The position numbers were made by a program, and so were the translations under genes. Below, piece after piece: positions 1 through 32,949 of a DNA stretch of 32,949 nucleotides. The stretch is from Calditrichaceae bacterium. Lineage in GTDB: Bacteria > Calditrichota > Calditrichia > Calditrichales > JBFXGD01. The stretch lies in the NCBI GenBank assembly GCA_050173015.1, contig JBFXLE010000033.1, forward strand, positions 1 through 32,949. The letters are read 5' to 3'. The notes below the pieces were generated by a model, which saw nothing but the letters and a program-made list of their open reading frames with translations, was not told the DNA's origin and ran no database searches. Position 1 is the stretch's first letter, and each line of letters begins with the position of its first letter.

Positions 1-120
1 TATATGCCGCCTGAAGTTTGGCATTTTGGTGATCCGATGGCACTGGCGAATGAAAGAAAATTGAAGGTAGAACAGGCAAAACAAGAACGTCATTTTGAGA
101 ATTTAAAGTTGGCAAGTTAA
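1..120 (+). CDS. C-terminal fragment of IS3/IS481-type DDE transposase (5' part outside window)
   Basis: Frame 1 reads YMPPEVWHFGDPMALANERKLKVEQAKQERHFENLKLAS*. This resembles the 'GY.TP..V..G......R..K...A...R' tail that follows integrase-core domains. Confidence 0.65.
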   Translation, partial: YMPPEVWHFGDPMALANERKLKVEQAKQERHFENLKLAS

Positions 121-180
121 CTAAAAATTCATAGTATTAAATTGGTCCGAAAATTCCAAAAGGCTCTGAGGCAGAACACA
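1..180 (+). mobile_element. Right end of an insertion sequence
   Basis: The transposase tail is followed by ...TCCAAAAGGCTCTGAGGCAGAACA(CA), ending in ACA at 178/180 as IS3/IS481 right IRs do. The left IR is not visible. Confidence 0.5.
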
Positions 181-339
181 AATACAAGGTTTTGAGCGGG
201 TAATGAGTTAGTATTGAAAATAAATAATAATAAAAATAAATATTTTCTCATATAATTCTCCAATAAATGTTTTTTGTGATCTTAAGCTCCTTTGGATACA
301 TTGATTTGCAATTCTCTTGTACATCCTAAATATACCTCC

Positions 340-585
340 TCAGGGGCTTGTATCATCAAACGCATATCGGAAATCATCATCCTGATAATTTTTTAGCTGA
401 TACCAGGATATATCTTCCTCCGGATAATAGGTAATCGTCTCCAGTTCTATTGCCGTAACAGATCTATCCCGGGGTGATTCGACTTCATATGTTAACGTAA
501 ATAATTTTTCATCAGGATCAGTTCCGGAATCATTGCATGATAAAAGCAAAAAAAGAATGCTGAAAACCACAAATGCATACCTCAT
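340..585 (-). CDS. Small lipoprotein, possibly C-terminally truncated
   Basis: Signal peptide with lipobox LLLS-C followed by an acidic linker (NDSGTDPDE); GGAG Shine-Dalgarno (SD) upstream. Confidence 0.65.
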   Translation of the reverse strand: MRYAFVVFSILFLLLSCNDSGTDPDEKLFTLTYEVESPRDRSVTAIELETITYYPEEDISWYQLKNYQDDDFRYAFDDTSP

Positions 586-1117
586 AATTTCTCCGCTTTT
601 TACTGATTATTTATTTTCCATTAGGAATTTTAACAAGTGACGGGATAATTTTAATTGAATTTAACAATTGCAGTAACGCCATATATTCTCGTTGGTTACT
701 AAAATACTTGTAATCAAAAATTTTATTTATTGAACGATATAGGCGCCGAAAATAGCTATTATTACGATTCAGTGCTCAGTAATATATTTTATCTAAACTC
801 AGTATCTATTACGATATGTCATCCTGACAAGAATTATATTCCATGAGGTATGAAGAATAACGTACCCAATATACATTCCATGAAAATTTAACGCAATTTA
901 GTGAAATCATTCATTTATACCACTTTTATTTAAATCCTTGACAGCGCCGGAACACAGCTGAATATTTTGTACTGCTTCAATGATCTCAAATCGCCTAAAC
1001 ACCACTCCATTTATCAACCCGGTTTCTGATAAAATTATATATGCAAAGATCATTTTGTACCATTAAGCACAAATGCTCATCAAATATTAAAATTTATCAG
1101 CAAAAATGGATTTTAAT

Positions 1118-1225
1118 ATGAAACGCGGTAAGAAACTGGACTCTTTTAAATTTTTATTGCTGACCATAACGGTGATAGCAATTGCTTTTCTTTTTCAGAT
1201 TTTTATTGGCCATATAATTCAATAA
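1118..1225 (+). CDS. Putative 35-aa single-pass membrane protein (not in ORF track)
   Basis: MKRGKKLDSFKFLLLTITVIAIAFLFQIFIGHIIQ*: basic N-terminus, ~20-aa hydrophobic stretch, GGA 7 nt upstream of ATG. Confidence 0.45.
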   Translation: MKRGKKLDSFKFLLLTITVIAIAFLFQIFIGHIIQ

Positions 1226-1376
1226 CGTAAAAACTTAACATTGTAAGTCCTTAACGCCCTGCCATCCGGTACGACGGACTGTTGTACACAAAAAATGTGA
1301 CACTTCCCGGCAATACCCCTAACTCTTATACTCTTAACCTTCTTACTTTCTCATGGTCATCATCCAATCATATTTT

Positions 1377-1539
1377 TGTCTGAACTATGATTCGTGTGAT
1401 TAAATGATTAAGATGATTTGCAATGCTCTAATCATGCCTATCAATTATTCACTAAAACCCAACTATGGCGGTCAGGACAATGTGTGGACTGTTTCTTTAT
1501 CATGGTCATCATCTAATCATTTTAATCATAGTTCAGACA
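1377..1539. mobile_element. MITE-like 163-bp element with 16-bp perfect terminal inverted repeats
   Basis: TGTCTGAACTATGATT (1377-1392) and AATCATAGTTCAGACA (1524-1539), with further imperfect ATGATTA/TAATCAT internal symmetry. Confidence 0.55.
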
Positions 1540-1564
1540 TTTTCTCTTACTTCTTACTTCTTCT

Positions 1565-2110
1565 AACCCACCCCGGGCCTGATAAATCATACCCTTCCCG
1601 TCCCTTATGCATAAGGGACGGGATCAAGGAGAGGGTCAGTTGCGGGATTTGTTTTTCTATAATAATTTCATCCCTTCGGGATTGGGGAATCATTTTATCT
1701 TTGCCCGCCTTACTCTTAACTCATAACTCTTTTCTCTTAACGCTCTTTAATTCTCACTTCTTACTTCTAACTTCTTCTAACCCACCCCGGGCCTGATAAA
1801 TCATGCCCTTCCCCTCCCTTATGCATAAGGGACGGGATCGAGGGGAGGGTCAGTTGCGGGATTTGTTTTTCTATAATAATTTCATCCCTTCGGGATTGGG
1901 GAATCATTTTATCTTTGCCCGCCTACTCTTAACTCATAACTCTTTTCTCTTAACGCTCTTCAATTCTCACTTCCTACTTCTTACTTCTTCTAACCCACCC
2001 CGGGCCTGATAAATCATGCCTTTTTCATCCCTTCGGGATTGGGGAATCATTTTATCTTTGCCTGCCCTACTCTTAACTCATAACTCTTTTCTCTTAACGC
2101 TCTTTATTCT
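1565..2110. repeat. Tandem ~214-bp repeat: two full copies plus one internally deleted copy, built from REP-like hairpins
   Basis: AACCCACCCCGGGCCTGATAAATCAT starts at 1565, 1779 and 1992. Copy 1 has the perfect 28-bp palindrome TCCCGTCCCTTATGCATAAGGGACGGGA (1596-1623). Each copy has an ATCCC-TTC-GGGAT hairpin. Confidence 0.95.
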
Positions 2111-2142
2111 TACTTCCAACTCTTTTTTCTTTTTTCTTACAA

Positions 2143-2270
2143 TTCTCACTTCCTACTTCCTACTTCTCACTTAGGGCACGAGCATCGTGCCCCTACTCTT
2201 TTCTCTTTTTTCTTTTTTCGTTTTTCTTTTTTCTTAAACTTCCTACTTCCTACTTCTTACTTCTCACTTT
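2143..2270. repeat. Pyrimidine-rich heptamer tandem repeats (CTTCCTA/CTTCTTA/CTTCTCA)
   Basis: Runs such as TTCTCACTTCCTACTTCCTACTTCTCAC. Related heptamers (TAACTCT/TAACTCA) occur throughout 1320-2110. Confidence 0.85.
2172..2196 (-). repeat. GTAG-family REP palindrome
   Basis: Minus strand reads GTAGGGGCACGATGCTCGTGCCCTA: a GTAG foot plus a GGGCACG/CGTGCCC stem. Confidence 0.75.
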
Positions 2271-2291
2271 CCCCCGCTTCCCACTTCCTCC

Positions 2292-2320
2292 TTGACAATC
2301 TCCCATTATTCTGATATGTT
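2292..2320 (+). promoter_or_regulatory. Sigma70-type promoter of lhr, probably giving a leaderless mRNA
   Basis: TTGACA (2292-2297), 17 bp spacer, TATGTT (2315-2320) with extended TG. The ATG is 6 nt downstream and there is no SD. Confidence 0.7.
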
Positions 2321-2326
2321 TTTCCC

Positions 2327-5300
2327 ATGAAGAAATCCATCTTTGATAAAGCCGGGTTTCATCCGGTTGTCGCATCCTGGTTCAATAGGACATTTCCCAA
2401 ACCGAGTCCGCCGCAGATCAAAGGGTGGCCGGCCATCGCCTCCGGAAAACATACGCTTATCTTCGCGCCTACCGGATCAGGGAAAACGCTTGCGGCCTTC
2501 CTCTGGTGCATCGATCACCTGTTCCGTCAGTCCCTGCAATCCGATCCTGAATTATTTTCCGACAATCCGGGAGGCGTGCACACGCTGTATATCTCTCCGC
2601 TAAAGGCATTGAACAATGATATCGAAAAAAATCTTCAGGCGCCTCTTCAAGGCATATCGAAGTACGCGACAGAAGCGGCTATAACGACGCCAAAAATCCG
2701 CGCCGCGGTCCGCACGGGAGATACACCCGCTAATGTGCGTCAATCCATGCTAAAGCGTCCCCCGCATATTCTGATCACTACACCGGAATCACTGTATCTT
2801 TTACTTACCGGCGACCGCGGGAGAAAGCTCTTCAAAGGATTGAAGTACATAATCGTCGATGAAATTCACAATTTGAGCGGCGGCAAACGCGGGGTTCATC
2901 TCAGTCTTTCACTGGAACGACTGAACGCTCTTTGCGAAAACAGTCCGGTGCGGATCGGTCTTTCGGCAACTCAAAAACCACTCGATCGGATCGCCGCTTT
3001 TCTTGGCGGAAGAGAATCGACTCTCCTGAATAATCATCCAGAACCAAGACCGGTGGAGATTATAGATTGCGGATTGAGAAAGGATATGGATATCAGGGTT
3101 TTATCACCGGTTGAATCCTTTGGAGAATTGCCAGATGCCAGCGTCTGGCCCTATGTCTATGACACCCTGTATGATTTGATTCGCCGTCACAGAACCACAT
3201 TGATCTTTGCCAATATGAGGGCGCAGACGGAAAAAATCGCCCGTCATCTGAACGACCGTTACCGGAACGAAACCGGCGATCCCGAGGCGGTGATTATTCT
3301 TGCTCATCATGGCAGCATCTCCAGGGAAGAAAGGTATAAAATTGAAAGCGAATTAAAAGCGGGCCGGATCCCCGCGGTTATCGCGACGGCTTCACTTGAA
3401 CTGGGAATCGATATCGGAAGTATCGATCTGGTGATTCAGCTTGAAGCTCCTAAAAGTGTTTCCGCCGCTTTACAACGGGTGGGCAGGAGCGGGCATTTGC
3501 TTGACGCCACCAGCAAGGGGCGGATCATCCCGTTGTATCCGTCGGATTTGGATGACGCCGTGGCGATGGCGGCAAATACCGCGTCCGGTAGTATTGAAGA
3601 GACCATCATCCCTGAAAACGCTCTTGATGTTCTTGCTCAGCAGATCACCGCCGAAGTTTCCATGAGGGAATGGCCTCGCCGTGAGCTATTCCGGTTAATG
3701 ACCGGCAGTTATTGCTACCGCAATCTGACCGAAAACGCGTTCAACCGGGTTCTGGATATGCTTTCCGGTCAATACGCCGAATCCCCGCTCCGGGCCCTCC
3801 AACCCCGACTGAACTGGGACAAGGTTAATGACAATCTTATCGCGCGGCGCGGCAGTCGTCTCACCGCGATAATGAATGGCGGAACCATCCCGGACCGCGG
3901 ATATTACGGAGTTTATCTCGAAGGTGAAAATGTCAAGCTGGGTGAAATGGAGGAGGAATTTGTATTTGAATCACGAATCGGTGATATCTTCTTTCTTGGT
4001 AATAATGAATGGCGTATCAATGAAATCAGACAGGACCGCATGATCGTTTCGCCCCGGTCCGATATCAAACCAAGAGCGCCGTTCTGGAAGGGGGATATTC
4101 TTTATCGGGACTATTCCACCAGCATGCGGATCGCCGCTTTCCGGCGTGAACTTACCCAAAAAATTGAACAGGATACGGCTGAAATCTGGCTTGAGAATGA
4201 ATGCCACGCGGATCCCTTCACCGCAAAAAATCTGCTCCAATATTATCAGAAGCAAAAAGAGCACAGTTCGGTGATTGCGACCGATAAGACCTTCGTGCTG
4301 GAATGGTTCGCTGACAGCAGCGGCGAGCCCTTAATGATGCTGCACGCGCCGCTCGGCGCCAGAGTGAACGGGGCGTGGGCCATCACCATTTCGGCGGCAA
4401 TTGAACGAGCCGCGAATCTCCAGGCCCAATACACCTATGATGACGATAATATTCTAATACGTCTTCTCGATACAGAGGAAGCCCCGGACTTCGAAGCACT
4501 ATTCCGGCTGACGGCAGAGGATATTGAAGAATTGTTAGTTTCTTCGCTTATCGATACGCATATTTTTTCTATCCGCTTCCGTTATAACGCGGCGCGCGCT
4601 TTGCTGTTGCCCCGCAGCCGGCCCGGAACAAGAATTCCTCTCTGGCTTCAGCGCCTTCGGGCTTCCGACCTGCTTCAGACAGTCAGAAAATATCCTGATT
4701 TTCCGATTATCGCGGAAACATACCGGGATTGCCTGAATGATGTTTTTGACCTGGACTCCCTGAAAAAGGTGATCGGACAAATTCGGGATGGAAGCATCCG
4801 GATTCATTATGTCAATACCCCCTACCCTTCTCCCATGGCATCGGGAATCCTTTTTAAATTTCTCTCCGATAATATTTACGAATCAGATCGCAGCCGTCAT
4901 ATTGGAAAACCGGACGCGTCCTCCGGCGAATTACTAAATGAGATACTCAACAAAGAGAATATACCTTCCGTCGTTTCCCGAATAATGGTTGAGCAAGCTG
5001 AACGCCGCTGGCAGCATCTTGAACCGGCTTTCCAGGCCGGGGACAGAGAATCGCTCTATTCTATCATCGAAAAACTTGGACCGGTCAGCAGCGAAGATCT
5101 GACAAAACGGGCTTCTGATGGTCTTCAGAATTGGCTTGACGAATTAAATTCGGATAAACGCGTTTCCTTGTTAAAAGGCAGACCCGGCGGCTGGATTACG
5201 AAGTCAGACGAACCCTTGTTTTTGAAACCCATGGAAAAAGATCATCTGCGTAAGCGAATTCAAAAATTTCTGCGTACGCGTGGCCCGATCACTCAGGATA

Positions 5301-6829
5301 AGATCCTGGAGAATATTTCTGTATCAGATAAGGACGTATTAAAAACATTGGACATCCTGCAAAAGGAAAAGGAGTTGGTCCGAGGCAAACTGATTGCGGG
5401 AGAAAATCAGGAATACTGGTGTGACAGGCAGAATTTCGCCGAGTTATACCGGATGACGATTGGACGAAGACGACGTTCAGCTTCCCCGGTTCCGACGGAA
5501 GCCTTCTACCCTTTTTCAATGGCATGGCACGGTGTCAATAAACCCGGACAATCAGTGGCTGATATCCTGAACCGTTATCAGGGATTTCATTTCCCCCTGA
5601 ATTATTTTGAACAGGAAATTTTGTATTCCAGAATGTGCCCTTCCGGGCCTTCATTCCTGGGCGAACATATTGAAAAATTTCATGGTTTTATCCAAAACGG
5701 AGAAATCATCCCGAGAATAATCCGCGGTTCAGATACCGGCCGCCGCATGATTCAATTCCTTCCCCGATCGGGCGGGAATCTATTTTATGACAATGAAATG
5801 ATCGCCGGAAATCTGGAGGACTTATCCAATCACGACCGGTTGATTTTATCCTTTTTACGGGAAAACGGCGCCAGTCTGTTCCGTGATATGGAATCAGCCT
5901 CGGGTTTGGCGTATAATAATCTCACTGAAGTTATGTCGGTTCTGGTAAACAAAGGTCTCATCTCATGTGACAATCCTGACGCGCTTCACGGCATACTCAA
6001 ATCCGGCCAAAACTCCGAAAGAAACAGTCAGCTGCCCGACAATGCCCCTCCCTGGGCGCGTTCTCAAAGGCGTCCGCGATTGAACAAATCCGCGCTTAAG
6101 AAAATGGTTTCCGGACAGATACAGCTGAAGAACGGCCGTTGGTTTTCTGTCAATTCCTTTGCCGTAATGGGTAAAAATATCGATGATTCACTTCGGGCGG
6201 AACGGCAGGCCCGGATGCTTCTCAGTCGTTATGGGATCCTGGTAAAGGAATGGTATCGCAGGGAGGAAGGTCTTGTCCCGTGGTACCGTATATTTCAGGT
6301 TCTCAAACGGCTGGAATGGCAGGGTGAAATCCGTCGCGGATATTTCATTAAGGGCCTCTCAGGGGTACAGTTCGCCTTACCGGAAGCATTAGATCTTTTG
6401 GAAAAAATTCAATCGCCTCCGCTTGAGGATAATTCATCCGTCATAGCCATAAGCACGATTGATCCTTCCCTTCCCTTGGGGGGCGCGGTTTCATGGAATG
6501 TATCAAACACAGAGGGGAAAACGATTCCGGTTACGCGGCAGGCGTCAAATCATTTGATCTTTCAAAACGGTCGTGTGATTGCTTACACCGAACAATATGG
6601 TGACCGGATCAACATTACCGATAATTTTTCCCCGGACCGGTCTGAAGCGTTATGTGACGTGATAAAAAACTGGTTAAAACTGCCCGCGGCGTTAACATTC
6701 AGGCAGCGAATGGAAGTAAGTTTGATTGACGGGAAATCTGCTGTAAACAGCCCCGTTGCTCAAATATTTATCAAAAACGGCTTTGAAATCAATGGAGATA
6801 AATTGGTTCTCTGGCCGTCCGCGCTTTGA
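2327..6829 (+). CDS. lhr: Lhr-family SF2 ATP-dependent helicase, long form with C-terminal winged-helix/AlkZ-like region
   Basis: Motifs APTGSGKT, YISPLKAL, DEIH, SAT, HHGSIS, ATASLELGIDIG, QRVGRSGH and GGTIPDRG; C-terminal GEIRRGYF..GLSGVQFA; 1500 aa. Confidence 0.95.
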   Translation: MKKSIFDKAGFHPVVASWFNRTFPKPSPPQIKGWPAIASGKHTLIFAPTGSGKTLAAFLWCIDHLFRQSLQSDPELFSDNPGGVHTLYISPLKALNNDIEKNLQAPLQGISKYATEAAITTPKIRAAVRTGDTPANVRQSMLKRPPHILITTPESLYLLLTGDRGRKLFKGLKYIIVDEIHNLSGGKRGVHLSLSLERLNALCENSPVRIGLSATQKPLDRIAAFLGGRESTLLNNHPEPRPVEIIDCGLRKDMDIRVLSPVESFGELPDASVWPYVYDTLYDLIRRHRTTLIFANMRAQTEKIARHLNDRYRNETGDPEAVIILAHHGSISREERYKIESELKAGRIPAVIATASLELGIDIGSIDLVIQLEAPKSVSAALQRVGRSGHLLDATSKGRIIPLYPSDLDDAVAMAANTASGSIEETIIPENALDVLAQQITAEVSMREWPRRELFRLMTGSYCYRNLTENAFNRVLDMLSGQYAESPLRALQPRLNWDKVNDNLIARRGSRLTAIMNGGTIPDRGYYGVYLEGENVKLGEMEEEFVFESRIGDIFFLGNNEWRINEIRQDRMIVSPRSDIKPRAPFWKGDILYRDYSTSMRIAAFRRELTQKIEQDTAEIWLENECHADPFTAKNLLQYYQKQKEHSSVIATDKTFVLEWFADSSGEPLMMLHAPLGARVNGAWAITISAAIERAANLQAQYTYDDDNILIRLLDTEEAPDFEALFRLTAEDIEELLVSSLIDTHIFSIRFRYNAARALLLPRSRPGTRIPLWLQRLRASDLLQTVRKYPDFPIIAETYRDCLNDVFDLDSLKKVIGQIRDGSIRIHYVNTPYPSPMASGILFKFLSDNIYESDRSRHIGKPDASSGELLNEILNKENIPSVVSRIMVEQAERRWQHLEPAFQAGDRESLYSIIEKLGPVSSEDLTKRASDGLQNWLDELNSDKRVSLLKGRPGGWITKSDEPLFLKPMEKDHLRKRIQKFLRTRGPITQDKILENISVSDKDVLKTLDILQKEKELVRGKLIAGENQEYWCDRQNFAELYRMTIGRRRRSASPVPTEAFYPFSMAWHGVNKPGQSVADILNRYQGFHFPLNYFEQEILYSRMCPSGPSFLGEHIEKFHGFIQNGEIIPRIIRGSDTGRRMIQFLPRSGGNLFYDNEMIAGNLEDLSNHDRLILSFLRENGASLFRDMESASGLAYNNLTEVMSVLVNKGLISCDNPDALHGILKSGQNSERNSQLPDNAPPWARSQRRPRLNKSALKKMVSGQIQLKNGRWFSVNSFAVMGKNIDDSLRAERQARMLLSRYGILVKEWYRREEGLVPWYRIFQVLKRLEWQGEIRRGYFIKGLSGVQFALPEALDLLEKIQSPPLEDNSSVIAISTIDPSLPLGGAVSWNVSNTEGKTIPVTRQASNHLIFQNGRVIAYTEQYGDRINITDNFSPDRSEALCDVIKNWLKLPAALTFRQRMEVSLIDGKSAVNSPVAQIFIKNGFEINGDKLVLWPSAL

Positions 6830-6840
6830 AATCTGAACTT

Positions 6841-7647
6841 TTAATATCTAAAATGCCTGATCTGCTCACCTTTCCCGCCAATATCGGTCATGGCTTCAAT
6901 ACCTATCTGAAGGTGAAGATCAACATATTTACGGGTCACCATGCGATCCGATTCTTCGGTCTTAATTCCCTCGGGCAAAAGCGGCATATCTGAAACTAAA
7001 AGCAATGCTCCTCGTGAAATTTCATTAACGTGACCGACAATAAACATGGTCGCCGTCTCCATATCAATCGCGATTACCGACAGCTTTTTTAAGTACTGTT
7101 TGAATTCCTTGTCCCACTCCCAAACGCGCCGGTTGGTGGTGTAAACCACGCCGGTCCGGTAATCCTGTCCGTGTTCGATAATTTTATCCGATATAAACTT
7201 ATGCATTTTGAATGAGGGCAAAGCGGGAACCTCCCGCGGCATATAGTCATTACTTGTACCCTCACCGCGAATAGCCGCTATTGGCAGTATAAAGTGCCCG
7301 ATTTCCGCGGAGTTTTTGAGACCGCCGCATTTACCCAGAAAAAGCACACCCTTTGGATGACGAGCGGTTAAAAGATCCATTATAGTCGCGACATTAGGTG
7401 AACCCATTCCATAATTGATAATGGACAGACCACTGGAGTTCGTCGCCGCCTGCATAGGTCGCCCGACTCCATTGAGATTGCATTTGAACTGTTCCGCGAA
7501 CTTTTCCACATAATTGGGAAAATTTGTCAGAAGGATATAGTCACCAAAATCATCAATATTTGTACCGGTGTATCGGGGCAGCCAGTTTTTCGCGATATCC
7601 AGTTTCGATTTCATGTTATTTTTCTTTACCGGATCTGGTTTTTTCAT
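6841..7647 (-). CDS. amn: AMP nucleosidase (short, Bacteroidetes-type; PNP/UDP phosphorylase superfamily)
   Basis: NWLPRYTG, YILLTNF, GMGSPN, FLGKCGGL, TTNRRVWE and DMETAT motifs. Confidence 0.9.
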   Translation of the reverse strand: MKKPDPVKKNNMKSKLDIAKNWLPRYTGTNIDDFGDYILLTNFPNYVEKFAEQFKCNLNGVGRPMQAATNSSGLSIINYGMGSPNVATIMDLLTARHPKGVLFLGKCGGLKNSAEIGHFILPIAAIRGEGTSNDYMPREVPALPSFKMHKFISDKIIEHGQDYRTGVVYTTNRRVWEWDKEFKQYLKKLSVIAIDMETATMFIVGHVNEISRGALLLVSDMPLLPEGIKTEESDRMVTRKYVDLHLQIGIEAMTDIGGKGEQIRHFRY

Positions 7648-7920
7648 CGTTTATCGGACTCCTTATGTTGAAAATCTTCCAATGTATAAAGATAGCCATA
7701 ACATATTCCAAATTCAATATTCAATCGGGCCTGCATTTTAAGAAAAAAGATAAAAGAAAAATGAAAAAGGATTAGATATCACAATCTTACAGGCTCAAGA
7801 GATTATATCCAGCTTTCGTGTAAATATAAATTTATCAAACCTTCAGAATTCTAATTTTTTTTCATATTTCCTACGCTGAATTAAGTATTTAAGTTAAGTG
7901 AAAATCATTTCGGAGGAATT

Positions 7921-9102
7921 TTGGCGCTTACCTATTGCAAACAAAAGGCCGGGATCCGGAAAGTAAAAATGATTTCCTTCACATCCGCCCATATAAAAAA
8001 TGAAGGGGGCGCCTCATCAAAAATGGCGAAACCGGCCATATGGTCTCTTAACTGGCTCGTATTTTTGTTCTGTATGGCTTTTGCCCTCATCCGGTTTTTA
8101 CCTGTTTGGATCTATGAATTATTCCGTTACTGTCCGGATGCGTCGTCAGATCATCAGGATGATTCAGGATTTTTAATTATTGGTCACCGGGGCGCGGCGG
8201 CGCATGAAATAGAAAACACGATCCCTTCTCTTGAAAAAGCGCTTGATCTGCACCGGGCAAACGCTTTGGAAATAGATATATCCATGACATCTGACGGCCA
8301 TATCGTTTTATGGCATGACTGGGATCCTGATGATACTGTTGCTCTTGTCCGCCAGGCGGGTCTGGAACCCCATGTAAAATATCGCCCGTACGTTCCGCTG
8401 TCTCCGGATTATCGTAAACCCGTTCACATGATTACGCTTGATTATCTGCGGACACACTACGGCTATACACTGAAAAAAGATCCTTCTCAAAAGATTTCCG
8501 CAAAAATTCCGACTCTTCGGGAAGTGATGCAATGGTGTACAGGTGACACCGGACTAAAAGCCCTGTTTCTGGATATAAAAACACCGCTTAAATATATCGA
8601 AATGATTGAGCCAATGATAAAAGAAATCAGTCTCATACTTGATACTTTTACGCCATCATTTCCGGTTATTCTGCTGACACCGTATGAAAATATTTTAAGC
8701 CGCATGAAAGAATTTTTACCCGGCCATCATTACGCGCTTGATATCGAGATGCCTTCCGGAATTGTGATTGATCCTGAAGAATTCAGCGCGGTTAAACCGG
8801 CTGTTTTATTTCAGAACAGTTATGCCTCCGTCGGTCGACCGACAATTCTGCAGCTCGGTCCGTGGACAACTTACCGCCGGGTCATTTTACGCGATACTTA
8901 CTTGCGGGATGATCATAACCAATCGTCGCCTTATATACCCGTTGATAAACTAATCGGCTGGACAATCAACAAACGACGAGAAATGAAGTGCCTGATCCGC
9001 ATGGGTATTAACGGCATATTGACGGATTATCCCGAACGCGCCGCGATAATCATAGAGAAAAGACATCATCGTAAGACTGATCAGATTCGATTAAAAAAAT
9101 AA
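7921..9102 (+). CDS. Glycerophosphodiester phosphodiesterase family protein with N-terminal hydrophobic segment (start uncertain, could be ATG 8023)
   Basis: IIGHRGA, ENT, EIDI..T.DG..V..HD, IPTL.EV, WTIN and GILTDYP motifs. Confidence 0.88.
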   Translation: MALTYCKQKAGIRKVKMISFTSAHIKNEGGASSKMAKPAIWSLNWLVFLFCMAFALIRFLPVWIYELFRYCPDASSDHQDDSGFLIIGHRGAAAHEIENTIPSLEKALDLHRANALEIDISMTSDGHIVLWHDWDPDDTVALVRQAGLEPHVKYRPYVPLSPDYRKPVHMITLDYLRTHYGYTLKKDPSQKISAKIPTLREVMQWCTGDTGLKALFLDIKTPLKYIEMIEPMIKEISLILDTFTPSFPVILLTPYENILSRMKEFLPGHHYALDIEMPSGIVIDPEEFSAVKPAVLFQNSYASVGRPTILQLGPWTTYRRVILRDTYLRDDHNQSSPYIPVDKLIGWTINKRREMKCLIRMGINGILTDYPERAAIIIEKRHHRKTDQIRLKK

Positions 9103-10028
9103 TCCGCTCTTTTCGCTTGAAAATGCCGCCTGAGTAAACTTGTCCGCTCGCGATAAAAATTGATCAACAGTTTCATATCACACAAACCTAGTTTATTACA
9201 AATATTCTCTGCATCAATTAAACCTCCATCAATCTCAGAGAACAGGTCATCTACCCCCGTGGTGAGAATCATCGCCCTGCAGACACTGTCCAGTGAAGAG
9301 CCGCACTCTGGTTCAATTTCTCTTAGCCGGTTCAGGAGAATATTCCCCGCGTAATTATATCGATTTCTTTTTAGGTCCTGTTCCAGATCCTTCAGATCAT
9401 CACAAATCTGACCGGCCATGCTCATATTAGATCCAAACCCGGTTAGATCATCATATTCATTCATACGGTTATATCTGCTGCAATACGCGGCGGAGGCGAG
9501 ATTCAGCAAACCGGCGAGTTCAATGTACTTTACCCTGAGCGCGCGATGATCCGTATCGAAATTTTTCTCCAGTTCATCTACTTTTGACAATGCGATTTTT
9601 GAACCCTTCAACAGGTTGTTATAAATGTCCCGGAATTGGGATGCCGGATCAAAATAATTCAAAAATACAGCAGTGCCTTCTTCCAAAAAACGCTGACCGG
9701 CATCCCGCAACAACTCATTGTCCGAGTCTCCGTCAAGTAAATCATCTTCAATCCTGAAATACAAAAACACCGAAAGTTGCGCCCAAAGAATATCTTCACC
9801 AAAGACAGTATCATCATTTGCTTCAGGCCAGATCATGGCGAACATATCAGGAAGCAGCATCCAGAACGGCATTTGAAATAATTCCGCGTTTGATATTTCA
9901 CTCCCGGGCACTGTCAGATATTGATCCACCGTCTCCTTCAAATTTTCCGGTAAGTTTCTGGTAAATTGTTTCAGCCGATTCCCGATTGAGCTTACTGCCT
10001 TATAATTTTGTGTATCTGCAAGCATCAC
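9081..10028 (-). CDS. Class 1 isoprenoid-synthase-fold protein (ComQ-like prenyltransferase candidate)
   Basis: Two Asp-rich motifs, RIEDDLLDGD and QICDDLKDLEQDL, in an all-helical sequence. It lacks the RRG after the first DDxxD that chain-elongating FPP/GGPP synthases carry. Confidence 0.8.
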   Translation of the reverse strand: MMLADTQNYKAVSSIGNRLKQFTRNLPENLKETVDQYLTVPGSEISNAELFQMPFWMLLPDMFAMIWPEANDDTVFGEDILWAQLSVFLYFRIEDDLLDGDSDNELLRDAGQRFLEEGTAVFLNYFDPASQFRDIYNNLLKGSKIALSKVDELEKNFDTDHRALRVKYIELAGLLNLASAAYCSRYNRMNEYDDLTGFGSNMSMAGQICDDLKDLEQDLKRNRYNYAGNILLNRLREIEPECGSSLDSVCRAMILTTGVDDLFSEIDGGLIDAENICNKLGLCDMKLLINFYRERTSLLRRHFQAKRADYFFNRI

Positions 10029-10064
10029 TGATTTACCGACAATATCTGATAAATTGCCTGTATT

Positions 10065-10364
10065 TTACATTTTTCCGGTTTCATGAATTTTTCTCCAGTC
10101 GGGCCAGGGTTCCCAGGGATCCGGAGGCCTGGGTCCCGGTGGTTTTGGATCTAAAAGGTCGCGCGTGAGTCTTAAAATCTGCATGAAACTTGTCGGCCTT
10201 TTTTCATTGAGCAGATTTTTGACTTTGGGAATATCATCAACGCTAAACCCAAGTTCGCGATGTCGCAGCGCTTCATCCGGACTCTTAATGAGCAGATTCA
10301 GAAATTCTGCGTCACGACTCGCCAAATGATACATTTTTTCCAGTTTGTTTTCTGTCGCTTCCAT
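10065..10364 (-). CDS. NHLP/Nif11-clan leader-like peptide with Pro/Trp-rich C-terminus (putative RiPP precursor)
   Basis: ASRDAEFLNLLIKSPDEAL matches the NHLP-type 'A..D.EFR..LL.DP..AL' helix. C-terminus is PKPPGPRPPDPWEPWPDW. SD AAGGTGG favours the ATG at 10364. Confidence 0.7.
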   Translation of the reverse strand: MEATENKLEKMYHLASRDAEFLNLLIKSPDEALRHRELGFSVDDIPKVKNLLNEKRPTSFMQILRLTRDLLDPKPPGPRPPDPWEPWPDWRKIHETGKM

Positions 10365-10397
10365 AATAGCCACCTTTCAAATTAAAATAAATAATGA

Positions 10398-12803
10398 CTA
10401 ATCCGTTAATTTTTTAAGATGCTCTCCGGCGATTAACGCGTTTTGGCTCAAAGAGTCAATTCTCAGACAATTTTTAAAATATTGGATGGCGAGCTCTGGA
10501 TTATTTGCTTCCTCATAAATGATACCCAGCATGTAATAGGCATCACTGAACCCCGAATCAATATTTATTGTTTTGTAAAATTCATCTTTCGCGGCATCCG
10601 GATTACCCGCAAAAAACAATGACATTCCTAATCCGTTATGATATTCAGCAATTGGTTCTCCAAGAGACAGGGCTTTTTCATAATGATCAGATGATGGTTT
10701 AAACATCCCCACTTCAAAATATGATGAGGCCAGATCCGCGTGTATATCCGTAATCCTGATTCCGCGTTCCTGCATGCTTTTAATATAGAGGTCTTCGTAG
10801 AGCTGTGATTTGGCGGAGTCTTCTGTTTCCAGACTGAGGATCGAGAGCAAACAGTAAATTTGCGGAAATACGGGCTTAATCTGAATGGAACTTTCCAGTA
10901 CATTTTTTGCCTTGTCACGGTCACCGGTTTGAAAATAACTCGCGCCAAGCAAATAATAAGCCGGTGAATATTCCCATTCCATTTCAACAATATTTTTTAG
11001 CGTTTGAATACTACCACTATAATCGTTCATCATATATAAAATTCTGGCAAGACTAAACAAAAGGATATTATTCTGCGGTGAATACTCCAAAGCGATTCGC
11101 AGATATCTCGCCTGCGCCGGATAATCATTCGCGATCATTGCCCCGGCCCAGTCGATCATTACTTCCTCGAAAGGAGTAGCGTTCGATTCCAGTTTACGCA
11201 GAATTTCGTAGTGCGTATTTGCCTGTTCCACATCTTGCTGTTGCATCAGTTTTGATATTAGCCAGATTCTCGGAGACAAAAACGTGGAATCAAGCTCAAT
11301 GGCGCGCAGCAGGTATTTTTCCGCGGCGGGATCCAGGCGAAAATTATACTGTCCCGCCTGAATAAACGCTTGTATGGCCGGTATGTTTTCTGAGCCGGTC
11401 CTTATCCAGGGCGCGATATCCGTTGCCTTGGTGGACGATATAAATTTTAACCGCAGATGGTTAAGAATTTTCACCACTATACTGTCAATTTCCTGCAAAA
11501 TATTATCTTCATCGATTAATGACCGGCTGTAAGAAAATTTGATTTCAGCGGTTTGTGATTCGACTACGCTTGATTGAAGCAGCAGCTTATTGCCAAATTG
11601 TGTGATAGTGCCGTCAACAACATAAACGATTCCAATTTCTCTGAGCCTCCTGTAGAGCGCTTCATCTCTTATAGGCGCCGTTCCGTCCTCCGAACTTCTG
11701 ATCAATCCGTTAAGACTTAAGGGATCAACAATTCCCAGCTCTTTAACACCGGTTAATTCTCTAACTATCAGATTCTGGATAAGCATGGGAAGACCTTTGG
11801 ATTCAATATTTTTTGTTAGCGTCCGGAAGGGAAGTACCCCAACACGCCACCGGTCATCCACCGGCGCCGAATTCAGGGAAATCCTGCTCGACGCGACCCA
11901 GAAAACAGTCAAAGCCACTAATGATGCGGCAATAAAATAAGTGACCGTTTTAGTCAGTTTGCGTTTTATCCCATACATTAGTCCGGCTGATTTACCCTCG
12001 AGCAGCTCCAAAACTTCCATCATCGACTGCGGACGCAAATCCGGATTTTTTTCCAGACAAAGGTCACACAATTTTTCCAGAAGAATTCTTTTTTTATGAT
12101 TGGATGGATCTATTTTCACGGGTTTTTCGTGCAGGATTGAGTAAATGACTGCCTGTTCATAATCTCCCCGAAAAGGCAGCTCTCCGGTCAACATTTCATA
12201 CAAAACAACGCCAAAGGACCAGATATCGGTTCGATGATCCACCGGATCGCCTCTGGCCTGTTCAGGAGACATATAACCTACTGTTCCCAGCGCTATACCT
12301 GTTTTTGTCAATTTTGTCTGACCTGAAAATTTGGCCAGCCCAAAATCCAGAATCCTTACCATCCCATTCGGACTAATGACAATATTGGATGGTTTTATAT
12401 CTCTGTGGATGATACCCGCATGATGAGCGCAGTTTAATCCTCGGGCTAATTGGCGTGTAATTCTCAAAATCATATCAGTTTCGAGGGGCCCGGTTCCAAG
12501 CAGGGTTTTAAGAAGATTTCCTTCGCAATAGGGCATACAAATATACAACTGACCGTCATCAGTTTCATTTATTTCATATATACTGCATATGTTTGTATGC
12601 TCTAATTTTGATACAGCCAGGGCTTCGTGAATAAATCTTTTTTTAGATTCCTCATCCCTTGTCAATTCCGGCGGGAGAAATTTAAGCGCGACTTTGCGAC
12701 CTAATTTAATATCTTCCGCCATATAAACGATTCCCATCCCGCCCCCGCCGATTTGTTTCAGAATATGGTAATGGGAAACCTTTTCACCTACGCGAACAGA
12801 CAT
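10398..12803 (-). CDS. Membrane Hanks-type Ser/Thr kinase with TolB_N/FlgO-like and TPR extracytoplasmic domains
   Basis: GGGGMG, VALK, HRDIKPSN, DFG and YMSPEQ motifs; TM at ~aa 287-305; VGVLPF; multiple TPRs. Confidence 0.93.
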   Translation of the reverse strand: MSVRVGEKVSHYHILKQIGGGGMGIVYMAEDIKLGRKVALKFLPPELTRDEESKKRFIHEALAVSKLEHTNICSIYEINETDDGQLYICMPYCEGNLLKTLLGTGPLETDMILRITRQLARGLNCAHHAGIIHRDIKPSNIVISPNGMVRILDFGLAKFSGQTKLTKTGIALGTVGYMSPEQARGDPVDHRTDIWSFGVVLYEMLTGELPFRGDYEQAVIYSILHEKPVKIDPSNHKKRILLEKLCDLCLEKNPDLRPQSMMEVLELLEGKSAGLMYGIKRKLTKTVTYFIAASLVALTVFWVASSRISLNSAPVDDRWRVGVLPFRTLTKNIESKGLPMLIQNLIVRELTGVKELGIVDPLSLNGLIRSSEDGTAPIRDEALYRRLREIGIVYVVDGTITQFGNKLLLQSSVVESQTAEIKFSYSRSLIDEDNILQEIDSIVVKILNHLRLKFISSTKATDIAPWIRTGSENIPAIQAFIQAGQYNFRLDPAAEKYLLRAIELDSTFLSPRIWLISKLMQQQDVEQANTHYEILRKLESNATPFEEVMIDWAGAMIANDYPAQARYLRIALEYSPQNNILLFSLARILYMMNDYSGSIQTLKNIVEMEWEYSPAYYLLGASYFQTGDRDKAKNVLESSIQIKPVFPQIYCLLSILSLETEDSAKSQLYEDLYIKSMQERGIRITDIHADLASSYFEVGMFKPSSDHYEKALSLGEPIAEYHNGLGMSLFFAGNPDAAKDEFYKTINIDSGFSDAYYMLGIIYEEANNPELAIQYFKNCLRIDSLSQNALIAGEHLKKLTD

Positions 12804-13296
12804 GAGTGAATTCTTTTATTTTAGTATAACTTCACCCCGGTATTTTTTGATTCTCCACCGGGGAGTATAGCCACTTAAAAATCCAATCTTTTAGTTGGAC
12901 CTATGATTAATTGTACCATCCAAACCGCCGGTGCCATATTAAATCTGAATTGCAGAAGAGAAGTGTAAAAATAACAAGCGGATTAAAGAAGAATCGTGGG
13001 ATGATTAACCGGATACCATGACAGCTCTTTGGCAAACGATATCAAAATCTGTCCCATATTGCAAGATAAAAAAAACAATCTATGGAAATTGCACCATATT
13101 TAAATTACTCCTGAGATAACTTAACTAAAAAAAATGACACCGGATCTGACAAAGTGCGACACAGAATCAGATTTCCGGTTTTGAATCTAAAAATCCAATA
13201 TTAGTAATTTTATTTATATTCAGGGCACCGGCTGTTTAATTTGATTTTTGGATATATGCGACATCGTCTGCTCTCAAAAATTTTTTTGTCAATCGG

Positions 13297-14307
13297 TTAA
13301 TTGTTATCCGCCAGTAGGCTTAACTGCCAGACATCATGATTCGATCGGTGAAGTATTGGAGACAGAGCCAGTTTCCCCGCTTTACCGATGCTCTTTCCCA
13401 AAAAATCCAGTTCCGCCAATTTTTCGTTTATTTCATCATCGAACAACACCGGAAAGCCGTTCGCTTTCATTAAAAGAATACCCTTCGCGCGAATTGAAAG
13501 CTCAAGATGAATCCTGAGATAACATAACATATCTCCTATAATCAGACTCCGGAATCCACTTTTTAGGGAATGCAGATACTTTCCTGTTTTTGTTTCACTA
13601 AAATTGCCGGATGAAATATAATCAAGCATTTGCACATCTCCGTCAAGCCCTTCTTCCAGCCAATCACATAGTATTTTTTCGCTTATATTGAATATGATTA
13701 CTAAAAACAGGGGCAGAAGCAAAAGCTGGAATATTGTAAGTATATGCGGCGGAACAAGAAAATGATTGAACAGCGAGTGAATCCCAATCGCTAAAACAAT
13801 ACCGGGAATAAAAACAAAAAATTTTCCCGATACGTTTTTATCGAACCACATCTTTGAAATCACCGCGAATATTGCCGTTGTCCCGCCATGCATCATTGCT
13901 GTTCCAAAACCGCGGACAGTCCATAAGAAGAAATCGTTGTTTTCAAGTCGCGACAGATAATAAATGTTTTCGATGACGGCAAATCCCGCGCCTGCCGCGA
14001 ATCCCAGTACCGCGCCATCCACCATAAAACCTATCCTATAGGATTTAATCATATAAAAGATGAATACCGCCTTGAAAAACTCTTCGATTCCCGGAGAAAC
14101 ATATCGTGAATATGCCGTAAACTCCATTGATCCGTTTGACAGAAGAAACCGGTTGATCCCCATACTGAAAAGCGCGGAAACCATTCCCGCAAAAACTGCA
14201 ATCAGAATTTTCTTTATCCCGGTCAGCTTGTATGTGTCAATAAAAACAAGCGCGATTAAAAAGACAAATACCGGAATAATACTTATAAATATATTGAACG
14301 CGTTCAT
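13297..14307 (-). CDS. prsW: PrsW-family intramembrane glutamic/metallo-protease
   Basis: PGIEEFFK, GFAVIEN, AMMHG and HSLFN motifs; multiple TMs; TAATG overlap with the upstream gene. Confidence 0.9.
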   Translation of the reverse strand: MNAFNIFISIIPVFVFLIALVFIDTYKLTGIKKILIAVFAGMVSALFSMGINRFLLSNGSMEFTAYSRYVSPGIEEFFKAVFIFYMIKSYRIGFMVDGAVLGFAAGAGFAVIENIYYLSRLENNDFFLWTVRGFGTAMMHGGTTAIFAVISKMWFDKNVSGKFFVFIPGIVLAIGIHSLFNHFLVPPHILTIFQLLLLPLFLVIIFNISEKILCDWLEEGLDGDVQMLDYISSGNFSETKTGKYLHSLKSGFRSLIIGDMLCYLRIHLELSIRAKGILLMKANGFPVLFDDEINEKLAELDFLGKSIGKAGKLALSPILHRSNHDVWQLSLLADNN

Positions 14308-17243
14308 TATAATATCTTTAATGAAATCATAAATTCATCCGTCGTTTTTTTATTTTGTTCAAATGCCCGCGCGTAGCCAATTGAAAATGTGACTTTCAAA
14401 TGCGACATTACAATCAACCGAAAATCTCCCTGCAGTCCGGCGTTACTCAAAGTCCTTCGGAATAATTCATTATCAAAGTCTGTAATCAGTCCCGATGAGA
14501 AAAGTGAAAACCGCGCCCAGGACATATAAAATGATGGGATACCCGCATGGCGAAATCTCAGCGGCGGCAAATTCCATTCGATCATAAAACGGTCGTAATT
14601 TTTCCCTGCGGCGGCGTTGATCTCCAAACCCGGGAAACTATAATACTCTCTGTAACGCTTTTCCGGCCTGTAATCCACCCAATTGTTCCCAAAGCCTCCA
14701 AAATAATAATTGGTGAACGGATTATTTCGGTCTCCCCAGGCATGACCAATAGAGTTTCTCAACCAGACTGAAGAGTGATTTATCGCGAGCGGAAATCCGA
14801 GATGCATATTCATGAATATGTGCGGATATAATACTCCATTAACCTGATAATTATATGAATTTAGCTCCCATTCAAATCCTTTTTCATAATCAACCGAGCC
14901 AAGAGATGAGGTCATATTTCCATATTTAAAACCGGCGCCGAATGTCTGAAACCGGTCATAGGTTGTCCCGATATTCTGGTAATCCGGTAATCGTTTAAGA
15001 TTACCGTAATGAGTCAAAAACATGGACAGATCCATCGATTTGGGCAGGTCCGACAGAAGTGACTTTTCATACCGCAGCCCCGCTGAATACCCTTTACGAC
15101 TCACTTTTGTCGGACCAAAGAGATCGTAGAAATCAGCGTAATTATATTTTAAATCCGCTTTCCAGTTCAGATAACGATATTGCATGCCCGCGTGTATTTT
15201 TTCAGAATCCGTTAAATTGTTTTGCGGAGAATAGGAACCTGTGACACTCATATCATGCAGACCCAACGGACTCGAAATGTTCAATCGCGCGCCAAATGCG
15301 GTGTAATCTTTATAACCTTCCAGGACGGGATACGCCGAAACAAGTGACAGATGGCTAAGTTCTGAGTATTCTCCGGTGGACATGGTCATGGAATCAATAT
15401 TGACGTTTGCCGGGGAATCCGCCAGCCAGTCTTTAACGATGGGATATCGGGTAACGATTTCTTGTCCGAGATACTGAATGGCGCTGACTTTCTCCACAGG
15501 TTGAATCCACATTTTAACCGGATCAAATCCTTTTCCGGTATATCTGAACACGATCAGTGAATCGTCTGACACCGGAATCGGCCTGAAAAATCCGGTTTCA
15601 CAATTACTGAGCGCTTCCATATCATTCATCTCAAAATTATACCGGAAGATATTCGACACACCTGAATAATAGGACGAACCGTATAAAAACCTGTCGTCCG
15701 GTGAAAACAAAAAATTCGCCGGATTGCTGTTTTCAAAGTCAAACAGGATATCATAGGAATATACGCCTTTTAACAAACTGTCCACCGGCATCATAATCAA
15801 CTGCTGACGCCCGTTTATTTCAGCCAGCGCGCCGCTCAGAAACTTACCGTTATGAGAAATATCGATATCGTACATATCTTTTCCATAAGGCCATGAATAG
15901 ATCTGCTTCCAGTCATGATAGGGATACTCCATTCTCACAACCGTTGATATTCCGTTAAAATGCCGGATACCCCAAAGGGATTTATCTTGCGCGTTGAAAA
16001 CCAGGTCGCCTATTCTGGCATCCTTCATCAGAACACTCGATTTACCGCTTTTTAAATCAAACAGATTGATATCACGCCAGCCATCATTATCGGTTGTATA
16101 ATAAATGATTTTTTCAGTCTGGTCATATGCCAGTGAGGTGACGTAATAAAGCGCGGCTCCTTTTATATCACAGATCTTTTTAATATTCGGCATATCGGTA
16201 TCCAGTTCCGCGATATGCGCGATCTGACCGGGATAATTCACCGCCGCGTAAAGTTTTTGGTTTGTGGAATCGTAATACGCTCTTGAAACGGAACCAAGAG
16301 GGTTGTGAGAAAGATTTTTGTATGGTGTAACCGGATTAGCCCGGATTCGATCAAGATTGGCCTGCTGAAACTCATGTTCCCACGCGATCCATTTACTCCA
16401 CTCCTTATCCATCGAAAAGCCGTATATTTTTTTGAACTGCGACGCGAAATAGGCTCTGCTGCCGTCTCTCCTTTCCGCCCATTGAACCAATTTTTCCGGG
16501 CCATAGGTATACGCGAGGTAACTCATAAAACGGGTTCCGTAGAGATAGGATACAACCCCCACCTGAAAATCGGTCTTCATACCTTCCGACTCCAGTCCAA
16601 CCAGATCATAAATTTGGACACTGTCTCTTTCCATTGTGCGGAATACCATCTCATCATACGCGCCAAGCGCCCGGCCTATGCCCCCTGCCATCCAGGTATC
16701 CAGAAACACGGCGATACCCTCCCTATACCATCTTGGTGAATATTTTCGCGGAACCGTCAAATAACCGTAAAACATGGAAAGCGGATTTTCATGATCGGGC
16801 CTGACTTTGCCCATAAACACCGTCCGGAAAAACCGGTCGCTTTTTGAAGTTTGATCCAGGGTAACGATATGCACGAGTTCATGATTCATAATGGAATTCA
16901 TGCGCTCATTGGCCGGCACCGTTTCGTATGTGTAGCTGTATGGCGCTATACCGACAATAATAATATTATTCGGGATTGTCCCCGCCGCCGCATTGCCAAA
17001 ATCGCTGAAATCATGCAGAAATACAGTGACTTTTTCCTGGGGATGATAATTAAACAACTGACGGTGGTACAGATAGGAATTTTCAAAACATCTGGCCACA
17101 TGTTTTTCGAGATAGGCATTTGTTTTACCAATCGAAACCAGACGGAGATCATTCGTTTCAATGACATTAAACTGTCCCGAACAGGGAATTACCGAAATCA
17201 GGAATATGATTATTAATTTAAAAATCACTTTATTAAAAGTCAT
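14307..17243 (-). CDS. Exported protein: gluzincin-like peptidase domain + beta-propeller + probable outer-membrane beta-barrel
   Basis: Signal peptide; NHELVH...PRWYREGIA zinc motif; TolB/PD40-like repeats (FSPDDRFL, ISHNGKFL); alternating amphipathic strands at the C-terminus. Confidence 0.8.
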   Translation of the reverse strand: MTFNKVIFKLIIIFLISVIPCSGQFNVIETNDLRLVSIGKTNAYLEKHVARCFENSYLYHRQLFNYHPQEKVTVFLHDFSDFGNAAAGTIPNNIIIVGIAPYSYTYETVPANERMNSIMNHELVHIVTLDQTSKSDRFFRTVFMGKVRPDHENPLSMFYGYLTVPRKYSPRWYREGIAVFLDTWMAGGIGRALGAYDEMVFRTMERDSVQIYDLVGLESEGMKTDFQVGVVSYLYGTRFMSYLAYTYGPEKLVQWAERRDGSRAYFASQFKKIYGFSMDKEWSKWIAWEHEFQQANLDRIRANPVTPYKNLSHNPLGSVSRAYYDSTNQKLYAAVNYPGQIAHIAELDTDMPNIKKICDIKGAALYYVTSLAYDQTEKIIYYTTDNDGWRDINLFDLKSGKSSVLMKDARIGDLVFNAQDKSLWGIRHFNGISTVVRMEYPYHDWKQIYSWPYGKDMYDIDISHNGKFLSGALAEINGRQQLIMMPVDSLLKGVYSYDILFDFENSNPANFLFSPDDRFLYGSSYYSGVSNIFRYNFEMNDMEALSNCETGFFRPIPVSDDSLIVFRYTGKGFDPVKMWIQPVEKVSAIQYLGQEIVTRYPIVKDWLADSPANVNIDSMTMSTGEYSELSHLSLVSAYPVLEGYKDYTAFGARLNISSPLGLHDMSVTGSYSPQNNLTDSEKIHAGMQYRYLNWKADLKYNYADFYDLFGPTKVSRKGYSAGLRYEKSLLSDLPKSMDLSMFLTHYGNLKRLPDYQNIGTTYDRFQTFGAGFKYGNMTSSLGSVDYEKGFEWELNSYNYQVNGVLYPHIFMNMHLGFPLAINHSSVWLRNSIGHAWGDRNNPFTNYYFGGFGNNWVDYRPEKRYREYYSFPGLEINAAAGKNYDRFMIEWNLPPLRFRHAGIPSFYMSWARFSLFSSGLITDFDNELFRRTLSNAGLQGDFRLIVMSHLKVTFSIGYARAFEQNKKTTDEFMISLKIL

Positions 17244-17269
17244 TAAGTATAATATCCTCCCGGATTATT

Positions 17270-17450
17270 GCAGCTTCCGAATGAGCTGCCTGGCGAACAA
17301 ATACCGCAACCGTGCCGGGGGTTTCCCCATATCTGATAAAACACAGAAAGGAAATGCCAATTTCTTGACATTTCCCCTTCTGCTGCCTGTGATCCCCCCT
17401 CACGGCCTGAAAGAAAAATTTTTAGTAAATGCGGCGCTGATATTCTCAGC
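17270..17450 (-). other. Multi-hairpin structured intergenic region (candidate cis-regulatory RNA or processing site)
   Basis: ~18-bp stem with GAAA loop (17343-17383), GGG-GAAA-CCC (17318-17328), GCAGCT..TTCG..AGCTGC (17270-17289), plus further short stems. Confidence 0.45.
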
Positions 17451-17464
17451 AAATCTTCTGATTC

Positions 17465-18340
17465 CTAATACTCTTTTTTTACCATGATTCTCTGAAAATC
17501 TTTTTCAGCTATTATTCTCTGAAATTCTTTATCCGCCATGATTTTTTGATAATCCTTATCAGACATTAATCTTTGAAATTCCTTGTCAGCCATAATTCTT
17601 TGGAATTCTTTATCTGCCATGATACGCTGATAGTCTTTATCCGCCAGAATTTTCTGAAAATCTTTATCAGCCATTATTCTCTGAAATTCCTTATCTGCCA
17701 TAATCCGCTGGTACTCTTTATCCGCTAATATTCGCTGGAAATCTTTATCTGACATTATTTTCTGAAATTCTTTGTCCGATTTGACGCGTTGAAAATCTTT
17801 ATCCGACATAATTTTTTGAAAATCCTTGTCTGCCATTATCCGCTGCATGTCTTTATCGGCTATAATTCTCTGGAATTCTTTATCCGCCATGATTCTCTGA
17901 TAATCTCCATCAGCCATAATCCGCTGATAATCGGTATCAGCAAGGACGCGTTGATAGTCTTTATCCGCCATAATGCGCTGCAAATCCTTATCGGCCATCA
18001 TTCGTTGTAATTCCTTATCGGCCATGATCCGCTGATATTCTTTGTCGGCAATTATTCTCTGGAAATCCCCGGAAGCCACTATTTTTTGGAAATCCGCGTC
18101 TGCCAATAGTTTTTGGAATGTGTCATTCTGCAACAAATTCTGAATTTCCGGACTATCCAGTTTCACATCCGTTTCGCTGATCTGGTCCGCGCGGTACTTA
18201 TCCGCTTTTTCCACGCCTCCGATGGTGCCTTCCACACCGTCCGAATTTGGTGGCGGATACAGGAGCGAGAAATAAAGAATTATCGCGACAATGACCGCCG
18301 CGCCCCCAAATAACGATGTTTTTCTTGATTGTGAATTCAT
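17465..18340 (-). CDS. Membrane-anchored protein with 23 tandem 9-aa repeats [AS]DK[DE][FY]Q[RK]I[MIL]
   Basis: N-terminal TM, a GTIGG linker, then repeats filling aa 80-291; G6 SD upstream. Confidence 0.9.
   Translation of the reverse strand: MNSQSRKTSLFGGAAVIVAIILYFSLLYPPPNSDGVEGTIGGVEKADKYRADQISETDVKLDSPEIQNLLQNDTFQKLLADADFQKIVASGDFQRIIADKEYQRIMADKELQRMMADKDLQRIMADKDYQRVLADTDYQRIMADGDYQRIMADKEFQRIIADKDMQRIMADKDFQKIMSDKDFQRVKSDKEFQKIMSDKDFQRILADKEYQRIMADKEFQRIMADKDFQKILADKDYQRIMADKEFQRIMADKEFQRLMSDKDYQKIMADKEFQRIIAEKDFQRIMVKKEY
17468..18103 (-). repeat. Coding 27-bp tandem repeat (~23.5 units)
   Basis: 27-nt periodicity with many synonymous differences between units. Confidence 0.95.
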
Positions 18341-18406
18341 AATACTATCCCCCCGATAGGTTGATGAACGTTTTATTATCTCCGTTTTTTCCTTGTCTCT
18401 ATAGTA

Positions 18407-18435
18407 AATACAAGGAGGAGATCAGAAAGTTGGTT
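18407..18435 (-). promoter_or_regulatory. Putative ECF promoter upstream of the repeat-protein gene
   Basis: AACCAACTTT-N12-TTGTATT (AAC-N16-TGTA); the same motif lies upstream of the sigma gene. Confidence 0.65.
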
Positions 18436-18441
18436 TTTGTT

Positions 18442-19209
18442 TCAATCCGCGATTATCGTTTTATGCGTAAATATGTTAGTATCCGGACCGGCAATGGTGA
18501 TTTTGAGGAGGGATTCAACGGTAATCGTTCGTTGGAATGTCAGAACACAGTCGAGATCATCAATATTTATTATCTCTAATTTACCTATTTGGGTATTTAA
18601 GCCGTGTTCACCCGGTGTCCGCAATCTGAAATTTTCGAACAATAGATGCTCATTGTCGTACTCCACAAACAGATCATACTGCTCTTCACCCCTTAAATCT
18701 GTCTCAATCCGGATAAGGTCTTTGGTCTGGACAACTTTAATGCTCCCCTTAATTCCGTTTGTGTGAACAGAAACTGATTCAACCACCGGGTTATACATCT
18801 GTTTTTCAAGTCCCATAGTTCCATAGAGACTGCTATTATCAACGCGTATATTTAGCGGCCATAATACAATAACGATAATTCCAAAAAGAACACCCAGAGC
18901 GAAGGTGAACGCCATTTTCGGACGCGGGGATGAGAACCAGTTTTGAATCATTTCCTGAACATTCCCGCGGTATGGATCCCGAGCGTATTTCTCTTTATTT
19001 ATAGAATCCATGATTCTTTCACGCATTTTTTCGGGAACATCCGCCTGCGGTACTTTATCAAGCAATACCACTGTTTCTTTCAATTCCTGATAAAAAATTT
19101 TGGCATCGGCGTGCTCCAGGAGATATCCCGTGAGTAGTTTTCGCTCTCCCGCGGATATTACTCCGTCAAGTTCTTTATGCATGAGTTCGATATATTTCTC
19201 ATCAATCAT
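18442..19209 (-). CDS. Transmembrane anti-sigma factor
   Basis: Overlaps the ECF sigma stop (ATGATTGA). N-terminal ELDG.IS..E...L..YL helix pattern lacks the HxxxCxxC cysteines. Single TM, then a beta-rich external domain. Confidence 0.8.
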   Translation of the reverse strand: MIDEKYIELMHKELDGVISAGERKLLTGYLLEHADAKIFYQELKETVVLLDKVPQADVPEKMRERIMDSINKEKYARDPYRGNVQEMIQNWFSSPRPKMAFTFALGVLFGIIVIVLWPLNIRVDNSSLYGTMGLEKQMYNPVVESVSVHTNGIKGSIKVVQTKDLIRIETDLRGEEQYDLFVEYDNEHLLFENFRLRTPGEHGLNTQIGKLEIINIDDLDCVLTFQRTITVESLLKITIAGPDTNIFTHKTIIAD

Positions 19210-19750
19210 TTTGTAACATACCATATTTTAGTAGAACATCTTTTAACATCTGCCGGGCGGTAAAAAGTCGTGATTTAACTTTTTTTTCCGGGATATCGGC
19301 TATGTAGGCGATCTCTTCGTAACTGCATCCCTGGAAATGTTTTAATATGATCAGTATCCGGTAATTATAAGGCACTTCCATTAAGGCTTCCTGAATCCTT
19401 TCATTTCTCTCCCATTCTTCAAAGATCTCGTCCGGAGTTTTCCCTTTTGAAACCATACCTTCCGTCAAAGTTTCGATACGCTTTCGCTGATTCAAATAAT
19501 TGAGTGTTTCATTTAAGGCAATCCGGTATATCCAGCTGAAAAACTTGTATTTTGGATTAAATGATCTCAGGTTTTCATAAACCTTGATAAAAACCGATTG
19601 AGTGATATCCTCCGCGTCATCGAATCTGTGAATCATTCGGTAAACCACATTAAAGATGGTTTTTTGATACTTATCCACCAGAATTTCAAATGATTTTATA
19701 TCACCCTTGATACATTTCTTTACCAGGATTGAATCATTGCTTTCACTCAT
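19202..19750 (-). CDS. ECF RNA polymerase sigma factor
   Basis: Region 2 (DAEDITQSVFIK, FFSWIYRIALN) and region 4 (SYEEIA, VKSRLFTAR); 182 aa. Confidence 0.95.
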   Translation of the reverse strand: MSESNDSILVKKCIKGDIKSFEILVDKYQKTIFNVVYRMIHRFDDAEDITQSVFIKVYENLRSFNPKYKFFSWIYRIALNETLNYLNQRKRIETLTEGMVSKGKTPDEIFEEWERNERIQEALMEVPYNYRILIILKHFQGCSYEEIAYIADIPEKKVKSRLFTARQMLKDVLLKYGMLQND

Positions 19751-19779
19751 AATACAATCTGACTATAAAAAAGTTGGTT
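19751..19779 (-). promoter_or_regulatory. Putative autoregulatory ECF promoter/binding motif
   Basis: AACCAACTTT-N12-TTGTATT directly abutting the sigma ATG. Confidence 0.55.
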
Positions 19780-19813
19780 CAGTTTTTTTTTAATCCTTTA
19801 GATAATTAATCCG

Positions 19814-20098
19814 TCACTCAATTTCAAAAATCATATCGAACCCGGCATATGTAAATACTTCTTTTATATGCCGGTTCATATTTTTTAATTTTAATCGATG
19901 TCCGGAGTTATTCAGGCGTTTCTGCGTCATTAATAAAACGCTCAGACCCGCGCTGGATATGTAATCAAGATTCTCAAAATTTACATCGCATGAACTGATG
20001 ATTTCTTCAAACACGGCTTTTGCCTTATCCGTCTGAGCCGCGTCTAAACGGCCAGAAAGCAAAACAGTACTATCTTCTCCCAATTTAATTTCAAACAT
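19814..20098 (-). CDS. STAS-domain anti-sigma-factor antagonist (RsbV/SpoIIAA-like)
   Basis: LSGRLDA and LDYISSAGL phosphoacceptor motif. Confidence 0.9.
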   Translation of the reverse strand: MFEIKLGEDSTVLLSGRLDAAQTDKAKAVFEEIISSCDVNFENLDYISSAGLSVLLMTQKRLNNSGHRLKLKNMNRHIKEVFTYAGFDMIFEIE

Positions 20099-20516
20099 TT
20101 GTCCGCCTTAATTTTTTCACCAAAGTGATTACCGCTTTATTTTCACCATACTCATATTCAATCCGGTCAACATATTGTGTCGCGAGATGAACACCTATTC
20201 CCCCGGTCTCACGATCAGTCAGGGTTCGGGTTGTGTCATATTTTTTTGCTTTTCTGATATCAAATCCTTTTGTATTGAATTCACTCATTCTCACAATCAA
20301 TTCATCCTCCGCGCGCATGAGTGTGATCAATATGTCCTCTTTATTATCAGCGTTGTATTTTACCATATTTGTAAATAATTCCTCGACCGCGAGGGACAAT
20401 CCAAACGCGGAATCTTCATCCACATCGCTTCTTTTAACAAATTCGTCGATAAACTCAAAAACTTTCTCCACTTCCCGAAGGCTTCTTTTAAAACGTTTTT
20501 CCATTTCATTCCGCAT
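20091..20516 (-). CDS. RsbW/SpoIIAB-like anti-sigma serine kinase (HATPase_c)
   Basis: LAVEELFTNMVKY N-box and GGIGVHL G-box. Confidence 0.9.
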   Translation of the reverse strand: MRNEMEKRFKRSLREVEKVFEFIDEFVKRSDVDEDSAFGLSLAVEELFTNMVKYNADNKEDILITLMRAEDELIVRMSEFNTKGFDIRKAKKYDTTRTLTDRETGGIGVHLATQYVDRIEYEYGENKAVITLVKKLRRTNV

Positions 20517-20531
20517 AAAATTTGTTTTGAC

Positions 20532-21857
20532 TTAAATTATTTTTATCGCGATCATGGCGATATCATCCGCCTGAGCGGCATCCCCGGTAAAACGCCGGAG
20601 TTCCTTTTTTACAGATTCTATGACCATCCCGGCGGATTCGCGCGCGGATATTTTCACCGCGCTCATCATTCTCTCCATCTGAAACATCTCTTCGTCGCCG
20701 TTGACCGATTCTGTCACCCCGTCAGTGTAAATAAAAATCTGATCGCCGGAATTCAATGCTGACTTGTGCAATTGATAATCATAATTCGGCGATACATTCA
20801 GCGCGCAGCCTTTGACTTCAATCATCTTCAGGGAATCATCCGATCCGCGGTAAAACAGGAAAGGATTATGTCCCGCGTTTGAATAGTACAGGACCTTTTC
20901 ACGGAAGTCGATCACCAGAAAGAGCATGGTTACAAATAATTCAGGAGGTAAAGTCCGACTTAAGATAGAATTGATTTCTCCCAGTCCCCGGTCGGCCGAA
21001 GTATAGTTTAATGTAATCGATTGCAGGATGCCTTTGATCATCGTCATCACCAGCGCCGCGGAAGGACCGTGACCTGACACATCGGCAATGACGATTCCCG
21101 TTTTTTGATCACCGAGGTCAAAGAAATCAAAATAGTCTCCGCCGACAGCATCCGCCGGAAGAAAATAACTTGCCACATCCATCCCCGGAGATTGTGGGTT
21201 CTTTTCAGGTAGCAGACTTTGCTGCATCTTGCGGGCGAGATCCAATTCATTTTCAAGCCGTCTTTTCTCATGCGCTTCTGTTTGTAACTGCGAATTACGG
21301 ATCAGCTGTCCCGATTGAGCCGCGATGATAGAGAGAAGTCTTAGATCGTCTGGAGTAAAAGGAGTTTCCGTTTTTTTATTGGTGACCATCAAAACGCCAA
21401 TTATTTTCGCCTTTAACCAGATCGGAACACAAAGTATACTGCGGATGTCTTCCTGTTCTTTCAAAGTGGTTTTGAAGCGATCATCCTCCGCGAGATGATC
21501 CACCAATAACGGTTGACGGTGCTTTAGTACCCAACCCGTGATATGCGTACCCACTCTGTAGGTCATTAATCTGCCTGAATGATCCGCCTGCCTGATTAAT
21601 GTCTGAAGCGGTTTGTCCTTCTGTTCCGTCACCAGCAAAATTGAACCCTGTTCGGCTTTAACCGCTTTGATCGATTTCTCTACAATCAGATCCAGCATCT
21701 CATCCAGTTCAGAGGCTCTGCCCGCGGCGATAGCCAGTTCATTTAGAACGGTCAACTCATCAACCGCTGATTTTAGCCTTTCAACTTCGTTTTGAAGACG
21801 GAGGATTTCAGACATTTCTTTGTCTGCTATTTTTTGCTGTGTGGTGGATTGATTCAT
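20532..21857 (-). CDS. Coiled coil-GAF-PP2C (SpoIIE/RsbU-like) phosphatase
   Basis: VGGDYFD, ADVSGHG, NAGH, YTDGVTE and DDIAM motifs; GAF NKK..F...D. The G5 SD favours a start at 21857 (MNQST). Confidence 0.93.
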   Translation of the reverse strand: MNQSTTQQKIADKEMSEILRLQNEVERLKSAVDELTVLNELAIAAGRASELDEMLDLIVEKSIKAVKAEQGSILLVTEQKDKPLQTLIRQADHSGRLMTYRVGTHITGWVLKHRQPLLVDHLAEDDRFKTTLKEQEDIRSILCVPIWLKAKIIGVLMVTNKKTETPFTPDDLRLLSIIAAQSGQLIRNSQLQTEAHEKRRLENELDLARKMQQSLLPEKNPQSPGMDVASYFLPADAVGGDYFDFFDLGDQKTGIVIADVSGHGPSAALVMTMIKGILQSITLNYTSADRGLGEINSILSRTLPPELFVTMLFLVIDFREKVLYYSNAGHNPFLFYRGSDDSLKMIEVKGCALNVSPNYDYQLHKSALNSGDQIFIYTDGVTESVNGDEEMFQMERMMSAVKISARESAGMVIESVKKELRRFTGDAAQADDIAMIAIKII

Positions 21858-21923
21858 TCCACCCCCTGACATTAAAACATAAACCGGCTTTACCGGATGT
21901 TTTATGAACTTTTAATCCGGCTC

Positions 21924-22268
21924 TCACGAAGATTTGTAGTGTTCTACGGCTTTGTCAACGGATTCATAAATTTCAAAAACACGCACTAATTGAGTCATCA
22001 CGAAGATACTGCGCACTTTCTCTGTCAGCCTAGACAAACATAATTCTCCTCCGGCATTACGCACCGTCGTCAGACTGCGCATCAATGCACCGACTCCCAT
22101 ACTGTTCATCCAGTTTACTCCCTGAAGATCAATAACAATTTTTTTCGCTCCACCGCCAATTAAGCTTCGAACTTCGTTGTGCAGATCATCGGTTTCCGGG
22201 AAACCCATAATTTTCCCTTTTAACCATAAAATCCCCACTTCTCCATCAATTTTGTCTTTGGTTTTCAT
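21924..22268 (-). CDS. STAS-domain anti-sigma-factor antagonist
   Basis: IVIDLQGVNWMNSMGVG motif; start reassigned to MKTKDK after a G6 SD. Confidence 0.88.
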   Translation of the reverse strand: MKTKDKIDGEVGILWLKGKIMGFPETDDLHNEVRSLIGGGAKKIVIDLQGVNWMNSMGVGALMRSLTTVRNAGGELCLSRLTEKVRSIFVMTQLVRVFEIYESVDKAVEHYKSS

Positions 22269-22529
22269 TGAGCCCCCCACAATTAAGGATAAAGATGAAA
22301 TGTAGTTGTAATTTCTAAGATTAGACCGGAATATTTTATAAATTTTCACACAAAAAGAAGTAGGAAATGTAATAAATCGTATTCCGCGCAGAAAAAAGTG
22401 GCGCTCGTTTCCAGACCGGATCATACGGTAAATGAAATGACGGTTCTGACTCAGCCTATCTGCCGGAAATCTAAATATGAAATTAGTAAAAGTAAACGAT
22501 TGATTTTTTTTCTACGTTCTCCTAAATGA

Positions 22530-22958
22530 TCATTCAACAACGATTTGAGGTGGTGATCCTCCTGTCGCGAACTCCAGATCCGCCAGACAAAAAACAGCAT
22601 ACGGATTTGGCCCTTTTTTAGCCAGATTTCCCACTGTCACCCGGAATTCTTCGCCGTCATCAATTGTATGGGTATATTTTCCAACAAGCTTCTGATCTAA
22701 AAACTGAATAAATACTTTTGATCCGTACGCGGTCCAGATTATCTTATCGCCTTTTTTTACAACAACGGTCGTATTTGTGGTATCAGCAGCCTGGACGACT
22801 TTCCATCCCTTATTTTTTACTTTCAGTATTGAGAGATGATGCTCTTTAGACGCGTTCTGAGCATTTAATAAAAATGAAGGAGCCGGCGCCGCCGCAAAAA
22901 GAACCGCGATGATCAGCAACGATAGAACACCATATAAAATTTTGATCGATCTCATCAT
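22530..22958 (-). CDS. Secreted small beta-sandwich (cupredoxin-like) protein
   Basis: Signal peptide; VVVKKGDKIIWT and PYAVFC segments; C-terminal SPPQIVVE. Confidence 0.75.
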   Translation of the reverse strand: MMRSIKILYGVLSLLIIAVLFAAAPAPSFLLNAQNASKEHHLSILKVKNKGWKVVQAADTTNTTVVVKKGDKIIWTAYGSKVFIQFLDQKLVGKYTHTIDDGEEFRVTVGNLAKKGPNPYAVFCLADLEFATGGSPPQIVVE

Positions 22959-23117
22959 ACCCCCCTGGAATTAATATTACCAACTATAGACATATTGTGT
23001 CGCTATATTCTTGATTAATACATTATTTATCGTGCTCTAATCTGTTCAGTGACATCAAAAAATCATCTGAAATCTCCTCCCTGAAATGCGATCGGCTCGC
23101 TCTGAACTTATCATCTG

Positions 23118-25721
23118 TCATTCCAGATAACGCTTAAAACTTTCATCGGCCAGTAATTCGCGCAATTCCGGCTGATTTAGAATTTCAGATTTCGAATACC
23201 CGTTTTCCAACGCCTTCCCGATCCAGACAATCGCTTTTTTTCTCTCACCTAATTGTTCATAAACTGTTCCGGCTTCATACATGACATGGATGCTTTTTGG
23301 CGCTATTTTAATGGCCCGTTCGATCATCAATTCTGCCTTGATTCTGTTTCCGGTTATCGCGTAGTATCCCGCAAGGCGCGACGTGATATCCGGATCATTT
23401 GGATTAATCAATCTTCGTGTCTCGGCCAGTTCAATCGCTTTTTGATAAAACTTCTGAGCGTTTTTTCTTTCTTCCGGAATCCAGTAATATGCGGATGCCA
23501 GATTTCCCCAGATCAAAAAATCATTCTCATTCATTTCCAGGGCCGCCTTATACATCTCCGCGGCTTGCGTAAATTTCCCTTCAATAAAGTAAAGGGTTCC
23601 TAAGTTTGACGCCACCAGATACGACTTTTGTAACCTGAATGACTGCTCAAACATTTCCCCGGCCTTTTTCCATTTTTCCTGCATATAATAAATACCGCCT
23701 ATATTATTATATCCGCGGCTGTTATCGGGTGTAAGTCTGACGACATGCTGAAATTCTTTAATCGCTTCATCAAAACGACCGTGCCGGTAATAATACACTC
23801 CAAGATCATTATAGCCTGCCCAATAATCCGGTTTCAGTTCGATGGCTTTTTTAAAAGTGACCTCCGCTTCATTGAAGAGCTCCTGCGATTCATATGCTTT
23901 TGCCAAACCGCGGTAGGCATCGGCATCGGTCGGATTAATCTTTAACGCCCGGCTGAAATCCTGTACTGCCTCTTCATATTTTCCGGTACCGGCGTGAACC
24001 ATCCCAAGAGCTGTATTTACCGGCGCCAGGCGGGCATTTAGAACAAATGCCTTTTCACAGGAGGCAACAGCCAAATCCGCATATTCAACTTCTTTTGACG
24101 CGTAAAACTTTCTCCAGTAAGCCTCCCCGAGCCCCGCGCGCGCCTGGGCGTACAGGGAATCACGTTTTAAAGCCTGACTGAACAAACTGATCGCCGCGTC
24201 GATATTTTCGTACTCTTCATATCGCTGGAGATAACCACGACCCTGAAGATAAAATTCATAGGCCAGCGGATCACTCGTTCCCCCTTCTCTTAGCACTTTG
24301 TGTGATTCGGGATTGAGCCTGAGATTGAGCATCGTCATTAGTTTTCCTACAGATCTGTCCTGCAACAATGTCAAATCCGCTTCTTTTACATCAATGACGG
24401 TAGAGCTGATTTGCCTCAAAGTCGATGCATCCACAAGCGTTAGAGTCAGACGAAAAACATCCTTCAATAACTGCAGACTGCCCGTCACCGCGATATTCGC
24501 TCCAAAAATCCGGTGCGCCTCCCCCGGACTGCTGATACCATTTCGACGCACTTCACTGAACGGCACAACCCAAAGCGATCCATGGAATTGCTCAAGCTGT
24601 GACATATTACTGGTGAGTATTTCCGCCAGACCGTCACAAAGAGCGGCCTGCCCCGGATCTCCTCCGATATTCGTTAGAGGCAGCACAAGCAAATGCTGCA
24701 CATCAGGTACCCCGGAAGTTAACAGTTCGGTGCTGATATTACCGAACCTGCCCGTAAGAATGATTCCCGCGAGTATTATAATAATCACGATTGCTGAAAA
24801 TTTTACGGTTTTCTGGTTAAAGAAAACCATCCGCCCAATTCCTTTGGCGGATTTGGTACGTGTGTCCGGGTCCTGCGTCTCATTGGAGTAGATATTATTC
24901 AGATCAGCCAGAACTTCCCGCATGGATTGATAACGGAATTCCGGCTCCTTCTCGAGACACTTTGATATAATCCCGGCCAGCCGCGGCGGAACATCCCGAT
25001 TAATTTCTAAAACCGGGACCGGTTCATCATTTACAATAGAATACATCACGGCCTGTTCATAGGGTCCGCTAAACGGCACTTGTCCGGTTGGCAGCTCGTA
25101 CAAAACAACACCAAACGACCAGATATCGGACCGCTGATCGGCCTCGTCTCCCTTGGCCTGCTCCGGTGACATATAAGCCGCCGTGCCAAGCGTGGATCCG
25201 ACAATCGTGAGCTGTGGATTTCCCCGGATCTTTGCCAGTCCAAAATCCATGATTTTTATTATTCCGTCGCTTGTGAGCATAATATTACTGCTCTTTATAT
25301 CGCGGTGAATGATTCCCTTTTCATGCGCCGTATTCAATCCGGTTGCAGCCTGAATCGCGTAACTGATCAACTCATCCGGAGATATCGCGGGTATTTTAAT
25401 ATCATCATTCGGCTTCTCCCGTCCATCCTGAATGATATCTTTTAGTTCCTGCCCGTTGATATACTCCATAACGATAAATATTTCATCATCCACTTCCTCA
25501 ATGGCATGAACGGTTGCAATATTAGGATTGTTAAGCGATGCGGCTGCTTTTGCTTCAGTTTTGAACCGTTCTTTTTCCTTTGGATCGATACTCACCTGAC
25601 GCGGTAAAAATTTGATGGCCACACGCCTCTCGAGCTTTGTGTCTTCGGCGAGATAAACCACTCCCATACCGCCTTCACCGATTTTTTCGATGATGTGATA
25701 ATGTGAGATTGATCTGATCAT
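23118..25721 (-). CDS. Membrane Ser/Thr kinase with TolB_N-like and TPR domains
   Basis: GEGGMG, HRDIKSSN, DFG and YMSPEQ motifs; TM; LLVLPL; ~10 TPRs. Close paralog of 26205..28820. Confidence 0.93.
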   Translation of the reverse strand: MIRSISHYHIIEKIGEGGMGVVYLAEDTKLERRVAIKFLPRQVSIDPKEKERFKTEAKAAASLNNPNIATVHAIEEVDDEIFIVMEYINGQELKDIIQDGREKPNDDIKIPAISPDELISYAIQAATGLNTAHEKGIIHRDIKSSNIMLTSDGIIKIMDFGLAKIRGNPQLTIVGSTLGTAAYMSPEQAKGDEADQRSDIWSFGVVLYELPTGQVPFSGPYEQAVMYSIVNDEPVPVLEINRDVPPRLAGIISKCLEKEPEFRYQSMREVLADLNNIYSNETQDPDTRTKSAKGIGRMVFFNQKTVKFSAIVIIIILAGIILTGRFGNISTELLTSGVPDVQHLLVLPLTNIGGDPGQAALCDGLAEILTSNMSQLEQFHGSLWVVPFSEVRRNGISSPGEAHRIFGANIAVTGSLQLLKDVFRLTLTLVDASTLRQISSTVIDVKEADLTLLQDRSVGKLMTMLNLRLNPESHKVLREGGTSDPLAYEFYLQGRGYLQRYEEYENIDAAISLFSQALKRDSLYAQARAGLGEAYWRKFYASKEVEYADLAVASCEKAFVLNARLAPVNTALGMVHAGTGKYEEAVQDFSRALKINPTDADAYRGLAKAYESQELFNEAEVTFKKAIELKPDYWAGYNDLGVYYYRHGRFDEAIKEFQHVVRLTPDNSRGYNNIGGIYYMQEKWKKAGEMFEQSFRLQKSYLVASNLGTLYFIEGKFTQAAEMYKAALEMNENDFLIWGNLASAYYWIPEERKNAQKFYQKAIELAETRRLINPNDPDITSRLAGYYAITGNRIKAELMIERAIKIAPKSIHVMYEAGTVYEQLGERKKAIVWIGKALENGYSKSEILNQPELRELLADESFKRYLE

Positions 25722-25863
25722 AGATATAGCCCGTATGAAAGATTTTGAAAACCATAATCCGGAGACAGGAAAAGAACAGTTCGTGAGACTATTCAGGATT
25801 CACACCCATTTTATACCCATACATGATGCGACGGTAAATCTGTCACTCCTGAGGCAACACATT

Positions 25864-26163
25864 CTAGCGAACAATCATTTCCGGTGTTTCTCTTTTAACC
25901 CCCGCGCAAGCGGTTCCGTTTGACAGCGTAATTGTATAACCGTAGGTATTGCTGGGCGCCGTGTCTTTGATTGTCGCCTTGTGGTACTTCCCGTCATTTG
26001 GCACGGTCAAAGGAAAATCCGATGATAAAATCGAATCATTGCTTCCGGCGTTGACGATATACGAATTTGCGTCATTCGATTTGAACCGGATATTATTCCC
26101 TTTGGGAATTTCGATTTGCATTGGACTTGGATTGCAATTGGTAATGGTGACATCCTTAGACAT
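25864..26163 (-). CDS. Small cupredoxin-like beta protein without signal peptide
   Basis: G5 SD; IEIPKGNNIRFK and TYGYTIT segments; C-terminal TPEMIVR; two Cys. Confidence 0.75.
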   Translation of the reverse strand: MSKDVTITNCNPSPMQIEIPKGNNIRFKSNDANSYIVNAGSNDSILSSDFPLTVPNDGKYHKATIKDTAPSNTYGYTITLSNGTACAGVKRETPEMIVR

Positions 26164-26204
26164 ACTTCCCCCTGTGTGGTTAGATGATGATTCTGGTTAA
26201 ACGA

Positions 26205-28820
26205 CTAATTTTTGTACCTTTTCTCAAGCTCCGCGTATCTTGTGTCTTTTCTTAAACCGGTCAGCACCGGATTTCTGTTGATTTCATCGATGGAATATCC
26301 GTTCCCGACGGCCTTTTCTATCCACCTGATTGCCGAGTCCCTTCTGCCGATCTGCTCATACGTCGCGCCGATCCTGAACCATATATTAATTTCTTTTGGA
26401 TTTAGTTCAACGGTCCTGTTCAAATAAACAAGGGTGCTGTCAATCTGACCGCTCTCGATAAAATAAGTCGCCATGCGCGATAAAATATCCGCGTCCTTCG
26501 GATTAATCATAAGCCGTTCACGGGCAAGCGACTCGGCTCGGGCAAACGCTTTTAACGCCAATTCTTGATTAGGAGGAGATGATAAACGGCATGAGGTGCC
26601 AAGATATCCCCAAACCTTAAAATCCGTATCCTGCATGCCCAGAGCCTTCTCATACATTTGAGCGGCATCATTATAATTTCCCTCATAAAAATACATGGTC
26701 GCCAGGTTGGAATAAATACTGTAATCCGGCTGAATCTCCAGCGCCTTTTTAAACATTCTGATGGCTTCATCCTGTTTTTCAATATAGAAATACATCGCGC
26801 CCAGATTCCGATACCCTCCGGCGTTCTGCGGAGTCAGCGCCACCACCTGCTTAAATTGCTGTATCGCGTCCTCATAGCGTCCGTGACGATACAAAAAAAC
26901 CCCGAGATCATTATATCCGCCCCAATAATCCGGTTTTAGCTCTATCGCTTTTTTATAAACGGATTCCGCTTCCTGCAGGCGGCCCTCAGCCATATATGTA
27001 TTCGCGTTTCCCCTGTACGCATCCGCGTTAAAGGGATCAATCTGAAGCGCGCGCTGGAATTCATAATGCGCTTTTTCATAATTTCCTTTTTTTTGATTGA
27101 TGGCTCCCAGGGTCACATATATCGGGGCGACACGGGCATTGATATCAACCGCGCGATTGCAATAATTTGTGGCCTTCTCAATCCATTGAACATCTTCCGT
27201 TTCTTCAAATTTACGCAGGTACGCTTCTCCGAGCCCGGCAAAAGCCAGGGCATAGGAAGGATCTTCAGTGACGGCGCGTTCGAACAATTCGATTGCCAGA
27301 TTTAAATTCTCCACTTTTGTATAGTTCTGCATATACCCGCGTCCCTGAAGATAAAATTCATACGCGCCGGGGTTTGAAGTCTTTCCGGCATTCAAATTCT
27401 CAAGAATCTCCGGCCTGAGGTCGATGTTCAGCATATCTGCCAGTTTCATTACGGCCTCATCCTGAATGATACCTAAATTCTTCATCGGATCATCAATCAT
27501 TTTTGAATCAAGTTGTCTTAACGTGTTTGATTCCACCAAATTCATGGTCACCCGAAGACCTTCGCTGTTTCTCTGCACACTTCCTGTGATCGCCAGATTG
27601 ACGCCGAACATTTGTCTGGCATCGCTCACCGTCCTGATGTTATTTGCGCGCATCTCGCTTGCGGGGATCACCCACAATGCCCCCTCAAACTGTTCAAGCT
27701 GATTGAGTTGACTTGTCAGTGTCTCCGCGAGTCCGTCGCTTAATGCCTGGTTTGACGGATCATTGCCGATATTGGTAAACGGAATAACGGCGATGTGCAA
27801 AACATCCGGCACGGAACTGAGCAGATTACCACCGGGCAGCAAGTAGCGTCCGGATATAAAAATCACCGCGATGAACAGAATCCCAAGAGCAATAAGAGAA
27901 ATTCGTTTTCGCAGAATTGGAGCCAGCGCTTTATTTCCGGTTACGGCCGGGGATGTTTTCAAATCCTTACCGACCGATAATTCGATTTCTTCCCCGTTAT
28001 TTATATATTTTTCAAGTTTTCTTAAATCTTCAAGCAAGTCTTCTGTATGATTGTAGCGCTCATCCCTGTCTTTTGCCAGCATGTTATTAATCATCTGATC
28101 AAAAAACTCCGGAATCTCCGGACGAATATTTGATGGCGGTTCAGGCTCCTCATTCATAATTGAGTACATGACGGCCGATTCGTATTCTCCCTTGAATGGA
28201 AGTTCTCCCGTAAGCATCTCGTATAACACCACACCGAACGACCAAATGTCCGCTCTCAGATCCACATCACCGCCCATGGCTTGTTCGGGGGACATATAGG
28301 CAACCGTTCCCAGGGTCGAACCGATTTGCGTGACTTGTGTCCCGCCGCCGATCTTCGCAAGACCAAAATCCATAATTTTCACATTGTTTTTGATATCCGG
28401 CGCCAGCATGATGTTCGCGCTCTTTATATCCCGATGAATAATTCCCTTCGCATGAGCCGCGTTGAGACCCTCCGCAATTTGAATCGCGATGGAAAGGGAT
28501 TCTTGTATATCCATCGGTCCGGATTGAATTTTTTTCTTCAGATCCTGGCCTTCCAGATATTCCATGACGATAAACATGGTATCATCCACTTCTTCAATGG
28601 CATATATTGTCGCTGAATTTGGATGATTAAACGCGGCGGCGGCCTGCGCTTCAATTTTGAACCGATCCCGGTCGGTAGGAATGGACGCAACCATCTGAGG
28701 CAGGAATTTTATGGCAACCTGGCGCTTGAGTTTGGAGTCTTCGGCCTTGTAAACAATCCCCATGCCCCCTTCGCCAAGTTTTTCAACTATCTTATAATGT
28801 GCTATCAACTGTCCGATCAT
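26205..28820 (-). CDS. Membrane Ser/Thr kinase with TolB_N-like and TPR domains
   Basis: GEGGMG, HRDIKSAN, DFG and YMSPEQ motifs; TM; IAVIPF; TPR array. Confidence 0.93.
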   Translation of the reverse strand: MIGQLIAHYKIVEKLGEGGMGIVYKAEDSKLKRQVAIKFLPQMVASIPTDRDRFKIEAQAAAAFNHPNSATIYAIEEVDDTMFIVMEYLEGQDLKKKIQSGPMDIQESLSIAIQIAEGLNAAHAKGIIHRDIKSANIMLAPDIKNNVKIMDFGLAKIGGGTQVTQIGSTLGTVAYMSPEQAMGGDVDLRADIWSFGVVLYEMLTGELPFKGEYESAVMYSIMNEEPEPPSNIRPEIPEFFDQMINNMLAKDRDERYNHTEDLLEDLRKLEKYINNGEEIELSVGKDLKTSPAVTGNKALAPILRKRISLIALGILFIAVIFISGRYLLPGGNLLSSVPDVLHIAVIPFTNIGNDPSNQALSDGLAETLTSQLNQLEQFEGALWVIPASEMRANNIRTVSDARQMFGVNLAITGSVQRNSEGLRVTMNLVESNTLRQLDSKMIDDPMKNLGIIQDEAVMKLADMLNIDLRPEILENLNAGKTSNPGAYEFYLQGRGYMQNYTKVENLNLAIELFERAVTEDPSYALAFAGLGEAYLRKFEETEDVQWIEKATNYCNRAVDINARVAPIYVTLGAINQKKGNYEKAHYEFQRALQIDPFNADAYRGNANTYMAEGRLQEAESVYKKAIELKPDYWGGYNDLGVFLYRHGRYEDAIQQFKQVVALTPQNAGGYRNLGAMYFYIEKQDEAIRMFKKALEIQPDYSIYSNLATMYFYEGNYNDAAQMYEKALGMQDTDFKVWGYLGTSCRLSSPPNQELALKAFARAESLARERLMINPKDADILSRMATYFIESGQIDSTLVYLNRTVELNPKEINIWFRIGATYEQIGRRDSAIRWIEKAVGNGYSIDEINRNPVLTGLRKDTRYAELEKRYKN

Positions 28821-28851
28821 TGATCTCTACTCATCTTTAGAATGATTAAAA

Positions 28852-29610
28852 TTATCTGATATTTTTACCGCTTACAACGCTGTAATGAGAAACCTGTATG
28901 TCTTCGCTTGTCTTCATATCACCTCTAAAGTCTTTTTCCAGCGCCATTTTCCATTGATAGAAACTTGAAAAAGTGTGTTCAACCAACTGAGTGAGATCTT
29001 CAAACTTTCCATTCTTTTCATAATTTTCCGCGTCTTCCCGGCTATCCCAGATGGTGACTGACATAACGTCATTATCTTCGCTCATATTTCCGATAAGAAA
29101 AGCGTACAGACACCCGGGAATATTATTTAGCGCGGGGATGATCTTTTCAGAGTAAATGTTTTTGAATTCTTCCAATTTCTCTTTCTGTATTTTCGGTGAG
29201 ACAATCCTTACATACATCCGGGATGTATAATTTTCTATCCGTTTTTTTTCATTCTTGTTTATCAACACTGAATATTCTTTAAGAACCGGCTCTTCTGTTA
29301 CCGGTTTATACTCCAGTTCCAGCTGTTCAGATAATTGGATTTTCCACTCTGTTGATTCCGCCAGATAGGGTTTAAATTTCTTCATCAGCTTTGCAAATGT
29401 CCCGCTTTTTTCGCATTGTTCCGCGTTCTCGCCCGAATTCCAGAAACTGAGTGAAATAAATTCATCCGGTCGCACACTGCTGTTGATTAATCCGATGAAT
29501 ATGACGCCTTCAAGCTGTTTAACTTCCGGTATAACGGTGTATTGGAAAAAATTACGAAAGGGTTCCCGGTAAACGGGATTTATTTTGATCTGAAGCATTC
29601 GCATGAACAT
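28852..29610 (-). CDS. Tandem ABM (antibiotic biosynthesis monooxygenase-like, dimeric alpha/beta barrel) domain protein
   Basis: Two internal repeats: MFMR..PEVKQLEG..SLSFWNS and MYVR..PALNNIPG..SVTIWDSREDAENY. Confidence 0.8.
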   Translation of the reverse strand: MFMRMLQIKINPVYREPFRNFFQYTVIPEVKQLEGVIFIGLINSSVRPDEFISLSFWNSGENAEQCEKSGTFAKLMKKFKPYLAESTEWKIQLSEQLELEYKPVTEEPVLKEYSVLINKNEKKRIENYTSRMYVRIVSPKIQKEKLEEFKNIYSEKIIPALNNIPGCLYAFLIGNMSEDNDVMSVTIWDSREDAENYEKNGKFEDLTQLVEHTFSSFYQWKMALEKDFRGDMKTSEDIQVSHYSVVSGKNIR

Positions 29611-29664
29611 ATTTTACCCCCCATGTTATGCGATCACGCGCTTTTTTTAGACACATTTAAATTT

Positions 29665-30981
29665 CTATTTTTCCTGCCCCGTTCGCTTCACCACAACAAC
29701 CGTCATATCATCCATCTGAGTACTTTCACTGCTAAAATCAAATACATTTTTCATGATGACCTGAATCAGTTCAGCGGCAGACAGGTCGCGGTTTTTCTGA
29801 ACCACCTCGTATAACCTCTGTTCACCGAACTCCTCCTCGTCCACATTCATCGCTTCAGTTAATCCGTCAGAATAAAGAAGGAGTAGATCACCCGTGTTAA
29901 ATGACACTCTGTCCTGATCGTATGAATATTTTTCAACGAATCCGACAACGATTCCCCCGGTTGTCAATCGGGAACACTCCCTGTCCCCCCTGAGCAAAAA
30001 CGGAATATCATGTCCGGCATTCGTATAAATCAAATGATTCGATTTATTATCAATGATTCCATAAAATAACGTCGCAAATTTATCCAGATCCGTACTTCTG
30101 AATATCAACTGATTTGAGCGTCCGATACATTCCTTCGGTCCCGATTCAAGCATCATTGTCTGTCCGCGTAGAGTCGCCTGGAGATTGGACATTAGAAGCG
30201 CGGCCGGCATACCCTTACCGGAAACATCTCCGAGGCAGATCGCCAGCCGTGATTCATCCACTTTGATAAAATCATAATAATCACCACCCACATCTTTCGC
30301 GGGAATACTCTGTCCGGCAATATCATAGCCTTCAAAATGCGGGTAATCTTTGGGCAGCAGAATTTTCTGTATCTCGGTTGCCAGTCTCATTTCCTCCTGA
30401 ATGCGGAAAAGATTCTGCTCCTCCTCATATAATCGCGCGTTTTCAATCACTTGCGTTGACTGTGACGCGATGATCGAAAGCAGTCTTTGATCTTCCGTTG
30501 TAAAACCGCTCACATGTTTTTTATTGAAAGCGGTCAGCAGGCCTATCATCTCTCCCTTGAGAATTAACGGGACGCTCAAAAGCGACTGCACCGGGAGATC
30601 CACGTCTTTTGGCTTGATAAAACGGCTGTCATTTTTCAGGTCATTTACAAGAAGCGGTTGTCTGTTTTTTAACATCCAGCCGGTCAGCTGTGTATCCATG
30701 CGATAGGGAAGAAACTTGGAACTGTCATCCGCCTTCCGGACCATTGTGTGAAACGGCTTACCGGGATCATGTTTATCCAGCAGCATAACCGCTCCCTGCT
30801 CCACATGGAGATGCTTAATACACTTATGAATGATCAAATCAATGACACGTTCCAGTGATAATGTTGAACTTATCGCGATGGATATTTCATTAAGAATTGA
30901 TAATTCTTCGATGCCGATTCGTAACCGGCGATTTTCTTCCTCGAGCTGTGTCAATTTTTTGGATAACTGGTCGATTTCCAT
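29665..30981 (-). CDS. Coiled coil-GAF-PP2C (SpoIIE/RsbU-like) phosphatase
   Basis: VGGDYYD, GDVSGKG, NAGH, YSDGLTE and DDMT motifs; paralog of 20532..21857. Confidence 0.93.
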   Translation of the reverse strand: MEIDQLSKKLTQLEEENRRLRIGIEELSILNEISIAISSTLSLERVIDLIIHKCIKHLHVEQGAVMLLDKHDPGKPFHTMVRKADDSSKFLPYRMDTQLTGWMLKNRQPLLVNDLKNDSRFIKPKDVDLPVQSLLSVPLILKGEMIGLLTAFNKKHVSGFTTEDQRLLSIIASQSTQVIENARLYEEEQNLFRIQEEMRLATEIQKILLPKDYPHFEGYDIAGQSIPAKDVGGDYYDFIKVDESRLAICLGDVSGKGMPAALLMSNLQATLRGQTMMLESGPKECIGRSNQLIFRSTDLDKFATLFYGIIDNKSNHLIYTNAGHDIPFLLRGDRECSRLTTGGIVVGFVEKYSYDQDRVSFNTGDLLLLYSDGLTEAMNVDEEEFGEQRLYEVVQKNRDLSAAELIQVIMKNVFDFSSESTQMDDMTVVVVKRTGQEK

Positions 30982-31203
30982 GACTTCATCCCCCGAAAAT
31001 TAAAAGAACTGTCGAAGTCTTCCATGACAGATAAAAACAGCATTTATGTCAATAATATTAAATACCCGGTAAGCGCCTTAGAGTGCAGGGCAGAAACAGT
31101 GTTTTAATTTAACCCATACAACGGAAATATGGCCGTTCTTAATCCGAAACAGAATACTTTTTGGGCTTAATCTGTTTCTGATGCCCAAAACTCTGTCTAT
31201 CAA

Positions 31204-31421
31204 AATCACGAAGAGATGAAATTTTTGTAGAAAAAAATACACAGCGTTATTCTGCGACCCCGGCGGGGTCGTACAATTACCATTAAATTGCTATTTCTAC
31301 AAAAACGCGACACCTCCGACGCCGCGTTTCCATATCCAATCCATTTAACATTGTTACATCAACCCTGAAATTTCAATTTATTCGTTAAGCCCAATCCCGA
31401 AGAGATGAAATTTTTGTAGAA
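31204..31421. repeat. Cluster of REP-like elements
   Basis: 29-mer AATC[AC]CGAAGAGATGAAATTTTTGTAGAA at 31204 and 31393; hairpin TGCGACCCC-GGC-GGGGTCGTA at 31253-31273. Confidence 0.75.
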
Positions 31422-31650
31422 TAACCCCGCGCCCATGCCACCGGCAGACTAGTGATAATGGCTACTTTGTTATCTAGTAATAATAATTGCCAGTGAAAGT
31501 TCTTTCAAATGTGTCTTAAATCTAGTGTTCTTCAAAATCAAGACAATCTAACCTACAATCACTTTTAAAATAAACTGATATCAAACGAGCTATTGCTGAC
31601 ATCGCTTTGCGAGAAAATTTGAGACAACTTCCAGAAAATGGGCTGCAAGA

Positions 31651-31774
31651 AGCTAACGGCTCGGCTATAAGTAATTGCATGGGTTGGGATTGGTAAGTAC
31701 GCCTACTCAGAAAGACTACCTTTAAACTTTCAGAGCAGGCGAGAACACGCAATTGCTTATAACCGTTGTTAGCA
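31651..31774 (-). mobile_element. Integron attC-like recombination site
   Basis: On the minus strand, 4 nt after the adh stop: TGCTAAC-AACGGTTATAAGCAATTGC ... GCAATTACTTATAGCCGAGCC-GTTAGC. It forms a long imperfect hairpin with an inner CGCCTGCTCTGAAAG/CTTTCTGAGTAGGCG stem. Confidence 0.75.
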
Positions 31775-31778
31775 ATAG

Positions 31779-32819
31779 TTATTCATTATTAATAATGATT
31801 TTCATTGCTTTTTCCTTAGCGCCATTTAAAAACACTTGATAAGCATGCTCAAGTTTTGAAAGAGGGAAATGATGTGTAATCATTTTCTTTAAATCCAAAC
31901 GATTAGTAGAAGTCGCTTTTAATAGCATTGGAGTTGTATTTGTATTAACCAGTCCGGTAGTGATAGTAAGATTTTTAATCCATAGTTTTTCAATTTCAAA
32001 ATCTACCTTTTTGCCATGTACTCCTACATTAGCAATGTGAGCGCCAGGTTTTACTATTTTTTGGCAAATATCCCAAGTTGGAGGAATTCCAACCGCTTCA
32101 ATAGCCACATCAACACCTTCGTCGCCAACTATTTTTTTAATGGCTTCTTCTACATTTTCAGTTCCGGAATTGATGGTATGTGTAGCGCCTAATTCCTTGG
32201 CCAATTTAAGTCTGTTGTCATCTAAATCAATCATGATTATTTTAGAAGGCGAATAGAACTGAGCTGTCAAAAGTGCAGACATCCCAACAGGACCGGCACC
32301 AACTATGGCAATATCATCTCCGGGTTTTACATTTCCATATTGAACGCCTATTTCGTGACCGGTAGGCAGGATATCGCTCAACAAAACAGCTATATCATCA
32401 TCCATGTTTTTAGGGATTCTATGTAAGCTATTATCGGCATGAGGAATTCTCACATATTCTGCTTGTACGCCGTCTATCATATATCCTAAAATCCAGCCGC
32501 CATCTTTACAATGCGCGTACATTTGTTTTTTACAATATTCGCAAGAACCACAAGAAGTAATACATGAAATCAAAACTTTGTCTCCCTTTTTAAACTGAGA
32601 AACACTATTCCCAATCTCTTCAATAATACCTACACCTTCATGACCAAGAATTCGCCCACTTTCAATTTCAGGGTTTTTGCCTTTGTAGATGCCTAAGTCA
32701 GTTCCGCAAATGGTTGTTTTTATAACTTTCACAATTACATCTGTCGGCTTGATGATTGTTGGTTTTGGTCTTTCTTCTAAAGCGATATTATGATCGCCAT
32801 AATAAACTAATGCTTTCAT
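31779..32819 (-). CDS. Zinc-dependent alcohol dehydrogenase family protein (MDR)
   Basis: ICGTD, LGHEG, CGSCEYC...C and GAGPVG motifs; AGGAG SD; visibly more AT-rich than the neighbouring genes. Confidence 0.95.
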   Translation of the reverse strand: MKALVYYGDHNIALEERPKPTIIKPTDVIVKVIKTTICGTDLGIYKGKNPEIESGRILGHEGVGIIEEIGNSVSQFKKGDKVLISCITSCGSCEYCKKQMYAHCKDGGWILGYMIDGVQAEYVRIPHADNSLHRIPKNMDDDIAVLLSDILPTGHEIGVQYGNVKPGDDIAIVGAGPVGMSALLTAQFYSPSKIIMIDLDDNRLKLAKELGATHTINSGTENVEEAIKKIVGDEGVDVAIEAVGIPPTWDICQKIVKPGAHIANVGVHGKKVDFEIEKLWIKNLTITTGLVNTNTTPMLLKATSTNRLDLKKMITHHFPLSKLEHAYQVFLNGAKEKAMKIIINNE

Positions 32820-32949
32820 TTGTTTCTCCTATGATAAAATCTTTAGTGTTAAGAAGATTTCACTACAAAATTTGGGAAATCTTCAAAGATTAATTTTTCC
32901 TTTAACGTCATATATATGATATCCAAAAGTTTGCGGGAAGTGGCAATAA

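Follow-up and report, generated by a model that had tools for sequence, protein, structure and literature searches.

In the ComQ-ComX-ComP-ComA system of Bacillus subtilis, as the available portions of the literature describe it, the gene for a trans-IDS-fold enzyme adjoins those for a precursor and a membrane kinase, and the peptide is prenylated on an internal Trp (PMC10853753, PMC13290415, PMC5331326). The PalP-PalX-PalQ system of Paenibacillus alvei (Miyata, Ito, Fujinami 2023) brings together a membrane kinase, a precursor of the NHLP type whose acceptor residue is Trp, and an enzyme that belongs to the isoprenoid synthase superfamily but to none of its named subfamilies; in the available text, its cluster carries neither a transporter nor a GG site, PalQ uses Q197, D200, and D204, and the leader aids catalysis but is separable from it (PMC10853753). 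Outside the Bacillota, StheQ/StheX of Sphaerobacter thermophilus provides a trans-IDS-fold peptide Trp prenyltransferase, described in what is accessible of the preprint as having one Mg-binding site, located at the first Asp motif, and a pocket for the peptide adjoining the active site (bioRxiv 10.64898/2026.08.29.745113). The P domain of ChrPC is also trans-IDS-like and prenylates an internal Trp of a ribosomal peptide (Hubrich et al. 2024, via PMC13290415). The accessible part of that article states that characterized trans-IDS-like peptide prenyltransferases all target Trp and that a Gln just upstream of the SARM is common to them (PMC13290415).

We analyzed a locus that resembles these systems in a 32,949-nucleotide stretch of Calditrichaceae DNA, hereafter the window. 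As the initial annotation had noted, three closely spaced minus-strand genes encode a kinase, a small peptide, and the enzyme, with intergenic gaps of 24 and 36 nt (Table 1). We put at roughly 60% the probability that this cassette makes a Trp-prenylated ribosomal peptide coupled to a membrane receptor Ser/Thr kinase. In this model, the C-terminal helix of the enzyme would dock the NHLP-clan-like helical leader of the 99- or 102-aa precursor, and the enzyme would transfer a prenyl group to a Trp of the Pro/Trp-rich core, most likely the invariant W90, using an allylic diphosphate donor from the three canonical synthases of the host genome. The lipidated peptide would then be trimmed or exported by other factors and sensed by the kinase on the outer side of the membrane, via its alpha/beta sensor and TPR superhelix, and the kinase would signal by phosphorylation. 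The observations in the initial annotation were confirmed and its interpretation is supported in part.

Table 1. Features of the cassette and its upstream neighbors (window coordinates).
Feature	Position	Strand	Basis or remark
Hanks-type Ser/Thr receptor kinase, 801 aa	10398..12803	-	ORF call; Pkinase and TPR matches
Cytoplasmic kinase domain, residues 12-264	12012..12770	-	Pfam Pkinase
Single transmembrane segment, residues 286-305	11889..11948	-	Hydropathy scan, flanking residues
Predicted extracytoplasmic alpha/beta sensor domain, residues 319-430	11514..11849	-	AlphaFold model
Predicted extracytoplasmic TPR superhelix, about 14 helix pairs, residues about 475-801	10401..11381	-	AlphaFold model
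Precursor peptide, 102 aa from GTG (99 aa from ATG at 10362-10364)	10065..10373	-	ORF call
NHLP-clan-like leader, residues 11-56	10206..10343	-	NF038399 match and co-fold contacts
Pro/Trp-rich core, residues 76-102	10068..10148	-	Sequence; W90 alignment; co-fold
Core Trp codons W87, W90, W93	10113-10115, 10104-10106, 10095-10097	-	
Trans-IDS-fold enzyme, putative peptide Trp prenyltransferase, 315 aa (314 from ATG at 10023-10025)	9081..10028	-	ORF, model
First Asp-rich motif DDLLD (D95, D96, D99), R92 before	9732..9746	-	54-sequence conservation
Second motif QICDDLKDLEQD (Q207, D210, D211, D214, D218)	9375..9410	-	54-sequence conservation
PrsW-family protease	13297-14307		Candidate protease immediately upstream of trio
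978-aa HExxH protein	14307-17243		Candidate protease immediately upstream of trio

The only entry found for the window peptide in the protein collection is its 99-aa form (P0004). Its C-terminal part reads PKPPGPRPPDPWEPWPDWRKIHETGKM, and the tail motif PPDPWEPWPDW holds the three Trp residues that had been pointed out from the start. Their conservation also bears up: W90 is the sole invariant column in an alignment of 15 peptides, and Trp is present in all 30 non-redundant tails, where it makes up 4.9% of residues compared to 0.7% in the leaders (for Pro, 12.7% compared to 5.1%). The position of the Trp varies, being internal in the window peptide and C-terminal in those of loci L017 and L036. 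The leader had been called NHLP-like. The window peptide matches NF038399 over residues 20-55 with an E-value of 0.016, but at 15.3 bits it falls short of the cut-off of 40; at E<=1, 10 of 15 family peptides match this model and 5 of 15 match TIGR03793, and one of ten peptides scanned individually passes the NF038399 cut-off. Judged by these matches, the leader is NHLP-clan-like, mostly below the model threshold.

A check of the window peptide found no GG, and the cassette has neither a linked exporter or leader peptidase nor a GG site. To this extent the initial annotation was right that none of these is visible nearby, but the PrsW-family and HExxH candidate proteases lie immediately upstream. 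The 978-aa HExxH protein occurs in 25 of 86 genomes of the phylum and the enzyme in 4 of 86 (one of these, G041, being a 48-residue match with E 2.3e-4); in G043 the HExxH protein is on another contig than the trio, and G038 has the trio but yielded no such protein. By this distribution, the PrsW and HExxH proteins behave as an independent, more widespread module.

The kinase is a TPR receptor kinase of the Hanks type, as proposed: Pkinase matches with an E-value of 7.5e-54, the motifs VALK38, HRDIKPSN133, and DFG153 are present, and several TPR families match. KRKLTK lies on the N-terminal side of the transmembrane segment. In the AlphaFold model of the ectodomain (m59e4465ca914, pLDDT 87.5), ectodomain residues 14-125 fold into the strands and helices of the predicted alpha/beta sensor, which no Pfam family matches in a Pfam scan; a Foldseek search with the TPR superhelix gave nothing more specific than generic TPR superhelices, the OGT TPR domain among them (1w3b, E 6.5e-10). 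RRNPP receptors, to which the TPR region had been likened, work as regulators in the cytoplasm, binding unmodified peptides that have been re-imported. Here too the TPR repeats are proposed to bind a signaling peptide, but they are fused to a kinase, and a single transmembrane segment is predicted to place them outside the membrane; the protein is therefore not an RRNPP-like cytoplasmic receptor.

The two halves of the kinase have different relatives. The kinase domain shares about 49% identity with those of the two paralogues encoded in the window. Across about 460-500 residues, the sensor half is 27-46% identical to enzyme-adjacent kinases of other phyla, and full-length similarity in this half is limited to kinases adjacent to the enzyme; similarity to the window's own paralogues is patchy (21-25%), with only the kinase domain and generic TPR similarity in common. 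On these alignments, the sensor half forms a specific group of orthologues that is inherited together with the peptide and enzyme in different phyla, as expected of a cognate partner. This argues against the strongest competing explanation, which we consider unlikely but serious, that the enzyme prenylates the peptide and yet the kinase does not read the product as a signal; the product might instead be a membrane-anchored small protein or a bioactive lipopeptide, with the kinase controlling peptide production or responding to another envelope cue. Consistent with such a product, the cassette has no linked exporter, processing site, or response regulator, TPR kinases are abundant as paralogues (three in the window, five in L009), and many cores are long with charged tails (a Lys-rich tail in L023, 141-142-aa forms in L009 and L013), a pattern closer to that of a small protein than to that of a short pheromone. 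The described precedents speak for a signal: in the available text, both ComQXP and PalPXQ pair a modified peptide with a membrane kinase gene (PMC10853753).

The enzyme model (pLDDT 93.2) has the isoprenyl-synthase fold that had been suggested, superposing on polyprenyl synthase 4jyx with a VIA Z of 23.3 (rmsd 2.8 A, 282 residues aligned). Its whole-chain structural neighbors are trans-IDS (Z 20-23 over about 280 residues), and it shares both Asp-rich motifs with the canonical enzymes (PF00348), although identity is just 10-17%. By Pfam, however, it is not a member of the ComQ/polyprenyl_synt family: the polyprenyl_synt score is 17.3 bits against a cut-off of 27, and no model reaches its cut-off in Pfam and NCBIfam scans. 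By sequence, then, the enzyme belongs to an unnamed family, with 372 representative clusters at E<=1e-3. The best 150 relatives are 221-381 aa long and therefore stand-alone proteins, whereas ChrPC, in the available description, is fused to a cyclase domain (PMC13290415).

Among 54 family sequences, D95, D96, D99, D211, D214, and D218 are invariant, position 92 is K/R in 100%, and Q207 and D210 are conserved in 94% and 98%, respectively. The second motif, Q207-D218, includes DDLKD and aligns with the SARM of polyprenyl synthase 4lob as well as with the second motif in CrtM 8is6. The presence of two DDxxD motifs with no RRG is thereby borne out: a motif check of the window enzyme found no post-FARM RR(G), GKRxR, or KT, and loose patterns for GKRxR, post-FARM RR, and KT match 1, 8, and 7 of the 54 family members, respectively. 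The host genome's three canonical synthases all have RR and KT, and one has GKRxR; in them the distance between the first motif and the F of FQxxDD is 123-132 residues, compared to 112 between the first motif and the Gln before the second here. Since they too have a Gln before the SARM, this residue is not discriminating. Read from these patterns, the enzyme keeps the Asp motifs that bind Mg/diphosphate and has lost the motifs of the elongation (IPP) site.

It is rather improbable, though worth weighing, that the enzyme performs other chemistry on the peptide, whether a non-prenyl reaction, modification of another residue, or a head-to-head or cyclizing reaction as in squalene/phytoene-synthase-like enzymes. 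Its motifs do align to those of CrtM (R-x-x-DD; Q...D..ED...R.Y), SQS_PSY weakly matches 8 of the 54 family members, and no family model names it. Against this, the sole invariant residue of the peptide is a Trp, the whole-chain neighbors are trans-IDS, and the characterized peptide-modifying enzymes with this fold all prenylate Trp, according to the accessible text of PMC13290415.

Co-folding supports binding of the peptide by the enzyme. The predicted complex scored 0.76 (runs 0.76, 0.77, and 0.57) compared to 0.02 for the best control; 58 of 80 solved complexes reach the mark applied, as do 2 of 110 mismatched pairs. At least 81% of contacts are common to the runs, with a partner pLDDT of at least 68. 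In the model, peptide residues 15-29 contact the C-terminal helix of the enzyme (301-314) and residues 78-96 touch enzyme residues 51-57, 85-95, and 202-216, placing the Trp core over the two Asp motifs. Because a co-fold indicates binding and not catalysis, the small protein could also be an accessory or regulatory subunit of an enzyme making free lipids, like the small subunits of heteromeric hexa-/heptaprenyl diphosphate synthases, and heteromeric trans-IDS are indeed among the structural neighbors (3aqb, Z 22.2; 9kp1). We regard this as quite improbable: the enzyme lacks the elongation-site motifs, and the small protein combines an NHLP-clan-like leader with a disordered tail rich in Pro and Trp that includes the invariant Trp and, in the co-fold, lies over the Asp motifs.

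The kinase, peptide, and enzyme genes are all present in 14 of 15 related genome loci, labeled Calditrichota, Bacteroidota, Chlorobiaceae, Ignavibacteriota, Acidobacteriota, and Gemmatimonadota (loci L008 and L011 repeat loci already found in G038 and G043), and small ORFs homologous to the window peptide adjoin the enzyme in other loci. In metagenomes, a peptide-HMM match lies directly upstream of the enzyme in 21 of 24 loci (of the other three contigs, two carry no sequence beyond the enzyme on that side and the third breaks off within the enzyme gene), and the region for the kinase sensor is present in 15 of 24, the remaining contigs being too short. The expected linkage of enzyme homologs to such peptides, and the synteny of the trio, are thus both seen. 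With the trio recurring in several phyla, in two gene orders, and in every metagenome contig that extends far enough around the enzyme, its adjacency is not due to chance, and a fortuitous arrangement of unrelated genes can be set aside.

Compared to the described systems, as far as the available texts go, the locus is closest to PalPXQ. It shares the Q-x-x-D-x-x-x-D second motif of PalQ (Q207, D210, and D214 here), the D-x-x-x-D first motif, and a cluster with no transporter or GG site; the predicted docking of the leader on the enzyme parallels the role of the PalQ leader. It differs in its kinase, which is of the Hanks Ser/Thr type and bears a predicted periplasmic sensor and TPR superhelix, whereas PalP is a histidine kinase; in its cores, which are Pro-rich with an internal Trp (in the window peptide, W90 lies 12 residues before the end), whereas PalQ requires Trp at the C-terminus; and in its hosts, which belong to Gram-negative phyla rather than Paenibacillus. 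ComQ falls in a named family (IPR033965), whereas the window enzyme does not reach the polyprenyl_synt cut-off; ComX has no NHLP leader; and ComP, a histidine kinase, is paired with the response regulator ComA, whereas no response regulator is adjacent here in the window. StheQ is described as a ComQ homologue and is likened to our enzyme by description only. Homology of the enzyme to PalQ and ComQ is a lead, drawn from motif spacing, context, and an ESM-Atlas lead to Bacillota clusters (TM 0.82).

The proposal of a ComQXP-analogous system with an NHLP leader therefore stands with respect to the conserved trio, the Trp core, and the fold, but not as a novelty: the combination of an NHLP precursor with a prenyltransferase was already published, in the part of the source available, as PalP-PalX-PalQ (PMC10853753). 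The new elements are a receptor kinase of the Ser/Thr type, cores rich in Pro and Trp, and hosts from Gram-negative phyla. The cassette most likely makes and senses a lipid-tagged peptide, as ComX and PalX systems do, with a different kind of receptor.

Three close-set genes on the minus strand at 9081-12803 encode a receptor kinase, a candidate precursor peptide, and an enzyme with the fold of a trans-isoprenyl diphosphate synthase (trans-IDS). The description of this layout in the initial annotation was accurate; all three ORFs are found, with 24 and 36 nt between neighbours. The 99-aa version of the peptide is the one present in the protein collection. Because the 3' end of the enzyme gene overlaps a convergent GDPD-family gene (7921-9102, plus strand) by 22 nt, at 9081-9102, the operon ends at the enzyme gene. 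A search for promoters and terminators across 8800-13500 found no excess over shuffled sequences (9 sites versus a mean of 10.9; 3 versus 3.9).

Features of the cassette and of a partner-switching-type module in the window
Feature	Position	Strand	Remarks
Trans-IDS-fold enzyme	9081-10028	-	315 aa
Precursor peptide	10065-10373	-	102-aa ORF, or 99 aa counted from ATG
Receptor kinase	10398-12803	-	801 aa; Pkinase E 7.5e-54
ECF sigma factor	19202-19750	-	partner-switching-type module
RsbW-like ATPase (HATPase_c_2)	20091-20516	-	partner-switching-type module
GAF-SpoIIE phosphatase	20532-21872	-	partner-switching-type module
STAS protein	21924-22424	-	partner-switching-type module

The enzyme is rare in the phylum: four of 86 genomes have a match, the window's own among them, and one of the four matches covers 48 residues only. 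In G038, a genome of the same genus, and in G043, which belongs to another family, the kinase, peptide, and enzyme genes stand in the window's order. When species genomes were scanned with a 10-sequence enzyme alignment, we obtained 15 loci labelled Calditrichota, Bacteroidota/Cytophagia, Chlorobiaceae, Ignavibacteriota, Acidobacteriota/Vicinamibacteria, and Gemmatimonadota, two of which (L008 and L011) repeat the loci of G038 and G043. At 14 of the 15, the enzyme is adjacent to a kinase whose sensor half aligns to residues 301-801 of the window kinase over ~460-500 residues at 27-46% identity; this kinase lies upstream of the enzyme in 13 and downstream at locus L012. The same 14 loci carry a small ORF with a Trp-bearing tail, which at L012 comes after the kinase. 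Only L021 differs: on this 3.9-kb contig the enzyme gene (2663-3552) is broken between two frames, its N-terminal motif WLLLPAWL being out of frame with the rest, and neither kinase nor peptide is visible; this copy may be decaying.

Metagenomes gave a similar picture. With an HMM built from 15 peptides and run on 24 metagenome loci, we found a match directly upstream of the enzyme in 21; two of the others (L038 and L040) lack any sequence upstream of the enzyme, and the third (L033) has the gene order of L012 and ends inside the enzyme. The kinase sensor region is present in 15 of the 24, the remaining nine contigs ending too soon to show one. These results show that the adjacency of the trio is more than chance, and the synteny that the initial annotation had put forward as a check on its proposal holds across genomes and metagenomes alike. 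All 15 genome loci are labelled as MAGs, no cultured host is among the loci, and the single-contig genomes in the phylum scan are without the enzyme.

The enzyme had been called ComQ-like, a label that Pfam does not bear out at the level of family: its score against polyprenyl_synt (PF00348) is 17.3 bits, below the gathering cut-off of 27. All Pfam and NCBIfam models stay below their cut-offs on the enzyme (DUF5685 scores 15.7 versus 26.7 bits and FPPsyn gives E 0.011), and a PF00348 search of the whole genome found three other genes, the cassette enzyme not being among them. Its 54 relatives likewise give weak matches only, to SQS_PSY in eight (best E 6.4e-5) and to polyprenyl_synt in seven; the window enzyme has no match to PF00494 (squalene/phytoene synthase), and CrtM (8is6) aligns with it over both motifs only (E 0.0094). 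A word-index search returned three relatives only. An exhaustive profile search extended the family to 372 representative clusters at E<=1e-3, a number that falls to 253 at <=1e-10 and to 148 at <=1e-30; the best 150 are all 221-381 aa long, and every one of the 36 relatives retrieved with source names is 'hypothetical' or unnamed. Its nearest neighbours in the ESM Atlas are clusters without names, most of them from Bacillota (feature score 0.97; structure TM 0.82, 245 members), a proximity that we take as a lead only.

The AlphaFold model of the enzyme (pLDDT 93.2, pTM 0.90) is a complete trans-IDS fold. VIA-align superimposes it on 4jyx with Z 23.3 and an rmsd of 2.8 Å over 282 aligned residues at 11% identity, and its top 50 structural neighbours are almost all trans-IDS-type prenyl synthases, each with Z of at least 20.2. 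Foldseek agrees on the fold and places the indole prenyltransferase Ord1 (9v4g) at rank 28. The first and second Asp-rich motifs (FARM and SARM) are represented by DDLLD (D95-D99) and QICDDLKDLEQD (Q207-D218), which in HMM alignments resemble both the SARM of a polyprenyl synthase (4lob) and the R-x-x-DD and Q...D..ED...R.Y motifs of CrtM (8is6). D95, D96, D99, D211, D214, and D218 are invariant in 54 enzyme sequences, Q207 is conserved in 94% and D210 in 98%, and conserved basic residues are limited to R92 (100% K/R) and R223 (93%).

Of the features of a chain-elongating trans-IDS, the fold is present and the basic motifs of the IPP and diphosphate sites are missing. GKRxR, the post-FARM RR(G), and KT are all absent from the window enzyme, and loose GKRxR, RR, and KT patterns match 1, 8, and 7 of the 54 relatives; in the three canonical PF00348 synthases of the same genome, RR and KT are found in all three and GKRxR in one. 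The initial annotation had read the sequence in this way, as two Asp motifs lacking the RRG of chain-elongating synthases, and the alignment bears it out. The spacing differs as well, with a constant 112 residues from the first motif to the Gln in this family and the first motif 123-132 residues ahead of the F of FQxxDD in these three canonical enzymes. Retention of the Asp motifs together with loss of those of the second-substrate (IPP) site argues that the enzyme keeps the predicted machinery for binding and ionizing an allylic diphosphate.

Several characterized enzymes of this fold act on peptides. In the sources consulted, those described as prenylating Trp are ComQ, PalQ, the ChrPC P domain, and StheQ (PMC13290415; bioRxiv 10.64898/2026.08.29.745113); every trans-IDS-like enzyme characterized as a peptide prenyltransferase (ComQ, the ChrPC P domain, and PalQ) is stated to target Trp (PMC13290415), and StheQ and its precursor StheX, from Chloroflexota, were added in 2026 (bioRxiv 10.64898/2026.08.29.745113). 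The Paenibacillus alvei trio consists of a histidine kinase (PalP), an NHLP-type precursor with the core DNVRRFFW (PalX), and the enzyme PalQ, which is placed in the isoprenoid-synthase superfamily outside its named subfamilies, prenylates the C-terminal Trp at C3, and is described as limited to terminal Trp (PMC10853753). Its Q197, adjoining D200 and D204, is proposed to hydrogen-bond the indole NH (PMC10853753). A Gln just upstream of the SARM is common to ComQ, the ChrPC P domain, and PalQ (PMC13290415), and Ord1 has the same residue (Q216, with D219; PMC12510300). The window enzyme holds the FARM, the SARM, and the upstream Gln of PalQ-type enzymes: Q207/D210/D214 form a Q-x-x-D-x-x-x-D pattern with the spacing of Q197/D200/D204, a likeness of motif spacing and not of sequence alignment (PMC10853753). 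Because the canonical synthases of the same genome carry FQxxDD, we regard this Gln as a mark of shared ancestry that is necessary but non-discriminating.

The peptide itself ends in PKPPGPRPPDPWEPWPDWRKIHETGKM, with Trp at 87, 90, and 93 of 102 residues; these positions are internal, in contrast to the C-terminal acceptor Trp of PalX. The sole invariant column among 15 aligned peptides is W90 (window numbering), usually with a Pro beside it, and after removal of near-identical tails all 30 remaining peptides have at least one Trp within their last 45 residues, confirming the conservation of core Trp on which the earlier proposal depended. Trp makes up 4.9% of the tail versus 0.7% of the preceding leader, and Pro 12.7% versus 5.1%. 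Examples of tails include ...PPPPPPPPW..., ...NIPPPPPWQA, ...PTPPPPPTW (with a C-terminal Trp), and ...KPWPEAS; Trp stands at the very C-terminus only in L017 and L036. An unusually cationic core variant occurs at L023 (1272-1637), where a run of ~10 Pro is followed by VW and a Lys-rich tail of ~35 residues.

For the NHLP-like leader named in the initial annotation the matches are mixed: NF038399 is matched at E<=1 by 10 of 15 peptides, but its cut-off is 40 bits and the window's own peptide reaches 15.3. At the same E value, TIGR03793 matches 5 of the 15; the Pfam model Frankia_peptide matches 3 of the 15, and among 10 peptides scanned individually only that of L018 passes a curated cut-off (45.1 bits versus 40). 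Because the scores are mostly below cut-off, we call the leader NHLP-clan-like and not a member of the clan. A word-index search with the peptide returned only itself.

Three co-folding runs of the enzyme with the peptide, from alignments of 54 and 15 rows respectively, scored 0.76, 0.77, and 0.57 (median 0.76) versus 0.02 for the best control. Of 80 solved complexes, 58 reach the mark applied, as do 2 of 110 mismatched pairs. The runs have at least 81% of their contacts in common, with partner pLDDT of at least 68. In the model, residues 15-29 of the leader pack against the enzyme helix 301-314, and the core (78-96), including all three Trp, lies over enzyme residues 51-57, 85-95 (including D95), and 202-216 (including Q207, D210, and D214). 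It seems unlikely that the score reproduces a known structure, since we know of no solved complex of this kind. The model thus supports binding of the peptide by the enzyme as a predicted substrate; it speaks to binding, not to catalysis.

The third component is a Hanks-type Ser/Thr kinase, with a Pkinase domain at residues 12-264 (E 7.5e-54) and the catalytic Lys, HRD, and DFG. With VALK38, HRDIKPSN133, and DFG153 all kept, it looks catalytically competent. The PalPXQ system has a membrane histidine kinase, whereas the cassette kinase is of the Pkinase family, as it is at 14 of the 15 genome loci. The protein has one hydrophobic segment (286-305), flanked N-terminally by KRKLTK; judged from sequence, this puts the last 500 residues on the outer side of the cytoplasmic membrane. 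This putative ectodomain has many TPR matches at ~560-790, and its AlphaFold model (pLDDT 87.5, 16-sequence alignment) contains a small alpha/beta domain, a long helix, and ~14 TPR-like helix pairs. The Foldseek matches are generic TPR superhelices only, such as the OGT TPR domain, and so give no clue to ligand specificity.

Two other TPR Ser/Thr kinases are encoded on the minus strand of the window (867 aa at 23118-25721 and 871 aa at 26205-28820), with 49% identity to the cassette kinase in the kinase domain and patchy similarity in the TPR region (21-25%). Because these paralogues share only the kinase domain and patchy TPR similarity, the sensor half defines a specific orthologue group that is co-inherited with the peptide and enzyme. 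Small minus-strand ORFs without a Pfam family adjoin both paralogues (142 aa at 22530-22958 and 99 aa at 25864-26163), and G038 repeats the 99-aa/867-aa/141-aa arrangement at L006 (187-3688); the genes at 22530-28820 may be other small-protein/kinase pairs. At L009 (320-12789), five tandem Ser/Thr kinases on one strand surround the cassette, and among them the cassette-type sensor half is confined to the kinase encoded immediately upstream of the peptide. In the near-identical loci L013 (3138-5541) and L027 (2138-4541), the cassette kinase occupies two overlapping ORFs of 275 and 657 aa, the result of either a frameshift or an assembly error; in the related L026 the gene is intact (802 aa).

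From several independent lines of computation, we think that the enzyme prenylates the precursor on a core Trp, with prenyl donors that the genome's three canonical synthases, encoded elsewhere, would provide. The prenylated product would then reach the outer face of the membrane, where the co-inherited kinase would sense it with its sensor and TPR ectodomain; we think this of export and sensing from co-inheritance and by analogy to the Bacillus ComQXP system and PalPXQ. Taken together, the parts would make a Gram-negative peptide-pheromone circuit, in which a Pro-rich, Trp-prenylated peptide is released to the periplasm or outside and a eukaryote-like receptor Ser/Thr kinase binds it within its TPR superhelix, a tentative reading to which we give roughly a one-in-three chance.

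We found the cassette linked to no exporter, GG site, or dedicated protease, in agreement with the initial annotation, which had seen no double-Gly site or transporter next to it. At 13297-17243 (minus strand), the gene for a PrsW-family intramembrane protease (336 aa) shares one base with a neighbouring gene, whose 978-aa product contains HELVH and weakly matches Peptidase_MA_2; this pair also adjoins the cassette at L014, L030, and L032. We considered the protease and the 978-aa HExxH protein as the leader peptidase of the cassette and rejected them, the pair adjoining the trio in two lineages only. As a cassette partner the 978-aa protein fails too: it occurs in 25 of 86 phylum genomes versus 4 of 86 for the enzyme, in G043 its gene sits on a contig other than that of the trio, and in G038 it was not found. 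Most of those 25 genomes are without the enzyme. At the G038 locus (L006, 4515-4745), a 76-aa PrsW remnant (the last 76 codons) lies upstream of the kinase with a STAS gene ahead of it, which points to rearrangement at the cassette edge. The partner-switching-type module in the window is a possible output pathway of the kinase. Judged from ORF translations alone, RsbW-, STAS-, and sigma-like genes follow the enzyme at L010, and a PP2C-like gene precedes the kinase at L013, L019, L026, and L027.

The central idea of the initial annotation is sound, but its logic of NHLP leader, prenyltransferase, and kinase was published in 2023 for PalPXQ (PMC10853753). New relative to the literature consulted are a receptor kinase of the Hanks type that carries a putatively periplasmic TPR solenoid, cores rich in Pro in which the Trp is mostly internal, an enzyme family that has no name, and the spread over Gram-negative phyla. 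In the literature searched, we found no description of a Ser/Thr-kinase-linked cassette of this kind; Figures S3/S6 of the PalQ study and the network clusters of the review may already include relatives of the enzyme family. The family may supply biocatalysts that take internal, Pro-flanked Trp, PalQ being described as terminal-only (PMC10853753). The enzyme family that the cassette defines comprises 372 representative clusters (E<=1e-3), and the cassette links it to one particular group of orthologues among TPR receptor Ser/Thr kinases. ComX-type modified-peptide signalling is regarded as a Bacillota trait, and to our knowledge the bacterial TPR receptor Ser/Thr kinases have essentially no known cognate ligands. 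If true, the pheromone circuit would extend lipopeptide quorum sensing outside Bacillota and would provide the first cognate ligand for a large class of bacterial TPR receptor kinases.

Follow-up and report, generated by a model that had tools for sequence, protein, structure and literature searches.

In the sigma-W/RsiW/PrsW/RasP system of Bacillus subtilis, PrsW is the site-1 protease of the anti-sigma RsiW. The promoter consensus of sigma-W is AAC-N16/17-GTA. In the sigma-E/RseA/DegS/RseP pathway of Escherichia coli, the first cut in the anti-sigma is periplasmic, an M50 protease makes the second one, and the sigma factor autoregulates. ECF control across both membranes has also been described for FCB-group bacteria. 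In this case (Dma), according to the consulted parts of the 2024 report, it is the anti-sigma that crosses both membranes, and the sigma factor belongs to ECF21 (PMC10927553).

The locus analysed here is from a Calditrichaceae bacterium and lies in a stretch of DNA of 32,949 nt (the window). The genes considered are:

21924..22424, minus strand: STAS-domain protein, 166 aa, flanking partner-switching gene (Pfam STAS 1.5e-15; TIGR00377 above cut-off)
20532..21872, minus strand: GAF + SpoIIE/PP2C phosphatase, 446 aa, flanking partner-switching gene (Pfam SpoIIE 6.8e-46, GAF 4e-18)
20091..20516, minus strand: RsbW-like HATPase_c_2 kinase, 141 aa, conserved upstream member (Pfam HATPase_c_2 8.5e-16)
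19814..20098, minus strand: STAS anti-anti-sigma-like protein, 94 aa, conserved upstream member (Pfam STAS_2 8.3e-10)
19202..19750, minus strand: ECF sigma factor, 182 aa, SigW/RpoE/AlgU-like (Sigma70_r2, r4_2; TIGR02937 104 bits, cut-off 42.9)
18442..19209, minus strand: single-pass anti-sigma, 255 aa from the probable start ATG 19209 (ORF 18442-19224, 260 aa)
17465..18340, minus strand: membrane-anchored repeat protein, 291 aa
14307..17243, minus strand: predicted outer-membrane protein, 978 aa (structure model pLDDT 89.2, pTM 0.87)
13297..14307, minus strand: long PrsW-family intramembrane protease, 336 aa (PF13367 65.1 bits, cut-off 23.5; model pLDDT 90.6)

A preliminary description had singled out the five co-oriented minus-strand genes from the ECF sigma to PrsW as one set, with overlaps at sigma/anti-sigma and at barrel/prsW. 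ORF coordinates and family assignments confirm this. The first overlap is 8 nt (ATGATTGA) or 23 nt, depending on the anti-sigma start chosen. In the second, the TAA of the large gene and the ATG of prsW share one base (TAATG). The set had not been recognised as a characterised system, and our literature searches for the gene cluster agree in that they found no description of it. The window also encodes three Ser/Thr kinases, each with one membrane helix followed by a TPR region, and two GAF-SpoIIE phosphatases.

Comparison with described systems

The solved relatives of the sigma factor are AlgU-like 6in7, SigW (5wuq) and RpoE (1or7, 6.4e-25), and its best-scoring NCBIfam model is SigW, though the score is far below the SigW equivalog cut-off. 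The anti-sigma has an N-terminal anti-sigma domain, a membrane helix (~104-122 in the numbering of the 260-aa ORF) and a periplasmic beta-rich domain. Its protein-atlas record begins at residue 6, which fits ATG 19209. The family match is weak (NF052375, 1.5e-5), as is the best solved match, which is RsiW (5wuq_C, E 0.023). Further likenesses to the sigma-W system are a PrsW-family protease with all four motifs, an M50 site-2 protease encoded elsewhere in the genome and a promoter-like motif of the AAC-N16/17-GTA type.

There are also clear differences from B. subtilis. The organism has a double membrane, and prsW sits at the sigma locus, in coupling with the gene for an outer-membrane protein. 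PrsW carries an extra C-terminal domain of 130 residues, and the anti-sigma domain lacks the zinc-binding Cys residues. A second substrate-like protein, the repeat protein, is present and would be sigma-induced. About 12 residues separate the putative cut site from the membrane helix; the RsiW site is much further out. The sigma-E pathway is similar in outline (RpoE-like sigma, single-pass anti-sigma, outer membrane). However, site-1 cleavage would here be due to an intramembrane glutamic/metallo-type PrsW instead of a PDZ serine protease, an RseB-like gene is absent, and an Omp85-type zincin protein and the repeat protein are added. With Dma, as presented in the consulted parts of that report, the locus shares ECF control across both membranes, but it has its barrel on a separate protein with a protease domain and includes a PrsW (PMC10927553).

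Conservation across genomes

A profile of the large protein gathered 70 loci with the cassette from at least ten phyla, labelled Ignavibacteria, Bacteroidota, KSB1, Zixibacteria, Calditrichota, Latescibacterota, Eisenbacteria, Gemmatimonadota, Fibrobacteraceae, Marinimicrobia and Acidobacteria. A same-strand prsW directly follows the large gene at 56 of the 58 loci with enough DNA downstream, and a repeat-protein match directly precedes it at 51 of 58. An ECF sigma is found upstream of the large gene at 43 of 47 loci and an anti-sigma match at 37 of 47. Co-occurrence of the families in other genomes, on which the earlier reading depended, is thus found at nearly all of the 70 related loci, and because the grouping recurs in this way, it is not due to chance. 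Coupling recurs as well. The gap between the large gene and prsW has a median of 6.5 nt (at most 60 nt in 54/60), and that between sigma and anti-sigma is at most 10 nt in 35/35, most of these pairs overlapping.

The conserved unit is wider than the five flagged genes, as it also includes the upstream RsbW-like kinase and STAS protein. Within 6.5 kb of the large gene, 46 of 47 loci have a STAS gene and 39 of 47 an RsbW-like gene; relatives of the GAF + SpoIIE/PP2C phosphatase are near the cassette in many loci. Many double-membrane phyla preserve one gene order: RsbW-like, STAS, ECF sigma, anti-sigma, repeat protein, outer-membrane zincin/propeller/barrel protein, PrsW.

Among 56 Calditrichota genomes, 12 have an orthologue of the large protein (at least 50% identity), or 17 when distant paralogues are counted. 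The cassette is thus patchy in its own phylum and therefore not a core envelope function. A long PrsW is encoded in 11 of the 12 genomes with the orthologue, in 3 of 39 without a large-protein match (two of the three being fragments) and in none of the five with only a paralogue of 29-34% identity. The genome analysed here has a single PrsW.

PrsW and its predicted cleavage site

PrsW has seven membrane helices followed by a helical C-terminal domain (~205-336). Its score is far below the NCBIfam PrsW equivalog cut-off. All four catalytic motifs, taken as quoted for YpdC in the consulted part of PMC12943098, are intact, and E75, E76, K79, F109, E113, H140, H177 and N181 are invariant.

The repeat protein consists of an N-terminal membrane helix (~9-33), a conserved juxtamembrane segment and about 24 nine-residue repeats (ADKDFQRIM). 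The 27-nt DNA unit is present in 21.7 copies plus 2.4 more, with 70% matches at the DNA level. The atlas model of this protein is poor (pLDDT 0.51). The nine-residue unit resembles the STI1/HOP DP and ubiquilin STI1 motifs. Summed over the whole protein, Pfam STI1-HOP_DP reaches 1.5e-15; taken singly, none of its stretches passes. The domain is assigned to 10-25% of the members among its atlas neighbours. This is a likeness of a short amphipathic motif and does not imply homology.

A short motif is common to the repeat protein and the anti-sigma:

18811..18822, minus strand: G-T-M-G juxtamembrane motif of the anti-sigma (SSLYGTMGLEK)
18215..18229, minus strand: G-T-I-G-G motif, repeat-protein residues 38-42, predicted PrsW recognition/cleavage site

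In both proteins, G-T-(I/M/L) is found at the same distance, about 30 residues past the start of the membrane helix. Across loci, 51 of 56 repeat proteins have GT[IMLV] 24-42 residues past the helix start, as do 30 of 39 standalone anti-sigmas (the other nine lack it in the stretch counted); the background is 0.027 per 19 residues. In 30 repeat-protein sequences, G38, T39 and G41 are invariant. The combination of a helix and GT[IMV]G is found in only five of the 5,282 ORFs of the genome, namely the anti-sigma, the repeat protein and three others resembling multi-pass membrane proteins. In 11 of 60 loci, the repeat-type ORF has a fused N-terminal anti-sigma domain (E 7e-29 to 3e-7), so that in some lineages anti-sigma and repeat protein are one protein.

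A complex of the enzyme with its putative substrate (repeat-protein residues 1-85), a kind of pair for which such modelling is seldom rewarding, was modelled. The score is 0.63, compared with 0.01 for the best of three controls. Of 157 solved complexes, 116 reach this value, as do 2 of 215 mismatched pairs, a calibration that is rough here because our own alignments were used. At least 75% of the contacts agree between runs, and the pLDDT of the partner is at least 54. The lowest-error contacts connect G38, T39 and I40 to E75, E113, T136, H140, H177 and N181 of PrsW, which include members of all four motifs. The closest solved structure to PrsW is APH-1 (E 0.08) and none is close, so it is unlikely that the model passes by memory of a solved complex. 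Based on the motif and this model, PrsW probably cuts a short motif common to the anti-sigma and the sigma-induced repeat protein. Action of PrsW on the anti-sigma, as initially proposed, thereby gains support, through the shared juxtamembrane motif and the modelled position of the repeat-protein motif at the catalytic centre of PrsW.

Promoter-like motif and hairpin

19752..19779, minus strand: promoter-like motif AACCAACTTT-N12-TTGTAT, putative autoregulated ECF promoter, ending 1 nt before the sigma ATG
18408..18435, minus strand: second copy of AACCAACTTT-N12-TTGTAT, 5' of the repeat gene (exact genome match)
17347..17378, minus strand: terminator-/attenuator-like hairpin followed by a U-rich tail, between the repeat and large genes (14 pairs; -25 kcal/mol, z -4.8)

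The motif CCAACTTT-N12-TTGTAT occurs exactly twice in the 4.34-Mb genome, 5' of the sigma gene and 5' of the repeat gene. A looser pattern has 7 genome matches, compared with 15 for a reversed control, so the other five matches are at chance level. The motif recurs before the sigma and repeat genes in other phyla. CAAC-N15-17-TGTA is found 5' of sigma at 30 of 47 loci and 5' of the repeat gene at 22 of 53 (background 0.008 per 140 nt), and it was not found 5' of the large gene (0/67), prsW (0/60), the anti-sigma (0/36), the STAS gene (0/44) or the RsbW-like gene (0/36). The distance from TGTA to the sigma ATG is 2 nt here and 3 nt in 18 of 30 loci, which is unusually close for a -10 element. 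Therefore, either the transcript must be leaderless or the motif is not a promoter. An equivalent hairpin between the repeat and large genes is found at 29 of 51 loci, versus none in 31 anti-sigma/repeat spacers.

The circuit had been called self-contained. This holds insofar as the promoter-like motif is confined to the locus; it does not hold for the RsbW-like kinase and STAS protein upstream or for the site-2 protease encoded elsewhere. The overall interpretation given initially is supported in part: it gains support for the role of PrsW and holds only partly for this aspect, while for the proposed sensing, processing or export of the repeat protein by the outer-membrane protein, what is shown is the tight coupling of the latter's gene to prsW.

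The outer-membrane protein

The 978-aa protein has a signal peptide, an HExxH zincin domain (~25-300), a TolB-like propeller of the six-bladed type (~305-580) and a BamA-like barrel (~620-978). The Pfam match to Peptidase_MA_2 is weak (6.8e-4). All 60 homologues compared keep H121, E122, H125 and E175; HELVH covers residues 121-125 (nt 16869-16883). The propeller aligns to TolB (1c5k) with Z 22.8 and rmsd 2.9 over 240 residues, and the barrel to BamA (8xnb_B) with Z 19.4 and rmsd 4.2 over 289 residues. An N-terminal TolB-like propeller with an Omp85-type barrel is shared with the 'WD40-like' Omp85 subgroup (Heinz and Lithgow 2014, PMC4104836), a likeness of architecture. The consulted part of that paper gives neither an HExxH peptidase domain nor a PrsW partner nor a function for the subgroup.

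Proposed mechanism and alternatives

We give a probability of about one half to the reading that the locus represents a conserved and widespread type of envelope-signalling cassette that works by regulated proteolysis, as suggested by sequence, synteny and structure models. PrsW, with its four motifs intact, would be the site-1 protease and would cut at or next to G-T-(I/M/L), on the periplasmic side of the inner membrane. Clearance of the anti-sigma stub would then fall to an RseP-type site-2 protease encoded elsewhere, and the freed sigma would transcribe its own operon and the repeat gene. The sigma-induced repeat protein, which has the best-conserved copy of the motif, would be a competing substrate, resulting in negative feedback or in a periplasmic repeat array held at a set level. 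In the fused forms, the array would be carried by the anti-sigma itself. The weakest step concerns the outer-membrane protein, which may be the envelope-side partner that controls access to the repeat array or degrades it; its gene shows translational coupling to prsW, and the hairpin lies between it and the repeat gene. It is tempting to speculate that the helical C-terminal domain of PrsW and the neighbouring phospho-signalling genes gate the protease from the cytoplasmic side.

The repeat gene is the sole non-regulatory gene behind the sigma-type motif, its product carries the best-conserved G-T-I-G-G, which is modelled in the PrsW active site, and its length varies from ~220 to 1135 aa. 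The repeat protein might thus be the real product of an export pathway similar to two-partner secretion, with PrsW freeing the array, the Omp85-type protein surfacing or trimming it and the sigma/anti-sigma pair setting only the expression level. We consider this unlikely. At 11 of 60 loci the anti-sigma has the array as its own outer half, so that cutting must also affect sigma, the same motif is carried by 30 of 39 standalone anti-sigmas, and an export signal was not found. The likeness of the barrel to BamA fits export, but to our knowledge no exporter is known among BamA-type barrels that have a periplasmic propeller. In favour of export, PrsW has been proposed as the releasing peptidase in 'PrsW-dependent export' of polymorphic toxins, according to the consulted part of that study (Zhang et al. 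2012, PMC3482391). Export overlaps with the signalling cassette and does not exclude it.

It is quite improbable that sigma is mainly governed from the cytoplasm by the RsbW-like kinase, STAS proteins, GAF-SpoIIE phosphatases and membrane Ser/Thr kinases, with the anti-sigma not degraded on signal and PrsW and the outer-membrane protein serving as sigma-co-regulated envelope housekeeping. The large gene and prsW are not obviously co-regulated, as the sigma-type motif precedes neither (0/67 and 0/60). The juxtamembrane motif and the complex model link PrsW to the anti-sigma and repeat proteins, and PrsW and the cassette travel together genome by genome. What such control has on its side is that the RsbW-like (39/47) and STAS (46/47) genes are directly 5' of sigma in most loci, and that three Ser/Thr kinases and two GAF-SpoIIE phosphatases are encoded in the window. 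A fortuitous adjacency or a local operon fusion without shared function is barely credible, being contradicted by the same order and coupling at 70 loci.

The C-terminal domain of PrsW

In the proposed regulated-proteolysis cassette, the C-terminal domain of PrsW is predicted to be cytoplasmic. The same arrangement, a PrsW core with an extra intracellular domain, is found in PrsW 'signaling peptidases' (PMC3482391) and in a Leptospira PrsW-PilZ protein (PMC12943098), which are read as signal-gated proteases in the consulted parts of these papers. The domain differs here in being a helical bundle without a Pfam match. A search with it retrieved 440 cluster representatives (E <=1e-3). Among the matches listed, it occurs only in the long-PrsW architecture, at residues ~200-340 of proteins of ~330 aa or in shorter pieces.

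The gene cassette and its conservation

A preliminary description of this DNA had listed five genes as one regulatory circuit. All five are found among the open reading frames (ORFs) of the window, and all are on the minus strand:

19202..19750, minus strand: ECF sigma factor
18442..19224 (ORF), minus strand: anti-sigma factor, likeliest start ATG 19209
17465..18340, minus strand: membrane-anchored protein with nine-residue repeats ("repeat protein")
14307..17243, minus strand: 978-aa zincin/propeller/barrel protein ("large protein")
13297..14307, minus strand: PrsW

The large gene and prsW meet in a TAATG, in which one base is common to the TAA of the former and the ATG of the latter.

When genome contigs were scanned with the large protein alone, no relative was detected; a profile made from 22 sequences did find relatives. 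In a scan of one genome per species, this profile matched at least 819 stretches, at least 810 of which encode a relative of the large protein. Among metagenome proteins, 8,000 candidates were scored, and more than 7,000 of them are relatives. Lengths are ~975-1000 aa in all of the best 120, with 55-61% identity, and nearly all of these 120 are unnamed. For synteny counts, 70 loci from the profile scan were kept, and the window proteins were searched against all of their ORFs. These loci are labelled Ignavibacteria, Bacteroidota, KSB1, Zixibacteria, Calditrichota, Latescibacterota, Eisenbacteria, Gemmatimonadota, Fibrobacteraceae, Marinimicrobia, Acidobacteria and others.

The gene order is well conserved. 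prsW directly follows the large gene, in the same orientation, in 56 of the 58 loci with enough DNA (one has it on the other strand, and one lacks it). A repeat-protein match lies directly 5' of the large gene in 51/58 loci. The sigma factor is found in 43 of 47 loci and an anti-sigma match in 37 of 47. Spacing is tight within two gene pairs: the gap between the large gene and prsW has a median of 6.5 nt (up to 60 nt in 54/60), and sigma and anti-sigma genes are at most 10 nt apart in 35/35, mostly overlapping. The median gap is 109 nt between anti-sigma and repeat gene, and 115 nt between repeat gene and large gene.

The five genes had been called self-contained. Their co-occurrence is borne out by the 70 loci, but the unit is wider than proposed. 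An RsbW-like gene and a STAS gene are located directly upstream of sigma, with further signalling genes beyond this pair (Pfam):

19814..20098: STAS gene
20091..20516: RsbW-like gene
20532..21872, minus strand: GAF-SpoIIE phosphatase
21924..22424: second STAS gene

A STAS gene is found in 46/47 loci and an RsbW-like kinase in 39/47.

Within the phylum of the window (56 genomes; orthologues defined by at least 50% identity to the large protein), 17 genomes have a match, namely 12 with an orthologue and 5 with only a paralogue of 29-34% identity. A long PrsW is encoded in 11 of the 12 orthologue genomes, and it adjoins the large gene wherever both are on one contig. It is found in 0/5 of the paralogue-only genomes and in 3/39 genomes without a large-protein match, in two of the three as fragments. 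PrsW thus travels with the outer-membrane protein genome by genome. In the genome of the window, PrsW is encoded in a single copy. An M50 site-2 protease is encoded elsewhere in this genome (C2:163323-164573, PF02163 with 215.8 bits).

The large gene was also considered as a core housekeeping gene, a view rejected for its patchiness even inside the phylum. The paralogues with 29-34% identity (genomes G002, G004, G016, G034 and G035) have the same length and occur in genomes without a PrsW match. This distant group is a PrsW-independent branch of the zincin/propeller/barrel family. Another genome of the phylum (G038) has two full large-gene/prsW pairs (C24:28894-32908 and C25:124789-128741).

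Sigma factor and anti-sigma factor

The sigma factor carries the domains Sigma70_r2 (2.1e-15) and r4_2 (1.3e-11) (Pfam). It passes TIGR02937 with 104.1 bits (cut-off 42.9) and is thus an ECF (group 4 sigma-70) sigma factor. It stays below the SigW equivalog cut-offs (NF007223 and TIGR02948: 120.8 vs 209 and 105.6 vs 243).

The anti-sigma factor most likely starts at ATG 19209. From there, it overlaps the sigma stop codon by 8 nt (ATGATTGA), and its protein-atlas entry begins at the residue encoded by this ATG. The protein has a single membrane helix and is a candidate class I anti-sigma factor (RsiW/RseA type). Its similarities are weak: 25.1 bits (1.5e-5) to NF052375, which has a cut-off of 100, and a match of residues 4-75 to RsiW (5wuq_C) with E 0.023. 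A protein-atlas search returned only unnamed clusters and, at the structure level, weak matches (TM <0.4) that are cohesin-like or RsiW-like. The first 100 residues contain no Cys, and there is no zf-HC2 match (Pfam); thus, the H-x3-C-x2-C zinc motif (ZAS) is absent.

The outer-membrane protein

The structural model of the large protein is confident (pLDDT 89.2, pTM 0.87). A signal peptide is followed by a mainly helical zincin domain (residues ~25-300), a propeller (~305-580) and a barrel (~620-978). With HELVH at residues 121-125 and E175 as the putative downstream Glu ligand, the domain is a candidate gluzincin-type member of the MA clan; H121, E122, H125 and E175 do not vary among 60 sequences. 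Peptidase_MA_2 is reached weakly (19.9 bits, 6.8e-4, vs 32.4), in 4/22 family members. When folds were searched with the full-length model (978 residues), the matches were filled by propellers, and we do not claim a fold family for the zincin. A search of PDB sequences with the large-protein profile gave nothing below E 0.01.

The propeller has a TolB-like fold of the six-bladed type, matching TolB (1c5k_A) with Z 22.8 and rmsd 2.9 over 240 residues, and 2ojh_A with Z 22.4. PD40 matches are weak and occur in 7/22 members. The barrel matches that of Deinococcus radiodurans BamA (8xnb_B, chain 478-844) with Z 19.4 and rmsd 4.2, 289 of 369 residues being aligned. It has ~16 strands in residues 620-978 (DSSP) and is thus a BamA-type barrel as found in Omp85 proteins. 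Omp85_2 sequence matches are weak, again in 7/22 members. Omp85 proteins have a conserved loop-6 motif of the VRG[FY] type. Invariant segments of the large-protein family are FGGxGNN and R-Y-R-E-Y. In the model, no POTRA domain precedes the barrel: residues 25-580 are zincin and propeller, and 592-619 form short helices. Non-POTRA forms are included in the Omp85 superfamily by Heinz and Lithgow 2014 (PMC4104836). The large protein fits their "WD40-like Omp85" group, which is catalogued there without a function. No peptidase domain and no PrsW partner were found in the account of this group. By analogy with other Omp85 proteins, zincin and propeller should be periplasmic.

The repeat protein and the juxtamembrane motif

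The repeat array is built from a 27-nt unit in ~24 copies, which match to 70% at the DNA level; the array is therefore old and not recently expanded. The repeat unit varies by lineage: it is ADKDFQRIM in the window, and DAAFQELLK, SDAFRAAMN, NPDFAKLLA or QVIPALER elsewhere. Across lineages, the arrays cover ~220 to 1135 aa. The protein-atlas model of the repeat protein is poor.

The segment next to the membrane is constant, with the pattern YPxP-x7-GTIGG-x-K-x(0-3)-KY-x2-Q-x4-DV-x-L. In 30 sequences, G38, T39, G41, Q53 and D58 of the repeat protein are invariant. A GT[IMLV] motif is located 24-42 residues past the start of the membrane helix in 51 of 56 repeat proteins and also in 30 of 39 standalone anti-sigma factors (background 0.027 per 19-residue window). 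The copy in the anti-sigma factor of the window, SSLYGTMGLEK, is at the same distance from the helix. Among the 5,282 ORFs of the genome, just 5 have both such a helix and GT[IMV]G: the anti-sigma factor, the repeat protein and three apparently multi-pass membrane proteins.

In 11 of 60 repeat-type ORFs, an N-terminal anti-sigma domain, a membrane helix and the repeat array are joined in one protein. The anti-sigma domain of these fused forms was detected with a profile from standalone anti-sigma factors (E 7e-29 to 3e-7). Three fusions are from Ignavibacteriales, two from Bacteroidota, four from Gemmatimonadales and one from Balneolaceae; one is unclassified. Loci with a fusion have no separate anti-sigma factor. 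Judged by their sequences, repeat protein and anti-sigma factor appear to be two versions of one thing.

A Gemmatimonadota locus (L027:4399-7806) codes for a repeat protein of 1135 aa, with the 8-residue unit QVIPALER and longer interspersed units. It keeps the juxtamembrane GTIG, and the 4.4 kb upstream contain no sigma or anti-sigma match.

PrsW and its presumed substrate

PrsW passes PF13367 with 65.1 bits (cut-off 23.5; residues 34-203). For the PrsW protein YpdC of Bacillus subtilis, four catalytic motifs are quoted (EExxK, FxxxE, H and HxxxD/N; PMC12943098). The PrsW of the window has all four, and none of E75, E76, K79, F109, E113, H140, H177 and N181 varies among 36 orthologues. It belongs to the family but stays far below the NCBIfam equivalog cut-off of NF033739 (28.4 bits vs 225) and is no equivalog of the enzyme from Bacillus.

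In the PrsW model (pLDDT 90.6), the last of seven membrane helices continues into a C-terminal domain of four helices (residues 205-336). The assignment of the membrane core to the PrsW/CPBP/APH-1 fold is tentative: the best Foldseek neighbour of the model, APH-1 of gamma-secretase (8oqz_C), is a weak match (E 0.082, TM 0.53 by target). Foldseek found no match at E <=0.001 with the model, and none for the C-terminal domain. This domain is probably cytoplasmic, as indicated by the positive-inside rule and the N-out topology described in PMC12943098. It has 440 cluster representatives at E <=1e-3. Among the matches listed, it is found at ~residues 200-340 of proteins of ~330 aa, or in shorter pieces; this search of cluster representatives did not find it in other architectures. 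PrsW proteins with intracellular domains are read as signal-gated peptidases in the article of Zhang et al. 2012 (PMC3482391).

PrsW was modelled in complex with the first 85 residues of the repeat protein, from alignments of 36 rows for PrsW and 30 rows for its partner. The complex scores 0.63, and the best of three controls scores 0.01. Of 157 solved complexes, 116 reach this mark, as do 2 of 215 mismatched pairs, a comparison that is approximate because custom alignments were used. The runs share at least 75% of the contacts, with a pLDDT of 54 or more for the partner. Helices 1 and 7 of PrsW form the packing surface for the membrane helix of the repeat protein. The contacts with the lowest error are those of G38, T39 and I40 with E75, E113, T136, H140, H177 and N181, which is the catalytic centre. 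A search for solved structures close to PrsW found none; it is thus unlikely that the score merely reproduces a known complex. With an enzyme and its presumed substrate as partners, the model favours binding of the repeat protein by PrsW without showing it.

Promoter-like motif and spacer hairpin

A promoter-like element, AACCAACTTT-N12-TTGTAT, has exactly two copies in the 4.34-Mb genome, both in the cassette. A hairpin is located further downstream:

19752..19779: CCAACTTT-N12-TTGTAT, copy before sigma, ending 1 nt before the sigma ATG
18408..18435: AACCAACTTT-N12-TTGTAT, copy upstream of the repeat gene
17347..17378: 14-pair hairpin with U-rich tail, between repeat gene and large gene (-25 kcal/mol, z -4.8)

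The AAC-N17-GT spacing of the motif is the geometry of ECF promoters. In the 70 loci, CAAC-N15-17-TGTA is present in the 150 nt that precede sigma in 30/47 and in those that precede the repeat gene in 22/53 (background 0.008 per 140 nt). The same search found none upstream of the large gene (0/67), prsW (0/60), the anti-sigma gene (0/36), the STAS gene (0/44) and the RsbW-like gene (0/36). The motif is read as the promoter of an autoregulated sigma factor with one target, the repeat gene. Further sites or regulon members cannot be claimed, since a looser genome-wide pattern gave 7 matches vs 15 for the reversed control. With a third variant of the pattern, only the copy at the repeat gene was matched, since the one at sigma ends TGTATTA. 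The TGTA is 3 nt from the sigma ATG in 18 of 30 loci and 2 nt in the window. Therefore, either the sigma mRNA would be leaderless or the motif works in another way.

An equivalent hairpin (10-15 pairs, unrelated in sequence) is found between repeat gene and large gene in 29/51 loci. Comparable hairpins occur in 0/31 spacers between anti-sigma and repeat gene and in 4/56 stretches after prsW. Together with the distribution of the motif, the conserved hairpin marks the repeat protein as the product that is induced; transcription of the large gene and prsW is probably by read-through or independent. The spacer hairpin may be more than a plain terminator. In the window and in loci L015, L017, L025, L029, L034, L040, L047, L071, L072 and L073, its 5' arm is often purine-rich with GGAG(A/G), and its 3' arm has CTCC. 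These arms recur although the remaining sequence is unrelated.

Proposed mechanism and alternatives

The best-supported reading, to which we give a probability of about one half, is a PrsW-based regulated proteolysis of the anti-sigma factor, with a sigma-driven repeat protein and an outer-membrane partner. It builds on the observed synteny, the shared motif, the promoter distribution and the fusions. PrsW would be the site-1 protease and would cut at G-T-(I/M/L), as suggested by the shared motif and by the model of PrsW on the motif of the repeat protein. RseP would then clear the stub of the anti-sigma factor, and the released sigma factor would transcribe its own gene and the repeat gene. 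The repeat protein, which has the best copy of G-T-(I/M/L), would compete for PrsW and thereby provide feedback. In fused forms, the repeat part would simply be the outer half of the anti-sigma factor. The outer-membrane zincin/propeller/barrel protein may control or clear the repeat array.

These genes might also form a pathway for processing and export of the repeat protein. This alternative is partly compatible with the proteolytic reading; we consider it unlikely. Upstream of sigma are the constituents of RsbW/RsbV-type partner switching, a HATPase_c_2 kinase that adjoins a STAS gene, with a PP2C phosphatase (Pfam). That control is exerted mainly by such a cytoplasmic phospho-switch is less probable still. 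Chance adjacency of the genes can practically be dismissed.

It is tempting to speculate, at rather long odds, that regulated proteolysis by PrsW is part of a homeostat that joins three signalling modes. The membrane-anchored array of nine-residue amphipathic units would be a sacrificial bait or holdase in the periplasm, which the outer-membrane protein consumes as envelope conditions dictate. After loss of the array, PrsW would cut the exposed G-T-(I/M/L) on bait and anti-sigma factor. Sigma would rebuild the bait, which competes with the anti-sigma factor for PrsW. Freed fragments could be ligands of the periplasmic TPR domains of the neighbouring Ser/Thr kinases, feeding into the RsbW/STAS/SpoIIE switch as well as into the cytoplasmic PrsW domain. 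This would be a closed trans-envelope loop.

Relation to known systems

PrsW-type control of sigma factors is known from single-membrane Firmicutes. The cassette would be its double-membrane counterpart, and a common one, given at least 810 species-representative genomes that encode the outer-membrane protein and more than 7,000 metagenome matches. As proposed, it works like sigma-W/RsiW/PrsW/RasP of B. subtilis, where regulated intramembrane proteolysis involves an M50 site-2 protease, which the genome of the window also encodes. In outline, it is also like sigma-E/RseA/DegS/RseP of Escherichia coli. It is, however, not an equivalog of either pathway: sigma and PrsW score far below the equivalog cut-offs of SigW and PrsW, its anti-sigma factor lacks the zinc motif, prsW is linked to a gene for an Omp85-type zincin, PrsW has an extra domain, and there is a second, sigma-induced protein that resembles the substrate.

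The preliminary description did not recognise a characterised system, and our literature searches, which found no account of the cluster, agree with this. PrsW, STAS and RsbW are absent from the main text of the ECF reclassification paper (PMC7826278). Its supplement appears to name PrsW only for the Firmicutes groups ECF30 and ECF227.

The cassette is thus widespread and unstudied. Its outer-membrane protease/propeller/barrel family is highly conserved and has no Pfam model, and no studied member was found in literature searches. The predictions are specific. PrsW is predicted to cut at G38-T39-I40 in the repeat protein and at the corresponding GTM in the anti-sigma factor, which can be tested by changing single residues. 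The predicted regulon has two promoters, and fused and split forms are available in nature for comparison. If the reading is true, it shows in what way the numerous uncultured carriers from the FCB group and the Acidobacteria report the state of their envelope, and PrsW gains a defined recognition motif.

Other genes of the window

Genes for signalling proteins recur on the minus strand from ~10.4 to 31 kb. Three Ser/Thr protein kinases (10398-12803, 23118-25721 and 26205-28820, minus strand) each consist of a kinase domain, one membrane helix (~residues 286-325) and a TPR-rich part of ~500 aa, which is presumably periplasmic. Many of the 70 loci encode relatives of these kinases close to the cassette. 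The C-terminus of the 867-aa kinase (23118-23270, minus strand) ends ...NQPELRELLADESFKRYLE and matches NCBIfam TPR_END_plus (NF047558). This family is also matched by the nine-residue unit of the repeat protein; both have a short D-x-x-F-x-x-hydrophobic motif in common.

The GAF-SpoIIE phosphatase next to the RsbW-like gene has a paralog at 29665-30981 (minus strand). Both phosphatase genes are in one 10-kb stretch, along with one RsbW-like kinase gene and two STAS genes. The series is interrupted by at least two ORFs that have no signalling family: 28852-29610 (ABM) and 22530-22958. The latter (142 aa, minus strand, with an N-terminal membrane helix) is located between STAS and kinase genes. 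It has no Pfam or NCBIfam match, and a weak relative (E 7e-4) was found in only one of the loci, L006. On the plus strand, 2327-6829 codes for an ordinary Lhr-type large helicase of 1500 aa (DEAD, Helicase_C, WH_Lhr, DEAD_assoc and WH4_Lhr).

Follow-up and report, generated by a model that had tools for sequence, protein, structure and literature searches.

The window analysed here, a whole stretch of 32,949 nucleotides from a Calditrichaceae bacterium, carries two long kinase genes, each with a small gene directly downstream in the same orientation, and this arrangement raises the question of whether each small protein is a dedicated partner of the kinase encoded next to it. To our knowledge, the activators and partners of bacterial Hanks-type kinases are largely unknown outside a few model systems. 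The genes concerned and their parts are the following:

26205..28820, minus strand: K871, membrane Hanks-type Ser/Thr kinase of 871 aa (Pfam Pkinase, E 4.1e-52, and TPR families)
about 28041-28796, minus strand: kinase domain of K871 (aa 9-260)
about 27846-27902, minus strand: single transmembrane segment of K871 (aa 307-325, one hydropathy peak)
26208-27824, minus strand: extracytoplasmic TolB_N/FlgO-like domain and TPR repeats of K871
25864..26163, minus strand: S99, leaderless protein of 99 aa ending in TPEMIVR, 41 nt past K871
25867-25887, minus strand: C-terminal strand TPEMIVR of S99
23118..25721, minus strand: K867, paralogous membrane Ser/Thr kinase of 867 aa (Pfam PF00069, E 7.7e-54, and TPR)
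about 24912-25700, minus strand: kinase domain of K867 (aa 8-270)
about 24750-24806, minus strand: single transmembrane segment of K867 (aa 306-324, hydropathy)
23121-24734, minus strand: extracytoplasmic sensor and TPR of K867
22530..22958, minus strand: S142, protein of 142 aa ending in SPPQIVVE, 159 nt past K867
22857-22958, minus strand: signal-like leader of S142 (aa 1-34, hydrophobic N-terminus)
22533-22856, minus strand: cupredoxin-fold domain of S142 (aa 35-142; AF2, Foldseek, VIA)
22533-22556, minus strand: last strand SPPQIVVE of S142

The two kinases are paralogs with 49% identity across their whole length, and the Hanks-type motifs HRDIKS and DFGLAK can be read in both. The TolB_N/FlgO-like assignment in K871 (aa about 333-489) comes from faint Pfam matches, both below the cut-off (TolB_N, E 0.017; FlgO, E 0.035). 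As stated in a preliminary description made from the sequence alone, a small gene follows each kinase, and an ORF check has confirmed the coordinates, lengths and C-termini. Both small genes are under purifying selection with respect to a same-genus genome (dN/dS of 0.108 for S99 and 0.233 for S142), and a GGGGGG ribosome-binding stretch is found ahead of the ATG of S142. Each kinase is probably co-transcribed with its downstream small gene. A terminator scan placed no minus-strand terminator in the gaps between them, and a promoter scan of the window performed no better than on shuffled sequences.

That one small protein carries a leader and the other does not was borne out by hydropathy. The peak of S142 (2.48, residues 5-23) is preceded by R3 and K6 and followed by LNAQ, and the same leader pattern was found in 12 of the 14 other aligned orthologs; judged from hydropathy, which does not distinguish between the two, this leader may be a cleaved signal or a membrane anchor. 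S99 shows no hydrophobic N-terminal segment, and its open frame reaches only 11 codons upstream of the ATG. Both proteins share the ending P-x-[IM]-[IV]-V. When the pattern [ST]-x(0,1)-P-x-[ILVM]-[IV]-[IV]-x(0,5)-end was counted in the six-frame ORFs of this genome as a chance control, 5 of 9,878 ORFs of at least 80 aa matched, S142 and S99 among them. The ending is present as described, but it is not a free tail, being the last beta-strand in the S142 model (residues 138-141, pLDDT about 95).

Direct comparison did not join the two small proteins: BLASTP of S142 against S99 gave no alignment, hhalign of profile A1 against profile A2 gave a probability of 1.7%, and their kinship emerges only with broader profiles. 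A profile of 23 other kinase-downstream proteins, built without S99 and without its ortholog, was searched against 28,930 genome ORFs and retrieved S142 (E 7e-44) and, in second rank, S99 (E 7.2e-5), with the next match at E 0.78. When the entire S142 class was also left out, both proteins still ranked first and second (E 0.0023 and 0.012). The closest relatives of S99 are the partners of K871-clade kinases from another phylum-level group, with 33-36% identity and E-values of 1e-13 to 2e-17. On this profile evidence, S99 and S142 are members of one family. The two strands proposed earlier as common to both proteins, x-K-G-[DN]-x-I-x-[WF] and a Tyr strand, do align with each other in the family profile, and they match GDtVkW and YtYY of plastocyanin. 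The family comprises 883 clusters at 50% identity and has no Pfam or NCBIfam name; no Pfam family was found for S142 and S99 (E <= 0.01) or for 8 further small members. The phylum hints of the Atlas clusters suggest that it may occur in Acidobacteriota, Pseudomonadota and Gemmatimonadota.

The pairing with kinases was surveyed by counting kinases of the K871/K867 architecture (kinase, one transmembrane segment, TolB_N-like domain, TPR) with a family member as the next gene. Among 43 such kinases from two phylum-level groups, 41 of the 42 assessable ones had it; of the two others, one lies on a contig that ends too soon and the other is followed only by a divergent 196-aa ORF bearing the tail. 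Since the profiles of the first phylum drew on the same kinase-downstream ORFs, linkage was tested independently only in the three surveys that follow. In the second phylum-level group, 19 of 23 family matches follow such a kinase; a full kinase lies directly upstream at all S142-type loci of the genome collection (12/12); and metagenome loci, found by pattern from the small protein alone, have the kinase upstream in 7 of 8 cases, the eighth being cut by the contig end (7/7 assessable). Pairing with this kinase architecture is thus near-universal. One complete genome, consisting of a single contig, is among those with a module. Family members away from such kinases were also found, one after a PP2C gene (L072) and another after a peptidase gene (L085). 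Seven long representatives that match the family profile are repetitive beta-sandwich proteins; the four scanned (P0012, P0039, P0127, P0146) contain Ig repeats or, in one protein, nine Cupredoxin_1 repeats, and none of the four has a kinase domain. No kinase-cupredoxin fusion was found by alignment against longer proteins, which is a weak test.

Kinases and small proteins have also diversified together. A quick IQ-TREE tree placed K871 in a clade of 5 rows and K867 in a clade of 19 rows; a leader is present on 17 of the 19 partners in the K867 clade, all 5 partners in the K871 clade are leaderless, and the closest relatives of S99 belong to the latter. Kinase clades therefore track small-protein subtypes, with at least three switches of leader state on the kinase tree. 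The earlier proposal of conserved, kinase-specific partners holds in this genetic sense, given the near-universal adjacency and the co-diversification. No published description of such a kinase paired with a cupredoxin-like protein, and no paper combining "cupredoxin" and "Hanks-type", was found in searches whose coverage lay outside subscription journals.

The cupredoxin-like fold suggested by the preliminary description was supported by a structure-model search for S142. Its AF2 model (pLDDT 87.8) gave at least 63 Foldseek matches at E <= 0.001, with plastocyanin, pseudoazurin and amicyanin on top (E 1e-4), and VIA scores over residues 35-142 of Z 10.2-8.2, with nitrosocyanin and plastocyanin at 9.4-9.7. 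The model of S99 is poor and unusable (pLDDT 57.6; only generic beta-sandwich matches in Foldseek, E >= 0.08), so that the fold of S99 rests on its profile homology to the family. Family profile A4 matched Phormidium plastocyanin (E 7.3e-4), with nitrite reductase, pseudoazurin and CoxII as the next matches (E 0.1-2), and the narrower profile A1 gave only chance matches to known cupredoxins. Pfam Cupredoxin_1 (PF13473) matched 1 of 24 family members, below threshold (E 6.9e-4), and neither S142 nor S99 matched Copper-bind (PF00127) or PF13473 above the gathering score.

The lack of a full His/Cys/Met copper ligand set, noted before for these two proteins, extends to the family. The position of the first copper His is Val82 in S142 when aligned with plastocyanin, and residues 125-142 contain no His or Met; S99 lacks a His between its C86 and M96. 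Family alignments show no conserved His or Met column past the Cys, and only 76 of 143 representatives have the Cys itself. The family keeps the cupredoxin beta-sandwich and has lost the copper site, a further case of this fold reused without copper.

Type-1 blue copper proteins (plastocyanin, pseudoazurin, amicyanin, nitrosocyanin) share with the family the same Greek-key beta-sandwich (Z 8.9-9.7, rmsd 2.4-2.9, 83-92 residues), the GDxVxW and YxYxC strands and a chain ending on the same last strand. They differ from it in their copper site, of which the Cys is missing in about half of the family representatives, and in that many family members are cytoplasmic and have genes tied to a Ser/Thr kinase, not to redox enzymes. 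The best structural matches are non-redox or accessory cupredoxin-like proteins, namely Brucella FtrB (Z 10.2, rmsd 2.2, 86 residues), the Bacillus anthracis Cupredoxin_1 protein (4hcf, 9.3), Vibrio MakD (8.9), the N-terminal Cup domain of EfeO (8.4) and the Cu(I) chaperone CupA (8.3). Like the family, FtrB, EfeO, CupA, MakD and the B. anthracis protein are small accessory domains and not electron carriers. However, this group belongs to metal-transport or toxin operons and several of its members keep metal ligands, whereas the family has a kinase partner and no conserved ligands. No match between the family profiles and these proteins was found at the sequence level.

The explanation proposed here, to which we give even chances, is that the window contains two side-by-side, ancient, paralogous kinase plus cupredoxin-like modules, in which each small protein serves its own kinase as a dedicated partner, binding it and tuning or relaying its signalling. 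Each module pairs a Hanks-type kinase, which consists of a kinase domain in the cytoplasm, a single transmembrane helix and an extracytoplasmic TolB_N-like and TPR sensor, with the single-domain small protein encoded directly downstream, a cupredoxin beta-sandwich without a copper site. We infer that kinase and small protein bind each other. Exported forms such as S142 would probably contact the periplasmic TolB_N-like/TPR sensor, using the conserved loops clustered at the end of the fold that formerly held the copper site (...YAVFC...FAxGxSPP), whereas S99 and other leaderless forms would bind on the cytoplasmic side. As both leader states occur and have switched at least three times on the kinase tree, one single binding site on the kinase cannot serve all members, and the mix of exported and cytoplasmic forms provides a handle for experiments. 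A complex prediction with residues 330-867 of K867 and 35-142 of S142, run with separate alignments and without controls, scored 0.00 and counts neither way. As for an intermolecular disulfide between the Cys of the kinase motif LC[DE]GL and that of the small protein, this candidate was rejected, since the two Cys do not co-vary.

The output of the modules may feed a partner-switching type of phospho-relay, as suggested by the GAF-PP2C phosphatases and STAS proteins encoded nearby:

29665..30981, minus strand: GAF-SpoIIE (PP2C) phosphatase, upstream of the K871 module (Pfam)
21924..22424, minus strand: STAS-domain protein, directly downstream of S142 (Pfam STAS, E 1.5e-15)

In 4 of 12 related loci (L055, L056, L062, L063), a gene of the GAF-SpoIIE architecture immediately precedes the kinase. 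The small gene has a STAS gene after it in L053 as well and, by sequence reading, in L026.

The same phosphatases would fit another explanation, in which the small protein is the dedicated phospho-substrate or output of the kinase, phosphorylated on the conserved Ser/Thr that immediately precedes the invariant Pro and dephosphorylated by the PP2C encoded nearby, in the manner of the small FHA substrates of mycobacterial kinases. The leaderless state of most members, which places them in the compartment of the kinase domain, the presence of [ST]-(x)-P in the tails of 23 of 25 family members and the GAF-SpoIIE gene near the kinase in the window all agree with it. However, exported members such as S142 can meet neither the kinase domain nor ATP, and the Ser/Thr is not universal: the S99-type relatives from L081, L082 and L086 read K-P-P or E-A-P, and the members from L076, L079, L080 and L084 read D-P-E-P. 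In the S142 model, moreover, the Ser/Thr position belongs to a structured loop before the last strand. We consider the substrate role unlikely.

Adjacency is by itself no proof of binding, and the two genes might simply be co-expressed in the same response, their products not touching and the small protein being an effector such as an envelope or cytoplasmic ligand- or metal-binding protein, its level coupled to that of the kinase gene. The existence of cytoplasmic as well as exported forms would suit a ligand found on either side of the membrane, and the nearest structures include the metal-handling FtrB, EfeO and CupA. Against this, there is no conserved metal-ligand set (Val at the first His, Cys in about half of the representatives, no His or Met after it), and the tight co-diversification with the kinase clades exceeds what co-expression would require. 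Mere co-expression thus seems rather improbable.

The preliminary description had favoured secreted or released ligands of the kinase TPR receptor, with the leaderless one perhaps reporting lysis or leaving the cell by a non-Sec route. Cognate pairing and co-diversification are compatible with such ligands. The leaderless form, however, is the family majority (87 of 143 small representatives, against 50 with a leader), so it is no oddity calling for a special export story. In diderms, the outer membrane is a barrier between outside proteins and the periplasm, and an LptD gene in the related locus L059 fits a diderm envelope; a folded domain of about 11 kDa coming from other cells would have to cross it to reach the periplasmic sensor. 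The supposed tail is a core beta-strand in the S142 model, and a sliding comparison of the window with a same-genus genome, a single comparison, gave a uniform identity of 0.72-0.91 with no cassette-like break at the TPR tail or the small gene. A released ligand is therefore very unlikely.

Distant kinship with the self-cleaving DP-EP proteins (DUF1888), of which SO1698 reportedly cuts its own chain at an Asp-Pro bond close to the C-terminal end, with a C-terminal peptide freed at the conserved X-Pro bond as the TPR ligand, is highly improbable, because SO1698 structures at Foldseek ranks 46-47 (E 8e-4), a DP-EP cluster as the nearest Pfam-named Atlas cluster for S142 (0.77) and S99 (0.80), both scores below the meaningful level, and some tails reading G-D-P-E-P stand against PF08985 matching 0 of 24 members at E <= 10 and giving nothing above cut-off in 86 genomes and nothing at these loci, the absence of SO1698 from the top 50 by Z, and the Ser-Pro, not Asp-Pro, of most members.

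The dedicated-partner reading can be compared with known kinase systems. In the H1-T6SS of Pseudomonas aeruginosa, TagR and TagQRST feed the PpkA kinase; there, as would be the case for exported forms here, the target of a periplasmic accessory protein is the periplasmic portion of a membrane-bound Hanks kinase, but the folds are other ones, no counterpart of the leaderless cytoplasmic forms is known, and no T6SS genes occur at the K871/K867 locus. In the GlnH-GlnX-PknG system of Actinobacteria, accessory proteins are encoded with a TPR-containing Ser/Thr kinase and control it (PMC6069109, PMC9769921). Both cases would have in common a Hanks-type TPR kinase that takes its input through accessory proteins encoded by separate genes of the same operon; however, PknG is soluble and its accessory proteins are the solute-binding GlnH and the membrane protein GlnX, whereas here the kinase spans the membrane and the partner has a cupredoxin fold. 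The two systems are not homologous.

In at least two phylum-level groups, and in metagenomes as well, one kinase architecture thus has as its near-obligate genetic partner a family that spans about 880 clusters (50% identity) and bears neither a Pfam nor an NCBIfam name. This makes the small proteins concrete candidates, accessible to testing, for an accessory subunit or a substrate of the kinase. More tentatively, and with less than even confidence, these modules may represent a widespread, unnamed, two-component-like unit, in which a membrane TolB_N-like/TPR kinase would work only together with a dedicated cupredoxin subunit lacking a cofactor. This subunit, diversified along with the kinase, would set its signal specificity or carry its signal, and would have been moved repeatedly between the periplasmic and the cytoplasmic face of the same kinase.

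A third kinase of the window had also been reported to be followed by a small Pro-tailed protein:

10398-12803: third kinase
10065-10373: S102, ORF of 102 aa with a Pro-rich tail, after the third kinase

The ORF is indeed present, but it lies outside the family, as the family profile does not match S102, and it was found in the same genus only, plus two weak matches. Being unrelated and genus-restricted, S102 leaves two modules in the window, not three.

Two genes encoding paralogous membrane Hanks-type Ser/Thr kinases (K871 and K867), each followed by a small gene (S99 and S142, respectively), are located in the window in the following arrangement.

Kinase modules and neighbouring genes in the window.
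29665-30981, minus strand: GAF-SpoIIE phosphatase
26205-28820, minus strand: K871, kinase with Pkinase and TPR matches
25864-26163, minus strand: S99, small gene, 41 nt after K871
23118-25721, minus strand: K867, kinase with Pkinase and TPR matches, 142 nt after S99
22530-22958, minus strand: S142, small gene, 159 nt after K867
21924-22424, minus strand: STAS gene

In both kinases, which are 49% identical over their full length, the Pkinase domain is N-terminal (E ~1e-52 to 1e-54) and the C-terminal half gives numerous TPR matches. A single strong hydrophobic segment in each (about residues 306-325) predicts an extracytoplasmic location for the C-terminal 540 residues. Similarity to TolB_N and FlgO just past this segment in K871 was faint and sub-threshold, and a PDB sequence search with the region just past the kinase transmembrane segment gave no match. 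The N-terminus of S142 is basic and hydrophobic (signal-like); S99 lacks a hydrophobic N-terminus and its reading frame has no room for one. Both small genes are single-copy in the genome and under purifying selection (dN/dS 0.11 for S99 and 0.23 for S142).

No relationship between S99 and S142 was detected by pairwise comparison, and because of this failure profiles were built from ORFs located after homologous kinases of the same phylum. The main profile (23 kinase-downstream ORFs, excluding S99 and its ortholog) was searched against all 28,930 six-frame ORFs of at least 50 aa from the window's genome, and has revealed S142 (E 7e-44) and S99 (E 7.2e-5), the next best match being at 0.78. The S99 alignment spans the whole domain (profile positions 41-126), beyond the P-x-I-V-V-type C-terminal tail alone. 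With an 11-sequence profile leaving out both the S142 class and S99, S142 ranked first (E 0.0023) and S99 second (E 0.012).

The preliminary description placed a small gene after each kinase, and the same arrangement recurs in the surveys. Among 86 genomes of the window's phylum, 26 kinases share the extracytoplasmic part at E <= 1e-40; two lie at contig ends, and each of the 24 that could be assessed is directly followed by a small ORF on the same strand that has the tail. When both phylum-level groups were considered, a profile-positive small ORF follows 41 of 43 kinases, the exceptions being a contig that ends 48 nt past the stop codon and a kinase with only a divergent 196-aa ORF. As the profile derives from first-phylum ORFs, the independent tests of linkage are the second group, the genome collection and the metagenomes. 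In the second group (151 genomes), 19/23 profile matches lie directly after such a kinase. Of the four exceptions, L072 follows a PP2C gene, L085 follows a peptidase gene, one is a 39-aa fragment, and the last is L074, whose metagenomic twin L105 has the kinase about 380 nt upstream. In the genome collection, a full kinase is upstream in 12/12 S142-type loci, four of them new. Metagenome loci were located by a DNA pattern drawn solely from a small-protein motif, and a kinase is upstream in seven of eight, the eighth being cut at the contig start.

Some related loci show variations. Two different leaderless members (100 and 106 aa) are in tandem after one kinase in L075 (G208:C130, ~1450-2421). 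In L057/L037 (G084:C3) a K867-type kinase is split into 420- and 475-aa ORFs, with one in-frame TGA reported and the downstream small gene intact, which may reflect a pseudogene or an assembly error. In L060 (G037:C13, 4376-8309) two more consecutive Ser/Thr kinase genes come after the small gene, so kinase arrays around this module occur elsewhere too. An MjaI-type restriction endonuclease gene and an AbiEii/AbiEi toxin-antitoxin pair flank the module in L054 (375-818 and 4493-5729).

A profile search over 1.84 billion representatives yielded 883 clusters at E <= 1e-3, of which 158 also pass E <= 1e-10, and no Pfam or NCBIfam model naming the family was found. Small proteins (<=230 aa) account for 143 of the best 150 representatives, nearly all matching up to the C-terminus, and 119 of these 143 have the strict tail pattern. 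A leader, called as a hydrophobic N-terminus, is present in 50 (median 142 aa) and absent in 87 (median 110 aa), with six ambiguous.

On a quickly computed maximum-likelihood tree covering the C-terminal regions of 41 kinases, K867 falls within a 19-row clade (support 98) in which 17 partners have a leader, and K871 within a 5-row clade (support 99) in which all partners are leaderless; the leader label requires three changes on the tree, compared with about 14 under shuffling. By BLASTP, S99 is closest (33-36% identity, E 1e-13 to 2e-17) to precisely those small proteins that pair with the remaining K871-clade kinases, and these kinases belong to the second phylum-level group. Clade placement and these cross-phylum relatives indicate that the two modules are old paralogous pairs brought together side by side, rather than the product of a recent tandem duplication. 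In one comparison, with the same-genus genome, identity along the window was uniform (0.72-0.91) and no cassette-like break was seen at the TPR tail or the small gene.

The confident predicted model of S142 (pLDDT 87.8, nine to ten strands) has plastocyanin, pseudoazurin and amicyanin as its best Foldseek matches in the PDB (E 1e-4), and structural re-alignment gave Z scores of 10.2 for Brucella FtrB, 9.7 for nitrosocyanin, 9.4 for plastocyanin, 9.3 for a Bacillus Cupredoxin_1 protein, 8.9 for amicyanin and MakD, 8.4 for EfeO and 8.3 for CupA. The model of S99 was too poor for use, and this protein is joined to the family by profile. The broad family profile also matches plastocyanin in sequence (E 7.3e-4); this alignment equates the shared 'KG[DN]xIx[WF]' strand with the cupredoxin 'GDtVkW' strand and the Tyr strand with 'YtYY', and places Val82 of S142 at the first copper His. 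S142 has neither His nor Met after the Cys, which is kept in 76/143 small representatives, and no copper-ligand column is conserved in the family alignments. Thus, the cupredoxin-like fold, the two shared strands and the incomplete His/Cys/Met set noted in the preliminary description were all recovered. In the S142 model the tail forms the final beta-strand of the sandwich (residues 138-141), as in plastocyanin, and the loop just before it, FAxGxSPP, is conserved and lies at the fold end where copper would sit. A 1166-aa representative (P0127) contains nine Cupredoxin_1 repeats, and the family profile matches it in 7 stretches (summed E 4.8e-12), consistent with a remote origin of the family from cupredoxins.

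Blue copper proteins share this fold, but their defining ligand set is absent, so family members are not blue copper proteins. The closest functional precedents are accessory proteins that act with Hanks kinases (GlnH/GlnX with PknG and TagR with PpkA); their folds are unrelated to that of the cupredoxin-like family. The role of GlnH/GlnX as accessory proteins of the Hanks kinase PknG is described in two reports (PMC6069109, PMC9769921). A literature search found no paper tying cupredoxin-like proteins to Hanks-type kinases.

The tight, ancient and clade-matched pairing argues for a dedicated kinase/small-protein partnership. Judging from this pairing, the likeliest reading, with about an even chance of being correct, is that the small protein would bind the kinase directly, with a regulatory or relay role. 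That it is instead a dedicated kinase substrate seems unlikely, and an effector without kinase contact is similarly improbable. The main difficulty for all these models is that the location of the domain, extracytoplasmic or cytoplasmic, varies among lineages while the kinase topology is constant.

In 4 of 12 related loci (L055, L056, L062 and L063) the gene immediately upstream of the kinase encodes a GAF-SpoIIE phosphatase, and STAS genes are found near the module also in L053, L058 and L026; these neighbours point to a putative tie to partner-switching phospho-relays. The window's modules are embedded in partner-switching genes (18442-22424 and 28852-30981, minus strand) that include two GAF-SpoIIE phosphatases, two STAS proteins and a double ABM-domain protein; ABM and STAS genes are upstream of the kinase in L058. 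From its sequence, a 141-aa neighbour is presumably RsbW-like, and two others we take to be an ECF sigma factor and its anti-sigma (18442-19750). This pair adjoins a 291-aa protein (17465-18340, minus strand) with an N-terminal hydrophobic segment and about 25 tandem 10-residue units (ADK[DE][FY]QRIM-like).

The third kinase (K801, 10398-12803) was also described as preceding a small Pro-tailed protein. This protein (S102, 102 aa, 10065-10373) is present and its tail is Pro/Trp-rich, but it is unmatched by the family profiles and belongs to something else. It was found only in the same genus, plus two weak matches, and its NHLP-type (NHLP/Os1348 leader-like) match is faint (E 0.016); it could be a RiPP-like precursor beside a kinase. 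In this region (9081-12803, minus strand) the extracytoplasmic part of K801 differs from those of K871 and K867, the K801-S102 pairing is kept only in the same-genus genome (plus the two weak matches), and the ORF after S102 (315 aa) gives a faint polyprenyl-synthase-like match.
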